Below are positions 1-64,000 of a stretch of DNA of 64,000 nucleotides, in pieces (position 1 is the first letter of the stretch; the number at the start of each line of letters is the position of its first letter). The translations under genes and the position numbers were made by a program. Below the pieces are notes generated by a model. The model was not told the DNA's origin. It was given only the letters and a program-made list of their open reading frames with translations, and did not search any database. The stretch spans positions 103,188-167,187 of the forward strand of contig DUVN01000028.1 in the NCBI GenBank assembly GCA_012841015.1, read 5' to 3'. The stretch comes from Clostridiaceae bacterium. GTDB taxonomy: Bacteria; Bacillota; Clostridia; Saccharofermentanales; DTU023.

Positions 1-3000
1 CTACTTAGAGGAAGGCAAGCTTCCAAACACGGCAACGATCACGATTGATGGGCGACCTGCCGCCAGTGACAACGCGAACATCACGCCTGCCAAGGGTAAA
101 GTGAGTATCAACAAGACTCTGGAGGGACTTAATCCAGTTCATGACGCTTGGCCTTCAGGTGAAAAAGCCATCTTCAAACTAGAAAAGAAGATCGAGACGG
201 TCCCGGAGACATGGGTTTTTGTCAAGAATGTCGAGATTAACAGTTTTGCGACGGTTCAAGTCGATGGACTGTTACCCGGTATGTACAAGCTGACGGAGAC
301 GTCCGCTCCTTCAGGCTACATGAAAGCCGATTCGTGGGAATTTACGGTGACAGGAGCCTTGGGCGAAACGATTACCCATACATTTAATGACAGCAAACTT
401 CCGAGCATTGAGAAGGTCGTTGACAAGGGTTTCTTTGAAGCAACGGATGCCGAAAGAACCTTCACGATCACGGTGCCTATTGAATCTGTGGAGGGTTTGA
501 CAAAGCTAGTTATCACCGACAGCGTGGACGAATACTTAACAATTGTAGCGAATAGCGTAAAGGCGACCCTCGATACTGTAGACGGGACAGCGTTAAGCGT
601 GGATCCTGCTGTGGACGGACAGGAGATTACGCTCACGCTAGCCAATACCTATGATTTCTCCGAGATTGAAGGCAGATCCATCTTGCTTACTTACAAGGTG
701 AAGCTGAAGGACAATTTTAATTACAAGCAGCTTCCTGTGAGGTATAAGACGTACGGTATTCCAAATACGGCGCAACTTGTGATAAACAACAACCCTGAAG
801 TCGTAACCGATACCGTGAATGTTAAGGTTCCAGTCGCTGCTGTCACGCTTACAAAGGAGGCGGACGGTGGGCCGCTGCCTGACGGCACGTCTGCGACCTT
901 CGATTTGTATCGCGGGCAGCCCGACACTGGAACAAAGATAGGTACGTACAGTACGAGGAAGGCCTATAGTGGTGATATCATCCATGTCGCAGAACTTGTT
1001 CCAGGTGACTACTATTTCGTCGAGACAATGCCTCCGTATGGCGGCTACGTCCTGAATCACACGCCGCGTCAATTTAAGATCGTTGTTAACAATGATGGAT
1101 ATGCGGAGCCGGTAGGCATCGGTAGTTTTATTAGTTTCCGAGTCAACAACATCAAATCATCCTTGCCCGAGCCTGTGAAATACGTAGGCGAGAAAAATGG
1201 TCAGATTGATCAATCCCATCTGCGACTGGATGACTTCAATGAGTTGTACAGCTATAAGGTCGTGGTTGATATCCCACAGGCGGATGCTATTGCCAACTGG
1301 ACTGCATTCACGCTTAAAGATCCCGTTGATCCTGCTTTAGCGGTGCAAAACATTAAAGTGACCGTCGGAACGGACGTATATGAAATAGGCGATCCGCCGG
1401 TTGCCGGTTATCCACTCACTTTTGATGATGTTAGCAATACGATTAGTTTTGCCATTAAAAATAAAAATAACGTAGTGAGTTTCGCCGGTAAGCGCATTGT
1501 CCTGACCTTCGACGCGAATATCAGGAGCGGCTATTCGTCTGATGATTTCCTAGAAGATCACCCCAACGCTCTGATTACCAATGAGGCGATCTTGACAGTG
1601 ACTGTCGAAGAAACGGCTGATCCGCTGAGATCGGATAGCAACGACGTGACTGTTGCTCCGCCACTACCAATGCCCAAACCTGTGAAATACATCCATGGTG
1701 ACGACCAAGGCAATCTGGATGAACCGAATGAGTCCTTCAGACTCGGTACGCTACAACAACATTTCACCTATGAAATTAGGCTGAACGTTCCGCCTAATGT
1801 GGGTAATAATACGAGAGTGACGTTGACAGATTGGATGAATGAACTGCTTGAACCGGTTAACACTTCTACCGATCCGAACACAGGTCACTATACCGGTGAC
1901 AGTATCAAAATATATATTAGTGATATCTACATCCCGAGAGGGGCAGAAGGCGGCAGCCTTAATGACCACATTTTCTACAATGCATCCGACAACACGATAA
2001 CATTTGGGGTAGAGAATATAGATCCTTCTAATCCTGCCTTTGACTTCCGTGTATTGGAAGGAAAAGAAGTCCGAATGGAGATTCGTGCCAAGTTCAAAGA
2101 CGATGTAACGCAGGAGCAGTTGAATAACTATTTGGTCACGGACTCGAGCTCTCCGCTTTTTGGTTCCGTAGTGATTCCGAACCAAGTCGGCCTATTGCTT
2201 GGTGAGAATGTGAGTGATTGGCAGTACTCCAACAAAGTCAACATCACTCCTCCGGGCGACGAGCCGACGGTGAAGAAGACAGTTGAGAATAACACCGGTA
2301 CAAACAATGATCAAAAGGACGCACTGTTGCTAGATCAAAAGGGTGACGAATTCACGTATAAAGTGAAGGTCGACATTCCTGCTAACGTGGAAGGCTACGA
2401 GAACATCACCGTTGACGACACGTTGGAGAACGTACTGCAAATTATCTCGACCGATGTTCTCGTCGACTCTGTATCTGATTCGACTCTCAAAAATAAAGTA
2501 GCGCGCGCTGGCAATAACGTTAGCCTTACAGTTACAGAGGGCTTTGCGACATACGCAGGCAAATCCATTACGCTTGAGATCAAGGCTAAGATAAATGACG
2601 ACGTCACGCTTGACCAAATCGCTCATGATTACGGGCGCAGCGCAATTCCGAACAAGGCGACCTTGACATTTAACGGTGCTGCAAAGAACTCCAATGAAGT
2701 CACGGTGACGCCGCCCGGCGGCACACCGAAACTGGTAAAGTCGGTCAATGCGCAGACGGACATCGTTCTCGGTGATATTACCGATGAGTTCGTCTATAAC
2801 ATCTCCTATACCATTCCCACCAACGTGAACGGATACAAAAGTCTGATCATGAAGGATGTCCTAGAGAAAGTCTTAACGACGAAATTGACGGACATACAAG
2901 TCTATGTGGATGAGGTACAGAACGATATGCTGAAAGCATTCGTTACTACAAGCACGGCGAACGAAGCAACGACCGTCATGTTGACCATGGGGACTATAGA

Positions 3001-6000
3001 CACACCTTTCGACTTTAAGCCATACGCTGGGAAGACTATTCGCGTTGAGATGATGGCTAAGATCAAGGGTAATGCTGACTTAAGCAGCTATCAAGATAGG
3101 AGGATTCCGAACGAAGCGACGTTAAAGTTGAATGAAAATACAGAAGTCTCGTCAAATCAGGTAACACTCCAACCGCCTAAGGGTAGCGTCATCCTGACGA
3201 AGGTCGTCGACGGTGAACCTTTGAGCGGCACACAAACGGCGACATTCAAGCTGTACAAAGTCTTAGGTGTGATTGATGCAACTCCCGGCATTCCTGCAGG
3301 TCAGGATGAGGCGGATGAGTTAATCCAGATCAATGGCCTGAATGAGACGGCCGTAAATGCTGCCAACAACAAGATCACTGTTACAGGACTTGAACCGGGC
3401 GACTACTACTTCGTTGAGACGGCTGCGCCAACAGGCTACACGCTGAACAATTCGCCGATTGCGTTTACGATTACACCTGATCAGTCGGTTGCTGCCGCTT
3501 TGACTTGGAACAACGTCAGTGATCTGACGCCAGTGAAGACGGTCAATCACAACAAGACGATTGAGGTCAAGGACTTCGGTCAGGTATTCACGTATAGGGT
3601 AAGTGTTCCTGTCGGAAGCGTATCCGCGATCAAAGAGTTCGTCATTCGTGACGAGGTGGATCAGCTGCTGGAGATCGTGCCGAACAGCGCGAAAGTCTAT
3701 AAGCAAGATGGAACGGTGTTGGCTGATCATGATTCGGACGAGATCGACGTCGTCAATAGCGTTGTTTCCTTTACGAGGACGTCTGACTTTATTGTGATGA
3801 CGAACAGCCTTGTCACGCTGGAATTTAAGGCGAAACTGAAAACAGACATCACGGCAGGGGATCTGAGTACAGATGTTTTGAATGAAGGCATCCCCAACAA
3901 GGCAACACTCACTGTCAACGATCAACAACCAGTTGATTCCGAAACAGTCTACGTCAAACCCGTGCTAGGTGATGTTACGCTTACCAAGACGGCGGAAGGC
4001 AAACCGCTCGGAGCCGGACAGACGGCGACGTTTGCCCTATATAAAATCTCAGGTGTGATTGATACAACACCCGGTATCCCTGTTGATCAAGATGATACGG
4101 CGGATGTCAAGATCGGCGATGACCGGATGACGGATAGTGGCAAGATCACCGTGACTAACCTTATCTCGGGCACGTACTACTTCGTTGAGACGGTAGCGCC
4201 CGCTGGGTACAAGTTGGATGCGACACCTGTGACATTCACTGTATATGGCGGTGAGAAGGCCGGCAAGAATCCCGTTGCGGTTACGGTTGACAATGAAGCG
4301 GCTGATGTGCCGACACCGGTCAAGACTGTTGACGACGTACAATCGTTGACGCTCGATTCTCTGACGCAGGAGTTCACGTATAAAGTAAGTGTCTCTGTCG
4401 GCGACGTGGACGGGGTAACGAATTTTGTGATCTGTGATGAAGTAGATGCATTCCTTGAAGTTGTTCCAGGAAGCGCGAGTGTCAAGATCAATCAAACCGA
4501 TGTTGGAGGTAGTGTGGAAATCGACGGACCTACCGTGACCTACACGGCTTCCGATGACGACATCGTTGAGATGGCAGGAAAGACAGTTACTCTTCAATTT
4601 GATGCAACGATCAAGCAGGGAACGACGTACGAGGATCTCAGTGATCAATATGCCGATCTTAAGGTCCCCAACACGGCGAAGCTGCAGATTAACAATACTT
4701 GGGTCGATTCAAATACCGTGACAGTGAAACCTGTCTTCGGTAAAGTTTCACTCGTCAAGACATCGGACGAAAGCCCCTTACCTAACGGTTTAAGCGCAAT
4801 TTTCAGTCTTTATCGCGTGACAGGCGGGAACGAAGAACTGATCAGAGACTACCAGACGATTAACGGCAAAATAGAGGTCTCGAACCTCAGTCCCGGGAGC
4901 TACTACTTCGTTGAGAAGTATGCTCCCGCAGGGCATATTCTCGATGAAACGAAGCGAGTGTTCACCATCAAGGACGATGCTGCAACAGAGCCGGTGGCGG
5001 GTGCGAGCGGTGCGAACTTGACTGTCGATAACAAGACACCTAAGGACGGTCCCACAATTGAGAAGTCCGTTGAAGGATCGAACCATTACGTTCTTGCAAC
5101 ACAGGGAGAAGAAGTCACCTATACGATCCGCATGAAGATTCCGGAGCAGGTCGACGGCTATCAGAGCCTCATCCTTGAAGATGAAGTTGACCCATTTTTC
5201 GTGATAGCAAGTGCCGCTGTGGCGGTGGAGAGTGGTTATACTCTTCAGAGTCCCGATGACGGTGTCCTTACCTATGGCGAGCAACCGAATCCAAATCTCG
5301 TCAAGTACACATTTGCAGCCGATTTCGACTATTCGAAGATTGCAGGACAGGACGTTGTCATGACCGTTAAGGTTGCGCTTGCCGACAGTGTCACTGCTGC
5401 CGATGTGGCTGAAACATATCTGGACAACAACATTCCGAATACGGCAAAACAGATCTTTAATGGAACGACTACGAATTCGAACACTGTCACGGTAAAACTT
5501 CTTGGCGACAAACCATCAATTAATAAGAACGTTGAGGGTGCAAACAATCTGAATCTCAGTCATCTCGCGCAGACATTTAAGTACAATATCAACGTTTTGG
5601 TGCCGTCTAACACACAAGGCTATGAGAAACTTGAAGTTGTCGACACGCTTGAGAACGTACTTGAGTACGTATCGGCGGAAGTTCGAGTGGGAGGGACAAA
5701 GAACGAGGCGCTGACTGGGAAAGTGACGGCTGAGCCTGTCACGCTCGGTGGTGTTGAGAGAACGGTCGTTAAGTTATCCTTGGATAACATGTACGACTAC
5801 AATGCTCTGGCAGGCAAACTCGTAACCCTCGTCATCAAGGCGAGAATTAAAGAGGGCGCCGATCTCACGTCGTACATCAATGACGGCGGAATCCCAAACA
5901 GTGCGTCACTTTACTTTAACAGTGACCCCGCCATTGATACGGGTGAGGTTACCGTTACGCCTCCCGGTTCAAGACCTTCGATTGAAAAGGAAGTATCAAA

Positions 6001-9000
6001 AGGCAATATGTCTTCCGGTGGAGCATCGCTCACGCTGGACCGAGATGATCAAGAATTCTACTATCGCCTCATTGTCAAGGTGCCTAGCAATGTTCAAGGG
6101 TACGAGAGCGTTGTGTTGGAAGACGTTCTGGAAGACGTCTTGGTGCCGCCGTCGAAAAGCGACGTGAAACTCTATCTTTATAAGCTGGGTTCAGAAGAAT
6201 ATTCTGACTTGAAGTACTTTCTGACGGACGATGCAATAACGGTTGATGGGCAGCGCGTCCGGATCAGATTCGCGAAAGATTCTTTTAATACTGGTTACAG
6301 CTTCGATAACGCTGCCGGCAGGACGCTGTTGGTGGCGATTAAAACAAGGATCAAAGACGGAGCCGATCTCTCAGGCTATGAGGGGGGCAAGATACCGAAT
6401 AAGGCAACGCTAGCGTTTAACGGCGTTCCTAAGACGTCCAATGAAGTATGGGTTGAGCCTCCCGGTGTGCTGACACTGGACAAAAAGGTGAACGGCACCG
6501 AAGAAGTGAAGCTTAACGACTTAGGCGACATGCTAACCTACACGATGCAAGCTGTGATTCCGGAGGATATCAAGGGCGTCTCGTACATCAAACTTACCGA
6601 CACCTTTGCCGATATCTTAGAGCTTCAGGGTAATGTGAGTGTTGAGGTGAAACGCGGCGGTACGGTTGATGATGATCTTTCCGAGCATGCTACCTCTAGG
6701 CTCACGACCGTCGGACAGACCGTTACACTCAACATCACTGACAGGGCCGATGACTACATCGGTACGATGATCACGGTGACGGTTAAGGCCAAGATCGACC
6801 AGAGTCAAGATTTGGTGAGTCACCTCGTTGACGGAGCGATTCCCAATACGGCGAACCTGCAAATCAACGGCAAAACTTGGGTCGATTCAAATACGGTGAA
6901 AGTCATCCCCATCCTTGGAAAGGTTGTCCTGACAAAAACATCCGGCGAAGAAGAGTTGCCGAAAGACCTGAGTGCCGTCTTCAGTCTTTACAAAGTCAAC
7001 GGCACCGAAGAAGTGTTTATGCGGGAGTACGTGACGGTTGACGGCAAGATTGAAGTCATCAACTTAGGTCCGGGCCAGTACTTTTTCGTGGAGAGACATG
7101 CGCCGAAAGGGCACATCCTTGATCCGACGAAGCACTCTTTTGTGGTTGATACGACAGGTAAGGCCGATCCTGCAAACTTTACGGTTGACAATACGCAGTT
7201 AGAGACGACGTCATTCACCGTGACGCAGGAATGGGTCGGAGGACCGGCGGATAAGCCCACTGTCTTCGTCCAGCTGTATAGGTCATTGGGTGATCATAAG
7301 GAGCCGTACGGTATGCCGGTAATGCTTGAGAACGGCACGAAGACCTATACGTGGAACAACCTTCCCGCAACGACCTTAATAGGAGAAGTGTTCACCTATT
7401 CGGTCGATGAACCGATTGTGCCGGATGGCTACACGAAAGAGATCTCCGAGGATGGCAAGACAATTACGAATACCTACGTCCCGTCACTGATTGACTTAAA
7501 AGTCAGGAAAATCTGGGCGGGAGTCGAACATCCAGAAGATTATAAAGCAACATTCCGCCTCAAGGCGAACGGAGACACGGTTGACGGTCGCGTGATCACC
7601 ATCACGGGCAATGCTATTGGTCGCTTCGAGGATTTACCCGAAACAGATACGAATGGTAACGTGATCAGTTACGATATCGTTGAAGATCCCGTTCAGGGTT
7701 TCTCAAGTAGGAAACTTGGAACTGGAGAGTCTTGTTGTGACTATTTCTTCGTGAATACGAGAGATTCGTCTGTCGGACACTTCACCTTTAAGTGTATCGA
7801 TCACATGACAAAAGAACCGCTAAGAGGTGCGACGTTCGATCTGCGTGAACATAACAGCCCTCACAGACTCGTTGCGACTGCGACATCGGATGCAAAGGGT
7901 GAAGTTCGTTTTAGCAATATCAAGGAAGGTATGTACCAGCTTGTACAGACGGCCTATCCTTCAGGCTACCGTGTTTTCGACGTCATTCGGACGGCCGTCG
8001 TCGATCATAACGGTGACGTGACGATTGGCGGAGAGAATCTCGAAGAAGATTACACTATTTCGAATATCCCCAAACTTACGCCTTTGACGCTGGTCAAGAT
8101 CGACAGCATGACAAGGGCAATCCTGCCTGATGCCGTCTTTGATGTTTATCGCTCAAAGAGTGCTGTCGAGAACCCCACAAGTGCGGCGGCTCACGTTGAC
8201 GACGTCCCTGAACAAGGTAAGTCGCGTGCGGCTACAATTGCCGGCAATCCTGAGATCGAAAGATTGAAGCGCTCGCTTGCCGCGGCGGAAGAGCGTGTTC
8301 GCGAGCTTGAGCAGGCGATTGTAAAGAGTAAGCGAAGTGCCGAGAGGCGGGCGGAACTAGAAAGAGAAAAGGTGGAAGCCGAGGAACACTTGAATACGTT
8401 GAAGAATACGTTGACGGCATCACTAACACAGGCTACTGAAGCGGTGAACGACGCCTACCGTACGTTACAGACGGCGACGAAGTCACTTCAGACGGCAGAG
8501 GCCGAACTTGATGCGTTCCGTCTCGCCAACACGGACGGCAAACTTGATGCTCACATCATAGAACATGAGGAAATGGTCGCACGCCTCTCAGATGAAAAAG
8601 AACAGGCACAGCGACAATACGACGATGCTCTAGCCGAAAAGGAAGCCGTTAAAGAAAAGAATACAGATCTTATGAGAGAAGCAACGGAGGAGCTCGCAGG
8701 CATTGTTGCGCAGATTGAAGCCGCTTCAGTTGACACAGAACAACTCTTAGCTAAAAAGCGCGAGAGCGAGGCGAGAATCGCTGAGTTGAAGTCAATGATC
8801 AATAAGCTAGAAGAGAACGGTCGTACAACGGAAACAGCACCGACTTCAGACGGGAAGTCCGGGACGCGTGCGCCTGCGATGCCTTCAGTTCAATCGGCTG
8901 AACAGAGTTCGATCGGAATGGTCGAAGAATTACCTGGAGACGTCGAGCTTGTCGGCATATTTACAACGGATGAAAACGGAGTTATTGTGCTCCCTGATCT

Positions 9001-9958
9001 CTCCCTCGGAACGTACTATGTCGTCGAAAAGCAGGCTCCGGCAGGCTACCTGAAGTCGACTACTATTTATGAAGTCCGCATCATGAGTGATGCGGACGAA
9101 CAGATCAGGCCTGTTGTTCTCCTTACTGAGAATGATCCGAACCCGGCAATGTTCAGGACACAAGTCACCGTGACAAAATACTGGCTCCATGATGGTCATG
9201 TGAGTGTTCCAGCCGTGACGATGATTCTGAAAGCCAATGGCGTTGAAGTTGACCGTGTGACCTTGGAACCCGGCCAATACCAGCATACGTTCAGGAACTT
9301 GCTCATCTATGACACAAATATGGATGAGATCGACTATACGATCACGGAAGTGGGCGTGCCAGGTTATACGGGCGTTGTTGACAGGATCACTCAGTATGAT
9401 TTTGTCGTGATCAACACGGCATCGACCGTAGTGGAACCAAAAGCTGTGACCGTCTTTACGTTATGGCTCGACGGAGAAGAAAACTCCGCCACTGTCAGAC
9501 TTCTAGCAAACGGCGTTGACACAGGTAAGAAGCTTGTATTGGATACGTTGAACGATTGGTTCGGGACGTTTGAGGGACTACCTGCCGTTGACTCGGAGGG
9601 ACGTGAAATCGTCTATACGATCGCGCAGTTGCCCGTGAAAGGGTACGAGATGCGCATCATCGGTGATGAGAGGATGGGTTTCATCATCGTCAACAAAAAG
9701 GTTGAATCACCGAAACCTGAAGAACCCGTAAAACCTGAAAAACCCGGAAAACCTGAAGGTCAAAAACCACCGGCCTCGTCGTCTAATCGAAAGCCTTCAA
9801 AGCAGAAGTCATCAAAAAAGAGCGGCTCGGTTAACAGAATACCGGTAACGGGTGAGCGCAATGTTGTCATTGTACCCATCGTGCTGTTCGCCTTTGGGGC
9901 TGCTCTCCTCTACGTTGGAGGAAGGCGAAAGAGACGCTCACGCCATCATCAATCATAA
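1..9958 (+). CDS. Giant cell-wall-anchored adhesin, 5' end outside the window. Alternating isopeptide-type stalk modules and SpaA/Cna-B-type Ig-like domains, with a C-terminal IPVTG sortase signal
   Basis: Frame 2 is open from nt 2 (YLEEGKLPNTATITIDGRP... precedes the first listed Met at 101), so the ORF continues upstream. There are 12 copies of a ~150-aa module ending (I/V/L)PN-x-A-x-L...SN-x-VTV-x-P(P)G, the Lys-Asn isopeptide-domain style. There are 8 copies of G-x-Y-(Y/F/K/Q)-(F/L/V)-V-(E/Q)-x-x-x-P-x-G-(Y/H), e.g. GDYYFVETAAPTGY (SpaA/prealbumin-like). Four Cna-B-like modules are present, e.g. TVTQEWVGGPADKPTVFVQLYR. A Pro/Lys-rich wall spacer runs ~9701-9835, followed by the sorting signal. 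Confidence 0.9.
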   Translation, partial: YLEEGKLPNTATITIDGRPAASDNANITPAKGKVSINKTLEGLNPVHDAWPSGEKAIFKLEKKIETVPETWVFVKNVEINSFATVQVDGLLPGMYKLTETSAPSGYMKADSWEFTVTGALGETITHTFNDSKLPSIEKVVDKGFFEATDAERTFTITVPIESVEGLTKLVITDSVDEYLTIVANSVKATLDTVDGTALSVDPAVDGQEITLTLANTYDFSEIEGRSILLTYKVKLKDNFNYKQLPVRYKTYGIPNTAQLVINNNPEVVTDTVNVKVPVAAVTLTKEADGGPLPDGTSATFDLYRGQPDTGTKIGTYSTRKAYSGDIIHVAELVPGDYYFVETMPPYGGYVLNHTPRQFKIVVNNDGYAEPVGIGSFISFRVNNIKSSLPEPVKYVGEKNGQIDQSHLRLDDFNELYSYKVVVDIPQADAIANWTAFTLKDPVDPALAVQNIKVTVGTDVYEIGDPPVAGYPLTFDDVSNTISFAIKNKNNVVSFAGKRIVLTFDANIRSGYSSDDFLEDHPNALITNEAILTVTVEETADPLRSDSNDVTVAPPLPMPKPVKYIHGDDQGNLDEPNESFRLGTLQQHFTYEIRLNVPPNVGNNTRVTLTDWMNELLEPVNTSTDPNTGHYTGDSIKIYISDIYIPRGAEGGSLNDHIFYNASDNTITFGVENIDPSNPAFDFRVLEGKEVRMEIRAKFKDDVTQEQLNNYLVTDSSSPLFGSVVIPNQVGLLLGENVSDWQYSNKVNITPPGDEPTVKKTVENNTGTNNDQKDALLLDQKGDEFTYKVKVDIPANVEGYENITVDDTLENVLQIISTDVLVDSVSDSTLKNKVARAGNNVSLTVTEGFATYAGKSITLEIKAKINDDVTLDQIAHDYGRSAIPNKATLTFNGAAKNSNEVTVTPPGGTPKLVKSVNAQTDIVLGDITDEFVYNISYTIPTNVNGYKSLIMKDVLEKVLTTKLTDIQVYVDEVQNDMLKAFVTTSTANEATTVMLTMGTIDTPFDFKPYAGKTIRVEMMAKIKGNADLSSYQDRRIPNEATLKLNENTEVSSNQVTLQPPKGSVILTKVVDGEPLSGTQTATFKLYKVLGVIDATPGIPAGQDEADELIQINGLNETAVNAANNKITVTGLEPGDYYFVETAAPTGYTLNNSPIAFTITPDQSVAAALTWNNVSDLTPVKTVNHNKTIEVKDFGQVFTYRVSVPVGSVSAIKEFVIRDEVDQLLEIVPNSAKVYKQDGTVLADHDSDEIDVVNSVVSFTRTSDFIVMTNSLVTLEFKAKLKTDITAGDLSTDVLNEGIPNKATLTVNDQQPVDSETVYVKPVLGDVTLTKTAEGKPLGAGQTATFALYKISGVIDTTPGIPVDQDDTADVKIGDDRMTDSGKITVTNLISGTYYFVETVAPAGYKLDATPVTFTVYGGEKAGKNPVAVTVDNEAADVPTPVKTVDDVQSLTLDSLTQEFTYKVSVSVGDVDGVTNFVICDEVDAFLEVVPGSASVKINQTDVGGSVEIDGPTVTYTASDDDIVEMAGKTVTLQFDATIKQGTTYEDLSDQYADLKVPNTAKLQINNTWVDSNTVTVKPVFGKVSLVKTSDESPLPNGLSAIFSLYRVTGGNEELIRDYQTINGKIEVSNLSPGSYYFVEKYAPAGHILDETKRVFTIKDDAATEPVAGASGANLTVDNKTPKDGPTIEKSVEGSNHYVLATQGEEVTYTIRMKIPEQVDGYQSLILEDEVDPFFVIASAAVAVESGYTLQSPDDGVLTYGEQPNPNLVKYTFAADFDYSKIAGQDVVMTVKVALADSVTAADVAETYLDNNIPNTAKQIFNGTTTNSNTVTVKLLGDKPSINKNVEGANNLNLSHLAQTFKYNINVLVPSNTQGYEKLEVVDTLENVLEYVSAEVRVGGTKNEALTGKVTAEPVTLGGVERTVVKLSLDNMYDYNALAGKLVTLVIKARIKEGADLTSYINDGGIPNSASLYFNSDPAIDTGEVTVTPPGSRPSIEKEVSKGNMSSGGASLTLDRDDQEFYYRLIVKVPSNVQGYESVVLEDVLEDVLVPPSKSDVKLYLYKLGSEEYSDLKYFLTDDAITVDGQRVRIRFAKDSFNTGYSFDNAAGRTLLVAIKTRIKDGADLSGYEGGKIPNKATLAFNGVPKTSNEVWVEPPGVLTLDKKVNGTEEVKLNDLGDMLTYTMQAVIPEDIKGVSYIKLTDTFADILELQGNVSVEVKRGGTVDDDLSEHATSRLTTVGQTVTLNITDRADDYIGTMITVTVKAKIDQSQDLVSHLVDGAIPNTANLQINGKTWVDSNTVKVIPILGKVVLTKTSGEEELPKDLSAVFSLYKVNGTEEVFMREYVTVDGKIEVINLGPGQYFFVERHAPKGHILDPTKHSFVVDTTGKADPANFTVDNTQLETTSFTVTQEWVGGPADKPTVFVQLYRSLGDHKEPYGMPVMLENGTKTYTWNNLPATTLIGEVFTYSVDEPIVPDGYTKEISEDGKTITNTYVPSLIDLKVRKIWAGVEHPEDYKATFRLKANGDTVDGRVITITGNAIGRFEDLPETDTNGNVISYDIVEDPVQGFSSRKLGTGESCCDYFFVNTRDSSVGHFTFKCIDHMTKEPLRGATFDLREHNSPHRLVATATSDAKGEVRFSNIKEGMYQLVQTAYPSGYRVFDVIRTAVVDHNGDVTIGGENLEEDYTISNIPKLTPLTLVKIDSMTRAILPDAVFDVYRSKSAVENPTSAAAHVDDVPEQGKSRAATIAGNPEIERLKRSLAAAEERVRELEQAIVKSKRSAERRAELEREKVEAEEHLNTLKNTLTASLTQATEAVNDAYRTLQTATKSLQTAEAELDAFRLANTDGKLDAHIIEHEEMVARLSDEKEQAQRQYDDALAEKEAVKEKNTDLMREATEELAGIVAQIEAASVDTEQLLAKKRESEARIAELKSMINKLEENGRTTETAPTSDGKSGTRAPAMPSVQSAEQSSIGMVEELPGDVELVGIFTTDENGVIVLPDLSLGTYYVVEKQAPAGYLKSTTIYEVRIMSDADEQIRPVVLLTENDPNPAMFRTQVTVTKYWLHDGHVSVPAVTMILKANGVEVDRVTLEPGQYQHTFRNLLIYDTNMDEIDYTITEVGVPGYTGVVDRITQYDFVVINTASTVVEPKAVTVFTLWLDGEENSATVRLLANGVDTGKKLVLDTLNDWFGTFEGLPAVDSEGREIVYTIAQLPVKGYEMRIIGDERMGFIIVNKKVESPKPEEPVKPEKPGKPEGQKPPASSSNRKPSKQKSSKKSGSVNRIPVTGERNVVIVPIVLFAFGAALLYVGGRRKRRSRHHQS
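8165..8935 (+). other. ~250-aa coiled-coil insertion inside one SpaA-like domain of the adhesin
   Basis: Two long Pro/Gly-poor, heptad-like helical stretches: IERLKRSLAAAEERVRELEQAIVKSKR... and ...AQIEAASVDTEQLLAKKRESEARIAELKSMINKLEENG. A central break (RLANTDGKLDAH) lies at nt ~8527-8560. The flanks are the two halves of a single domain: LTLVKIDSMTRAILPDAVFDVYRSKS and VELVGIFTTDENGVIVLPDLSLGTYYVVEKQAPAGY. Confidence 0.65.
9839..9955 (+). other. Sortase sorting signal (IPVTG, hydrophobic helix, basic tail)
   Basis: IPVTG is at 9839-9853. It is followed by ERNVVIVPIVLFAFGAALLYVGG and RRKRRSRHHQS-stop, the classical tripartite LPXTG-type architecture with Ile at position 1. Confidence 0.8.
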
Positions 9959-9988
9959 TTTTGTAGAGTGCAAGACTATTTGACAATA

Positions 9989-10023
9989 GAGGGATGTCTC
10001 ACAGTGAGACATCCTCTCATTTT
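9989..10023 (+). terminator. Rho-independent terminator after the adhesin gene
   Basis: GAGGGATGTCTCAC / GTGAGACATCCTCTC forms an inverted repeat (~12 bp stem with one bulge) followed by ATTTTG. It overlaps the stop codon of the convergent tmcAL. Confidence 0.55.
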
Positions 10024-11390
10024 GAGATGATAGGCTCTCTTTTGAATTCGTCGGCATCATGTAGAGAGGCGTGGTGATTCCACCATGCTTGTGCGTAGAG
10101 ATCGAGTTCAGCCTGTCGCCGTGCTGACTCAGTTTTGAGTGAGCGGTAATCGGACGCGTTCATCAGGACGGGCAGCGTGGCTGTGTGGCGCATGAACGAG
10201 AGAAGACGTCTCCCTCGCCGCGTGAAGCCAAGGACGCGGATATACTGTGGGCCGTCATGACACAATGCCGTATCGCCACACCTAATATCGAAGGCTGCAG
10301 CGAGGATCGCGCGTCGCACACGGGAAGCTGGATGAGCACGCGTCGCCATCTGGCGAACAAAACGATCGTAGGGGAGTAGTGTATCTTCTGCATTTTCATC
10401 CATTGAGGTGTCGACATCATTTGTTTGAAATTGGTTTCGCAGGACATTGAGCGGATCGTCGCTTAGTGCTCCGTAAAGGCGTTCGGCTAGACCGCCCTGC
10501 ATCCCGCTTATTTCTCTTAAAGTGTTGACATCGCGGAAGTATGGTGAAAGGAGCAGTGTAGGTGCGATCATTTCCTCTGTCAGGAATCCTTTTCCCTCAG
10601 AGAGCGCCTTCATGACGGCAGCTGCCGAATCATACGTCAGGACGGTAGAAAGGTAGCGAAAGACTTCCAAAAAAGTGTTTGCGCCGCATGGGCTGCTGTT
10701 GTCATCATAAATCTTTTGCACTAAGTGTGAAACAACGTTGCGTACGGCGGTCGCCGATAGTTTTCGTTTGTCGAAAAGAGGTAGAGCGTGCGTTGCAATT
10801 GAATTATGTGCTGTACGGTTGTCAGGTTCGTTACCATCAGTCTCATTGCACCGTCTTCGCAGCGCTTTCTCATACTCGACAGCGAGGATGGAATTGGATG
10901 ATCCTAAGATCGATCGATATCGTTGGTCGCCTGTCAATTTCACGACAGCACCTGAGCGCGATGCAGCGAATCCTTTACCTTCACGAATGCCGGCGAGGAT
11001 GTGATCGTATAATTCATGTGGTTCTTCAACCAAGAGTTCGGCTGCGTCACAGATGGCGTCGTGGTCTTCAGGGTATTCGCATCCGTAAGCGATATTGCGG
11101 ATGACACCTGTCGCTTGTAGAATGCTGATCGCTCCCTCAGCGAATCGTTCGGCCGTTGCCACGGCAAAAGCTTGTGGCAACTCAATGACTAGATCGGCGC
11201 CATGGTTAAGCGCGATGCTCGTACGGACACTTTTGTCGACCATTGCCGGGACGCCGTGCTGACAGAAAGGCCCTGATAGGCAGATGACAACACCGACGTC
11301 ATGCCCAAATGTCTCTCGAATCAAGTCAAGTTGGCGTGCATGTCCTTTGTGAAACGGATTGTATTCAGCTGTTAGTCCACATGTCTCCAC
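10017..11390 (-). CDS. tmcAL: tRNA(Met) cytidine acetate ligase (YlbM/UPF0348 nucleotidyltransferase family)
   Basis: The N-terminus GLTAEYNPFHKGHARQL...VICLSGPFCQHGVPAMVDKSVRTSIALNHGADLVIELP matches the YlbM/TmcAL HIGH-type nucleotidyltransferase signature. The length (457 aa) is typical. Confidence 0.8.
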   Translation of the reverse strand: METCGLTAEYNPFHKGHARQLDLIRETFGHDVGVVICLSGPFCQHGVPAMVDKSVRTSIALNHGADLVIELPQAFAVATAERFAEGAISILQATGVIRNIAYGCEYPEDHDAICDAAELLVEEPHELYDHILAGIREGKGFAASRSGAVVKLTGDQRYRSILGSSNSILAVEYEKALRRRCNETDGNEPDNRTAHNSIATHALPLFDKRKLSATAVRNVVSHLVQKIYDDNSSPCGANTFLEVFRYLSTVLTYDSAAAVMKALSEGKGFLTEEMIAPTLLLSPYFRDVNTLREISGMQGGLAERLYGALSDDPLNVLRNQFQTNDVDTSMDENAEDTLLPYDRFVRQMATRAHPASRVRRAILAAAFDIRCGDTALCHDGPQYIRVLGFTRRGRRLLSFMRHTATLPVLMNASDYRSLKTESARRQAELDLYAQAWWNHHASLHDADEFKREPIISK

Positions 11391-11589
11391 TAAAATCTCA
11401 GCTTTCGTGTCAACTTTTCTTGGATACTATTGGGTTTTCTGTTTCGTGTGTTGCCTGTCAGTCAACTTGTAGCTTTTGCTATGATCTGCACCATTTCCAT
11501 ATCTCGTCCTTGCACAGTTCGCAAGCGTTCAACCTATGTTGAACCTTAGCGTGCAGGTGTTAAAATAAAGCTAAAGGATGGAGCGGTAA

Positions 11590-13056
11590 ATGTCAAAAAG
11601 AAAACATACAGTTTTGCTCGTTGTAGCAGGCGTTTTTGTGCTTGCTGCCTTTGCGGTTCTCCTTTTCGAATTTGTGTTGCCTGGACGGAGAAGTATAACA
11701 CTCCCTTCATTGCCTGGATTGGCATCAACAGCAGAGGAATATGACCCTGACCTGCTTGCACCAGGCATTAAGAAGATCGTGAATGAGCAGCTCATGACTT
11801 CGATTACAGTTAAAGGCGAGAAGATAGATGGCCTTTTGGCGAGCTCTTATGAGACATCGATGCGACGTGGGTTTCCGGGGGTGAAGACGGCAGGATTTCT
11901 AGCGAGTGACCAGATCCGATACGGAAGAGCACTCATCAGGATGAATAAACGCTCCGAATTTTTCAATTGGGCTGAGGCTTTCGATCTAGCGTTTCGACCG
12001 GGAGAGGCCGACTTTCATGCCGCAGCACTCAGAAGTGTTGCGGTAGATGACATGCTGATCGATCATACGCAGATGACCGACGATAGAAGTGACAAAGAAG
12101 GATTTGATGATCTATCCGACAATGGACATGAGTTCGATAGAAGCGATGATTCTACTATTGACTTCCTCGACGAAGCGGAAAAGATAAAATTTGAACATCA
12201 AGGTAGTGCTGGCGAATGTCCTGATGTGTTTGAGCCTGTCGATCAGCACTGGAGCGTGACGCTTTCGTACACCAGAGCTCTTATGGAAGGATACCAGAAA
12301 TTTGGAGGGCGAGAGCTTGAGCGTCGCATACGAAAAGAATCCGATGTCCTGCTCCCTGTATTTCGAGATGCGAAAACAGATTGTGAATTATTAGCCGGAC
12401 CGCGCATGTTGTTAGCACTTGATGAATGGGATGATCCGATTCCAGGATCAACGCCCACACCTGGAGAGGAAGCGCCGATCGAGCGAAGTCCCGGAACTCA
12501 TCTTGCCGACATCGATTTATGGGCAATGTCGGCACTTGCACGATTTGAGCCTGCATGGGCGTCCATCGCAAGTGACTGGCAGAAGATTCTTGAAAATGCC
12601 GTGCTTGAAAGTCGCTTGCCCTTGTACGCGTCTGCCTACCGAAGCGATACGGCAACCTACATCGCCGTTACTGGCGGTGGTGTGATGTCCTCCACACGCG
12701 AGCAGCTTGAGATCGTCGTCCATCTGGCGGAGGTTGGAGTCGTTTACCGCGATTTTTTGTCTTTTATCCGCTCGGCTTTGCGTGATGAAAAGAGGTTGCC
12801 TTCGGGATGGAATCCTGTAACTGGTAATCCGTCCGGGCAATCGGCAACTTCGTCTGATTATGCGTTGGCGCTTATTCTCGGGCGTGTCGCAAACGACACA
12901 CTACTGATTGATTCTGCTCGTGAAGCAATGATGAGACACTACGCAAGTAGCCAAACGAGCGATATATTCGGTGGCTGGTACCGTGCTGGCTCGACTTCTC
13001 ACACCTTTCGCCTCGTCGCGGAAGATAACACAGCTGTTTTGCTGGCGCTGCGATAG
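11590..13056 (+). CDS. Membrane-anchored hypothetical protein (N-terminal TM helix, large extracytoplasmic domain)
   Basis: 488-aa ORF with RBS AAAGGATGGAG upstream and an N-terminal TM (VLLVVAGVFVLAAFAVLLFEFVL). The C-terminal part (SSDYALALILGRVAND...) faintly resembles (alpha/alpha)6 glycosidase-like folds, but I cannot assign a family. Confidence 0.6.
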   Translation: MSKRKHTVLLVVAGVFVLAAFAVLLFEFVLPGRRSITLPSLPGLASTAEEYDPDLLAPGIKKIVNEQLMTSITVKGEKIDGLLASSYETSMRRGFPGVKTAGFLASDQIRYGRALIRMNKRSEFFNWAEAFDLAFRPGEADFHAAALRSVAVDDMLIDHTQMTDDRSDKEGFDDLSDNGHEFDRSDDSTIDFLDEAEKIKFEHQGSAGECPDVFEPVDQHWSVTLSYTRALMEGYQKFGGRELERRIRKESDVLLPVFRDAKTDCELLAGPRMLLALDEWDDPIPGSTPTPGEEAPIERSPGTHLADIDLWAMSALARFEPAWASIASDWQKILENAVLESRLPLYASAYRSDTATYIAVTGGGVMSSTREQLEIVVHLAEVGVVYRDFLSFIRSALRDEKRLPSGWNPVTGNPSGQSATSSDYALALILGRVANDTLLIDSAREAMMRHYASSQTSDIFGGWYRAGSTSHTFRLVAEDNTAVLLALR

Positions 13057-13113
13057 ATCGTTACAGGAGAGGACAGTGAGTAGGCTGTTTTTAGGGTTGA
13101 TTCTGTAGCCGTA

Positions 13114-13122
13114 TGCTATAAT
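13114..13122 (+). promoter_or_regulatory. Candidate extended -10 promoter for pta-ackA-proS
   Basis: TGcTATAAT lies 52 nt upstream of the pta start. No good -35 is present. Confidence 0.35.
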
Positions 13123-13173
13123 TCAAAGCGATTAAGTATCATATTATTCGACCGTGAGAGGGGATTATCTGAG

Positions 13174-14169
13174 ATGAGTTTTGTCGACAAAGTCAAGGCG
13201 AAAGTGTGCGCAAACCGCAAGACAATCGTACTGCCGGAAAGCCACGATCGACGCGTGATAGATGCCGCGGCGTACGTTATGGAAGAGGGGATCGCCGATA
13301 TTGTTTTGATCGGGAATCGCGAAGAAGTTACGGCGATGTTTCCTGATGTCGATCTCTCCAAAGCAGCTTTTATGGAACCGCGTGAAAGTGAACACTATGA
13401 TGCGATGGTCGATACGTACTATGAGCTTCGCAAGAAAAAAGGGATGACAAAAGAAGGCGCTGAGACGACGATGCTCCAACCAACACCTTTCGGAGTCATG
13501 CTCGTTAAACTTGGTCTGGCGGACGGTCTTGTCGCAGGTGCTGTCAATACGACGGCCGACACGTTACGACCTGCTTTACAAATTCTTCGCACGAAGCCTG
13601 GTACGAAGCTAGTCTCCGCATTTTTCCTTATGGCCATCCCCGGTAGTCCTTATGGTGAAGATGGACTTCTGTTGATGTCCGACTGTGCTCTCAACGTCGA
13701 TCCGTCGGCAGAAGAATTATCTGATATTGCAATCGCTTCAGCACGCACGTGGCAGACATTGACGGGAACTGAGCCTCGCGTCGCACTCCTTTCGTACTCG
13801 AGCCACGGAAGCGGTAAAGGTGAGGGGCCTGAGAAAGTCGCCGAAGCGACGCGACTTGCCAAAGAGAAAGCGCCTGATCTCTTGATTGATGGAGAGCTTC
13901 AGGTCGATACAGCTCTTGTGTCGTCTGTTGCACAATTAAAAACACCCGAAAGTGTCGTCGCCGGGCGGGCAAACTGCCTGATTTTCCCCGATCTCGATTC
14001 AGGTAATATCGGGTATAAACTTGTGCAGCGGCTGGCGGGAGCTGACGCTTACGGGCCGATGTTACAGGGGATTGCCAAGCCGGTCAATGACTTGTCGCGC
14101 GGCTGTGAGACGTCTGACATCATCGGTGTCATCACACTGACGTGTCTTCAGGCGATGGAAGAAGCGTAA
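13174..14169 (+). CDS. pta: Phosphate acetyltransferase
   Basis: 331 aa. KTIVLPESHDRRVIDAAAYVMEEGIADIVLIG..., PALQILRTKPG, DGELQVDTALV and NCLIFPDLDSGNIGYKLVQRLAGA are Pta (PTA_PTB) hallmarks. It is adjacent to ackA. Confidence 0.93.
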   Translation: MSFVDKVKAKVCANRKTIVLPESHDRRVIDAAAYVMEEGIADIVLIGNREEVTAMFPDVDLSKAAFMEPRESEHYDAMVDTYYELRKKKGMTKEGAETTMLQPTPFGVMLVKLGLADGLVAGAVNTTADTLRPALQILRTKPGTKLVSAFFLMAIPGSPYGEDGLLLMSDCALNVDPSAEELSDIAIASARTWQTLTGTEPRVALLSYSSHGSGKGEGPEKVAEATRLAKEKAPDLLIDGELQVDTALVSSVAQLKTPESVVAGRANCLIFPDLDSGNIGYKLVQRLAGADAYGPMLQGIAKPVNDLSRGCETSDIIGVITLTCLQAMEEA

Positions 14170-14246
14170 AGGTGTTTATCCTTTACGATGCTGATAATAA
14201 TTAAGGACGATCACTTTAACAAAACTGAAAAAGGACAGGAGTCACC

Positions 14247-15449
14247 ATGAAAATTCTAGTAATCAACTCAGGCAGTTCATCGCTCAAGTATCAAATGTTT
14301 GACTACGAGAACAAAACTGTCATCGCTAAGGGTCTCTGTGAAAGAATCGGGATCGCAAATTCGCACTTTAAGCATGAAAATGCATCGGGATACGTCATTG
14401 ACGAGGGGCGCTCGTTTAAGTCACACAGCGATGCTGTCCGCACGATGATTGAGGCATTACTCGATCCCCAATCACCTGTTATAGAGAGCCTCGAAGAGAT
14501 TGCTGCCGTCGGTCATCGTATCGTCCATGGAGGACCCTATTTTGCGAAACCTACGGAGATGACACAGGAGAGCAAAGATGCCGTTCGCAAGTGCTTCCCA
14601 TGGAGTCCACTCCACAACCCGGCGAATTTGACTGGAGTCGAAGTGTGTGAAAAGTTGATGCCTGGGATCCCGCAAGTTGGTGTCTTTGATACGGCATTCC
14701 ACCAGACAATGCCGCCGAAGGCCTACATGTATGGGCTTCCGTACCGTTACTACGAAGAGCATAACGTTCGCCGTTACGGCTTTCATGGGACATCGCACGC
14801 TTACGTCGCGCGTCGCGCTGCTGAATTGACACAATGCGATAAGGATCAGCAACGCCTCATTACGTGCCACCTCGGAAATGGCTCCTCATTCGCTGCGATC
14901 AAGGGTGGACAATGCATCGATACGTCGATGGGACTGACGCCTCTTGAGGGAATCATGATGGGGACGCGCAGTGGAAGCATCGATCCCGCTATCGTGTCTT
15001 TCATAGCGAAACTTAACGACGATGCGACAAAAGATGTCGATTACATCCTAAATCATGAGAGCGGTGTCCGCGGAGTCTCCGGCGTCAGCTCCGATTTCCG
15101 TGATCTGAAAGCAGCCGCCATGCAAGGTAACGAACGTGCGCAGCTCGCCCTCAGTATGTTTTGTTATCAGGCGGTCAAAATCATTGGCTCGTATATTGCG
15201 GCGCTCGGCGGAATTGACTCGATTGTTTTCACCGCTGGTATTGGGGAGAATGACGATCGCATACGTAAAACCATCTGTGACGACCTTAGTTTCCTCGGCC
15301 TTACTCTCGATGAAGGTCTCAACGCTTCGACGCACGGCGAAGAAGTGCTCATTTCTGCCGCTGATTCGTCCATCGAAGTTTTTGTTATCCCGACAAATGA
15401 GGAGCTGTCGATTGCTATACAGACGGTAGAGGTTCTTGGGCTCGCCTAA
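14247..15449 (+). CDS. ackA: Acetate kinase
   Basis: MKILVINSGSSSLKYQMFD, GHRIVHGG, FDTAFHQTMP, GFHGTSH, GENDDRIR and IPTNEEL are all canonical AckA motifs. Confidence 0.95.
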   Translation: MKILVINSGSSSLKYQMFDYENKTVIAKGLCERIGIANSHFKHENASGYVIDEGRSFKSHSDAVRTMIEALLDPQSPVIESLEEIAAVGHRIVHGGPYFAKPTEMTQESKDAVRKCFPWSPLHNPANLTGVEVCEKLMPGIPQVGVFDTAFHQTMPPKAYMYGLPYRYYEEHNVRRYGFHGTSHAYVARRAAELTQCDKDQQRLITCHLGNGSSFAAIKGGQCIDTSMGLTPLEGIMMGTRSGSIDPAIVSFIAKLNDDATKDVDYILNHESGVRGVSGVSSDFRDLKAAAMQGNERAQLALSMFCYQAVKIIGSYIAALGGIDSIVFTAGIGENDDRIRKTICDDLSFLGLTLDEGLNASTHGEEVLISAADSSIEVFVIPTNEELSIAIQTVEVLGLA

Positions 15450-15484
15450 TTGTTGTTTTGATCATCTTTTTGGGAGATACAAAC

Positions 15485-16924
15485 TTGAAAAAAATTGAAA
15501 AATTTGTTGAATCGATCACACCTCGCGACGACGATTTCGCGCGCTGGTATACTGATATTTGTCTCGGAGCGGAGCTTTGCTCTTATTCGAACGTGCGCGG
15601 CTGCATCATTCTGCGCCCGTACGGTTGCGCTGTATGGGAGCTGATCACAGCGGAGCTTGATCGCCGTTTTAAAGAGACTGGCCACGAAAATGTGAAAATG
15701 CCACTCTTCATCCCGGAGAGCATGCTCCAAAAGGAGAAAGATCACGTCGAAGGTTTTGCACCGGAGGTCGCTTGGGTCACACACGGTGGCGATGAACAGC
15801 TCACAGAGCGCCTCTGTATTCGTCCCACATCGGAAGTTCTGTTCTGTGACCATTTCGCTGAGATCATCCAAAGTTGGCGCGACTTGCCGAAGCTTTACAA
15901 CCAGTGGGTCTCTGTCGTCCGATGGGAGAAGACGACGCGTCCGTTCTTGCGCACGCGCGAGTTTTTCTGGCAGGAGGGTCATACAGCACACGCAACGGCA
16001 GAAGACGCAATGGAGGAGACGCTCCTCATGCTTGATATCTACGAAGAATTTTTCCGAAACGCGCTGGCAATTCCCGTCTTGAAGGGGCTAAAAAGCGAAT
16101 CGGAGAAATTTGCAGGTGCTGTTAGGACGTACACCGTCGAGGCGATGATGCACGACGGCAAAGCTCTTCAATCGGGAACGTCCCACTATCTCGGCAATGG
16201 TTTTGCTAAGGCATTCAATATCCAATACACCGACAAAGACAACCAGCTGCAATTTGTTCACCAGACGTCATGGGGAATCTCGTCCCGCTCGATCGGCGGC
16301 TTGATCATGGTGCATGGAGATGACGAAGGCCTCGTACTTCCTCCTGCCGTCGCACCTATTCAAGTCGTTATCATCCCGATTGCCACCCACAAGGAAGGTG
16401 TCCTCGAGGCAGCGATGAAGCTGAAAGGTGATTTGAAAGCAGCCGGTTTGCGTGTCCTTCTCGACGACAGCGATCGAATGCCGGGATGGAAATTCTCAGA
16501 GTATGAAATGAAAGGTGTTCCGATTCGACTCGAGATCGGACCGCGTGATATTGTGAAAAATCAGTGTGTCGCCGTCTCTCGCGACAACCGAGAAAAGGTT
16601 TTCATCCCGCTTAAAAACGCTGCAGATGAAATCCCTGCTCTCCTAGCAGCCCTCCACAGACGCATACTAGAACGCGCGGAGAAGAGTATGATGGAGCGCA
16701 TCTACGATGTCGATTCCCTTGACGATTTTGCGAAGACGATCGAAGAGAAGCCTGGTTTCATCCGTGCCCCTTGGTGTGGTTCAGCTGATTGTGAAGCAAA
16801 AGTAAAAGAATTGACGACGGCGACTTCGCGGTGCATAGAAGCAGACGGCGAAATAGAAGGCCGCATCTGTGTCGTCTGTGGCGAGGAGGCGAAACATTCT
16901 GTCTTCTGGGGCAAAGCGTATTAA
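15485..16924 (+). CDS. proS: Proline--tRNA ligase (archaeal/eukaryote-like class II type)
   Basis: FARWYTDICLGAELCSYSNVRGCIILRPYG, RPTSE, FREFFWQEGHTAH and the C-terminal Zn-type CGSADCE...CVVCG. The track ORF starts at 15458, but TTG at 15485 follows RBS GGGAGA (15472-15477) and is the likelier start. Confidence 0.92.
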   Translation: MKKIEKFVESITPRDDDFARWYTDICLGAELCSYSNVRGCIILRPYGCAVWELITAELDRRFKETGHENVKMPLFIPESMLQKEKDHVEGFAPEVAWVTHGGDEQLTERLCIRPTSEVLFCDHFAEIIQSWRDLPKLYNQWVSVVRWEKTTRPFLRTREFFWQEGHTAHATAEDAMEETLLMLDIYEEFFRNALAIPVLKGLKSESEKFAGAVRTYTVEAMMHDGKALQSGTSHYLGNGFAKAFNIQYTDKDNQLQFVHQTSWGISSRSIGGLIMVHGDDEGLVLPPAVAPIQVVIIPIATHKEGVLEAAMKLKGDLKAAGLRVLLDDSDRMPGWKFSEYEMKGVPIRLEIGPRDIVKNQCVAVSRDNREKVFIPLKNAADEIPALLAALHRRILERAEKSMMERIYDVDSLDDFAKTIEEKPGFIRAPWCGSADCEAKVKELTTATSRCIEADGEIEGRICVVCGEEAKHSVFWGKAY

Positions 16925-17038
16925 CGCATGTCTTAGCAAATGAATGTTATCCTTGTTGACACTCCGTAGCTGGAGGTGTGATTTGCTTGGCTGAAGAAAG
17001 AAGCGCGACACTCTGTGCTGAAGAAGGGAATGCGAGAG

Positions 17039-17965
17039 ATGGATCAGCGTGATAAACGCTCACACGATATGGCAAAGCTACCGATTGGAATTTTCGATTC
17101 AGGCATCGGCGGCCTAACTGTCTTAAAAACACTATATAATGCGTTCCCTGCAGAGTCCTTTATCTACGTTGGCGACCTAGGACGTTCGCCGTATGGCTCT
17201 AAGGCAGCCGATACGGTTCAGCGTTACGCTTTACAGATAACAGATTTTCTTCTGCACCAAGGCGTCAAGATGATCGTCATCGCCTGTAATACGGCGAGTG
17301 CTGTTGCAGGCAATGCTGTTAGGCATCGAGCGCATCCCATTCCTGTCATTGAAGTCGTTGGATGCGGCGCGAAAATGGCGCTTGAGATGCTTCCTGAAGA
17401 GCTTTCTGAAGACGCCCGTATCGGCATTCTCGGGACAGATACGACGGTGAAAAGTGAGGTTTACGTTAAGAGAATTAATGAACTCGCACTTAAAACAGGA
17501 TTGAAGCTACCTGACATCCAACAACAAGCTTGTCCGCTTTTCGTTCCGCTTGTGGAAGAGGGTTGGTGGCAAGGGGAACTCTCCGATAAAATAGCGGAGC
17601 GTTATCTACACTCGATGAAGTCATTCGAGCCACACGTTGTTATCCTCGGCTGCACGCATTTTCCTCTGTTGTCTGGGCCAATTTCACGAGCACTTCCTGA
17701 AGGGACTGTCTTGACTGATTGTGCGCCTGCTGTCGTGCGTGAAGTGCGAACAATTTTAGATGATCGTGGATGGCATGCTGCTGAAAGGACCGACGTAGCC
17801 GAGTCAAATCGTGGCAAGACAGTTTTTTACTGCAGTGATACGGGTGATACATTTCGACGTCAGGCTGAGCGTTTCCTTGACATGACCATCGAATTCGTAC
17901 ATCATGTTGATTTAGAGATGTACGAAGACGGGGAGGGGTTAGAGTGCTTTCCGCAGCCGATATAA
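17039..17965 (+). CDS. murI: Glutamate racemase
   Basis: IGIFDSGIGGLTV, YVGDLGRSPYG, IACNTAS and LGCTHFPLL. The start is ambiguous: GTG 17015, ATG 17039 after GAAGGGA, or ATG 17069. Confidence 0.9.
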   Translation: MDQRDKRSHDMAKLPIGIFDSGIGGLTVLKTLYNAFPAESFIYVGDLGRSPYGSKAADTVQRYALQITDFLLHQGVKMIVIACNTASAVAGNAVRHRAHPIPVIEVVGCGAKMALEMLPEELSEDARIGILGTDTTVKSEVYVKRINELALKTGLKLPDIQQQACPLFVPLVEEGWWQGELSDKIAERYLHSMKSFEPHVVILGCTHFPLLSGPISRALPEGTVLTDCAPAVVREVRTILDDRGWHAAERTDVAESNRGKTVFYCSDTGDTFRRQAERFLDMTIEFVHHVDLEMYEDGEGLECFPQPI

Positions 17966-18408
17966 ATCGTGAGGCTATAATCAATCTAACGAGCAGTCAA
18001 TGGGCTGATGGCGAACAGTATGAACCTGTTCGACTTATGACGCATGGGCATTTCTCCTATCGTGAGCGTGATAAGGTCTGGAATGTCACCTACGATGAAA
18101 GTGACGTGACCGGAATGCCTGTTACGAGGACTCGCCTCAGTCTTTTCCCCGATGGTCGCGTCGTACTGCAACGGACAGGCGATGTCGAGATGGAAATTGA
18201 ATTTATAAAAGGTGACCAACGCGTTGAACAGAGGCGGACACCTTATGGCATGATGAAACTGTCAGTTCTGACGCACGAGGTCCGCGGTGAGATGTCGGAA
18301 GACGGCGGCAATATTGAGCTCGGTTATTCTCTTGGCCTCGATAACCGACATGCGATGAGCACGAAGCTCCATTTGGAGGTGCTACCCGATCGTCATGTTA
18401 CTCCGTGA
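17944..18408 (+). CDS. DUF1934 (YwiB-like) beta-barrel protein
   Basis: 154 aa with a GTG start after GGGGAGGGG, overlapping the murI end. The pattern ...VTYDESDVTG...TRLSLFPDGRVVLQRTGDVEMEIEFIKG... resembles YwiB/DUF1934. This is recognition by eye only. Confidence 0.55.
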   Translation: MLSAADINREAIINLTSSQWADGEQYEPVRLMTHGHFSYRERDKVWNVTYDESDVTGMPVTRTRLSLFPDGRVVLQRTGDVEMEIEFIKGDQRVEQRRTPYGMMKLSVLTHEVRGEMSEDGGNIELGYSLGLDNRHAMSTKLHLEVLPDRHVTP

Positions 18409-18542
18409 TGGATGAAGTTCTGTTCGGAGAGACTCTCCGCGATCAACATGTCAAACCTTGTTGGGTATAGGCTCTTTCTGGGGGTGCTTCCTGATCGCGA
18501 AAACAAGTTGCGGCGGGGTACAGTCGACTGCTCTGAATTTAT

Positions 18543-18571
18543 TTGACAGTTTGGCAAAGGTGAAGGATAAT
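18543..18571 (+). promoter_or_regulatory. Sigma-A type promoter upstream of rpmF
   Basis: TTGACA (18543-18548), a 17-nt spacer, then GATAAT (18566-18571), ~100 nt upstream of rpmF. Confidence 0.5.
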
Positions 18572-18672
18572 ACATAAGGCGCTTCGATCAGCGCCATCTA
18601 AAATGAAATGATCGAGTGCCTTAGCAGAGGTTCGAAAACGTTAATAATTGACTCAGGGGAGGTATACATACA

Positions 18673-18858
18673 ATGGCTGTTCCGAAGAGAAAATGGTCGA
18701 AGAAAAGATCACGGACACACCGCGCGAACTGGAAGATTGATCCCGTTAATCTCTCGCGATGCACACAGTGTAACGCTTTGAGGATGCCGCATATCGTTTG
18801 TAAGTCTTGCGGTTATTATAACGGGCGCGAAGTCGTGTCTGTCGACGACAAAAAATAA
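18673..18858 (+). CDS. rpmF: 50S ribosomal protein L32
   Basis: MAVPKRKWSKKRSRTHRANWKI...CTQCNALRMPHIVCKSCGYYNGREV, with RBS GGGGAGG upstream. Confidence 0.93.
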   Translation: MAVPKRKWSKKRSRTHRANWKIDPVNLSRCTQCNALRMPHIVCKSCGYYNGREVVSVDDKK

Positions 18859-18883
18859 TTGTAGTAAGTAGTGTGAACGAAGG

Positions 18884-18915
18884 AGCAGCGCGCCGTGGGC
18901 ACGTTGCTTTTTGTT
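18884..18915 (+). terminator. Weak candidate terminator after rpmF
   Basis: AGCAGCG / CGTTGCT forms a stem of 7 bp including one G-U, with an 11-nt loop, followed by TTTTGTT. Confidence 0.35.
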
Positions 18916-18981
18916 CGCCTAGAGGAAAGCGATGGAGTTACGTTATATTTTGTTTTGCTCAGAGGAAAGTGAGGAAAGATC

Positions 18982-20337
18982 ATGAGCATGCCTGTGTTAG
19001 CCATCGTCGGGCGTCCCAACGTCGGCAAGTCTACACTGTTTAACGCACTGATAGGTCGACGTGATGCCATCGTCGGCCCCGATCCAGGTGTGACTCGTGA
19101 CCGTGTTATGGGTGAAGCTGACTGGAACGGAATCACCTTTACCGTCATCGACACGGGTGGTATCGATTTTGCTGATGATAGCATGCAGCGACTCGTTCAC
19201 AATCAAGTTGACGCGGCGATTGAGATGGCGGACGTTATTTGTTTTCTATGTGCACTTGACGCTGGCATTTCTGATATTGAACACAACATCGCTGAGATGT
19301 TAAGGAAGAGCGGGAAACCTGTTGTCGTCGCTGTCAATAAATCTGACAGGCCTGGTGATGATCCTCTCGAATTCTATTCTTTTTACGAGCTAGGATTTCC
19401 TGAGACGTTTGCCATTTCCGCGTCACACAAGCTCGGTTTAACAGAACTGCTTGATGCGATTGTTGCACCCATGGAAGTACTTGCCTACGAAGAGAAGCAT
19501 CACGATTATATCTCCTTGGCCGTTGTCGGTCGCCCCAACGTCGGCAAGTCATCTCTGTGTAATTTACTTATTGGTGAAGAGCGAAGCATTGTCTCCGATA
19601 TACCAGGTACGACACGCGACGCAATTGACAGTATATTTGAGAATGAGCACGGGCGATTTTTAATTTACGACACTGCAGGCCTTCGCCGCAAATCGCGCGT
19701 CGACGATCGTATTGAATTTGTGAGCGGATTGCGCTCAAGGCAAAGTGTTAAGAAAGCCGATGTTTCGTTGGTTATGATTGACGCGACAGAAGGTACCGCA
19801 GAACAAGATACGAAAATCGCAGGACTTGCTCACAACGACGGCAAACCGTCGATCATTCTCGTCAATAAGTGGGATCTCGTAGAAGGCAAGACGACGATTC
19901 CTGAGTTTGAACGAGAACTGCGCCTGCGATTTGATTTCATGTCATACGTGCCGATACTGTTCATCTCTGTGAAGACGGGCCTGAACCTTCATCGTCTCTG
20001 GCCTTTGATTCTGCGTGTCTATGAGGCCTCAACGAGGCGTGTCGCGACAAGTGTTCTAAACGAAGTCATTACTGAATCGATCGTTCAGCATCCTGCACCA
20101 CAAAAAAAAGGCAGACACCTGCGCATCTACTATGTGACACAAGGTTCCATTGCACCGCCCACGTTCATATTCTTTGTGAACGACAAGAGGTTGTTACATT
20201 TTTCATACGAACGCTATCTCGAAAATAAGATACGTGAGAATTTTGATTTTTTCGGTACGCCAATCATCTTTATTTTCAAGGGGAAAGCTGCCCGTGATGA
20301 ATCGGCCTCACGCATCACACCAGAAGATCCGCGGTGA
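18982..20337 (+). CDS. der: Ribosome-associated GTPase Der/EngA (tandem GTPase domains plus KH-like domain)
   Basis: Two G1 motifs (IVGRPNVGKST and VVGRPNVGKSS), two DTAG/DTGG motifs and two NKxD motifs (NKSD, NKWD). Confidence 0.95.
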   Translation: MSMPVLAIVGRPNVGKSTLFNALIGRRDAIVGPDPGVTRDRVMGEADWNGITFTVIDTGGIDFADDSMQRLVHNQVDAAIEMADVICFLCALDAGISDIEHNIAEMLRKSGKPVVVAVNKSDRPGDDPLEFYSFYELGFPETFAISASHKLGLTELLDAIVAPMEVLAYEEKHHDYISLAVVGRPNVGKSSLCNLLIGEERSIVSDIPGTTRDAIDSIFENEHGRFLIYDTAGLRRKSRVDDRIEFVSGLRSRQSVKKADVSLVMIDATEGTAEQDTKIAGLAHNDGKPSIILVNKWDLVEGKTTIPEFERELRLRFDFMSYVPILFISVKTGLNLHRLWPLILRVYEASTRRVATSVLNEVITESIVQHPAPQKKGRHLRIYYVTQGSIAPPTFIFFVNDKRLLHFSYERYLENKIRENFDFFGTPIIFIFKGKAARDESASRITPEDPR

Positions 20338-20446
20338 GAGGTTTTGGCTCATGCTGAGGGTCTGGGCAATGGGCATCACACCGGAGGATCCGCGGTGAGA
20401 TGTTAGAGAATGTTTTGCATTGAGGGCATGACCGGAGGTCACGCTG
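20312..20446 (+). repeat. Tandem degenerate copies of the der 3' end
   Basis: GCATCACACCAGAAGATCCGCGGTGAGA (20312-20339, includes the der stop codon) recurs as GCATCACACCGGAGGATCCGCGGTGAGA at 20373-20400 (26/28 identical). A third, weaker copy GGGCATGACCGGAGGTCACGC lies at ~20424-20446. Confidence 0.8.
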
Positions 20447-20577
20447 CAAAGACGACAGAAGGTGTGCTTACACACCAATAATTGAGTCGAGCTAGAGGTG
20501 GTCAAGTGCCACCGTGGAAGTCGCTGAGATGAAATGATAAAATGGCGACAAGAAGTACACTTTGAGTCAGGAGTTTT

Positions 20578-21714
20578 ATGCCTCGTCGTATATCTAGACC
20601 GATCTTTATTTTGATGATTATTGTCATTATGATTGCGGGAGCTCTCATTGGGTTTAGTCTCGGTTATCGGTATGTGCGTAACCAAGATAAACGATTGGAA
20701 AGCCTTAGGCAGCAATTTGACGAGCACGGTTCTGCACCATTTACCAAGGATACTCCCAATGCTGTTGAAGTTTACGTCAGACAGCAATTTGACACGGAAG
20801 ACATTGCAAACATGCTCAAGGACAAGGGACTTATTGATAGTACGCTCGCTTTTAAAATCCTATCGAAATTTAATGGGTTTGACGGACACTACCGCTATGG
20901 GACGCATTATCTACTGCCAGACATGAGCTACGACGAGATTATGGTCGTGCTAACCAATGAGCCTGACCCTGTGAAGATCACGATTGTAGAGGGCATGACG
21001 TACAATCAGATGAAAAAGAAGATGCTCGACGCAGGGATGCGTTTCAACCCTGATCTTCTTGACGCCATGGTGCGCCGACCTTACCTTTTCACAGATTATT
21101 CCTTTGTGCCGCAAATCGAAGCGAAGCCTGGTCGCGAATGGCTGTTGCAAGGTTACCTCTGGCCAGATACGTATCAATTCGACATTAATGCAACGGAACA
21201 GCAGATACTACGAATGATTCTCAACAACACTGAACGCCATCTACGATTAGGCGACTATTATGAGCGGGCTGCAAAGCTCAACATGACGCTAGACGAAGTC
21301 ATGACACTTGCCTCAATCGTACAGGTGGAAGGGAATATTGCTGAAATGCCGAAGATCGCTAAAGTCTTTCGGAATCGCATCGACAGAAACATGCCACTTC
21401 AGTCATGCGCGACAATTAATTACCTTAGAACAGAAGACGGGCTGAAGCCAGTTTTATGGGTTCTAAATGACGACTTGAATAAGTATCACGGGAACGCATA
21501 CAATACCTATAGTCACGACGGTCTTCCTCCTGGACCCATCAATTCCCCTGGGACAATCGCCATCGAAGCAGTACTTTGGCCTGCTACGGCAAAGGTGTGG
21601 AAAGGTGCCGATGACTATCTCTACTTCGTGGCGACTGGCGAAGGGACATCTGATTTTTCTATGACTTACGAAGAGCACGCTGAGAAAGCCGCAAGGTACA
21701 GTCAGCTCAATTAA
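20578..21714 (+). CDS. mltG: Endolytic murein transglycosylase MltG (YceG family)
   Basis: N-terminal TM, then LLQGYLWPDTYQF, TLASIVQVEG, VFRNRI, LQSCATINY and YNTYSHDGLPPGPINSPG, the YceG-like signature. Confidence 0.88.
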   Translation: MPRRISRPIFILMIIVIMIAGALIGFSLGYRYVRNQDKRLESLRQQFDEHGSAPFTKDTPNAVEVYVRQQFDTEDIANMLKDKGLIDSTLAFKILSKFNGFDGHYRYGTHYLLPDMSYDEIMVVLTNEPDPVKITIVEGMTYNQMKKKMLDAGMRFNPDLLDAMVRRPYLFTDYSFVPQIEAKPGREWLLQGYLWPDTYQFDINATEQQILRMILNNTERHLRLGDYYERAAKLNMTLDEVMTLASIVQVEGNIAEMPKIAKVFRNRIDRNMPLQSCATINYLRTEDGLKPVLWVLNDDLNKYHGNAYNTYSHDGLPPGPINSPGTIAIEAVLWPATAKVWKGADDYLYFVATGEGTSDFSMTYEEHAEKAARYSQLN

Positions 21715-21737
21715 AAGTAAGGTTCAAAGATTCCTGT

Positions 21738-23309
21738 TTATCGAGTCAATATCACAAGGGTAGCGAGAACGACAACGCTAAGAGACGTGATGCCATAGAG
21801 CGCGTAACGTGTCGATTTGTTTGCTGCGTCTCTTTCTCCATCGTCTCTTTTCTTTTTTCGTTTTCGACCTCTACGATGATCATCAAATCTCTTTGATTCT
21901 TCATCAATACGTTTGCCTGTCTCTTTGATCAGTGCTGTCGGGATCAGAAGCAGGACGACGAGGATGAAGCTACACATCAGCAGGAAGACACGTATTTTTG
22001 ATAGTTCAATCAGAGGCACATGGAAGAGCATTTGGCCAATGCTTGTAAAGATCGATTGTGAAGTAATCATTGCTAGAGAAAAGGAGGCTGTCGCTAGTGC
22101 TGAAGCAATCAGCGAATCTGTTCGAAGGCGAATCCAAAATGAGAAGATTCCCCCGATAACGAGAATTGTCAAGCCGTCGATGTCAAAGTATGGCAACGCG
22201 AAGAGGAGGGAAGAGGCGATGCCTGCAAAGGCGTACGATCTACCTGTCGTCAACGCCTGCTGAATAAGCCCGCGCGCAAGTAATTCGACTGATGTTGCCG
22301 GTAGGAGGACAGCGACCAAGAGCACCGTAAGAGCGCTACGCGGTGATTTGCCAAAGTAAAATAGACCACTGTTCCAGATTTCAGGAGTTTTAAGGTAGCG
22401 AACGATCGCCACATCAAAAGTAGAGATCAACTGTGTGATACACCACAAGAGCAAACCTGTCAGAAACCCTGCGATTGGGGCAGATACGTAAGAAGTCGGA
22501 ATGGAACGTAATCCGAGAACATAGTTGGACGTCGGTTTAAATGCAAGGATCAGAATAGAAGATGTGAGGATTGGGATTAAGCCTAGCACAAGAATAGCAG
22601 ATAGGGCATAAGCTTCAATTCCCGCGCTGTAGCTGAAGGGAATATTCAATATCCCAAATCTCTCGAGTACGACGAAAGCGATGATGAGCGCCGTATAAAC
22701 GACGATTCCGAGTGTCGCCATAGGGATTAGCCGGATGGACGTGTGAGAAAGTCGAGCACGACGCTCAGCGCGTGCGTCAATCACCGTCAGGGCTGGCATC
22801 GCATCAGTCTCTTTCGCTGTCTGCTTCTTCCGAGGATTCAGCAGATGTTTAGGAACCAAAGCTTGTCGTCTCGCATTCTTTGGGCGTATCGCATGTGCTG
22901 GAGCAGAATGACTCGCATTTTCGGCTGATTGTTCTTCTTGCGGGTGTTTCCCGCGTGTCGGAGCCGAGACTATGTTCCTTGGTCTTAAATCAGCCTCTGT
23001 GGGGCGTTTCCCACGTGTCGGAGCCGAGACTAGTCGTTTTGTATCTTTCTGTCGTACCACAACATGCATTGGAACAAAAACTCGACGCCTTACATCCTTT
23101 GGACGCACTGCGCGCGTAGTGGGCGAATTGCTTGCCTTTCCCGCTGATTGTTCCTTTAATGGGCGCACTGCATGTGCCGGAGCTGAATTGCTTCTACTTT
23201 CGACTGATTGATCTTCTTGTGGACGCACAGTACTTGTCGGATCTGAAACTAGCTGTTTCGCATCCGGTGATAAGTGCTTCGGTTGACGAGGTTTGTTACT
23301 CATGAGCAC
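21738..23309 (-). CDS. Polytopic membrane protein with a repeat-rich basic N-terminal region and weak, degenerate CPBP (CAAX-protease)-like motifs
   Basis: 523 aa. The N-terminal ~190 aa are basic and internally repeated (SAPAHA(V/I)RP, VSAPTRGK(R/H)P), followed by ~8 TM helices. SVELLARGLIQQ resembles the CPBP EExxxR motif, but the expected acidic and His residues are substituted. Confidence 0.5.
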   Translation of the reverse strand: MLMSNKPRQPKHLSPDAKQLVSDPTSTVRPQEDQSVESRSNSAPAHAVRPLKEQSAGKASNSPTTRAVRPKDVRRRVFVPMHVVVRQKDTKRLVSAPTRGKRPTEADLRPRNIVSAPTRGKHPQEEQSAENASHSAPAHAIRPKNARRQALVPKHLLNPRKKQTAKETDAMPALTVIDARAERRARLSHTSIRLIPMATLGIVVYTALIIAFVVLERFGILNIPFSYSAGIEAYALSAILVLGLIPILTSSILILAFKPTSNYVLGLRSIPTSYVSAPIAGFLTGLLLWCITQLISTFDVAIVRYLKTPEIWNSGLFYFGKSPRSALTVLLVAVLLPATSVELLARGLIQQALTTGRSYAFAGIASSLLFALPYFDIDGLTILVIGGIFSFWIRLRTDSLIASALATASFSLAMITSQSIFTSIGQMLFHVPLIELSKIRVFLLMCSFILVVLLLIPTALIKETGKRIDEESKRFDDHRRGRKRKKKRDDGERDAANKSTRYALYGITSLSVVVLATLVILTR

Positions 23310-23379
23310 AGTTTATCATTTGCTCATGATTAATTGGCTTTTTCGAGTGAGTTATACGATCCATTTCCAAAAGACACTA

Positions 23380-23467
23380 CTTTGCCCATATTTATTCGAG
23401 TAAGCGCGTGACGCCTCCCGTCAGTTTTGCGCTCTATAAACTTTGCCCATATTTATTCGAGTAAGCG
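23380..23467. repeat. Perfect 27-bp direct repeat (2 copies, 61 bp apart) upstream of the 21738-23309 gene
   Basis: CTTTGCCCATATTTATTCGAGTAAGCG occurs at 23380-23406 and again at 23441-23467. Confidence 0.9.
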
Positions 23468-23497
23468 ACTTTGGAAAAGAAGATGAGAAATGGTTGC

Positions 23498-24037
23498 TCA
23501 GAAGAGCCATAAACACAAATAAGCGAGTGTAAGAAAGGGGATGAAGGCGATGGTTTCATGATCTCGCTTTGCACATTTTATGATGACTGCGGCAGGCATG
23601 GCTAGAACAAATGCGAGTATCACCATATGAAACGACATCTTGTAGTCACTTCCCAATCCAGCGGCAAACGTAAAAAGGATATCACCCGTGCCGATCACCT
23701 CTCGTGAGGTCAAGTGTCTTAGTAGAAACGATGCAAAGAGCAGGAGGAGTGCCCCTCCTGTCGATAGCGCAAGAAATAGTAAGTGGGCGATCCATAATGG
23801 GAGAGGTGACATGATCGGCACGGTAGGATCGACTATCGCATTATTTTGTGCTCTTGTGCTCATTACGTAAAATACGAGGGCTGGAGGTAATGACACATTG
23901 TTTGGGTATACTCTGGATAGGAGCAAAGGTAAGGTGTTGAAAAAGGCTAACCAAGCTATGTCAGAATCAAGGACAATCCTGAAGCGTATATCGCGGTACG
24001 ACATAATCGCCAAGACTATAAATCGGCCTACACACAC
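23498..24037 (-). CDS. Small A24-family (prepilin-peptidase-like) aspartic membrane protease
   Basis: 179 aa and polytopic. It has two Asp motifs in the expected contexts, MSYRDIRFRIVLD near the N-terminus and IGTGDILF (GxGD). No pilin or secretion genes are nearby. Confidence 0.5.
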   Translation of the reverse strand: MCVGRFIVLAIMSYRDIRFRIVLDSDIAWLAFFNTLPLLLSRVYPNNVSLPPALVFYVMSTRAQNNAIVDPTVPIMSPLPLWIAHLLFLALSTGGALLLLFASFLLRHLTSREVIGTGDILFTFAAGLGSDYKMSFHMVILAFVLAMPAAVIIKCAKRDHETIAFIPFLTLAYLCLWLF

Positions 24038-24406
24038 AACATGATCAATAATTCCTATCAGATCTCACCTCTTTTCCTTGCGCTAGATTTTCCCATCCTA
24101 ACTCTTCCTGTCGAAGTGGTGATGGCACGTACAATCTTGACTCATGTCAATTTTTGTCGACCAACTACGACTAAAGCGACACATATCCATGATGATTGCT
24201 GGCCATCATTTAATCGTTATAATGGTAACGATTACAGTGATTGCACATCCTATTGGTATTCATACTTATCTTGTCGATATAGCCTCTAGTGCCACAATAC
24301 CGTAGTGGAACAGTATCAATTTATCAGCAGAACACTTGTCGGTATGTCCGGATTACTTACAGAATCGGCGTTTACTCGTCGAAATGACATAGATAGCCTG
24401 CTAAGT

Positions 24407-24875
24407 TGGTCAAAAAAGACACTTTGGGCACGCAACCGCTGCTCAAGGTGGAAAAATTGACCACATTCGACTGAGAAGCGCTCGAAAATGGTCAAAAATG
24501 ACGTTTTAGGTAAGAACCCCGTGCTCAAAGCGTAAATTTTGTCCATTAGCCACCTGCAATTGAGCGAATCTGGTCAAAAATGACGTTTTGGGCAAGGACC
24601 CGTTACTCAAGGTGTAAATTTTGTCCACAAACCGCTTGTAATCGCCCGCATCTGGCCAAAAATGACGCTTTTGGCAAGGGCCCGTTACCCAACGTGTAAA
24701 TTTTGTCCACCATCGACTGAGAATCCCCCGAATGTGGTCAAAAAAGACGTTTTGGGTAGGAACCTGCTGCTCAAAGTGTAAATTTTGACCACAACCGACC
24801 TGAAATTGCCCGCATCTGGTCAATAATCACGCTTTAGGCAAGGGCGCGCTACCCAAGGTGTAAATTTTGACCACA
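24407..24875 (+). repeat. Tandem array 1 of an 82-bp unit (59-bp dyad-symmetric core plus 23-bp linker): 6 cores, 5 linkers
   Basis: Cores begin at 24407, 24489, 24571, 24653, 24735 and 24817, exactly 82 bp apart. The core is approximately TGGTCAAAAATGACGTTTTGGGCAAGGACCCGTTACTCAAGGTGTAAATTTTGACCACA. Pairwise core identity is ~75-85%. Confidence 0.95.
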
Positions 24876-25017
24876 ATACCACTCGTAAAGGGAGAAGGAA
24901 AGGAACGCTGACAAGCTATATTCCCGTGTTTCCTGCCGGCCAAGTTGCTTTGTTATGAAGCCTAACAGCGAAAAAAGCGCGTATCGTGCCCGAATGTCCA
25001 CGCAGGTGTCAAACTTC

Positions 25018-25026
25018 TGATATAAT
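25018..25026 (+). promoter_or_regulatory. Candidate extended -10 promoter for glgP
   Basis: TGaTATAAT lies 47 nt upstream of ATG 25073. No convincing -35 is present. Confidence 0.35.
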
Positions 25027-25072
25027 TACTTTCGGTTTTTGCCGATTGGCACTTACTCTAGTGAGGTATCTA

Positions 25073-27460
25073 ATGAATAAAGAAGTTTTGAAGAAAAGAA
25101 TTGAGTCTTATCTATACGCTGAATTTGGCAAGAGTGTAGCTCATGCCAGCGAACACGAGTACTGGACAGCAATCTCACGTGCCGTTATGGAGACGATCGG
25201 TCCCGATTGGGAGGCGACTCGCGAGCAGTACCAGAAAGGACGAACGGTCCACTATTTTTCCGCTGAGTTTCTCGTTGGACGAAGCTTGCTCAATAATCTG
25301 ATGAACAGGGAGTTGCTTGACACCATAAAAGAACTCGTCGAGGAGGCAGGGTTTGACTTCGACTCAGTTTTGAACGAAGAGACAGATCCAGCACTCGGTA
25401 ACGGCGGTCTCGGGCGTCTTGCTGCGTGTTTTCTCGACTCGTCGGCGACGATGGAACTCCCTGTGATCGGTCACGGAATCTTGTACCGCTACGGATTGTT
25501 CCGACAAGAAATTGAACATGGCCACCAGAAGGAGTACCCCGATGCATGGATGGAGCTTCCTTATCCATTTCTGGCAACACGGCGTGAAGACAAAGTTCTC
25601 GTTCACTACCGTGATATGGATGTTTATGCTGTTCCATGGGACCTTCCCATAACTGGCTGGGGTACGCCCAATGTCAACACCATCCGTCTTTGGAAAGTAG
25701 AACCTGCTGAAGAGTTTGACTTTAATCTCTTCAATTCGCAGCGATTTGACGATGCAGTCATCATGCGCAATCGGGTACAGGATATCTGCCGTGTCCTTTA
25801 TCCAAACGATACGAGTTACGATGGGAAAGTATTGCGTGTGCGCCAACAGTATTTCTTCGTATCGGCATCACTGCAGACGATCGTCCGTCAGTACCGTGAA
25901 CAACACGGCTATGATTTCTCTCAGTTTGCAGACAAAAACATTATCCAGCTGAACGATACGCACCCTGTTCTTGCAATTCCCGAACTTATGCGACTTCTGA
26001 TTGACGAGAACCAGCAGAGCTGGAGCGAGGCGTGGGAAATCGTAACAAAGGTTTTCGCCTTTACGAATCATACGATCATGCAGGAAGCACTCGAAAAATG
26101 GGACATTGAAATATTCCGTTTCCTGTTTCCGCGTGTTCTCGAGATTATCGAGAAGATCGATAAACAGTTCAGAGAAGTGGCCTTCGAAAAGGGCCATCAC
26201 GAACAGGAGATCGATGCTCTCGCCCCCATTCATGACAATCAGATTCACATGGCACTTCTCGCCGCCTATGCTTGCAACTCCATCAATGGTGTCGCAATGA
26301 TCCATAGCGAAATACTGAAACAAGAAGTGTTCAATCCTTTCTATCGATGGTGGCCTGATAAATTCAGAAACAAAACGAATGGTGTTACGCCGCGCCGCTG
26401 GCTGAATTTATGTAATCCCGATCTTTCGGCGATGTTAACGCGACTTAGCGGTTCTGATGCCTGGTTGACTGACATGGACAGACTTTTAGAGCTAAAAGAA
26501 GTTGCCGAAGACACGAATGAGATGCGCAATCTCCTCGAAGTCAAGGCTAGAAATAAAGAGCGTCTTGCCCGTTTGATCAAAGATCGGGAGGGGATTGAGA
26601 TTGATTCGTCCTTTATTTTCGATGTGCAGATCAAGCGACTCCACGAGTATAAACGCCAATTGATGAACGCGCTTGAAATCCTTGATCGCTACTACAAGTT
26701 GAAGGAGAATCCGCTCCTCAATATGCCGCCCGTCGCTTACATCTTCGGGGCTAAAGCTGCACCCGGCTACTTCTTGGCGAAAGCGACGATCAAGTTTATC
26801 AATGAGATCGCTCGCATTGTCAATGACGACCTCGACGTAAGCCAGAAGATGCGCGTTATTTTCATGCATAATTACAACGTCTCGCTCGCTGAAAAGATTT
26901 TCCCCGCCGCTGATATCTCAGAACAGATTTCAACCGTCGGCATGGAAGCTTCCGGAACGGGCAACATGAAGTTTATGATGAATGGTGCTCTGACCGTTGG
27001 TACATACGACGGCGCCAACATTGAGATCCTACAGCAAGTCGGAGAGGAGAATGCCTTCATGTTTGGTCCTCGCTTGAAAGACTTTCCTGCGACGAAGAAG
27101 TTCTATACATCGCACTGGCAATATGAAAATATAGAAGGTCTCAAGCGCGTTGTCGATACATTGGTCAGTGGCGCCATTTCGGATGGCAACACAGGGATGT
27201 TTCGCGCTCTTTACAATCGACTTCTTCAGGGATCAAGTTACGAGAAAGCCGATCCTTATTATGTTTTAGGTGATTTTGCAGCTTATCGCGAGACGAGAAG
27301 TAAAGCCTATGCCGCTTATCGCAACCAGATCAATTGGGCAAAAATGTGTTGGAACAACATCTGTGCGAGTGGACACTTCAGCTCTGATCGTACCATTCGC
27401 GATTACGCTGAAGACATCTGGAAGGTTGAGCCGAAAAACATACATGGAACCTTAGGATAA
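25073..27460 (+). CDS. glgP: Glycogen/maltodextrin phosphorylase
   Basis: GNGGLGRLAACFLDS, NDTHP, NKTNGVTPRRWL and EASGTGNMKFMMNGALTVGTYDGANIEI (PLP-Lys motif). ATG 25073 follows RBS GTGAGG; the 29 codons upstream in the track ORF look non-coding. Confidence 0.93.
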   Translation: MNKEVLKKRIESYLYAEFGKSVAHASEHEYWTAISRAVMETIGPDWEATREQYQKGRTVHYFSAEFLVGRSLLNNLMNRELLDTIKELVEEAGFDFDSVLNEETDPALGNGGLGRLAACFLDSSATMELPVIGHGILYRYGLFRQEIEHGHQKEYPDAWMELPYPFLATRREDKVLVHYRDMDVYAVPWDLPITGWGTPNVNTIRLWKVEPAEEFDFNLFNSQRFDDAVIMRNRVQDICRVLYPNDTSYDGKVLRVRQQYFFVSASLQTIVRQYREQHGYDFSQFADKNIIQLNDTHPVLAIPELMRLLIDENQQSWSEAWEIVTKVFAFTNHTIMQEALEKWDIEIFRFLFPRVLEIIEKIDKQFREVAFEKGHHEQEIDALAPIHDNQIHMALLAAYACNSINGVAMIHSEILKQEVFNPFYRWWPDKFRNKTNGVTPRRWLNLCNPDLSAMLTRLSGSDAWLTDMDRLLELKEVAEDTNEMRNLLEVKARNKERLARLIKDREGIEIDSSFIFDVQIKRLHEYKRQLMNALEILDRYYKLKENPLLNMPPVAYIFGAKAAPGYFLAKATIKFINEIARIVNDDLDVSQKMRVIFMHNYNVSLAEKIFPAADISEQISTVGMEASGTGNMKFMMNGALTVGTYDGANIEILQQVGEENAFMFGPRLKDFPATKKFYTSHWQYENIEGLKRVVDTLVSGAISDGNTGMFRALYNRLLQGSSYEKADPYYVLGDFAAYRETRSKAYAAYRNQINWAKMCWNNICASGHFSSDRTIRDYAEDIWKVEPKNIHGTLG

Positions 27461-27506
27461 AGAAGCCGGTAGAAACGAACGCAAAATGAATAAGTAGGAG
27501 AATAGC

Positions 27507-27746
27507 ATGGCAAATTTTACATTCGAAATAAAGAAAGAACTCGCGGTGCTCTCGAGTAGCGCTAAGTCGGGTTGGAGTCGTGAGCTCAACTTTGTTAGCT
27601 GGAACGGAGCAGCGCCTAAGCTCGATATTCGCGATTGGTCTCCCGACCACACAAAGATGGGTAAGGGTGTAACACTTTCACGCGAAGAGGCTGCAATCCT
27701 TTCAACTGTCCTTGAAGATCTTTCGCTCGACGAACTCTACAAGTAA
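27507..27746 (+). CDS. YdbC-like PC4-family ssDNA-binding protein
   Basis: 79 aa. MANFTFEIKKELAVLS...GWSRELNFVSWNGAAPKLDIRDWSPDHTKMGKGVTLSREE closely follows the Lactococcus YdbC pattern (...WSPDHEKMGKGITLS...). Confidence 0.7.
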   Translation: MANFTFEIKKELAVLSSSAKSGWSRELNFVSWNGAAPKLDIRDWSPDHTKMGKGVTLSREEAAILSTVLEDLSLDELYK

Positions 27747-27775
27747 ACGCTCAGAAAATAAGCCCATTCAGGGTC

Positions 27776-28783
27776 TCACTTGACATCCCTAACTTCGGTC
27801 AGGTGACCCTGAATGACAATTCTTTGTTTCGGCACGCCTACTGTTTGGATCGGGTGACATGTGACGAGAGCGATTTTTGCTTTCGATGTCTTCTCAAAAA
27901 CGTATTCACCTAGTTCGGTCGGGTTAATAATTCGCTGGGCATCGACGATGTACGTATAGATTTTACCTTTTCGCTGAATATCGACGGTGTCGCCTTTCTC
28001 GACCTCATTGAGCCGATTGAAGTGACGTCCTTTACCGTACATACGGTGACCAAAATAAGCTGCAACACCCTTTTGCCCTGCTTGAACACTTGACGGATAG
28101 TGACCAGGTAGCACCCACAAAGAAGATGATTTGACGTCGGGTGCAATGGCAATCTCTAGATCTATTTTTGGTATTCGCATAATAGTATCAGTTTTAATTG
28201 TGATCACATCATCGCGGTTAAAGTCTGGTTCTGTTACCACAGGTCTATTGGGGTCAAGTGTTTCCCCTGGTCGAAGAACGACATCATACTCTGGGCTAAA
28301 GCTACCCGGCGCATTCACATCTCCGACCCTTACGGTAATCTCGACTTCGCCTGTAAGGCCCAATGCTTCCTGCTCTTTAAGTTTATCGAGCAATTTCTGA
28401 GCCGTATCATCCTGTCTTTTATGTACGATGTTTGGCAAAACAAGGAAATAGATACCCAAGGCAAAACAAGCAATCGCAAGAACAGTCAAAATAATGGAGA
28501 CGATACTTTTGTTATTATTCCTACCTTTCTTGCCCTTATTGTGGGTACGAACGCTTACTCCATTCGTAGCAACCTGTAGATTGGATGGCCGTGTCTTCTT
28601 TTTCTCGGTTCGCCTTTTAGGACTTCCTGAATGAGCTTTCGCCGAATCATAATCACTGCCTGTCTGCCCAAGACGACCATTTGACTTTTCGGTATCGGCG
28701 CGGACATTATCAGTGTCAAATGAATCCTGCTTTTCAAGAGGGGCATAATCGTCTTTCTCTGAAAGAATACGCGGCACTCTCAT
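27776..28783 (-). CDS. Sortase (transpeptidase) with a long basic N-terminal cytoplasmic extension and one TM helix
   Basis: Catalytic-domain hallmarks: GHRMYGKGRHFNRLNEV (His), IALVTCHP (TLxTC Cys) and a downstream Arg (PKQRIVIQG). The TM is IVSIILTVLAIACFALGIYFLVL. Confidence 0.85.
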   Translation of the reverse strand: MRVPRILSEKDDYAPLEKQDSFDTDNVRADTEKSNGRLGQTGSDYDSAKAHSGSPKRRTEKKKTRPSNLQVATNGVSVRTHNKGKKGRNNNKSIVSIILTVLAIACFALGIYFLVLPNIVHKRQDDTAQKLLDKLKEQEALGLTGEVEITVRVGDVNAPGSFSPEYDVVLRPGETLDPNRPVVTEPDFNRDDVITIKTDTIMRIPKIDLEIAIAPDVKSSSLWVLPGHYPSSVQAGQKGVAAYFGHRMYGKGRHFNRLNEVEKGDTVDIQRKGKIYTYIVDAQRIINPTELGEYVFEKTSKAKIALVTCHPIQTVGVPKQRIVIQGHLTEVRDVK

Positions 28784-29251
28784 CTCGAATTCCTATCCTT
28801 TCCGTACTATGGCAGTTAACGCCCATCACTTTCTAGCGATTGTGATTTTACACGTAGTAGATCGTGAGTGTTGACTCAACTAAGACAAAATCATTTTATC
28901 ACACCACTCCGTGGCGAATGTATGTTTACGCCACTTAATATCTACACAATAAATCAGGGGCGAATGCAAAAAAACCGTACAGTTAGATACATTGGTCATT
29001 AAGGATGTGTTGCGTTCTTCGTTCAGACTATTTTGCGACCTATTGAATAAACGCCGAAAATATACAATTCGATGTCTAAGAATATGTCTGGTAAAATGCG
29101 TTAAATCAGAGTTAATGCAGGGCAGAATGCGAACATAATATGGAAGGTAAATCGCATAGTTGCATTTTTTCTAAATAAGCTATAAAATAGGTCACACCTA
29201 GTTGTGCGTATGCACATTGTGATGTGTGCTGAATGCTAATTGAGGAAACAA

Positions 29252-30640
29252 ATGCGACGTAAACGCAAAATTGACGTATTGTTGATGACAACTGCGCTAG
29301 TTTTGGTGGCGGCACTTTTTGTTGCGTTTTCGATACGTCTGATTATTAATTCTCGTGAAGCAGAACCTGCCGCCTTATTCGCTAATGACGATGAATTGAC
29401 TCCGTACTCATCGGTGATAGGTGTGCCCCCCGATGGTAAAGTCCACGATGTCACATCTTCCGAGACTGTACGCTCCCTTGAAGATGAATTTGAAATAGCG
29501 GGTTTTATTGACCGTAACCTGCCTGATTTGGAGTACACGTTGCAGCCTATCGACACTAGTCTGGAAGAATTAGATGGCTCGCACGAGAAAACGACGACTC
29601 CTACATCGACGATATCTGCACCACGGTCTCCTAAGACGACAAAATCAGCTACGAAAAACAAAACGACGTCAACACGCGATCCAAAGGCGTTTGAGTCGGT
29701 CGACATTCGTTATTATGCCAACTCAAAAGTTGGTCTCAACCTACGTGAAAGTCCCTCAACTAATTCAGAGATTATTGAAAAGCTTGAATACGGTACGTCT
29801 TTACGCGTGATCGGGCTGAGCAAAGAGTGGGCGAAGGTGCGTTTGCCTGGTAAGTTGATCGGATACGTTTCGCGTGATTTTATTACGAAGTATAGACCAG
29901 CGACTGAGCCAACGAAGACAGTCCCGCCGACAACGACTACCGCCAAGCCGGCGACGCGCAAGACGACGACTCCTAAGACGACAACAGTTAAGAAGACAAC
30001 GAAGTCGACAACAGTTAAGACGACGAGCAAGACGACGACTCCTCAGACAACAACAGCTAAGACAACAACAAAATCGACAACAGAGAAGACGACCGTAAAA
30101 CCGCCAGAGGGTCCATTTCAATTTGTGAATCCGCCTTCAGGAGGGTCAAACAAAGTGGCCCACACCAACTTTAACCTTATCAAGCAATACGGTTTTATTA
30201 ACAAAGAGGGTAGTCCGTCGATCAATCGCCATTATGATTCGTTTACTGATAATGGGGACGGGACGATAACAGTTGACGGAATGACGCTCAGTTACGTCAA
30301 AGCAATGCCGGGGCGGCGTGCGACGTTCTACGATGGTTTGGCTGTCTGTGAGTATCAGATTAAACGTTATGGTGTGTGCAAAGGCGGGCACACAACACCG
30401 GTGAACCATCCAACAGCGTCTGGAATACTTGCGCAACGCGGTATCGTCGCTGTGTCAAAGGCTGACGCTTCGATATACCCGCGCGGAACGGTTGTTTTTG
30501 TGAGGGGTTATGGAATGGCCGTCGTGGGCGATAGGAGCGGGGGGTGCTTTGACTTGTGCTACGATGCAGGCGAGTGCTGGAGCCTCACACGCCGAAATTG
30601 GACGAACGGCATTTATATTATCACCTCAGTGGCGCCTTAA
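29252..30640 (+). CDS. Secreted/membrane-anchored cell-wall protein: SH3b domain, Thr/Lys/Pro-rich linker, C-terminal 3D (MltA/RlpA-like) domain
   Basis: ATG 29252 follows RBS GAGGAA. N-terminal TM/signal (VLLMTTALVLVAALFVAF). SH3b-like YYANSKVGLNLRESPSTNSEIIEKLEYGTSLRVIG...WAKVRL..GYVSRDFI. A (T/K)-rich linker spans ~29900-30100. The 3D-domain-like C-terminus is TASGILAQRGIVAVSKADASIYPRGTVVFVRGYGMAVVGDRSGG..FDLCYD. Confidence 0.75.
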   Translation: MRRKRKIDVLLMTTALVLVAALFVAFSIRLIINSREAEPAALFANDDELTPYSSVIGVPPDGKVHDVTSSETVRSLEDEFEIAGFIDRNLPDLEYTLQPIDTSLEELDGSHEKTTTPTSTISAPRSPKTTKSATKNKTTSTRDPKAFESVDIRYYANSKVGLNLRESPSTNSEIIEKLEYGTSLRVIGLSKEWAKVRLPGKLIGYVSRDFITKYRPATEPTKTVPPTTTTAKPATRKTTTPKTTTVKKTTKSTTVKTTSKTTTPQTTTAKTTTKSTTEKTTVKPPEGPFQFVNPPSGGSNKVAHTNFNLIKQYGFINKEGSPSINRHYDSFTDNGDGTITVDGMTLSYVKAMPGRRATFYDGLAVCEYQIKRYGVCKGGHTTPVNHPTASGILAQRGIVAVSKADASIYPRGTVVFVRGYGMAVVGDRSGGCFDLCYDAGECWSLTRRNWTNGIYIITSVAP

Positions 30641-30668
30641 TATCCTTAACATCTGAATCATAACGATC

Positions 30669-31541
30669 ATGCCTTACCGTACGTTACTTCGAGATTTCAA
30701 CTTGCGTCCGAATTATTCGCTCGGACAAGTTTTCCTTATCGACAATAATGTGATCGAGAGGATCTTGTCTATTCTCAATCTGAATCCCGATGATCGTGTC
30801 ATTGAGTTAGGTGCGGGGCCAGGGTTTATTACGAAACGAATGGCCGAATTGACAGCTGAGGTGGTTGCGATCGAGATAGACCGGAAATTTCAGCCGTTGC
30901 ACGAAGAGCTGTTCTCGACATTGCGAACAAAACCACTCGTTTTATATGAAGACGCTCTCATGGTTGACTATGAAGTGTATACGCAGGATGTGAAAGGACG
31001 TTTAGTCGTATTCGGCAATTTACCTTATTATGTGACGACCGACCTCATCTTGAATTCAGTACAACAATTGTCCTCGATGGCGTGTGCGCTTTTCATGATC
31101 GAGAAAGATGTTGAGGAGCGACTGGTGGCTCGTCCTGGATCAAAGAAATACGGTAGTCTTTCGATTATTACTGGGCTTTTCGGACAGTGGCGACATGAGC
31201 GAACTGTCTCGCGACATGCCTTTTCACCGAAGCCACATGTGACGTCATCATTAGTCTCGCTTAACCCATCCTGCGATGAGGACTGTAAAAAGCGAGCTGC
31301 TGATCCTTGTTTTCGCCGATTCCTCTCGGATGTCTTTCAATACAGAAGAAAAACTCTCGTGAACGCACTCAAAACGGCATATGATTCTTGCATTCAAATT
31401 GATGATTTGGTGCAGTTATTAACTGAACAGGGTTTTCGCCCCGACGTACGCGCTGAACAAATGAATCCATTTCAGTTTAAGGTTTTATTTGAATCACTCC
31501 GACTACCAATTTGTCACTTGGACGAGAATTCAGTATCATAA
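30669..31541 (+). CDS. rsmA: 16S rRNA (adenine1518/1519-N6)-dimethyltransferase
   Basis: LGQVFLIDNNVIERI, VIELGAGPGFIT (SAM motif I), GNLPYYVTT and FSPKPHVTSSLVSL. Confidence 0.9.
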   Translation: MPYRTLLRDFNLRPNYSLGQVFLIDNNVIERILSILNLNPDDRVIELGAGPGFITKRMAELTAEVVAIEIDRKFQPLHEELFSTLRTKPLVLYEDALMVDYEVYTQDVKGRLVVFGNLPYYVTTDLILNSVQQLSSMACALFMIEKDVEERLVARPGSKKYGSLSIITGLFGQWRHERTVSRHAFSPKPHVTSSLVSLNPSCDEDCKKRAADPCFRRFLSDVFQYRRKTLVNALKTAYDSCIQIDDLVQLLTEQGFRPDVRAEQMNPFQFKVLFESLRLPICHLDENSVS

Positions 31542-31565
31542 TGGGACTTGGAGGAGGTGTCAGTC

Positions 31566-32120
31566 GTGAACGCGCCCGTTGAACAGATTCAGGCTCGCAT
31601 TGGTAAAATTACGTATCAGCTGACGACAAGCGATGATCCGCAAAAAATGCGGGATATCGCGGCGACAGCTGATGCCATGATGAATCAAGTCGCCAAAAAA
31701 TCGCCTCAACTGAATCAGGTAGCGCAGGCAGTACTTGCACTTGTCAATGCCGTCAGTTTGATGGAAGAATCATACGAAAAGCTTCATAAGGCAAGAGCAG
31801 AGACTGAGCTCGCTATCCAAACGGCAGAAGAAATTAAGGCGGAACTTATACGCCAGCGTGAACTGTTTTGGCAAATGAAAAAAGAACTGCTCTATTATCG
31901 CAATCTCTGTGAAATCTATGAGACGAAGCTCTCCGAGAGAGCTGAAGTACTTGATGTCGAAGAGGCAAGGCCGACCCGCCGAACTCGACGTGGGCGCAAG
32001 CTACTTCTTGGAGATCTTCAGATGACGATTGAAGATGCCCTAATGAAATCCGATGCATCAGAAATTGACAATGATTGTGATTCGGATAGTGAATCAGATC
32101 TGGAAATCGTGTCGGAGTAG
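31566..32120 (+). CDS. zapA: ZapA-like cell-division protein with a coiled-coil and acidic C-terminus
   Basis: IGKITYQLTTSDDPQKMRDIAATADAMMNQVAKKSPQLNQVAQAVLALVNAV fits the ZapA family pattern. GTG 31566 follows RBS GGAGGAGG; the track start TTG 31548 lies inside the RBS. Confidence 0.6.
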   Translation: MNAPVEQIQARIGKITYQLTTSDDPQKMRDIAATADAMMNQVAKKSPQLNQVAQAVLALVNAVSLMEESYEKLHKARAETELAIQTAEEIKAELIRQRELFWQMKKELLYYRNLCEIYETKLSERAEVLDVEEARPTRRTRRGRKLLLGDLQMTIEDALMKSDASEIDNDCDSDSESDLEIVSE

Positions 32121-32263
32121 AAAATTATTTCAAGAAGCATTGATATTTCGACACTTGGGTTCAAAATGATTAGATTGATTGGCTGAGTAGAGTGGGCGAT
32201 TATAGTGTACTGACCGAGATATGCATCGGTCGAAGCGACTGATCAGCCGGACATGTTATCGAT

Positions 32264-32977
32264 TTGGAAAAGGTTCGCGTAACAGAGAATAAGATAAGTC
32301 GCATTCGAGAAAAAAGTAGGGATAAAAGGAGAGCTATTCGCATAGACATGGACGAAAGAGTCAAAGAGATAGAGAATATAGTATATATACAATTGGATGA
32401 AGGGGCTATCTTACCGACGCGTGCTTCGACACATGCAGCGGGATTTGACCTTTTTGCTGCTATGGATACCGTCATTGAACCTGGGCAGACGGTGCTCGTA
32501 TCGACAGGTGTCAGGTTAGCGATGCCGCCAGAACTTGAAGCTCAGGTGCGTCCACGCAGCGGTTTATCGCTACGCACGAGTCTTCGTGTCTCGAATTCGC
32601 CGGGAACAGTTGATCCTGATTATAGGGGACTTGTTTCTGTTATCTGTGAAAATACGGCCTCCTTGTTCGATCCGATCCCGTACCTCTTAAAGCACCCCGA
32701 AGAGCTTTCTGATTTCAATAAACGTTACAGAGCGATACCGGCCGCAACTTTCTTCAAAAATCAGACAGGGAGGACGTTACCGTTCGGTTTTCATGATCCG
32801 ACGATCTTTGTCGATGAGAATGGTCACCCGCTCGGGAGCCTTTACATCCGTAAAGGAGATCGAATTGCACAGCTAATTTTTTCAGAGATCGTGATCCCTG
32901 AGTTGAACGTTGTAGATGAAGTGGCGAGTATAGGGAGCGATCGAGGCGGCGGTTTCGGCTCAACGGGTACGCGGTAG
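32264..32977 (+). CDS. dut: dUTP diphosphatase (trimeric type) carrying a ~55-aa insertion between motifs III and IV
   Basis: Motifs AAGFDL, RPRSGL, GTVDPDYRG, KGDRIAQL and C-terminal RGGGFGSTG. The segment between ICEN and IRKGDRIAQ is 64 aa (32654-32845) rather than the usual ~8-10. The start is uncertain (TTG 32264 or ATG 32348). Confidence 0.85.
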   Translation: MEKVRVTENKISRIREKSRDKRRAIRIDMDERVKEIENIVYIQLDEGAILPTRASTHAAGFDLFAAMDTVIEPGQTVLVSTGVRLAMPPELEAQVRPRSGLSLRTSLRVSNSPGTVDPDYRGLVSVICENTASLFDPIPYLLKHPEELSDFNKRYRAIPAATFFKNQTGRTLPFGFHDPTIFVDENGHPLGSLYIRKGDRIAQLIFSEIVIPELNVVDEVASIGSDRGGGFGSTGTR

Positions 32978-33355
32978 AGATGAATTTCACAGCATAATTG
33001 CTTTCTTCAGTCTGAAGTCCTGTTATGCGTCTTACCTTCCAGTAAAAAAATGCATCTTAGTGATCTCAAGCATGGTGGTCTATTGTTTTCCGTGCATTGA
33101 TCGCATGTGAATGGACTCTTCCCAAAACAAGACGTTATCTTCTTTGTTTTCATTCCTTATGTAATTAAAATAAAAAAGAAACAATATTGTAAATACAGTC
33201 AAATAATGTATGATGAACATAGGTCAAGAGGAGTACTTTACTGAGTAATTATTTGATCAAGAGTGTACGTCTCTCGGCGAAGTAACTGCCCAAATCCGCA
33301 AAAATGCGGCAAAGGCGCGATCGCGCAGTCTAAACAGAAAGGTGGTGCAGCCCCT

Positions 33356-34339
33356 ATGAAACGGACGGAAAAGATGCTGAAAAGCTTGTTGTTCAGTATC
33401 CTATGCTTATCCATTGTGATAGGTCTGTGGATCACAGGATCGAGAGATGTACATGCGGACTTAGTCCGCTCCAAGATCACTGTCAAAACAGACCGCGAGC
33501 TGTATCAAGGAGCAGATATCGCGGCTTTTCTCAAGGGAATTAGGCTTACCGCTCCGCTTGCGGGCGCTATTAAAGATTACTACTTTACTCTCCTCTATGA
33601 AGATGAAGGTGGAGTTCCGACTGAGGTGAGTTCGGGAAAAGCTAAGGTGGGGAACTATATTCTTGCGTATAGGATTGAGCTGACAAGCGGCAATGTTTTC
33701 GACGAACCGGAGAATATTGAGGTCAAATTGAATGGTAGGAATGGCGTAGCTGAAGAACCATTCGAAGGTTCACACATATCTACCGGATACTGGTACATCG
33801 AGTCCGTCCGTCTGTACAAAGTTGTTTTTAACGCGAGAGGTGGTACACCTGTCCCCAAAACACAATGGGTCAAGGAAGGCTCCACCATCAAAAAACCGCA
33901 GGATCCGACGAAAGAAGGATATAAATTCAAATATTGGGGCATGGAGATTGCTGACTACTTTGAGCCTTGGGATTTTTCTGATCTTTTGGGGAAAGGATAC
34001 GACCCACAGATCCTCAACGCAGTCTGGGAAGCGTTGCCGCCACCCCCGACCACCACAACGACTATTACCACCACAACAACAGAAGAGCCGACAACACCTG
34101 AAATAACTGAAACGAATGAGGTGACGATACCCACCGAGACATCAACACCTGACGATCTGACAGACGCGGCGTTGGTCGCTAGCGAGGAAACGACACCTTC
34201 CGACGATAGTCAAGAGGGTGGAACGAAATTCCCACTCCTGATCATCATAGTCGGTACTCTGCTTCTTACATGGACAGTTGCTTTAATTGTATTTAGCGTT
34301 CTCAAAAGCCGGCAGAAGAAAGAAACGAGACCGAACTGA
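33356..34339 (+). CDS. Surface protein paralogue 1: signal peptide, unknown ~150-aa domain, Listeria-Bacteroides (Flg_new) repeat, Thr-rich stalk, C-terminal TM anchor
   Basis: MKRTEKMLKSLLFSILCLSIVIGLWITGSRDVHA (signal). YKVVFNARGGTPVPKTQWVKEGSTIKKPQDPTKEGYKFKYWG...AVWE (Flg_new-type repeat). PPPPTTTTTITTTTTEEPTTPEITE. FPLLIIIVGTLLLTWTVALIVFSVL plus KSRQKKE. ATG 33356 follows a conserved leader with GAAAGGTGG. Confidence 0.8.
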   Translation: MKRTEKMLKSLLFSILCLSIVIGLWITGSRDVHADLVRSKITVKTDRELYQGADIAAFLKGIRLTAPLAGAIKDYYFTLLYEDEGGVPTEVSSGKAKVGNYILAYRIELTSGNVFDEPENIEVKLNGRNGVAEEPFEGSHISTGYWYIESVRLYKVVFNARGGTPVPKTQWVKEGSTIKKPQDPTKEGYKFKYWGMEIADYFEPWDFSDLLGKGYDPQILNAVWEALPPPPTTTTTITTTTTEEPTTPEITETNEVTIPTETSTPDDLTDAALVASEETTPSDDSQEGGTKFPLLIIIVGTLLLTWTVALIVFSVLKSRQKKETRPN

Positions 34340-34411
34340 TTCAGTAGCCATGTGCAAAATGTGGCAAAAGGGCGATATAGCAGACAAATAATGAAAGGTG
34401 ATCGTGCCACT

Positions 34412-35452
34412 ATGAAACGGACGGAAAGAATACTAAAGGGCGTGTTGCTCTGTATCTTATGCCTATCGATCATGATGGGTCCGTGGATTGCGAGGTCGAG
34501 AGATGTGCATGCGGTCATTGATACCTGCTACTCCAGAATCGAAGTCAAAACAGATGGGTTATTCAGGGGAACAGACATCAAAGCTTTTCTAAAGGGTTTG
34601 AAGCTCATCTATCCTCCCGTAGAAAATGTTACTTACAAGTTCACCCTTTACGTTCTAGATGAAAATGGTGTGCGGACCAAGGTGAGTTCCGGGCAAGCTC
34701 GAGCTGCGGCATATGATCTTGAATATAAAATAGTCATTAAGAAAGAAGTTCCTGATACTGTATTTGATAAAGCAGAAAATATAGTGGCTATGCTGAATGG
34801 TCTAGAAGCTATCGTTGATTATCATGATGACTATTATAAAGGTTCTGGCCTTTCAACTCTATCTACCGGTTATTGGGAAATCGATTCAGGTGACAGGAAC
34901 AAAGTTACCTTCGACGCACAAGGTGGAAAACCTGTCCCTAAGACACAATGGCTTGACGGTGGATACGAAAAAGTCAAAAAACCGACGAATCCGTCTAAAG
35001 AGGGCTTTAAATTCAAAGGTTGGTACTTTAAGGATGTCGGTAAAAATAAGTTATGGGATTTTTCCAAGCCTTTGGGGGAGATATACGACCTCAATCTCTT
35101 TGCCGTGTGGGAAAAGTTGCCGCCTTCCACGACCACAACTACAACCACGACAACGACTACAACCACGACGACAGAAGAGCCGACAACCATCGCAATGACG
35201 ACGGAGCGGCCGACAACACCTGAAATAACTGAAACGGATGAGGCGACGACACCCGCCGAGCCGACAACGTCTGACGACCTGACAGTCCCGGCCCTAGTCG
35301 CTAGCGAGGAAACGACACCTTCCGATGATAATAAAGAGGGTGGAAAGAAATTCCCGCTCCTGCTTATCATCGTCGGTGGTCTGCTCCTCGCATGGACAGT
35401 CGCTTTGTTTGTATTGACTGTTCTCCAAAGGCGGAAGAAGGAAGAACATTGA
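34412..35452 (+). CDS. Surface protein paralogue 2 (same architecture)
   Basis: MKRTERILKGVLLCILCLSIMMGPWIARSRDVHA, NKVTFDAQGGKPVPKTQWLDGGYEKVKKPTNPSKEGFKFKGWYF...AVWE, a Thr run and a C-terminal TM. ATG 34412 lies after the conserved leader. Confidence 0.8.
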   Translation: MKRTERILKGVLLCILCLSIMMGPWIARSRDVHAVIDTCYSRIEVKTDGLFRGTDIKAFLKGLKLIYPPVENVTYKFTLYVLDENGVRTKVSSGQARAAAYDLEYKIVIKKEVPDTVFDKAENIVAMLNGLEAIVDYHDDYYKGSGLSTLSTGYWEIDSGDRNKVTFDAQGGKPVPKTQWLDGGYEKVKKPTNPSKEGFKFKGWYFKDVGKNKLWDFSKPLGEIYDLNLFAVWEKLPPSTTTTTTTTTTTTTTTEEPTTIAMTTERPTTPEITETDEATTPAEPTTSDDLTVPALVASEETTPSDDNKEGGKKFPLLLIIVGGLLLAWTVALFVLTVLQRRKKEEH

Positions 35453-35464
35453 CCGAAAAGTGCC

Positions 35465-35625
35465 GCGATGAGCTTTCTGACTTTAATAATCGTTACAGGG
35501 TGATACCTGCTACGACGTATTTAGGAATTGGTTGGGCGTTGCTTTTCGGTTTTCACGATCCGGCGATTATTGTCGATGCGAAAGGTCATCCGGTCGGGAG
35601 TCTTTGCAGCCTCTCGGTAAAGTAG
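35465..35625 (+). pseudogene. Orphan fragment homologous to the insertion segment of dut
   Basis: It translates as DELSDFNNRYRVIPATTYLGIGWALLFGFHDPAIIVDAKGHPVGSL. The dut segment 32700-32842 reads EELSDFNKRYRAIPAATFFKNQTGRTLPFGFHDPTIFVDENGHPLGSL. The flanking dUTPase catalytic motifs are absent and there is no independent start or RBS. Confidence 0.8.
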
Positions 35626-35695
35626 CTTTCTAGGGCTCGCAAAAAGTGGCAAAGCGCGACAGCGCAGACAAATAACGAAAGGTGGTGGTGCCACT

Positions 35696-36715
35696 ATGAA
35701 ATGGACGAAAAAAATACTGAAGGGCTTGTTGCTCTGCGTCTTATCCTTATCGATCATGACAGGTTTGTGGATTACGGAACCGAAAGATGTACATGCCTAT
35801 ATGGTCTACTCTGAGGTTCACGTCGTCGATACATATCAGTTTTACAGGGGGGGAAGTGTCGCAGCTTTTCTAAAGGGTTTAAAGATCACCTATCCTCCAG
35901 CGAGCGCTATCAAGAGGTGCAAGTTTGGCCTTTCCTACTTAAATAATAAAGGGGTACGGATCAAGGTGAGTTCCGGGGAAATTAAGTATTTGCCCTATGA
36001 TATTGAGTATGAAATTGAGCTGTATTCTGACTGTATTTTTGACTACGAGAATCTAGAGGTTTTGCTGAATGGATTACGTGCCCGCATCGATGAAGGCCCG
36101 GATAATCATTATGTTTCTGGCTACTGGCAACTAGATCCATACGAAAGGAACAAAATTACCTTCGACGCGCGAGGTGGAAAACCGGTTCCAAAAGTACAAT
36201 GGATTGAATATGCATCCGAAAAGATAAAAAAACCGAAAAATCCGGTCAAAGAGGGCTACAAATTTTTAGGTTGGTTCTTTAAGGACGCCGGTAAATATAA
36301 ATTATGGAATTTCTCCAAGCCTTTGGGGCGTAATGACGACCTAACTCTGTATGCTTTATGGGACCAGTTGCCTTCCCCCACAACTACTACAACGACAACG
36401 ACCCCGCCAACCACGACAATAACCACAACCACACCAACCACGACAACGACTACCACAACGCCATCTACAACTACAGCGGAGAAGCTGACAACGCTTGAAA
36501 TAACTGAAACAGAGGAAATATCGACGTCTGAGACAATTGCATCTGACGACTTGACGAGCACAGCACCTGTTATCGGTGAGGAGACGACTGCACCTGATGA
36601 TAAAAAAGAAGGTGGAAAGAACTTCCCGCTCCTGCTTATCATTATCGGTGCTCTGCTTCTCACATGGACAGTCGCTTTAATTGTCTTTACCGTTATGCGA
36701 AGGCGTAAAAAGTAA
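35696..36715 (+). CDS. Surface protein paralogue 3 (same architecture; contains a G7 tract at 35847-35853)
   Basis: MKWTKKILKGLLLCVLSLSIMTGLWITEPKDVHA, NKITFDARGGKPVPKVQWIEYASEKIKKPKNPVKEGYKFLGWFF...ALWD, a Thr-rich stalk and a C-terminal TM plus RRRKK. Confidence 0.8.
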   Translation: MKWTKKILKGLLLCVLSLSIMTGLWITEPKDVHAYMVYSEVHVVDTYQFYRGGSVAAFLKGLKITYPPASAIKRCKFGLSYLNNKGVRIKVSSGEIKYLPYDIEYEIELYSDCIFDYENLEVLLNGLRARIDEGPDNHYVSGYWQLDPYERNKITFDARGGKPVPKVQWIEYASEKIKKPKNPVKEGYKFLGWFFKDAGKYKLWNFSKPLGRNDDLTLYALWDQLPSPTTTTTTTTPPTTTITTTTPTTTTTTTTPSTTTAEKLTTLEITETEEISTSETIASDDLTSTAPVIGEETTAPDDKKEGGKNFPLLLIIIGALLLTWTVALIVFTVMRRRKK

Positions 36716-36820
36716 GAAGTATGACCGTACCAATTCATAAGTCATGACTTTGTTACTTGATTCAATCGGTTTGTACAAAGTCACGATTTACTGAAAAGTG
36801 GATTTATACTTTAAATTTCA

Positions 36821-36868
36821 AAGTGCAAGGGTTCCGGTGTTTGATGCCCTCTCCCTTGCACTTTTTAT
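36821..36868. terminator. Bidirectional terminator between paralogue 3 and the convergent dehydrogenase operon
   Basis: A perfect 11-bp stem AAGTGCAAGGG (36821-36831) / CCCTTGCACTT (36853-36863) with a 21-nt loop, followed by TTTAT. Confidence 0.6.
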
Positions 36869-36900
36869 GCGGAGCAATCGTCTGCAATATAACAGGAAGG

Positions 36901-38055
36901 TTAGACGACCGAGTGTTCGAAGACGAGTTCGCGCCGTTCAAAACGACCGACATCGAGATCGGAGACATCGATCGTCAGAGATTCCCCAAGTATCATCTCG
37001 GTGATGAGCTGAGCCGTTGCAGGCGCGAGCATAAAGCCATGGCCGCTGAAACCGCAGGCGAGGTACATGCCCTCCAAGCCGGGGACAGGCCCGTAGATCG
37101 GCTGCGCGTCTTCCGTCATGCAGTAGTGTCCCGCCCACTGTCTCAAGATATTGGCCGTTCTCAAAGCGGGGAGGAGCTTGCTGCACGTCTTCGTCATTTC
37201 TTCGACAAATTTCCAGCCTGACGTCGTCCTGAAGTCGAGAGGCTCGGTGTTATCGCTGCGCCCCATGATGATCGATCCGTGGGGTACCTGTTGGATGTAG
37301 ATGTTGTAGGAGAATCCCATCACCATAGGGCTGAAGATCGGCTCCAGAGGCTCTGTGACAAGGACCTGGTGGCGTTGCACGTAGGTGGGGATATCGATGT
37401 CCGCCATCGCACCGATCGCCTTTGACCACCCTCCAGCCGCGTTGACGACGATATCCGTCGCGATGCGGCCGCGTGTCGTCTCAACGCTCCCGATGCGTCC
37501 ATTTTTGACGTCAATGCCTGTGACTTCCGTATGTTTGAAAATCTTGACACCTAATCGCTCCGCAGCCAAGGCAAACGCATCTGTCGTGTGGAACGGGTTT
37601 AAGTGGCCGTCTTTTTGGCAAAAGGTAGCGGCAACGAACTGAGATGTGTCGAGTATCGGCACAATCTCGCGCGCTTCTTCCGGTGTTAAGTAAACAGAGG
37701 GGATACCGAGGCTATTTTGTAATTTGACGTTCTTTTTGAATTGCTCTGCTTCCTTTTCATTAACGGCGACGATCAAGTAGCCGCATTGTTCGAATTCGAT
37801 ATCGCGCTCATATTGGAGCGTTTCGTTCGCCATTTCAAAAAAGTCGACAGAGTACTGCGCTAGACGACAATTTTTCTCAGCCGCCCATTGCATGCGGATG
37901 CCTGCACCACAGCGTCCTGTTGAGCCGTTTGCCAGCGTATCCTTTTCGAGTACGACAATATCCTTGATGCCACGGTTGGCAAGATTCCAAGCGATCGCAC
38001 ATCCCGAGATGCCGCCTCCGATGATGACGATTGATGCTGATTTTGGTAACGTCAT
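36901..38055 (-). CDS. FAD-dependent oxidoreductase, DAO family (sarcosine oxidase beta / archaeal proline dehydrogenase beta-like catalytic subunit)
   Basis: IVIIGGGISGCAIAWNLANRG dinucleotide fold, 384 aa, and C-terminal CGFSGHGFMLAP typical of the DAO/SoxB family. Last gene of the operon; its start overlaps the upstream stop (ATGA). Confidence 0.8.
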   Translation of the reverse strand: MTLPKSASIVIIGGGISGCAIAWNLANRGIKDIVVLEKDTLANGSTGRCGAGIRMQWAAEKNCRLAQYSVDFFEMANETLQYERDIEFEQCGYLIVAVNEKEAEQFKKNVKLQNSLGIPSVYLTPEEAREIVPILDTSQFVAATFCQKDGHLNPFHTTDAFALAAERLGVKIFKHTEVTGIDVKNGRIGSVETTRGRIATDIVVNAAGGWSKAIGAMADIDIPTYVQRHQVLVTEPLEPIFSPMVMGFSYNIYIQQVPHGSIIMGRSDNTEPLDFRTTSGWKFVEEMTKTCSKLLPALRTANILRQWAGHYCMTEDAQPIYGPVPGLEGMYLACGFSGHGFMLAPATAQLITEMILGESLTIDVSDLDVGRFERRELVFEHSVV

Positions 38056-38921
38056 TCTGAATCTCCTCCTAAGAAAAACTCGATCGGCAGTGGTTTAACC
38101 GGTGGCCGATGAGCTGAGGGTTGAATCTCAGCAATCGGCTGCCCTGTCATGCGCGCGATCTCAGAGGCGATGAGAGGCCCGCACGTTCTCGCCTGACACG
38201 GTCCCATGCCAGCCCTGCTGATGCGTTTGATTTCGTCGACCGTCGTATACCCCTCGCGGATCAAATCGCGTATTACGCCCAAGGTAAGCCCCTCACAGCG
38301 GCAGATGATGATCTCGTCTTCATCGTTTTCCGTACCCGCCGTGTCGTCTATCTCAACCGTATCCAATACTTTTGACGATAAATCATCAGTGACAACACTC
38401 TGGTATGTAGATGACGGTTCTTCAGAATTAGACTTATCATCAATCAAGTTTAAAAACCGCACTTCATATACAAGCTCTGCAGGTATTTGCACAGTGATCA
38501 GCGGTGTCTTTGTCTTCTTTGATGCGAGGATGCGCGTCACAACACCATCACCAATAATATTTCCTTGACGGTTAACGGCACGCACTGTCTCGCCTTTTTC
38601 AGGCAATGGACGAAACTCATAAGGGATTGTGACGGTCGCCGTCCCGTCTCCTTTACTCTCATCGATGATAAAAATTGCAAGACCGGGGCAGACTCCTGCA
38701 CAGATGCCGCAGCCTGTACAGCGATCAAGGTCGATCGTTGGGATATCATTGATATCCTTCATCGGCAAAATCGCACCGAACGGACAAGATGTACTGCAGG
38801 GGTTACAAGGTATCTCTTGGAAACACTCAACCATAGCGTATGGTCCGCGTGCTCTTCGCTCCGGTGAGGGGATCAGCTTCTTAATTAATTCTTGTGTAGC
38901 GATTCCTGTATTAATAAGCAT
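38052..38921 (-). CDS. Fe-S subunit: 4Fe-4S ferredoxin-type motifs plus a BFD-like [2Fe-2S] domain
   Basis: CNPCSTSCP and CTGCGICAGVCP (ferredoxin-type). C-terminal ICRCEG...GMGPCQARTC (BFD-like 2Fe-2S pattern). Confidence 0.7.
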   Translation of the reverse strand: MLINTGIATQELIKKLIPSPERRARGPYAMVECFQEIPCNPCSTSCPFGAILPMKDINDIPTIDLDRCTGCGICAGVCPGLAIFIIDESKGDGTATVTIPYEFRPLPEKGETVRAVNRQGNIIGDGVVTRILASKKTKTPLITVQIPAELVYEVRFLNLIDDKSNSEEPSSTYQSVVTDDLSSKVLDTVEIDDTAGTENDEDEIIICRCEGLTLGVIRDLIREGYTTVDEIKRISRAGMGPCQARTCGPLIASEIARMTGQPIAEIQPSAHRPPVKPLPIEFFLGGDSE

Positions 38922-38939
38922 AGTGACTCCTTTTTGGCC

Positions 38940-40025
38940 CTATCGGCATTCTGCACAGGCGAGTCCTGAGCGAATCTTTTCAGCAGTCGGGCCTGAGCGA
39001 AGTGCCGCTAACTGTTCCATGCAATCGTTACGTTCCTCGCAGTATCGTTCACTTTTGAAACCGAGCGAGGCGGCTGCCTCGAGTCCTGCAAGACGTCCTT
39101 CGACCATAGCGGCGCTCGCCTCCTCAATGCCTGAGACGTCGCCGGCGATGAAGACACCTTTGACTGTCGTTTCGAGGCAATCATTGCGCAGGGGAACGCT
39201 TCCACCCAACGAAGGAATATAGCGCATCTTACATCCTGCCTGCCAAAGCAATTCAGCTAAGGGTGTCAGACCGACAGAGATACAGATGACGTCGCACGCG
39301 ATCGTCTTCATCGTTCTTTGTATCACGTTCCACCCCCGATCGATCTCTGCGATCGTCGCAGATTCAACAGACTCCGCACCGTCAGCTCGCACGATTGTAT
39401 GGGATGTCAAGATTGGAACGCCTGCACGTCGAACTTTGCTTGCGTGAACGGCATAGCCGCCGATGTGTGGCAGCCCCTCAACGATTGCCGCCACAGAGAC
39501 ACCTGCCTGTAATAGTTGATAGCTGACGATCAGGCCGATGTTTCCCGCGCCGATCATCAGGACGCGCTGTCCAGGGCGGATACCGTAGACATTCATCATC
39601 GTCTGAACGGCACCGGCTCCGTATATGCCAGGTAAATCGTTGTTAGGAAACGATAGAAATTTTTCAGAGGCGCCTGTCGCGACGACAACACGCATCGGTT
39701 TCACTTTTTTGTAGATGCCATTGTGGTCAATCGTGATGACACCATCTTCGTAGAAGCCGATCACTGTAGCGCTTTTCCAGACTGTCACACGCTCACCGAA
39801 AGAGCCTAATCGATCGCCGAGCATCGTCGAGATGTCATTTCCGCGCATGGAAGCGTGTTGCTCTTCTGATCCGAAGAATTTGTGAGTCTGTTTGACGAGT
39901 TGCCCTCCGAGATGTCCATCGCGCTCAAGGAGCAAAACTTTTGCACCTGCCTCGGCTGCCGTGTTAGCTGCCATCAGTCCGGCAGGGCCTCCACCGATGA
40001 CTGCGAGATCAATTTCATACATCAT
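38940..40025 (-). CDS. NAD(P)/FAD-dependent pyridine-nucleotide-disulfide-type oxidoreductase (alpha-like subunit)
   Basis: Two Rossmann motifs, AVIGGGPAGLMAA and MIGAGNIGLIVS, plus FIAGDVSG. This is like the N-terminal part of SoxA / HcnB / OoxA. Confidence 0.75.
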   Translation of the reverse strand: MMYEIDLAVIGGGPAGLMAANTAAEAGAKVLLLERDGHLGGQLVKQTHKFFGSEEQHASMRGNDISTMLGDRLGSFGERVTVWKSATVIGFYEDGVITIDHNGIYKKVKPMRVVVATGASEKFLSFPNNDLPGIYGAGAVQTMMNVYGIRPGQRVLMIGAGNIGLIVSYQLLQAGVSVAAIVEGLPHIGGYAVHASKVRRAGVPILTSHTIVRADGAESVESATIAEIDRGWNVIQRTMKTIACDVICISVGLTPLAELLWQAGCKMRYIPSLGGSVPLRNDCLETTVKGVFIAGDVSGIEEASAAMVEGRLAGLEAAASLGFKSERYCEERNDCMEQLAALRSGPTAEKIRSGLACAECR

Positions 40026-40335
40026 CTGGCACCCCGCGATCGTACTGCGTCTCGACGATCATGCCCGACTTTAATGGCGCGGTACATGTACGCACATTTG
40101 ATTTCCCATTGACGATCATGAGACAAGATGAACAGTTGCCGATCGCACAATAAAATCCGCGCGGCCGTTTTGTCATGAAGTGATAACCCAATACCTTGAC
40201 GCCGTTTGCGTGGAGGGCAGAGGCAATCGTATCGCCCTCTCTGCCTTCCATCGGCTTGCCGTCGAATGTAAAGTGGATAATTTCACCCTCACTGAACTGC
40301 AAGATCGGATGATTGGTGATTCGTCGATCTCCCAT
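40015..40335 (-). CDS. Small (2Fe-2S)-binding subunit (HcnA / SoxA N-terminal-like)
   Basis: FTFDGKPMEGREGDTIASALHANGV...YCAIGNCSSCLMIVNGKSNVRTC. ATG 40335 follows RBS GAGGGGG; the track start 40389 is probably too far upstream. Confidence 0.7.
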   Translation of the reverse strand: MGDRRITNHPILQFSEGEIIHFTFDGKPMEGREGDTIASALHANGVKVLGYHFMTKRPRGFYCAIGNCSSCLMIVNGKSNVRTCTAPLKSGMIVETQYDRGVPDDV

Positions 40336-40488
40336 AAAAACCCCCTCTAATATGTTTTGATGTCCGCTGATGTTACATTTTTTTGGCAACGTAAGCGGCC
40401 ATCTATTGTTTGATGCTTCTCCCTATAGTAACTTATTCAACTTCAACGCCTTCTGCTACGTTGGGGAGGAGTTCACACCTACCAAGTT

Positions 40489-42114
40489 TTAATCTTCAAC
40501 CATGTAAGGGTACGCAATGTCGTAAATCGGTACGAACGTCTCCTTGATGACGCGCGGGCTCGTCCAGCGAATCATGTTTAGGAGCGATCCGGCCTTGTCG
40601 TTCGTCCCCGATGCGCGCGAGCCGCCAAACGGCTGCTGACCGACGACGGCACCTGTCGGCTTGTCGTTCAGATAGAAGTTGCCGGCAGCGTGGCGCAGAC
40701 GACTCTCCATGGCAACGAGGACTTTGCGGTTCTTAGCAAAAACTGCTCCTGTTAGAGCGTACGGCGATGACGAATCACAGAGATCGAGCGTCTCTTCGAA
40801 ACGATCATCTTCATAGACGTACACAGTCAGCACGGGACCGAAAATCTCTTCACACATACTCTCATAATGGGGATCTTTTGCCTCAATGACGGTCGGATAG
40901 ATAAAGTAACCTTTACTGTCATCGTAGCCGCCACACAAAACATCGGCTTCTTTTGACTCTTTTGCTCTGTCAATATAGCCTTTGATGCGATCGAACGACT
41001 CCCGATCGATGACGGCCGACATGAATGTCGTGAAATCAGCCGGATCGCCGATTTTGAGCTCTTCAATCTCTCGAAGAAGAAGTGTCTTTACCTTTGGCCA
41101 AATGCTCCTAGGGATGTAGGCGCGCGAGGCAGCTGAACACTTTTGTCCTTGGTATTCGAAAGCGCCGCGTACGAGTGCGGCGATTAGGGCTCCAACGTCA
41201 GCAGAGTTATGAGCGAAGACGAAATCCTTGCCGCCCGTCTCTCCGACAAGACGTGGGTACTGCTCATAGTTAGAAATGTTGCAGCCGACTTCTCGCCAAA
41301 TTTCATTGAAGGTCGCCGTCGAGCCAGTGAAGTGTACGCCTCCGAGACGCGGATCTCTGACGACGTGTGCACCGACATCGCGCCCGGAAGACGGCACGAA
41401 GTTGATGACACCAGGCGGGAGGCCTGCTTCGCAAAGGAGTAAGTAGATGTAATAGCCAGAGAGTGCTGCCCTCCCTGCAGGTTTCCATACAACCGTGTTG
41501 CCCATGAGAGCTGGTGCGAACGGCAAATTCGCCGCGATTGATGTAAAGTTGAATGGAGTCACCGCGAGCACAAAGCCGTCTAGAGGGCGATACTCCATTC
41601 TATTCCATGTCCCTTTTACGCTGTCAGGTTGAATTTTGTAGATCTCATTGGAATAGGCGACATTAAAACGAAAGAAGTCGCAAAGCTCACAAGCAGAGTC
41701 AATTTCCGCTTGGTATACAGTCTTGCTCTGTCCGAGCATCGTCGCAGCATTAATGATGTCACGCCACGGACCCGATAACAATTCGGCCGCTTTGAGGAAA
41801 ATTCCTTGTCGGTGCGAGTGAGGCATTGTCGCCCAACTCTTTTTCGCTTCGAGTGCAGTATCGATCGCGAGCTTTAATTCTTTTTCGCCTGCTTGGTGGA
41901 CGCGGGCAAGTACGTGCTTGTGATTGTGAGGCATGACGACCTCTTTCAGTTTCCCGGTGCTAATATCTTTGCCCCCTATAATGACCGGGATATCGAGTGT
42001 GATCGCTGACTGCCTCTTGAGCTCAGCCTTGAGAGATTCACGCGCCGGAGAACCGGGAGTGTAATCAAGGAGTGGCTCATTTTTTACTGCTGGAAGTTGG
42101 AAGTGTCCGTTCAT
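40489..42114 (-). CDS. pruA: L-glutamate gamma-semialdehyde (1-pyrroline-5-carboxylate) dehydrogenase
   Basis: 541 aa long-form ALDH4-type: VTPFNFTSIA, VVWKP, GETGGKDF, YQGQKCSA (catalytic Cys) and EEIFGPV...GAVVGQQPFGGSRASGTNDKAGS (characteristic P5CDH C-terminus). Confidence 0.88.
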   Translation of the reverse strand: MNGHFQLPAVKNEPLLDYTPGSPARESLKAELKRQSAITLDIPVIIGGKDISTGKLKEVVMPHNHKHVLARVHQAGEKELKLAIDTALEAKKSWATMPHSHRQGIFLKAAELLSGPWRDIINAATMLGQSKTVYQAEIDSACELCDFFRFNVAYSNEIYKIQPDSVKGTWNRMEYRPLDGFVLAVTPFNFTSIAANLPFAPALMGNTVVWKPAGRAALSGYYIYLLLCEAGLPPGVINFVPSSGRDVGAHVVRDPRLGGVHFTGSTATFNEIWREVGCNISNYEQYPRLVGETGGKDFVFAHNSADVGALIAALVRGAFEYQGQKCSAASRAYIPRSIWPKVKTLLLREIEELKIGDPADFTTFMSAVIDRESFDRIKGYIDRAKESKEADVLCGGYDDSKGYFIYPTVIEAKDPHYESMCEEIFGPVLTVYVYEDDRFEETLDLCDSSSPYALTGAVFAKNRKVLVAMESRLRHAAGNFYLNDKPTGAVVGQQPFGGSRASGTNDKAGSLLNMIRWTSPRVIKETFVPIYDIAYPYMVED

Positions 42115-42432
42115 CGTATCGTCCTTTCTGCTTCAAGTTACGATTTTGATTATTCACCGTACCTATTATAATGCATAAAAAATATTTATCCAGTGTTGAG
42201 ATATTGTTGCAAATTTAGACAATGGGACACATCATGCAAATAGAATCTCTCCTCGAAAGATGTAAAAGTGTAAACATAAGTCTCTGTGTAATAGAAGTTA
42301 TATCTAAAATCATGTGAGCTGGAAAGGAGATCGAATCGCAACTGAGAACACGCTCCTAACGATCGGGTCGCACGTACAATTTTTTATTGTATCGGAAGAG
42401 GATACATTCGAAAATTGAATAACCTGTAGAAA

Positions 42433-43482
42433 TCAATTCGTGGCGGGAAACCATTTCCGTAGAAATTCCAACAACGCTTCTGTATAAGCATCAGGATTCT
42501 CTTCGTAAGACGTAAGGTGTCCCGTTCCTTCTGATTCGTAAAGAAAGGTCCATGCAGGGTGTAATCGTATACGCTCTTCGATCATGGGGCGATATGCCGC
42601 ATCAGGGAGAATGCTATCTTTCTCGTGTACAAAAATCATAACAGGGAGCGTTAATGTCGTGAATTTTGCGAAGTGATCCGTTTGCTCGCTATTGCCGAGC
42701 GATAATCTAATGGCATAGGGCGTCGTATTCTTTAGCCAGAAAAACAATTTGTTGCCCTCTTCCTGAATGGCAGCTTTGATAAAATCGTCGCTGTCCCTTG
42801 CTGGTGAGTCGACAATGATAGCGCTGATTCTCTTTCTTATATCAGTGGCCGTAAGCGTAGACTTGGATGCCGAGTCCTTTTGCTCAGTTGCTTCGTCGAC
42901 ATCGCTGTCGGAAATCTCTTGATGCAATTGGTCCATCATGCGGAAAATAGCAGTTGTACCAGAACCGAATCCGTAGAGAACAATCGGTACATTAGATGTG
43001 TTCTTAATAGTCCACTCAAGCGCCATACGCACGTCTTCTGCCTCTGCGTAGCCGAATGATGACATTTCGCCCTTCGATTCCCCGGAATGACGCAAATCGA
43101 AAGCGAGAATTTGAAAACCTGCTTTGGTGAGTTGGCTGTAGAGAGACGTCGTTGCAAGTCCATACGGCAACCTGTTGCCTCTCTGTTGGTGGACGATGAT
43201 CAACGTCGCACGCGGAGGAGTTGTTCGCGTTTCAATGAGCCACCCTTTCAGCGATATTTGACCTCCCCCTGACGTAAAACTGACTGAACGAAAAGAAGAG
43301 AAGCGATTTGTCGCATAGGGAGGTATGGACTCGCCAGTAATTTTCATGAGCCTATCGGCCTTCACAAGGCTGCTGATCATGACGAGTACAATAGAAGCCA
43401 CAACAACGGCTAGGGCGATAAAAATGTAGAACACCGCGCGGCGTCTGATTATCCATGATTTGTTCTTTAACTTACGTAACAA
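42433..43482 (-). CDS. Membrane-anchored alpha/beta-hydrolase-fold protein
   Basis: N-terminal TM (VFYIFIALAVVVASIVLVMISSL). LIIVHQQRGN...FDLRHSGESKG...LYGFGSGTTA...HEKDSILP...GTGH is compatible with the hydrolase order, but the nucleophile elbow is non-canonical. Confidence 0.55.
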   Translation of the reverse strand: MLRKLKNKSWIIRRRAVFYIFIALAVVVASIVLVMISSLVKADRLMKITGESIPPYATNRFSSFRSVSFTSGGGQISLKGWLIETRTTPPRATLIIVHQQRGNRLPYGLATTSLYSQLTKAGFQILAFDLRHSGESKGEMSSFGYAEAEDVRMALEWTIKNTSNVPIVLYGFGSGTTAIFRMMDQLHQEISDSDVDEATEQKDSASKSTLTATDIRKRISAIIVDSPARDSDDFIKAAIQEEGNKLFFWLKNTTPYAIRLSLGNSEQTDHFAKFTTLTLPVMIFVHEKDSILPDAAYRPMIEERIRLHPAWTFLYESEGTGHLTSYEENPDAYTEALLEFLRKWFPATN

Positions 43483-43584
43483 TTGACGACATTCTCACAT
43501 TCGATTAAATTCAATCTTCAACTTGATGATATCATGTTGATTTGAATGAGACCATCTGTTCTTGTGCCAACTCTTGCCTCGCCG

Positions 43585-43760
43585 CTCAAGACTCTGATAC
43601 TCTCAGGGCGAGTATTGTCGGACTTGTAGCGGTGGTTCACCTAGCTTAGCGAGATCGGAATCTTGATATTCTCACGGCGAGATTCATACAGGTCTCACAC
43701 CGAAAGTTCGATCTACTGGGACAAGTCCTCGATCTTGATATTCCCAAGACGAAGATTTCG
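43585..43760. repeat. Three degenerate ~70-bp direct repeats in the hydrolase/tsaD divergent intergenic region
   Basis: CTCTGATACTCTCAGGGCGAG (43592), TCTTGATATTCTCACGGCGAG (43661) and TCTTGATATTCCCAAGACGAAG (43733), with partially similar flanks. Confidence 0.7.
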
Positions 43761-43806
43761 ATAATAACTTTGAACAGAAGAGTAGAGAAAGATAGGATAT
43801 AAACGT

Positions 43807-44898
43807 TTGAATCAAATGAAAGATAATAATAAAAATCTCATATTAGGGATCGAGACATCGTGCGATGAAACGGCTGCAGCCGTCGTCGCAAACGGTATGA
43901 TGATTCTGTCAAATGTGATCGCATCTCAGATCAACTTGCATGCGGAATATGGCGGTGTTGTTCCCGAGATCGCGTCGCGCGAGCACGTCAAGTCGATCCT
44001 GCCTGTCATTGATCGCGCTTTGAGTGATGCTGATATTTCACTTGATGATTTGACCGCCATCGCTGTAACATACGGGCCGGGGCTTGTAGGGGCTTTGCTC
44101 GTCGGCGTCTCTGCTGCGAAGGGTTTGGCCGCTGCGACCGGACTGCCTCTGATTCCTGTGAACCATCTGGAAGGTCATATCGCGTCATCTTACTTGGCCG
44201 ATCCGTCGCTTGAGCCTCCGTTCCTTTGTCTCATCGTTTCGGGCGGTCATTCATCACTCGTCGAAGTCTTAGATTACACGTGTTATCGGACGCTCGCACG
44301 GACGAGAGACGATGCGCCAGGAGAGGCATTCGACAAGATTGCACGGAGTATTGGTCTAGGCTATCCCGGCGGGCCGCTTATCGAGCGCGCTTCAGAAGGT
44401 GGAAATTCAGACGCTTTTTACCTTCCCGTAACGCATTTCTCCGACTCCTACGATTTTTCTTTCAGCGGTGTCAAGACGGCAGCCATCAACGCCTATAGGA
44501 AAATTGAACGTGAAGCTGCTCAAGAGGGGAGAGACTGGCCTCTATCGTGCTCACAGGCCGATTTTGCGGCTACGTTTCAGGCGTCGATCGTCGAAGCGCT
44601 CGTCAAGCACACGGAGGCGGCCCTCATCGATACGGGATACAAAACGCTCGTGCTCGGAGGAGGCGTATCAGCGAACAAGAAACTTCGAGAGGTGATGCGA
44701 GAGATGACAGACTCGATCGGTGTTAGGCTTATCGTTCCGCTTCCTGTGTACTGCACAGATAATGCTGCGATGATCGCCTCTGCCGGTTATTTTGCTTGGA
44801 AAGATGGTAGACGTGCAGCGCTCGATCTCAATGCTGTCCCCATGGCAGAACTCGAAGAGATTATCGGTCAGTCAACAAGGGAAGGAGAGACACGCTGA
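43807..44898 (+). CDS. tsaD: tRNA N6-adenosine threonylcarbamoyltransferase
   Basis: ILGIETSCDETAAAVV, GVVPEIASREH, GPGLVGALLVG, NHLEGH and GGVSANKKLR. The start is TTG 43807 or ATG 43816. Confidence 0.93.
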   Translation: MNQMKDNNKNLILGIETSCDETAAAVVANGMMILSNVIASQINLHAEYGGVVPEIASREHVKSILPVIDRALSDADISLDDLTAIAVTYGPGLVGALLVGVSAAKGLAAATGLPLIPVNHLEGHIASSYLADPSLEPPFLCLIVSGGHSSLVEVLDYTCYRTLARTRDDAPGEAFDKIARSIGLGYPGGPLIERASEGGNSDAFYLPVTHFSDSYDFSFSGVKTAAINAYRKIEREAAQEGRDWPLSCSQADFAATFQASIVEALVKHTEAALIDTGYKTLVLGGGVSANKKLREVMREMTDSIGVRLIVPLPVYCTDNAAMIASAGYFAWKDGRRAALDLNAVPMAELEEIIGQSTREGETR

Positions 44899-45368
44899 TG
44901 AGTAAAGATGCAAAAAAGACGAAGCTTATCACGGAAAACAGGCGTGCACGCTTTGAGTACCATATCCTCCGTCGCCTTGAGACGGGGATTGTCTTGACGG
45001 GTACTGAAGTAAAGTCGATTCGGCAAGGTCACCTTAGTCTCGGGGAAGCTTACGTAACTGTCCGTGATGGAGAACTCTTCTTGATCGGTGCTCACATTCG
45101 ACCGTATGAACAAGGCAACCGATTCAACCCTGATCCGACGCGCGACCGAAAGTTGCTCGCTCATAAACACGAGATTCGTCAACTCGACGTTGCCACGCAG
45201 CAGCGCGGCATGACGCTCATTCCTCTTAGAGCGTATTTTGTTGACGGTCGCGTCAAAATCGAAATCGGTGTCGCGCGAGGGAAGAAGCTTTACGACAAGC
45301 GCGAAGCGATTAAAGAGCGCTCGCAGGAGCGCGATATTCGCAAACGTATGAAAGAGATGAGCCGATAA
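44898..45368 (+). CDS. smpB: SsrA-binding protein
   Basis: ITENRRARFEYHILRRLETGIVLTGTEVKSIRQG...KLLAHKHEI...KKLYDKREAIKER. The start overlaps the tsaD stop (TGATG). Confidence 0.95.
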   Translation: MSKDAKKTKLITENRRARFEYHILRRLETGIVLTGTEVKSIRQGHLSLGEAYVTVRDGELFLIGAHIRPYEQGNRFNPDPTRDRKLLAHKHEIRQLDVATQQRGMTLIPLRAYFVDGRVKIEIGVARGKKLYDKREAIKERSQERDIRKRMKEMSR

Positions 45369-45497
45369 GAAGGCAATGAAGCGGTTATACTTGGCGTTAC
45401 AAAACAATTAAGTTACACGTGACAAAACAATGTCTAGAACAGTTTAACTAGATTCCGACATAATGAAATGGTAAAGAGAAAGTGAGATGATAAAACA

Positions 45498-46061
45498 ATG
45501 ACATTATCGTATCGATTGAATAAAGACGACACGCTCCTCCTTGTCATTGACCTCCAAGAGCGCTTGGTTCCCGCCATGTATGATAAAGATTCTTTGTTAA
45601 CGCAGGTGGAAGTGCTGCTCAATGTCGCCAAAGTATTTGACTTGCCCGTCATCGTGACGGAACAATATCCAAAAGGGCTTGGACCTACAGTTGCATCTCT
45701 TGTATCGTTTATTCAGTCAGAGAAACTTAACGCCGATGTGTTCGATAAGATCCATTTTACGGCCATGACAACCGAGGTAAAAGAACGCCTGATACAGTAT
45801 GATCGCAAACAAGTAATTGTCATCGGGGCAGAGACACACGTCTGTATCTTTCAGACGGTGCGCGATTTACTCTCGGAAGGGTACGAAGTCTTTGTCCCGC
45901 ACGATGCCGTCGACTCACGGTCGATAGAAAACAAAAAGGTCGCACTCGCTTTGTTCAGAGAGATGGGTGCCGTTGTTACAAGCACGGAGACGATACTTTT
46001 CGACTTGTTGCAAGTCGCAGGCACACCAGAGTTCAAAAAGCTTTCAGCGTTGATCAAGTGA
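45498..46061 (+). CDS. Isochorismatase-family cysteine hydrolase
   Basis: LLLVIDLQERL, VIVTEQYPKGLGPT and VIVIGAETHVCIFQTVRDLL (catalytic Cys context). Confidence 0.8.
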   Translation: MTLSYRLNKDDTLLLVIDLQERLVPAMYDKDSLLTQVEVLLNVAKVFDLPVIVTEQYPKGLGPTVASLVSFIQSEKLNADVFDKIHFTAMTTEVKERLIQYDRKQVIVIGAETHVCIFQTVRDLLSEGYEVFVPHDAVDSRSIENKKVALALFREMGAVVTSTETILFDLLQVAGTPEFKKLSALIK

Positions 46062-46120
46062 TTGATGTTACCGTTCGTGTAAAGAACGTCAATTCATGTT
46101 AAGATAATGGTGCCTTTTAT

Positions 46121-46495
46121 GGGAGCGTACTGGTTTCGACGGGGTTGTGGAGATCAGGAAAGCGGGTAGAGGATTCTCGTTGGCCTCTTAAATAAACGAG
46201 AGCTCTTATAATTGCCAACAAACCGGCACTCGCAGCGGCATAACCGTTGCCGTCTGGCCGACTGATCTGCAAGTCGTATCTGGACGTTAACAGCGCAGAC
46301 CTTCCCTCGGTGGCAGGTTAAACGAGGCTCCCGGCGGGTGAATGTCTTGACACCCGTTGCGTATCATCAGACTACCCGACCGACAAGACTGCCTGTGATC
46401 GAATCGGAAGGGGAATTAATAATCGCAGGCTGCACCCGGAGATGTCCTTTTTGATGCAGTTTCGGACAGGGGTTCGACTCCCCTCGCTTCCACCA
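46121..46495 (+). ncRNA. ssrA: tmRNA (transfer-messenger RNA)
   Basis: The 5' GGGAGCGTACTGGTTTCGACGGGG pairs with the 3' ...GGACAGGGGTTCGACTCCCCTCGCTTCCACCA (acceptor stem GGGAGCG/CGCTTCC with G3-U, T-arm GGTTCGACTCC, encoded CCA). The tag reading frame ends ...GCC AAC AAA CCG GCA CTC GCA GCG GCA TAA (ANKPALAAA-stop, 46214-46243; an alternative resume codon is GCT 46202). It lies next to smpB. Confidence 0.93.
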
Positions 46496-46502
46496 TATTT
46501 GT

Positions 46503-46538
46503 CCTAAAACGCCTTCATACCAGGCGTTTTAGGTTTTT
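46503..46538 (+). terminator. Rho-independent terminator of ssrA
   Basis: Perfect 11-bp stem CCTAAAACGCC / GGCGTTTTAGG, a 9-nt loop, then TTTTT. Confidence 0.85.
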
Positions 46539-47175
46539 ATGTTTGAACTCATTTCCACCATTTTCAAGGTGATGACCGCGATTAGCTTGACACAGAGCAC
46601 AAGCAAAGGAAATCGGTTGTTATCTTAAAAGAGCAGCATCAGTGCTTAGCTCATCGTCCGATTGTCTGACGAATGCAATCTTTTGCTGAATCGGGCAAAG
46701 TGTTTACACACGATCGGTGCACTTCATAAAATCGTCGGGGAAGGCGATGTCTATGGCTATGACGGATGAATTATAATAACGATAACACGTTAAGGTTGTG
46801 GATAGTCAACCCCCAAAGCACGTACCGATACGTATCGTTATCACGATGGTGCGGGGGAGTGGATAGTAGAACCTTGTAAACGGAGCCTCGGCTCAAATGG
46901 GTCCATTGAAGCCAGAGTGCACCTGATTGAGATGCATTTTGACAGCATCGGCAAAATCACGAATATTGCGATGGAACTCTTGAAATAAACAGGAGAAAAG
47001 TTAGCCATCGACATTTTCAATATGACCGTCGGGCTCAATTCGCTTATTGGCAGAATGCGTCACGACACACCGTTTACGTTTATCGGGATATTTCGCACGT
47101 TCAGAGAAGATGATCATCTTGTGTTAGACCGGAACGGCTTCCTTATTGAGCAAGGCGACTAGAAAGGAACGCGCC

Positions 47176-48153
47176 ATGTTCTTCTACTTATTTTTACTTA
47201 TTCCATTCTTTTTTATGTATGTTTTTCCCTTATTCTTTCTAAGGGTGGCTTCCACGATAAGTTCGACACCGACCGTCGCCACCATCTTATTGGTTGTCGG
47301 CACGATCCTGTGGACGTTGCAGAGCTTGTTGATTGCCTCCTTTATTACGAAACCGAGAAAACATGTAAAGAGACATAAAAAAGTACAAAAAAGCGGCAAA
47401 CTCGTCCAAGCTAAGGTCCTATCCTATGAGAAAATGGGTGAGACTGAGGGAATGCCCAAACTGGAGCTGTTACTTAGTTTTATTAACTTAGCCGGCAGTC
47501 CGACGAAGGTCAAGCTGATGGTCGTCGACAGCAAACCTCACGAAAACAGGTACGAGCCGGGTAATTACATCGATTTAAGGCTCAACCAAAATGGCTTCAA
47601 CCCGCCCTTTGCCTTGGCGTCGGCCAGCTACATAGCCGACAAGAGACTGTGGGTTTGGGGTTGGCTGATCTTCAATATCGCTTACGCGGTGGGCCTATTC
47701 CTAATATCCTATAAGCAGCATAGCGGCAGAAATGGTTGGCTTTTTTTACATCCTGCCTCTCCCTGGATGTTTGCGCCGGTAACAGGTATTGCGTTGCTGG
47801 CATTGCCGGCTTTTATCTCGCCTGCGTCTAAAAACGCGGATGACATCATACGTCCGGGCTACGCGTTGAGCTCAATGTATTCTATACTTGACTTCGGCGA
47901 ACTCCTGTTGTACGGTCATGCCGCTCCGGGAGAGATTCTAAACTACGCTCAAACAAGCGTCTGGCAAGGCCCAGATCCTCAAATACGGTTTGATATCAGT
48001 ATTAAGCAGGAATATGGCGAGCCTGAACTGCTCAGTTCCTTATTTGGGGTTAAAGTGGCAGATTTGCATAAGCTAAGAACAGGTGGGGTCGAAGTCCTCT
48101 ATCTACCCAACAAGAAAAATGTCATCATGCTGGACTATACGAGTGATCATTGA
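47176..48153 (+). CDS. Polytopic membrane protein of unknown function
   Basis: ATG 47176 follows AGAAAGGAA. There are two N-terminal TM helices, a soluble beta-rich segment (GKLVQAKVLSYEKMGE...VKLMVVDSKP..YEPGNYIDLRL, possibly DUF3592-like), more TM helices and a second soluble segment. Confidence 0.6.
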   Translation: MFFYLFLLIPFFFMYVFPLFFLRVASTISSTPTVATILLVVGTILWTLQSLLIASFITKPRKHVKRHKKVQKSGKLVQAKVLSYEKMGETEGMPKLELLLSFINLAGSPTKVKLMVVDSKPHENRYEPGNYIDLRLNQNGFNPPFALASASYIADKRLWVWGWLIFNIAYAVGLFLISYKQHSGRNGWLFLHPASPWMFAPVTGIALLALPAFISPASKNADDIIRPGYALSSMYSILDFGELLLYGHAAPGEILNYAQTSVWQGPDPQIRFDISIKQEYGEPELLSSLFGVKVADLHKLRTGGVEVLYLPNKKNVIMLDYTSDH

Positions 48154-48346
48154 ACGCCCTGACAGAAACATGCCTTGAGCGCACGAAGGCGCATAACTTA
48201 ATTCTTCTTCTCTCAGTCGGTATTCTCAAGTTCAACCTGCCCAAAGTGAAAGTGCAGGAGGATGGGGAGGTGTGTCATACTCACTTGGGAAATAACTTTG
48301 GCGACTAAGACTATCTTGTCAGTATAAATCTATCTCTCGACTGTGT

Positions 48347-48691
48347 TTGTTGAAAACATTATTCTCTTTCATTCTTGTTGTGTCGATCATTATTTCTTCG
48401 TTCTGTTTTGCTGGGTGCCAGAAAGAAGAGCGGATTATGCCTAATGGCGATGTCGTTGATACACGCACAACCGACCGCGATCCTGTAGACAGTGAACAGC
48501 CCAATCCTATAGATGGTGAGGAACCCACTACCAGCAGTGGTGAAGTGATCTATGATGTTGGCTCTCTTGCTCGCCGTATCGGGGAACTACCCGATGTCGA
48601 TGTTCAAGCCGAGGAAGCTCCCGCATCTTTGGCGGGGCGCTGGTATATTCCGAGCATCGAAACAATCTTTGATGTACTTAGGGCTTGTTGA
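48347..48691 (+). CDS. Truncated lipoprotein paralogue (N-terminal 114 aa only), possibly a pseudogene
   Basis: ~90% identical at nt level to the first ~360 nt of the 49986-51299 gene, and it shares that gene's upstream ~30 nt. Lipobox FCFAGC. Similarity ends at ~48671 and a stop follows at 48691. Confidence 0.55.
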   Translation: MLKTLFSFILVVSIIISSFCFAGCQKEERIMPNGDVVDTRTTDRDPVDSEQPNPIDGEEPTTSSGEVIYDVGSLARRIGELPDVDVQAEEAPASLAGRWYIPSIETIFDVLRAC

Positions 48692-48953
48692 ACGATTAAC
48701 AAACAACTGACATCAGTGTATTTCATGTGGCAATACGTTACAATAAGTGCAAGAGAAAAGGCCTAAAAGCGCTGAAACCCTTGCACCTTAAAGCCGGAGT
48801 CTAGTCATGTACAAACACAACAGTCGTCAAATCGCCTTTGTTTCTTATTTTTATGAGAGTCGGCGCTGTAGGATTAAGACACTACAATAGAGGCAGTTCA
48901 TAAGTTCTCAGTCATGATTGAGTAGCATCACCAGCAAAAGGAGGCTACACACA

Positions 48954-49616
48954 ATGAAACGTATTACCATCGTCCTTATACTCTCACTCATTCTTGTACT
49001 ATTTTCTGCTTGCCAAAAAGCGGAAGTCAAAATGTCGGAGCTTCCTGATTTTGTGGATCGTTTCGTCACGGCATTTTATGAGAATAGAGATGTAGGAACA
49101 GACCATGATGTAGAGAATTTCTTGCAAGGTGAGAATCTAACGACATACCTGTCAGAAAAAATACGACTCCATCGCTTTCTTTGTGAACGGGTGAATCTCG
49201 GCAAAACAAACTATTCCATCTCCACTAAGGTGAACGCCCCGGAAGAATTGGATAAGGAAACATACTATGTCTCGGTCGCCATTAATCTGAAGTATAACTA
49301 TCTCGATCTTCCTTCAGAAAAGTCAGGTAGAGGAACTCTACTAGAATTAATTATTTCTACGAAAGGCGGCAAATTTTCGATCATCGATGCCTATGAAGCT
49401 CTTGACTATTATGATGAGGCAATGATCATGGCCTTTGAGAATGGAGAGGAGTTTAATGCAGCCGACGAAATGGCAGAAGGTTTCTCTTTCGATCTCAAAG
49501 AAAGATTCTTAACGGGTCACAGCGTTCGCTCCTTTGACAAGTCTAAAATGCTGACCGTTGTCAAAGACATGGAAGATAACTTTATATCCAAATATGGGGA
49601 GTCAAAAATTTACTAG
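48954..49616 (+). CDS. Lipoprotein, unknown function
   Basis: RBS AAAGGAGG then ATG 48954. MKRITIVLILSLILVLFSAC (lipobox LFSAC). Confidence 0.7.
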   Translation: MKRITIVLILSLILVLFSACQKAEVKMSELPDFVDRFVTAFYENRDVGTDHDVENFLQGENLTTYLSEKIRLHRFLCERVNLGKTNYSISTKVNAPEELDKETYYVSVAINLKYNYLDLPSEKSGRGTLLELIISTKGGKFSIIDAYEALDYYDEAMIMAFENGEEFNAADEMAEGFSFDLKERFLTGHSVRSFDKSKMLTVVKDMEDNFISKYGESKIY

Positions 49617-49985
49617 ATGACAGGGCCATAAGCACTTTATTCTAGGGATAAAGGACGACAAAGGGTTTCCACCCGGAGTCGTCTTTCTCGTCGTATCCGC
49701 TATTATAAACATGTAATTTTCATGTAATCACCAAGGGAAGAATCAGCTTTATAGGGTGAAGATGGATATGTGGATAGAGGAGAGCATTAAGTTGGACGAT
49801 TCACAAATCGTAGATGGGGGCGAGGACAAAATGTAATTGGAAAATTCCTTGTTCGAAATGCATTGCTGTTACCAAAAAGGTCAATTACTTGAGGGGAATG
49901 GTGCAAGCAGCTGTCTAATAGTGTAAGCTGCTAGTTACACAAAGCCGATTCGCGTTTTAATTGATTAGCACGAGGAGGTTCTGCT

Positions 49986-51299
49986 ATGTCTTGTCAGCGT
50001 AAATCGATTGCTCTGTTGTTTTTATTAAAAACATTATTCTCTTTCGTATTAGTCGTGTCGATCATTATTTCTTCGCTCTGTTTTGTCGGGTGTCAGCAAG
50101 AAGAGAAGATTGCGCCTAATGGCGATGTCGTTGATACACGCACAATCGACCGCGATCCTGTAGACAGTGAACAGCCCAATCCCATAGATGGTGAAGAACC
50201 CACTCCCAGCGACGGTGAAGTGGTCTATGATGTCGGCTCTCTTGCTCGCCGTATCGGGGAGCTGCCCGATGTTTACGTTCAAGCCGAGGAAGCTCCCGCT
50301 TCTTTGACGGGGCGCTGGTATATTCCGAGCATCGAAACTATCTTTGCAGTGCTCATGAACGATCGAACGCTTGAGGATTTTAATGTCACAACGGAGGCAC
50401 TTCATGTTACACCGAACGCATTTACAGTATATACGTCTAAAACAGATGTTTTGTCCTTTACTACAGATGTGCATGGCGATTTTAGTTTTTCTCTTGATCC
50501 CAAAATGTCGTCTGACATCGAATGGGTGCTTAGCTCAAAACGTGAAAGACCCTTTGGTGACGACTTTGTCAAAGAGAAAGACTATTTCAATGATTCTTCA
50601 CTTCTGATCATGGATAAGGATGAGGCCATCGAGTTAGCTCAGACAACACTTAAGCGCTTAGGGTATGTGAATATCGTCCTGCAAGATGTCATCGCCTTAA
50701 ACCATGAGAAAATTCTCGAGAAAACGCTTGAGTATAAATGTGCTGCTGAGGAATTTAAAAAACAAAATCCTGCTTACGAAATGTACGACTATCGTACCGA
50801 ATGGGAGGAAAAGGACGGGAAGTATGCAATGTATTTTCTCTCCTTGGGTCCATACAATATCCCTCTTCATGAAAGCGGAAACCTTGCGACGGAGGGTGAG
50901 TTTTCACCATGGGACCGACTTGGTACATTAATCTATTGTTTTGTCGGACAAGATGGCCTTGAGCACATTGAAGTCAGATCCTTTTACGTGTTTGATGAGC
51001 CTTCCGAGGCGAATACGAGGTTGTTGACTCACGAGGAGATCACCGAAAAATTCAACGGGCTTTATACGGTGCGCCCCGAAGTCAGCTCCTTTGAACTGGG
51101 AAAAATCAGACTTCGCTATTTGGCTGATAAGTATCGTTTTAGCGAGGCATTGCCTGACGCGCTTTCATTTACACCTGTATATACGTGTACTATTGTGGAG
51201 AAAACAGAAAAGCCAGGAACAGATGTTTGTATTGTAACCCAGGATCTCGTCTTTAATGCGATCACGGGAGAGTTGATCACCGATACGATATTCAGGTAA
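49986..51299 (+). CDS. Lipoprotein, unknown function (full-length paralogue of 48347-48691)
   Basis: RBS GAGGAGG then ATG 49986. Signal plus lipobox LCFVGC. 437 aa. Confidence 0.7.
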   Translation: MSCQRKSIALLFLLKTLFSFVLVVSIIISSLCFVGCQQEEKIAPNGDVVDTRTIDRDPVDSEQPNPIDGEEPTPSDGEVVYDVGSLARRIGELPDVYVQAEEAPASLTGRWYIPSIETIFAVLMNDRTLEDFNVTTEALHVTPNAFTVYTSKTDVLSFTTDVHGDFSFSLDPKMSSDIEWVLSSKRERPFGDDFVKEKDYFNDSSLLIMDKDEAIELAQTTLKRLGYVNIVLQDVIALNHEKILEKTLEYKCAAEEFKKQNPAYEMYDYRTEWEEKDGKYAMYFLSLGPYNIPLHESGNLATEGEFSPWDRLGTLIYCFVGQDGLEHIEVRSFYVFDEPSEANTRLLTHEEITEKFNGLYTVRPEVSSFELGKIRLRYLADKYRFSEALPDALSFTPVYTCTIVEKTEKPGTDVCIVTQDLVFNAITGELITDTIFR

Positions 51300-51312
51300 G
51301 GAGAATGTAAGA

Positions 51313-51561
51313 GTGTACGGACGCTTAATTGGCAATGAGATTAAGAGAAATCTTTTTAACTTTCGCTCGTTTTTTGCGTTGATCGCACTTTTACTGATAC
51401 AGTGGTACCCCGTCTACTTGGAGATGAGCTGTTCAATTCTTCAAAATGATCACTTGTACTATCTCATGGTCTTTACGGGCATGAATTACACTCTCTTTTA
51501 CACGGTGGTGGCGATTCCATGCGCCGTCGCTTGGCCGGACGACCGCAACTATATGGGATGA
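51313..51561 (+). CDS. Membrane protein, N-terminal 2-TM part of an ABC-2-type permease-like unit
   Basis: GTG start after AAGGAGA. It has two TM helices. Its stop TGA (51559-51561) overlaps ATG 51558 of the next ORF (ATGA). Confidence 0.5.
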   Translation: MYGRLIGNEIKRNLFNFRSFFALIALLLIQWYPVYLEMSCSILQNDHLYYLMVFTGMNYTLFYTVVAIPCAVAWPDDRNYMG

Positions 51562-52106
51562 CATCGTACATGGTAACGCGCAGCTCACCGAAGCGGTATG
51601 CAAGCGCTAAAACAATGGGCGCGTGGTTGTCGTATTTTCTCTTTAGTGTTACCGCCGCTCTTCTTTTCTTCGCTAGTGTCATTCTGGTCACGAGCGTTTG
51701 GGGCGCGCCTGTCGAGATACCGCATATCGAGAGCGGTCTCGATTTTACTCGCACATACTATGCCCTCGCCTCTAAAAGTTGTTTTCTATACTATGTAGCG
51801 CGCGCAATGTCTATTTCGCTGATAGCCAGTATGTGGTCGATGATCTCATTTTTCTTTTCCGTCTATTTTGCCAATGTGTTTCTGACAATTGCTGTCCCGC
51901 CGATTATTTTTTATTTTTTCATGAACTTGCTAAAAGAGCTTTCAGCACCCTTCTATCTCAACCCCCTCGTCGTTTCCTATAATATCTTTCACCTGCATTC
52001 TATTGCTGTTACACTTCTCTATACGCTTATGTATTCACTCGTCATCTCAGGTGTTCTTGGCTGGTTCTCCTATCGCAAGATGTTGAAAGAGGTGCTCCAT
52101 GCGTAA
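51558..52106 (+). CDS. Membrane protein, C-terminal 4-TM part of an ABC-2-type permease-like unit
   Basis: It has four predicted TM helices. Together with 51313-51561 this gives the 6-TM, ~265-aa layout of ABC-2 permeases. This is either a split gene with ATGA coupling or a frameshifted single gene. Confidence 0.5.
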   Translation: MTSYMVTRSSPKRYASAKTMGAWLSYFLFSVTAALLFFASVILVTSVWGAPVEIPHIESGLDFTRTYYALASKSCFLYYVARAMSISLIASMWSMISFFFSVYFANVFLTIAVPPIIFYFFMNLLKELSAPFYLNPLVVSYNIFHLHSIAVTLLYTLMYSLVISGVLGWFSYRKMLKEVLHA

Positions 52107-52956
52107 GGTTAGCAGCGTCATCCACCTCACCGTCAACGAGTTTCGCAAGTGGTTTGCCAGCAAACGAATGCTTGCCGTCGCGCTGATGATGTTGACGTGT
52201 GTGCATTTTTACATATCGCCGATATGCAAATACTGCCGAGACGTCGGGTACCGCATAGCGCCCTTTATCTTTCCTCATCTCGTCACAAGGGGTTACGTCA
52301 TTCCGACACTTCTATTTCTGGCAACTATTTTGTTTTGCAATGCGCCCTTTATGGATAATTTGAGTACTTACGAGATTGCCCGTTCCGGCAAAAAGCAATG
52401 GCTTGTCAGTAAACTGTTCTATGTTTATACGGCATCCTTTGTCTATGTTGCCGTTCTCTTTGGCCTGACGCTCCTGTTCGTCGCCCGTTATCTCGTCTGG
52501 ATCGGCGAGTGGGGCAAGGTGATCACGACGCTGTCTTTGACGACGGCGGGACACCTGTATGATATTGCTTTTTTTAGCGACCACATACTGAAGCATTGCG
52601 AGCCTCTTCAGGCGACGCTTCTGGCATTTCTGATGCTGTGGCTTCAGACGGCGTTTGTCGGTGTGCTTATCTTTGCTGCCAATCTGTTTGCCAAACGAAG
52701 TCGCTCTCTTGGCATTTTGCTGGCAGCCGCATATGGAGCTTCCCCTATGCTTTACGGGCTCTGGGATGGAGCGGAAATGATTACTATTTCTCCGGCGATG
52801 TGGTCGATTCCGTATTATTTGAAACCGCATGTCCCCGGTGTCCTCGTGAGCTACACGTCGGCATTTTGGCTGATGGCACTGTTCATCGCTTTATTGTCGC
52901 TCGTAAGCTGGTTATTTTTCAGAAAGAGGGATATGGAAATTTACCCGGAACTGTGA
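52099..52956 (+). CDS. ABC-2-type transporter permease-like membrane protein
   Basis: 285 aa with ~6 TM helices. The start overlaps the previous stop (ATGCGTAA). It lies upstream of an ABC ATPase. Confidence 0.6.
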   Translation: MRKVSSVIHLTVNEFRKWFASKRMLAVALMMLTCVHFYISPICKYCRDVGYRIAPFIFPHLVTRGYVIPTLLFLATILFCNAPFMDNLSTYEIARSGKKQWLVSKLFYVYTASFVYVAVLFGLTLLFVARYLVWIGEWGKVITTLSLTTAGHLYDIAFFSDHILKHCEPLQATLLAFLMLWLQTAFVGVLIFAANLFAKRSRSLGILLAAAYGASPMLYGLWDGAEMITISPAMWSIPYYLKPHVPGVLVSYTSAFWLMALFIALLSLVSWLFFRKRDMEIYPEL

Positions 52957-53037
52957 GGTTGGAATGAGCCGGTATTGTTCCCGCAACGCCATGCGACGTT
53001 GATGGATATTGATCCGGAACTGTGAGGTGAGGTTGAG

Positions 53038-53679
53038 ATGTTTATTGTTGAAGTAAAAAACGCGACAAAAAAGTTTAAGGAAACGACGGCGCTCTCAGAT
53101 GTGACGGTGTCGTTTGAAGAGGGAAAGATTCACGGCTTGATCGGGCGTAACGGTTCCGGCAAGACCGTCCTCATTAAGTCGATCTGCGGTTTAATGCACC
53201 TTACAGAGGGTGAGATTCTCGTGCGCGGGCAGCGCGTAGGGAAGGATATCGACGTTCCTCCGAACATCGGCATAGTCATTGAAAACCCCGGATTCCTCCC
53301 CTCGTATAGCGGTATGAAAAACCTCATGTACCTTGCAAAAATCAGGAATACGGTTGATCGCGAGCAGGTTGCCAAGAGCATGGCGTTTGTCGGACTCGAC
53401 CCGAAATCAAAAAAGCATGTCGCCAAATACTCCATGGGGATGAGACAGCGGCTCGCCATCGCGCAGGCGGTGATGGAAGACCCTGACCTACTCTTTCTCG
53501 ACGAGCCAATGAATGGTCTCGACAATCAAGGGGTAAAAGAAATAAGAGAAGCGATCCAGACGCTGAAAGCGCAAGGCAAAACGATTTTTCTTGCCAGCCA
53601 CAACGCGGAAGACATCGATATCCTCTGTGACACAGTCCATGAAATGGATGCAGGGGTGATCCGGCAAGTTAGGCCGTAG
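53038..53679 (+). CDS. ABC transporter ATP-binding protein
   Basis: Walker A GRNGSGKT, signature YSMGMRQR, Walker B LLFLDEPMNGLD and H-loop ASHN. Confidence 0.9.
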   Translation: MFIVEVKNATKKFKETTALSDVTVSFEEGKIHGLIGRNGSGKTVLIKSICGLMHLTEGEILVRGQRVGKDIDVPPNIGIVIENPGFLPSYSGMKNLMYLAKIRNTVDREQVAKSMAFVGLDPKSKKHVAKYSMGMRQRLAIAQAVMEDPDLLFLDEPMNGLDNQGVKEIREAIQTLKAQGKTIFLASHNAEDIDILCDTVHEMDAGVIRQVRP

Positions 53680-54331
53680 ATCAAGTTGTTTCCGGTAGCC
53701 TGATCTGTAAGCGGATCACTTTTTTCTACCCCCACCACTGAATATAACGGTATATGAGGGCAGGGATATTCGGATAAAATGACCTAAAATACTTGGCTTT
53801 TATCAATTAAAAGCACGATATCTCATCAAATTATCCTCAAGTACTCTTCATCACCTTTTCTAAGACTAGTTTGAGCGTTTGAAGCGCAATCGATGAGGTG
53901 CTTTGGAGAAGACTGCCGTTTTTTAGGCATGTGATGTCAATAATGGAGTCTCGATAGAGCCTTCTCAGCTGGTTACAATAATCCGGTTCCGTCATAAGGC
54001 TTTTGTTCAACGCCTACAGAGATTAATTCTCGTTTAATGTTGGTCTCGCCTCTTGTCAGTGAAACAATAACGAAACCGCTAACGATCAATTGATTGACCT
54101 TAAAGAGTGTATTTGCATGAAAATCGCTTGCTTTGAAATTCGTATTTGTAGTGTCGTACATTTGATCGACTTCACATTTGCAGCGATATGTGGATGAGAT
54201 AAAATGAGATCCGATCCATATTTGCGAGGCTAACTATTACAAAAATGATCCAAGTATGGGCAATTTTGATGTAGTATTCCCAGACAAAACCGTAGTATAT
54301 CAGTGAAGGCAAAAAGGAGACAGCTCAACAG

Positions 54332-54895
54332 ATGGTGACTCAGGATGATGAAATCATCAAACTGTTCTTTGAACGTTCAGAACAGGCCATACGAGAACTG
54401 GAGACTAAATACGGCAATGCTTGTTTTAAGCTCTCGTACAATATTCTGGGCAATCGACAGGATGCGGAGGAATGCGTTAATGATGCGTATTGGGGCGTCT
54501 GGAATGCGATTCCGCCTGCAAAGCCAGCCCTGTTGTTGTCTTTTGTTCTGAAAATTGTCAGAAATCTTTCTTTAAAGAAATATTGGAAAAATAGAGCGCA
54601 TAAGCGAGATAGTGCCTATACTGTGTCGATTCATGAAATCGAGCTGTTTCTTGCTACACCAAACACAACAGAAAGTGAAATCGATGCGCGTGAGCTGGCA
54701 AAGATGATGGAGGAATTCTTGGACACACAGACGTTAGAAAACCGCGTGATTTTTATGCGCCGCTATTGGTTCTCTGACTCCTACAAGGACATCGCAGAAC
54801 AAGTGGCGCTTTCAGAAAAAGTTGTTTCTGTTCGTCTCACTCGCATTCGCAAGAAATTGAGAGAATTCTTAATGGACAAGGAGGTGCTCCTATGA
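54332..54895 (+). CDS. ECF-type RNA polymerase sigma-70 family factor
   Basis: Region 2 (DAEECVNDAYWGVWNAIPP...FVLKIVRNLSLKKY) and region 4 HTH (SYKDIAEQVALSEKVVSVRLTRIRKKLREFL). RBS AAAAGGAGA. Confidence 0.85.
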   Translation: MVTQDDEIIKLFFERSEQAIRELETKYGNACFKLSYNILGNRQDAEECVNDAYWGVWNAIPPAKPALLLSFVLKIVRNLSLKKYWKNRAHKRDSAYTVSIHEIELFLATPNTTESEIDARELAKMMEEFLDTQTLENRVIFMRRYWFSDSYKDIAEQVALSEKVVSVRLTRIRKKLREFLMDKEVLL

Positions 54896-56094
54896 AGGCA
54901 GAAGTTTTTTCAGATGCAATGGATGTCATTGACAATAAATATATTGAAGAAGCCGTGCATTATCATCGAGAAAAGAAATCTCTACCGTGGAGTAAGATCG
55001 GGGCGGTAGCTGCTGCCTGTATTGTGTTAGCGGGTGCGTTCGTCATCTATGGTCTTAACAAACAGGATCAGCAGAAAATCCATGAGCCTATAAACAAAAG
55101 CGCCGTTCCATCGCCACCGCAGGAATACCATGCCATTAGACCGACGTCTTCTCAAGGGGAGGATTCCTTAGTCATTACACCGACACCTCCACAGGAGCAG
55201 ATGCATGAAGATGGTTGCTTGGCGGAAGACGCGCCTATCTATACGAGCATTGATCAGTTAGTCGCCGATTCCGACTATGTTTTTAAAGGAACATTGGATC
55301 GCTTTGAGGAGGCGTGGGGCCGGGCGGACGATACGTTTGATTTGTGGCATTGGGCTGTTTTTAAGGTGGATCGGCACTACAAAAGAACGGACGCTCCCGA
55401 TGTGATCCGTATGGTGGCACGTATTCATGACCCGAAGTATCAGTTGGGTGAACAATACTATGTCTTTGCCGATGTGCATGATTCTAATTGTTACCCCTAT
55501 CCGTTGGTAACGCCGTTCTATAATCTTGCCATCTTTAAAGTAGCGGGAAATAAGGTTCACATCTTCGACTCACACAGTTATAGAGCGGGAGAGAAGGACG
55601 ACATCTACGTCTACGACTCTACCAGCGGCATTTCAGTTCAAGATGTCATGCCAGCTGTATATGACGAGTTTTTCAGAAATAATCCGGAAAAGGCCATCTT
55701 GTCATCGACAGAAGGACTGTCGACGGTCAGGGAGATTCCTTTCGTTCAGGAACGCTACAACTCCTTGTCGGACATGCTGTCAGCATCTGATTGCGTCGTC
55801 CGCGTCGTCTTTAAAGAAACAGAGAAGATGAACAAATATGTGACGCTTGGATCTGTCAAAGACATTGAGTCCATTTATCGCGCGGACAACAAGTATAAGG
55901 GCATTCCACTACCTACAACGATTTTCTTCAATGAAACGGTTCAGCTGGTAACGGTTCGGCCGGGCGAGACGTATTACATCTTTCTCCGTGCCGATCAAGA
56001 AGGCGCAAGTTACAGGCTTGCAGCTAAAATCGGAGCTATCATCTCTTCCAAGGACGAGGATCTTTGCGAAGAATTAGCTGATCTTCTGAGATAG
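54892..56094 (+). CDS. Putative anti-sigma factor: short cytoplasmic N-terminus, one TM, large extracytoplasmic domain
   Basis: The start overlaps the sigma gene stop (ATGA). The N-terminal ...DVIDNKYIEEAV motif is common in partners of Firmicute ECF sigmas. The TM is IGAVAAACIVLAGAFVIYGL. Confidence 0.55.
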   Translation: MKAEVFSDAMDVIDNKYIEEAVHYHREKKSLPWSKIGAVAAACIVLAGAFVIYGLNKQDQQKIHEPINKSAVPSPPQEYHAIRPTSSQGEDSLVITPTPPQEQMHEDGCLAEDAPIYTSIDQLVADSDYVFKGTLDRFEEAWGRADDTFDLWHWAVFKVDRHYKRTDAPDVIRMVARIHDPKYQLGEQYYVFADVHDSNCYPYPLVTPFYNLAIFKVAGNKVHIFDSHSYRAGEKDDIYVYDSTSGISVQDVMPAVYDEFFRNNPEKAILSSTEGLSTVREIPFVQERYNSLSDMLSASDCVVRVVFKETEKMNKYVTLGSVKDIESIYRADNKYKGIPLPTTIFFNETVQLVTVRPGETYYIFLRADQEGASYRLAAKIGAIISSKDEDLCEELADLLR

Positions 56095-56212
56095 GAAATG
56101 ACATCCATGTGAGACAAGGGCTTTCCCCAATGAGTGAAAAGAACTGTTGAAACTCGCAGTTATCAGTCCACCTGTGAAATGGTATTCCCTCTGAGTGAAA
56201 GGAGTTGTTCCA

Positions 56213-56920
56213 ATGACAAAAAGTAAAACAATGATCCGGAAATGGTATGTGCTGACGCTTCTCATTGTTGTTGTGGCGCTGTTCATTGTTGCTTGTCAGA
56301 AAGCAAATGTTGTACTCGACAAAGAAAACAAATCCGACTCCACAATGTGTGATGATAAATCAATCTTGGATAGAAAAATCGATTCAGGCATCTTAAGTGA
56401 TAGAACACTCGTGGGCAGTAAGACAAATCAAGGCTTCTCAATGTGTGAGTGTGCAGCTGATACGTATCGTCCGGATGGTTATCATCCCCGGATCGGCTCT
56501 GCGTTAGCACTGAAGCTCTCTCTGCACAAAGATGTCCCGGAGATGGTCTACGACGTGGTGATTCCCTGTATTCATCGCTTTGGGGAAGAAGACGCTTGCA
56601 TGGTGGAAAGGTTGGGTGACCGTCTCGATCGATCATCTTGGAAGTGTTGGACTCGCATCTTGTGGCCGAATTGCGGTATAGAGGAAAAATATCATGCTCA
56701 GCTTACCCGCGATCAAATAAACATAGTTGTTGAATCCGGATTATGGTGCCTCTATCTTGGATCGGGGAAAGGCAACTTAACTGAGATGAGCTTCGATAAT
56801 CCAAAGGGTATCGAGACGTATTGTGAGCTTGTTGGCGATATGTACACATTCGCCGCAGATGGGAGCATTTTATACAAACCTGATCTTATAGCAGAGGGAC
56901 TCGTCGAGCTCGATCCGTAG
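56213..56920 (+). CDS. Lipoprotein, unknown function (Cys-rich)
   Basis: RBS GAAAGGAG then ATG 56213. MTKSKTMIRKWYVLTLLIVVVALFIVAC (lipobox). Confidence 0.65.
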   Translation: MTKSKTMIRKWYVLTLLIVVVALFIVACQKANVVLDKENKSDSTMCDDKSILDRKIDSGILSDRTLVGSKTNQGFSMCECAADTYRPDGYHPRIGSALALKLSLHKDVPEMVYDVVIPCIHRFGEEDACMVERLGDRLDRSSWKCWTRILWPNCGIEEKYHAQLTRDQINIVVESGLWCLYLGSGKGNLTEMSFDNPKGIETYCELVGDMYTFAADGSILYKPDLIAEGLVELDP

Positions 56921-57099
56921 AACTGAAGTCAAGGATAGACTCATAGTCTGCCATCTTTTGTAAAGGAGCCGGTACATATCTTTGGACCCTTTTGTTGTAT
57001 AAACATTAATTAGAGGCCCCTTTGTCTGCTGAAAGCAGACAAAGGGAGCCTCTTTTTACCTTATATTGACCTTAAGTTATGTGCAGGAGGTGGAATCCC

Positions 57100-57888
57100 A
57101 TGTCTAAATTTTGGGTAGGTTTCATTATCGGTCTATTTTGGATCGTCCTGGGTATTGGTTTGACTGTAACAAGCGGCTATGTTGTCTTTTTCGGCTTAAT
57201 TGGTGTGGGACTGTTTCTGGTTGTTTTGTCTTTAGTTAATTTAAACCAATTTAAGAAAAGCTCTAACCCAAGTCCTTATCCGGTGAAAAACTTCTACCCT
57301 ACGGATAAGCCCATGGAGATGGAGCGCTTTCTTAATAACTTAAGCCGTGAAGAAGATTTAGTGATGCCGAAGCAGGTTTCTATCAGCTGCTCTAGGAGAG
57401 ACCAAGCAGGCCCTGTTTTTCTGAATGGTGTAATGGTTGGTATGCTTCAGCTAAACATACCTGTGTTTTTTACCGTAACGAAGAGAAACAACGTGGTCAA
57501 TATCTCGAACCATTACGAAGGCATCTGCTTTTTTCATGTTATTGATTCAGCAGGAATGGGCGTTTTAAAGGTTGGTATCGGTATGTCTTCCGCCCGGGTA
57601 AGCATTGTCGCCAATACAGGGCTTGGTGATGGTATCGTGGAAGCGTTTCCGGCACAGTATGGGCAAAATACTGCGCCAGTACCAAGAAAGAGTCGCAAGC
57701 TGGCGCTTTTTCTGGCGGCCCTCCCATGGACAGGTTTTCTGGGAATCGACCGCTTTTACTTAGGCTATATCTGGACGGGAATATTTAAGTTATTCACAGC
57801 CGGTGGCCTTTTGGTACTCTATGTTGTAGACATCGTGCGCCTGGCCAAGGGAACCATGCGAGATAAGGCTGGTAACCCACTAAGATAA
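57100..57888 (+). CDS. Membrane protein with a C-terminal TM2 domain
   Basis: RBS AGGAGG then ATG 57100. It has two N-terminal TM helices. The C-terminus LALFLAALPWTGFLGIDRFYLGYIWTGIFKLFTAGGLLVLYVVDIVRL matches the TM2-domain pattern. Confidence 0.65.
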   Translation: MSKFWVGFIIGLFWIVLGIGLTVTSGYVVFFGLIGVGLFLVVLSLVNLNQFKKSSNPSPYPVKNFYPTDKPMEMERFLNNLSREEDLVMPKQVSISCSRRDQAGPVFLNGVMVGMLQLNIPVFFTVTKRNNVVNISNHYEGICFFHVIDSAGMGVLKVGIGMSSARVSIVANTGLGDGIVEAFPAQYGQNTAPVPRKSRKLALFLAALPWTGFLGIDRFYLGYIWTGIFKLFTAGGLLVLYVVDIVRLAKGTMRDKAGNPLR

Positions 57889-57904
57889 TTGAAAAAACAG
57901 CAGA

Positions 57905-58143
57905 AACCGACGTCAAGCAGGTGAACGCAACGCCATCGAAGCAAAATAGGTGAAGCCAAGCGTCTCTATGGCCTGAATCGGGTGATGACCCGTCGATTCA
58001 GCACCAGCGCGTCGGCGATCCATCTGATTCTGATAGTGATGAACTTGAAAAAGAGCCTGCGGGATCTTTTATTAACTTTTTTCGATTATGTCAACGAGGT
58101 CTCGTTTTGTGGTCTAAACGAAAAATACGCTTTTGAGCAGTAG
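57905..58143 (+). mobile_element. 3' remnant of an IS5/IS1182-like DDE transposase gene (truncated and frameshifted)
   Basis: It translates as ...ERNAIEAK (one frame), then after a frameshift at the A-run ~57943-57948, IGEAKRLYGLNRVMTRRFSTSASAIHLILIVMNLKKSLRDLL...stop at 58141-58143. This pattern resembles the conserved C-terminus of IS5/IS1182-type transposases (…IEGKFGxxKRxYGLxRxMxK…). No N-terminal part is present. Confidence 0.6.
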
Positions 58144-58378
58144 CCCTTATCTTACATTTATAAGCCTACTTCCTCTATCAATAGCCTGCTCCTTGTCGTT
58201 GCCAAGTAATCTGTTTTGCCGATAATAGAGTATTTCATTCAGCGTCGTTGGAGAGCAAAAAGCTTGGTGGTGCAATGGCAGGATTCATGTCATGATAAAA
58301 AAAGAAAAATACAACTAAACTAAAAGAAGCATGTTATGATAGTGGATATATGGAGCACTAAGGAAAAGGTGATATTAA

Positions 58379-58672
58379 ATGACAGAGGAACATGAGTTTG
58401 CCTTTTATTTACATCAACTTGCTTCCAAGGAAGAATCTGCTTTTGAAGAATTTGTAGAACTTTACACGAAGCAGACTTATGTTTACGTTTACGGAATTTT
58501 GAGAAATAAAGAAGATGCGGAAGACGTTGTTCAAGAAGTTTTCTTAAAGCTTTATACGATGAACGAAGAGCTATTTCCGACTCGCGGTGAAAATGTATGG
58601 TACTACAAACTCTGTACGAACTTGGCTATCGTGGGGGGGATCGATGATGAAAAAGAAGTTTTTATCGCGTAA
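58379..58672 (+). CDS. Truncated sigma-70/ECF-like protein (region 2 only)
   Basis: FEEFVELYTKQTYVYVYGILRNKEDAEDVVQEVFLKLY...WYYKLCTNLAI matches region 2.1-2.4. There is no region 4. The ORF ends 33 nt after a G7 tract (58633-58639). Confidence 0.55.
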   Translation: MTEEHEFAFYLHQLASKEESAFEEFVELYTKQTYVYVYGILRNKEDAEDVVQEVFLKLYTMNEELFPTRGENVWYYKLCTNLAIVGGIDDEKEVFIA

Positions 58673-59114
58673 GCACTTGCTCATACTGATCGGCGTGATC
58701 GTACTAGCAACAATCTCCATCATCCTTGTTTTGGGTAGTAGCAATAAAGTGTACCCAATCGATTTAAATCTTGCGGACGATGAGGAAGTTTTGCTTGAGT
58801 ACGAATACACGGATTATTTGGGCTATGAGCATTCGGGATCAATCTCCGACAGAGCGAAAATCCAAAAGCTCAGCGAAATCTTGAAGCGCATTCAAGATGA
58901 AAATCCGCTACGAATCAGAAAAGTTGAGGAGAAGAGTGGACCCGTTACCTACTCGTTTGTTGTGAAGAGAGGAAACGATGAAATGAGCTATTCGCTCAAG
59001 GGTGAGTACTTGGCAGTCGGCAAAAAAAGCATATTCAAAACGTATACAATCTACCAATTAAGTCAGGAGAGTTCCGAGGAATTACTTTCCTTTTTGAGGT
59101 CGGTAGATCATTAA
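58644..59114 (+). CDS. Single-pass membrane protein, unknown function
   Basis: MMKKKFLSRKHLLILIGVIVLATISIILVLGSS plus a ~120-aa extracytoplasmic domain. The start lies immediately after the G7 tract and overlaps the sigma-fragment ORF by 29 nt. Confidence 0.55.
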   Translation: MMKKKFLSRKHLLILIGVIVLATISIILVLGSSNKVYPIDLNLADDEEVLLEYEYTDYLGYEHSGSISDRAKIQKLSEILKRIQDENPLRIRKVEEKSGPVTYSFVVKRGNDEMSYSLKGEYLAVGKKSIFKTYTIYQLSQESSEELLSFLRSVDH

Positions 59115-59248
59115 TCAACAGTGTTCCAAAAGAATAATGATGAAAATACTATACATTACTTAACATATGCTAAAATTCATATATAAAAAATGTGTTGATT
59201 AATGGAGCGTATTTTGCTCTATAACAACAGTGATTGGAGAGTTTACTT

Positions 59249-59695
59249 ATGGGAACCACGAACAAAATGTTGAAGTATTGTACGAAATGTGGCAAACAAT
59301 TACCTGCTGATTACGCTTTTTGTACTAAGTGCGGAACGGCATTGGGGAATGCCGCCCCCGCTCAAAATACCTCCCAAGATCAACAAACGGTTTTATATCA
59401 AGGGGTATGCTTACAAAGGTTGAGCGGCATGACAACTGTGCCTGGTGATGCCATTATCACGCCACAGGGGTTGTTCTATTATAAACGCTCAAAGTTTTCT
59501 AAACAGATTGGAAATAAGCCGTGCGATTTATTTGTCGACAGTCGTAACGTTGCAAATATCCAACAAAGTTATAAGAACATGAATCAGGTAATGCAGCTTA
59601 CAATGAATGATGGTTCGGTTTTAGAATTTTATTCGCCAAAATTTTCACAGATGTTTGCTGCTATGAACGAGGCCATCCGGCAAAGTAGAATGTAG
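59249..59695 (+). CDS. Zinc-ribbon protein with a C-terminal PH/GRAM-like domain
   Basis: RBS GGAGA then ATG 59249. YCTKCGKQLPADYAFCTKCGTAL (double CxxC zinc ribbon). The C-terminal ~100 aa are of unassigned fold. Confidence 0.6.
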   Translation: MGTTNKMLKYCTKCGKQLPADYAFCTKCGTALGNAAPAQNTSQDQQTVLYQGVCLQRLSGMTTVPGDAIITPQGLFYYKRSKFSKQIGNKPCDLFVDSRNVANIQQSYKNMNQVMQLTMNDGSVLEFYSPKFSQMFAAMNEAIRQSRM

Positions 59696-59890
59696 CACAT
59701 AAATATTTTGGGGAATGTAAACAAGATAATCTCTATGTATGCCTTGAGAACGACTGCTTGGCAAATCTCCGAACAACAAATAGAAGAAATTTAAGCTGTA
59801 AGGCTAGTGCCAGTCGCATCTCAGACAACTAACTTGGTAACGTCAGGGGTGTCTCAAAATTGCAGCCTCTTAATCTGATTTAAAGGGGAC

Positions 59891-60195
59891 AGTGGTCAAA
59901 AATTACATCTTGGGTAGCGGGTTTTTACCTAAAGCGTGATTTTTGACCATTTTCGCGCATTTTCGGGTCGGTTGTGGTCAAAATTTACACTTTTAGTAAC
60001 GAGTTCTTACCTAAAGCGTGATTTTTGACCAGATTCGGGCGATTCTCAATTGACTGTGGACAAAATTTACACCTTGGGTAAGAGGATTCTACCTAAAGCG
60101 TCATTTTTGACCAGATTCGGGCGATTTCAGGTCGGCTGTGGACAAAATTTTCGTTTTGAGTAGCGAGTTCTTACCGAAAGCGTGATTGTTGACCA
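59891..60195 (-). repeat. Tandem array 2 of the same 82-bp unit, reverse-complement orientation: 4 cores, 3 linkers
   Basis: Cores are at 59891, 59973, 60055 and 60137, exactly 82 bp apart. For example, the reverse complement of 59973-60031 is TGGTCAAAAATCACGCTTTAGGTAAGAACTCGTTACTAAAAGTGTAAATTTTGACCACA, ~81% identical to array-1 core 2. Confidence 0.95.
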
Positions 60196-60552
60196 GCTTA
60201 GCACGCTAGGTTTTTTTGTAAGTGCCATTTGATCCTCGTTTTGGCGTGTCGTCATTAGCACAGAGCTTACTGTCTAGCATCGCACAAAATTAGGCTAATT
60301 GCTCCGCAAAATCTTCCCTCTGAATAATACCCAACTCCGAACGTGGCTATCTCGATTGTAATTGATGTAAAATATGGTTCTTATAATATCTTGTCAGAAA
60401 GGTGAGCCTTTCGCATGGTCTCGATGGCGAGCTCGTTTAGTCGGAATTAGTTTCGTAGGGACTAAATGCTGGTACGTTTGTACAAGTCTACAAAGCAAGA
60501 TTGACATTGAAAGCCGTGTGGTAAGGATAAAGCAAAAGGTAAGGCTTCAAAA

Positions 60553-61548
60553 ATGAAAAAAGTTTTGACGATTATTATCCTGCTGGGTTTATTCGCGGCA
60601 GCGATTAGCGGCTGTGGAGCCGCAGATGAGGCAGATAGCCGTGATAGCAGCACACTAGAACAGCCATCTGAGAGTACGACGATTGAAAGCACTGAACCTG
60701 CCTCAGAGACTAACCCAGCTTTGCCAGAAGAGCTTGTCGGCCTTTGGGTAGGAACGGGAGAGCAGGAGGGCGGCGGCAACCCCATTAGCTTGGAAGTAAC
60801 AGTCAATGCTGACGCCACGGGCAAGTATACATTTAAACAGGCAGGTTATACGGAAAGTTATTCCATTAAACTCGCAATGGATAGCGGCAATTTTACCGTT
60901 AACATCCCTAAAGACAACAAACTCGGTATATCGAAATGCGGCGGCACGTATGACTATACAGACGGCAAGCTAACTCTCCGTATCAAGACGGAGTTTGCAT
61001 CTGGAAGGATCTTTTCTTATTCAGTCGAATGCACTAAAAAGGGCGATGCTTCGGGCGGACAGGTTCAGGATCACACGATCCCAACGCAGACTGAAGCGCC
61101 AGAGGAAACGCAACCTGAAAATCTACCAACAGAAGCAAACGTCGATATTGCTGCCGCTGTCGCGCATATTAAGAAAAACGAGTCCATCGACGGAATGAAG
61201 CCCGGTGTAAAGACCTCCGCTATCACGAAAAAGCTCGGTAAGGAGGATGATTTTCCTGCAGTCATTATGGAAAAGATGCAGATGTTCTATTTCTCAAAGG
61301 GGTATATCATAGGCTATCTCAATTCAAGCAAAAAGGTTACGTACGTGAGCGCGATGCCGCCAGCTGCCGGGAAGACCGCAAGAGGCATTGGAATAGGCAG
61401 TACCGAAGAGGAAGTACGAGCAGCATATGGCGACGGCATTAACGTTGGGCTTTCAGAAGAAGGTAAGATCGTGTTCGGGGACGAGAGCGCATCAATTGAA
61501 TTCATCTTTGAAAATGGATTCGTAAAGATTATCAATCTTTCTTACTGA
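60553..61548 (+). CDS. Lipoprotein, unknown function
   Basis: MKKVLTIIILLGLFAAAISGC (lipobox), 331 aa. Confidence 0.7.
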   Translation: MKKVLTIIILLGLFAAAISGCGAADEADSRDSSTLEQPSESTTIESTEPASETNPALPEELVGLWVGTGEQEGGGNPISLEVTVNADATGKYTFKQAGYTESYSIKLAMDSGNFTVNIPKDNKLGISKCGGTYDYTDGKLTLRIKTEFASGRIFSYSVECTKKGDASGGQVQDHTIPTQTEAPEETQPENLPTEANVDIAAAVAHIKKNESIDGMKPGVKTSAITKKLGKEDDFPAVIMEKMQMFYFSKGYIIGYLNSSKKVTYVSAMPPAAGKTARGIGIGSTEEEVRAAYGDGINVGLSEEGKIVFGDESASIEFIFENGFVKIINLSY

Positions 61549-61667
61549 TGGAGATGACAGGCACGATTAACCCTGAAAATACTGTGGTCATAGTGGACGA
61601 TGGGAGTCGCTATCTTGAAACGTAAAACGTGGTCGGAATCTAGTACCAAAAAAGGAGTTGTAACAAA

Positions 61668-62378
61668 ATGAAACAACGTACAATCGCACTCTTGCTCATG
61701 ATCCTCTTAGTCCTCGCGTCGGCGTGCGCTGCGTCCGGTAAAACACAGCCAAGCGAATCGCCGGATGTTTCACAGTCGGAATCGATCCCTCATGAAACAT
61801 CGGGGACAACGACGCCTGAACCATTATCTACACCTGAACCTGAATCTACGGTTGAATCCACACCTGAGCCTACTCCTGAGCCCACGTCCGAGTCTACTCC
61901 CATGCCAGATATGACCATAGCAAGCGCTGGCATTGTCAGCGGCGCTATGAAACCAGAATATGGTGCAAAGGGAAAACAGTTTGTAAAGGGGAAGATACCC
62001 TCGCTCTCTTTACCGCTGACGGTCAATCATATTCCAAAGGGCACGGAAGTCCTTTCGATTACGATGATTGATCCGGACGGTGGTGATTGGGTACACTGGC
62101 TCGCAGTAAACATTCCAGTCGATGGTGAGACCTGCGAAATCTTAGAGAATTCGAGCATCGACTGGCCTGAAGAAATCATCCAAGGCAAAAATGATTTTGG
62201 CACAGTTGGCTATGGCGGTCCAACACCTCCATCTGGTACCCATACCTACATCATCACGGTATACGCTTTATCGGAAACTCTTGATCTAAAAGCAGGCTTC
62301 AAGCTGGCAGCAATGCAAAAGGCGATGAAAGGGAAGGTGTTGGCGGAAGCTGTGGTTACAGGCACATACGCAAAGTAA
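61668..62378 (+). CDS. Lipoprotein with a YbhB/YbcL-type PEBP (Raf-kinase-inhibitor-like) domain
   Basis: Lipobox LASAC, then a Pro/Glu/Ser/Thr-rich linker. ITMIDPDGGDWVHWLAVNIP...GKNDFGTVGYGGPTPPSGTHTYIITVYAL is the PEBP family signature. Confidence 0.8.
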   Translation: MKQRTIALLLMILLVLASACAASGKTQPSESPDVSQSESIPHETSGTTTPEPLSTPEPESTVESTPEPTPEPTSESTPMPDMTIASAGIVSGAMKPEYGAKGKQFVKGKIPSLSLPLTVNHIPKGTEVLSITMIDPDGGDWVHWLAVNIPVDGETCEILENSSIDWPEEIIQGKNDFGTVGYGGPTPPSGTHTYIITVYALSETLDLKAGFKLAAMQKAMKGKVLAEAVVTGTYAK

Positions 62379-62406
62379 GAAGGAAAATCATTCTATCCAA
62401 TACACT

Positions 62407-62436
62407 AAAAGCCTCGTTTCCCGAGGCTTTTGTCGT
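62407..62436 (+). terminator. Rho-independent terminator after the PEBP gene
   Basis: AAAAGCCTCG / CGAGGCTTTT stem with a 5-nt loop and a T-rich 3' side. Confidence 0.65.
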
Positions 62437-62758
62437 TCATAGTGTAACGGTCGTTACGTTAATCGCCTCACGATTCTTTTCCGTTGCTTGTAAAATAAGC
62501 ATTTTTTTTATGTTATTCGGCCACTTTGTGAAGAACTTTCATAATTTTGTAGATTTCTTGTGAATAATTTTCATATTTTTGTAAATTGATTAGAAAATGG
62601 CCTTTTTTTATGTTTTAATATGTGGCGGGTGTGGCGAGCATCGCGATAATGTCGCTTATATGTTTGAGGTAAACATCGATAATAAGCTGAATTGACATAA
62701 TTTCATCATGGTGTTCGGAATTTGCTTTTCACAGAAAAACAAATAGGGGGAATGTAAA

Positions 62759-64000
62759 ATGAGGAAACATACGACATGGTCACGCGTCTTCTTGGCACTG
62801 ATTGTTCTTGCTTTGTTAGTCGTGCACGCTTATCAGCCTTCTCTTGCGGAAGAAATTGAAAATCCAGCACAGGAGGAGTCGGTACAAGGTGGCACAGGCG
62901 AGGAGGAGATCAGGCAATCAACGGGTGAGTCGCTTCCGGGAAACAGTCCTGAGCCTGTAGAAGCAGCTGGCGATTCATCTGCCTCAGATGAGAAAAAAGA
63001 TGATCAGACGAAAACGTTAGGCGAAAACGATGATGAGGAGTCTAATGTTCCGGCATCTGCATCACTTCCTGAATCTAATGGCGACGTTGATAAGCGTTCC
63101 AGCGAAGCAGAATCTGATCGCAGTGCCGATGAGGGCGTTGCTCGGTCAAGCGAAGTGCAGGCATCAAACGCGGGCGATAACGTTGGTGCTGAGCAGAAGG
63201 AATCTCCTGATGTATCGTTAGGACTTGACGAAAATGCGGAATCCCCCTCAAACGATTCGAACGAAGAAGATACAGAAGATAAAGACGCAGACGCTGGCGA
63301 CGAAGCAGACATGTTACTGATGTCATCCACCACTTTGCCGGAAGCGTTCAAAGATGCTTCAGTTATCTACTTGGACGGTGTTCATGGTGACGATGAATGC
63401 TTTGGTGTCACAAAAGAAAACGCTGTCAAAACCTTCGCTAGGGCAAAGGAGCTTGCAGCTGCTAATCAAGGGATCAAAACGATCTACGTTATGGGTACGG
63501 TACCGATCACCGGCGAGCTCTCGCTAGGAGGCACAAACGCTGTTTTAAAGCGCGAACCTTCGTTTAAGGGTTATCTATTGCAGGTAGCGTCTGGCACTAC
63601 GGCTACGTTAAAGAATATTGTCATTGACGGAAACTCTGAAGAAGCGGCCGGAGCGAACAGTTCGCTGATCAATTGTCCGGGTACACTTAATATCGCGAAG
63701 GGCACAGTGCTTCAAAACAATAAGATCGGATCGAAATCGGCAAGAAGATCAGGGGGCGCGGTTTACAGCAGCGGTGGAACGATCAACATGCTTGCCGGTT
63801 TGATACAGAACAATTCGGCGACCTTCGGCGGCGGTATCTATCTCTGCAGAAATGCAACACTCCACAAAAATGCAACTCTGAATATGTCAGGCGGCACAAT
63901 TCAAAACAACCAAGTCATCAATGGACCTGATATGGGTGCTTGGAATGATGCAGCTGCCGGAGGAGGCGTTTGCCTCTTCAACGGAGCTACGTTCAATCTC
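62759..64000 (+). CDS. Large secreted protein (3' end outside the window): signal peptide, ~170-aa acidic low-complexity region, right-handed beta-helix-type repeats
   Basis: It is not in the ORF track because it has no stop in the window. ATG 62759 follows RBS AGGGGGA, and I hand-translated 414 codons with no stop. MRKHTTWSRVFLALIVLALLVVHAYQPSLA (signal), then a D/E/S-rich region, then repeats such as GGAVYSSGGTINMLAGLIQNNSATFGGGIYL and GGTIQNN...AAGGGVCLFNGATFNL (pectate-lyase/PMP-like beta-helix style). Confidence 0.75.
   Translation, partial: MRKHTTWSRVFLALIVLALLVVHAYQPSLAEEIENPAQEESVQGGTGEEEIRQSTGESLPGNSPEPVEAAGDSSASDEKKDDQTKTLGENDDEESNVPASASLPESNGDVDKRSSEAESDRSADEGVARSSEVQASNAGDNVGAEQKESPDVSLGLDENAESPSNDSNEEDTEDKDADAGDEADMLLMSSTTLPEAFKDASVIYLDGVHGDDECFGVTKENAVKTFARAKELAAANQGIKTIYVMGTVPITGELSLGGTNAVLKREPSFKGYLLQVASGTTATLKNIVIDGNSEEAAGANSSLINCPGTLNIAKGTVLQNNKIGSKSARRSGGAVYSSGGTINMLAGLIQNNSATFGGGIYLCRNATLHKNATLNMSGGTIQNNQVINGPDMGAWNDAAAGGGVCLFNGATFNL

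Follow-up and report, generated by a model that had tools for sequence, protein, structure and literature searches.

An array of palindromic modules upstream of glgP

In the 64,000-nucleotide stretch of DNA analysed here (the window), glgP (25073-27460; PF00343; product HHW94063.1) is preceded by an intergenic gap of 1035 bp (24038-25072), which is bordered at its other end by a minus-strand ORF of 179 amino acids. This gap holds a tandem array, array A (24407-24875, plus strand), that is composed of six 59-bp cores and five 23-bp linkers. TRF reports a period of 82 bp with 5.8 copies and 73% matches for positions 24407-24882, and ungapped cutting every 82 bp extracts cores of 59 bp that start at 24407, 24489, 24571, 24653, 24735 and 24817 and are each followed by a linker of 23 nt. 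In an identity matrix, the cores are 69-88% identical to each other and the linkers 43-87%; the linkers fall into two types, X (A1, A4 and, from a second array in the window, B2) and Y (A2, A3 and A5, as well as B1 and B3).

Each core is an imperfect dyad, with 16-20 Watson-Crick pairs and one to four G·T pairs over 27 symmetric positions. Standard pairs occupy 86.5% of the cells, and sliding the partner column by 1-3 positions reduces this to 32-47%. The window has 10-14 occurrences of the arm motifs, where chance would give about 0.08, and these are confined to the two arrays. TRF, the ungapped register, the linker types, the dyad pairing and the motif counts thus bear out how the array had been described in the initial annotation, namely as six 59-bp cores exactly 82 bp apart, with linkers that are themselves a degenerate family, cores that are imperfect dyads and an intergenic location upstream of glgP. 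The exception is the number of G:T positions, which had been given as three to four per core and actually ranges from one to four over the ten units of the window.

Array A is preceded by a head (24389-24406, plus strand; ATAGATAGCCTGCTAAGT), a degenerate CTTAGC-GT-GCTAAG-T palindrome that abuts the first unit and whose first base, 24389, is also the first base absent from sister species. On the other side follows a tail of about 90 bp (24876-24965, plus strand), which is likewise missing from sister species and opens with a degenerate last linker. It is uncertain whether this tail belongs to the element, as the rest of it is not conserved among arrays.

The glgP locus in related species

The glgP-bearing relatives at 92% (L202-L205), 86% (L206-L208) and 80% (L209) amino acid identity are all devoid of the array, and nhmmer finds no units in these three related species, even at E<=10. 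The order Der, YceG, Rce1-like protease and small ORF upstream of glgP is kept in the 92% and 86% species, with an intergenic gap of about 200-380 bp compared with 1035 bp here, and the downstream order glgP-PC4-sortase is kept in all three. Aligned with L202, the window matches up to ...CGTCGAAATGAC (24388) and again from AGCGAAAAAAGCG at about 24966, so that about 577 bp are extra here (24389-24965), made up of the 18-nt head, the six units and the tail of about 90 nt. By this alignment, array A is an insertion relative to the sister species, and it is the only array with an empty site; for array B, no close orthologue of the PEBP gene is found in the sister species (best 59%). Neither a target-site duplication nor terminal inverted repeats are visible at the junctions of array A, which is the one place where junctions can be defined. 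In the sister species, the sequence of the empty site is CCGTCAAAATGACGCG, to be compared with TGGTCAAAAATGACGC at the start of a unit.

The extended -10 element of the glgP promoter (25018-25026, plus strand; TGATATAAT) is a landmark outside the element and is conserved in the three related species: CTGATATAAT (25017-25026) is at equal distance to the glgP start codon in L202 and L206, L209 has CTGTTATAAT, and the position relative to the glgP start is also shared by L203. As this conserved promoter sits about 50 bp downstream of the insert, the array lies outside the glgP leader.

In the nearest GTDB genomes (Saccharofermentans, Mageeibacillus and Fastidiosipila-type MAGs), the glgP products are 52-63% identical, 78% at best, and no arrays are present. 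One of the sister-species contigs stems from an anaerobic-digester metagenome and the host, an uncultured Saccharofermentanales bacterium, most likely comes from such a digester. A tandem array of another kind is found in Eubacterium xylanophilum ATCC 35991 just 3' of glgP (L147:8843-9083; 83 bp x 2.9); it has a hairpin of its own and its sequence is unlike that of the family described here.

Five arrays of one family

The second array of the window, array B (59891-60195, minus strand; TRF: period 82, 3.7 copies, 59892-60196), is inverted relative to array A and has four units, with cores that run downwards from 60195, 60113, 60031 and 59949. Its head (60196-60217) is AAAAAAA-CCTAGCGTGCTAAGC on the minus strand, and the plus strand has in its place a small hairpin, GCTTAGCACGCTAGG (60196-60210), with T7 behind it (60211-60217). 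The hairpin has a predicted stability of -4.8 kcal/mol and fails a terminator scan that needs at least three G-C pairs. The two inverted arrays were considered as the ends of a 35-kb mobile island, and this was rejected because the order glgP-PC4-sortase-SH3-KsgA is the same in array-free species.

The strand opposite to the units is unusually poor in stop codons and gene callers place ORFs there; for this reason, the 105-amino acid read-through of array A was chosen as a protein query. It identified P0255, and P0255 in turn identified P0256 and P0257 by HMMER; all three are ORF calls across further arrays in metagenome 3300002898, whose contig draft_10000046, reversed, corresponds to the window. 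Array C has six units and lies between a VWA gene and PEPCK, array D has two units and is on contig draft_10000089 (L223), and array E has four units and lies between gcvPB and a CBS-domain gene. The five arrays A, B, C, D and E (6, 4, 6, 2 and 4 units) are on three contigs of this metagenome, and arrays D and E are seen again in a second one, 3300060680. The protein databases searched (5.8 billion and 1.84 billion sequences) hold only three matching ORFs, all spurious and all on arrays of this organism: the arrays yield false gene calls, and the three database 'proteins' are array read-throughs. The arrays also break short-read assemblies, as same-species contigs from other sequencing runs (Logan) stop within arrays A and B. 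That such contigs reach into A and B at all indicates that the arrays are real and present in several samples.

The copies are at unrelated intergenic sites: the neighbouring genes of the five arrays are unrelated, and divergent, tandem and convergent gene orientations are all represented. A palindromic head, CTTAGC-GT-GCTAAG, opens four of the five arrays; directly before the first unit, the sequence is ATAGCCTGCTAAGT in A, CTAGCGTGCTAAGC in B, TTAGCGTGCTAAAA in C and TTAGTGCGCTAAGT in E, and in B, C and E the head has an A-run ahead of it. Within the window, TAGCNNGCTAA occurs at the two arrays only, and among 226 loci the degenerate head pattern YTAGYSYGCTAAR is found next to arrays only. 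At the other end, there is no conserved module past the degenerate last linker, as the tails of A-E do not align further. A shared 3' tail had been considered, with AGCCTWAC 83-97 nt past the last core in A and B; it was rejected, since a global alignment of the tails is about 2 sd over shuffles and fails in C-E. In all 22 units, the outer arms are the most invariant columns.

Other short modules, some of them linker-like, are interleaved around array D, so that the region has the character of a mosaic. A 27-31-nt motif, GCYGGTCTCTAYGACCAWGRGTATYAC, occurs five times at a spacing of exactly 61 bp in a series that abuts array D (L223:4743-5017); the repeats are 65-84% identical and the spacers of about 30 nt are unrelated. 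This series could be a decayed CRISPR-like array or another mosaic module. At L223:5285-5517, reverse-complement linker-like modules (CCTATTCTCGCAYGCTTTCGGGTYGAT) are placed at 61, 66 and 122 bp with the 59-bp core absent, indicating that modules of the family can combine otherwise. A solitary 16-nt sequence, TGTGGACAAAATTTAC, which matches one of the arms of the 82-bp unit letter for letter, is located about 3 kb past the right end of the window (L214:15785-15800).

Gain, loss and exchange of modules

Whole modules are gained and lost, and modules are swapped among arrays. In metagenome 3300060680, array E is one unit shorter than in 3300002898 (three units and four units, respectively), and the exact 82-bp difference corresponds to a fusion of E1 and E2. 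Units C3-C5 are mutually 90-96% identical, which points to recent local amplification. In other samples, array A has a different core type before A5, with A5, A6 and the flank identical but for two substitutions in the flank. Because unit number differs among samples, the arrays are possible strain markers. The whole-unit differences suggest that array length would change by unequal homologous recombination or by replication slippage between adjacent modules.

When A3-A6 are compared with B1-B4 in register, the units are 77, 80, 80 and 72% identical and have the linker order Y-X-Y-end in common; these identities equal or beat those within the arrays. The in-register match with the same linker order suggests that multi-unit blocks were copied between sites, and dispersal of the element would then proceed by the movement of such blocks.

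The ten units of the window have accumulated at least 68 substitutions with zero net change in length, which could reflect some length constraint. Elsewhere in the family, E3 is only 71 bp long and C6 is short by one base, so that the 82-bp phase is usual rather than fixed. The initial annotation had stated that the register never slips and had taken this as a sign of constrained spacing: the first holds within the window and breaks down in the other arrays, where one unit measures 71 bp and one core lacks a nucleotide, and of the second only a weak form survives, with the length-stable window units in its favour and the indels of the other arrays against it. A strict length constraint is rejected by these same two indels.

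Structured RNA or palindromic DNA

On the basis of the G:T positions in the hairpins, an RNA-level structure had been proposed for the plus strand. Such a structured RNA, whether formed by each unit or by the whole array, could for instance be a tandem array of small RNAs or a cis-regulatory leader of glgP, and we regard it as extremely improbable. In its favour, single cores fold far below shuffled controls, and array A is co-oriented with glgP. The plus strand of single cores folds better by 3.7 kcal/mol on average (Wilcoxon p=0.016, for units that are not independent), and a weak strand effect in the family is conceivable. Folded as a whole, however, array A is about equally stable on both strands, with -162.7 kcal/mol (z -4.4) for the plus strand and -173.2 kcal/mol (z -4.7) for the minus strand.

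The initial annotation had also described a strand asymmetry for cores 3 and 5, with G:T at stem positions that would be A/C mismatches on the complement. This does not hold across the window: at the symmetric positions of its ten units, there are 182 Watson-Crick pairs, and G·T (24) is about as frequent as A·C (21), with 43 positions taken by other combinations. In the 22 units of all five arrays, G·T outnumbers A·C by 55 to 26, a count to which array C contributes near-duplicate units, and the ratio differs from array to array (A 16:7, B 8:9, C 21:1, D 5:3, E 5:6); the excess in A and C agrees with a plus-strand RNA and its absence from B and E does not. An RNA made from one strand should show a consistent bias, and the variation among arrays speaks against the RNA reading. 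Arrays A and B are oppositely oriented on one replichore, as judged from the monotonic cumulative GC skew, and a strand-specific mutation bias fits their difference in G·T no less well than selection acting on a single transcript would.

Covariation among the units, which the initial annotation had named as a check, is never seen over column shuffles: the observed values are reached by 281-462 of 500 shuffles for the ten window units and by 390-489 of 500 for the 22 units. The proposed RNA-level structure is thus contradicted twice, by equal stability of the two strands and by the lack of compensatory changes. Rfam offers no match to the array either: at the gathering threshold, the tmRNA is the sole match in the window, and a permissive scan of positions 24200-25100 returned one chance match (E=4.2).

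In the NsiR1-like type of tandem small-RNA gene array, every unit has its own promoter and terminator. Here, no promoter- or terminator-like sites recur per unit and their counts are within those of shuffles; an NsiR1-like array was rejected on these grounds. A leader function is contradicted by the position of the conserved glgP promoter 3' of the array and by the sister species that keep glgP without the array. A further point against the RNA reading is array B, which runs antisense to the genes on either side. We infer that the hairpin potential is a property of the palindromic DNA consensus and not of an evolved RNA fold. Nothing points to the array as a structured RNA or as a regulator of glgP, and it is taken off the list of candidates for both.

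Possible functions of the arrays on the opposite strand and as DNA

On the strand opposite to the units, the modules could be part of the 3' UTR of the upstream gene and block 3' exonucleases, with the head serving as terminator, as has been proposed for REP/BIME of E. coli. Arrays B, C, D and E are downstream of a co-oriented gene on that strand, the heads of B, E and C there appear as a hairpin with a T-run behind it (T7, T5 and T4, respectively), and the stretch from the zinc-ribbon gene to array B has no predicted terminator. Still, this function is unlikely: the head hairpins are weak (-4.8 kcal/mol in B; at most two to three G-C pairs) and none passes the terminator scan, array A has neither a co-oriented upstream gene on that strand nor a T-run, and array C is separated from its upstream gene by another terminator-like hairpin. 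Four out of five orientations are also not significant, the family-wide G·T excess translates to A·C mismatches on this strand, and the 22 units show no covariation.

Alternatively, the array could act as DNA. Half-sites TGGTCAA / TTGNCCA stand 50 bp apart and recur every 82 bp, with A-tracts about every 41 bp; these invariant half-sites and A-tracts would recruit a dimeric DNA-binding or nucleoid-associated protein, by which the array would be coated or bent. Such a role agrees with the outer arms being the most invariant of all columns in the 22 units, with a conservation that is symmetric and independent of the strand, and with most units keeping their length well. It is nevertheless very unlikely, given that a candidate binding protein is linked to none of the five loci, that sister species dispense with the arrays, that copy number varies among samples and that the 71-bp unit breaks the phase in array E. 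We know of no regulator motif that matches the half-sites.

A probable lineage-specific dispersed repeat

The array is probably one copy of a non-coding mosaic repeat, dispersed and lineage-specific, of one uncultured Saccharofermentanales species. The element has at its front a palindromic head, (A-run)-CTTAGC-GT-GCTAAG-T, of about 16-20 bp, behind which n modules of 82 bp are lined up in tandem, with each module consisting of a 59-bp imperfect palindrome and a 23-bp linker. At glgP, the element would be selfish or neutral, being placed upstream of and outside the conserved glgP promoter. Protein coding was rejected in view of the 82-bp period, of ORFs that change from array to array and of the short ORFs of array B, with only 30-44 amino acids.

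A strict two-arm pattern, which is matched exactly by several units in every array of at least four units, has no match in 185,579 species-representative genomes; a looser pattern has at least 120 single chance matches in metagenome contigs, none of which belongs to the family by nhmmer, and five matches in viral contigs, all by chance. Plasmids and phages have no blastn match to the family, and a full-text literature search with the unit sequence returned one irrelevant primer. The array had not been recognised as a named repeat family in the initial annotation, and this agrees with the outcome of Rfam, of the BLAST searches of plasmids and phages and of the literature search. The family appears to be previously undescribed and, as far as visible, restricted to one uncultured species; with it, a repeat family is on record for an order of uncultured, little-studied Clostridia from anaerobic digesters. 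In metagenome Ga0208946 (L007, L009, L014, L016 and about 30 further loci), dozens of contigs match TGGTCAAAAA-N30-40-AATTTTGNCCA once each; these are not members of the family by nhmmer and may carry another dispersed repeat.

Comparison with known repeats

By analogy, the best-supported placement of the 82-bp family would be alongside pneumococcal BOX and the REP clusters, BIMEs and REPINs of Proteobacteria, as an element of a like general kind that is a member of neither family. Like BOX, the family is an intergenic, non-coding composite repeat of a Firmicute, with a terminal module and a variable number of tandem internal modules. Further likenesses are the predicted stem-loops and a length that is variable between strains, with larger variation in longer arrays; here, the arrays have two to six units, and A and E differ between samples. 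Large BOX elements also create spurious ORFs, and it was such ORFs that led to arrays C-E. The boxA and boxC ends of BOX (Streptococcus pneumoniae, S. suis) act as terminal inverted repeats and there are target-site duplications; boxB has 45 bp and is itself no long palindrome (Croucher et al. 2011, PMC3049150). The 82-bp family differs from this in that it has just one conserved end, the head, with tails that cannot be aligned, and no duplication at the junctions of array A; there is also no sequence similarity.

REPs are 20-40 bp long with a G+C-rich stem and an unpaired GTAG or CGTC tag, dRS3 being CGTC-1 (PMC3733652); each REP is palindromic and GTAG REPs travel with a RAYT transposase gene (PMC2817692, PMC3116915, PMC3733652). 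With REP clusters and BIMEs, the 82-bp family shares regularly spaced palindromic units in tandem at intergenic sites and alternating linker types: the period is 82 bp, and the X and Y linkers alternate in part. The head-to-head REP pair of a REPIN forms a long imperfect hairpin, like the 59-bp core, and lineage restriction and variable number are further common traits. The arms of the 82-bp family are different from REPs, as they are A/T-rich, untagged and singly not palindromic; instead of a tagged stem-loop, each unit has a palindrome of 59 bp whose outer arms, TGGTCAAAAA...TTTTGACCA, are rich in A/T and whose ends bear no tag. The REP surveys consulted report none for Firmicutes, and there is no RAYT-type transposase in the scanned ORFs of the window or in the gene tables of C-E, which together cover about 110 kb of the genome.

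More generally, the scanned window ORFs and about 50 kb around the other loci contain no transposase or recombinase. We think it rather unlikely that head and palindromic modules are the substrate of a single-strand DNA transposase or site-specific recombinase, in a Firmicute counterpart of REPIN/RAYT that would relocate multi-unit arrays in one piece, possibly to arm-like sites (CCGTCAAAATGACGCG compared with TGGTCAAAAATGACGC), and involve neither terminal inverted repeats nor target duplications. If true, such a dedicated mobilising enzyme would extend the REPIN/RAYT-type relationship to Firmicutes.

The NIMEs of Neisseria consist of dRS3 and RS modules, short inverted-repeat motifs and longer modules that are strung together in intergenic regions, and dRS3 is a known target of phage integration. 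Their mosaic make-up is similar to what is seen near array D, where other modules, including linker-like ones, are interleaved, but the motifs are unrelated and no link to phage integration was seen for the 82-bp family. MIRU-type minisatellites of mycobacteria are tandem intergenic units of 40-100 bp whose number differs by whole units. The exact 82-bp change at array E between 3300002898 and 3300060680 is of this minisatellite or VNTR type; in contrast to the 82-bp units, MIRUs are not palindromic and are oriented with operons.

Three further types of element were considered and rejected. With CRISPR, the array has a partly palindromic repeat and a regular spacing in common, but its 23-nt intervals are a conserved family of two types (up to 87% identical), its repeats are 69-88% identical and there are no Cas domains in the scanned ORFs. 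For a MITE, both terminal inverted repeats and a target-site duplication are missing. The end motifs that are expected of an integron attC or a dif site are absent on reading the sequence.

Other features of the window and its vicinity

An unrelated tandem array (73 bp x 2.7; L214:15278-15473) follows a gene for a Cna_B surface protein of 1395 amino acids about 3 kb past the right end of the window. Just upstream of the zinc-ribbon ORF and array B, an ECF-type sigma factor is encoded in two overlapping ORFs (58379-59114), 58379-58672 with a Sigma70_r2 domain and 58587-59114 without a domain; this split may be a frameshift or a pseudogene. The tmRNA gene (46121-46495; 154.9 bits) forms a group with smpB (44898-45368) and an isochorismatase-family gene (45498-46061) at 44898-46495. 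Past the tmRNA, the region of 47-60 kb has a lower G+C content (0.39-0.48) and mostly ORFs with no Pfam match. A 300-bp direct repeat of 87% identity is also located downstream of the tmRNA, with copies at 48314-48613 and 49989-50288 that are 1675 bp apart.

Three tandem paralogues with Thr/Pro-rich coding microsatellites (ACAACG-type repeats) are found at 33263-36715; the long direct repeats between them are 63-82% identical, and the first paralogue, the one that was scanned, has a Listeria-Bacteroides repeat domain. A giant ORF (1-9958; more than 3285 amino acids) apparently runs past the left end of the window; it has repeated segments around a YYFVET..AP.GY-type motif and probably encodes a surface adhesin.
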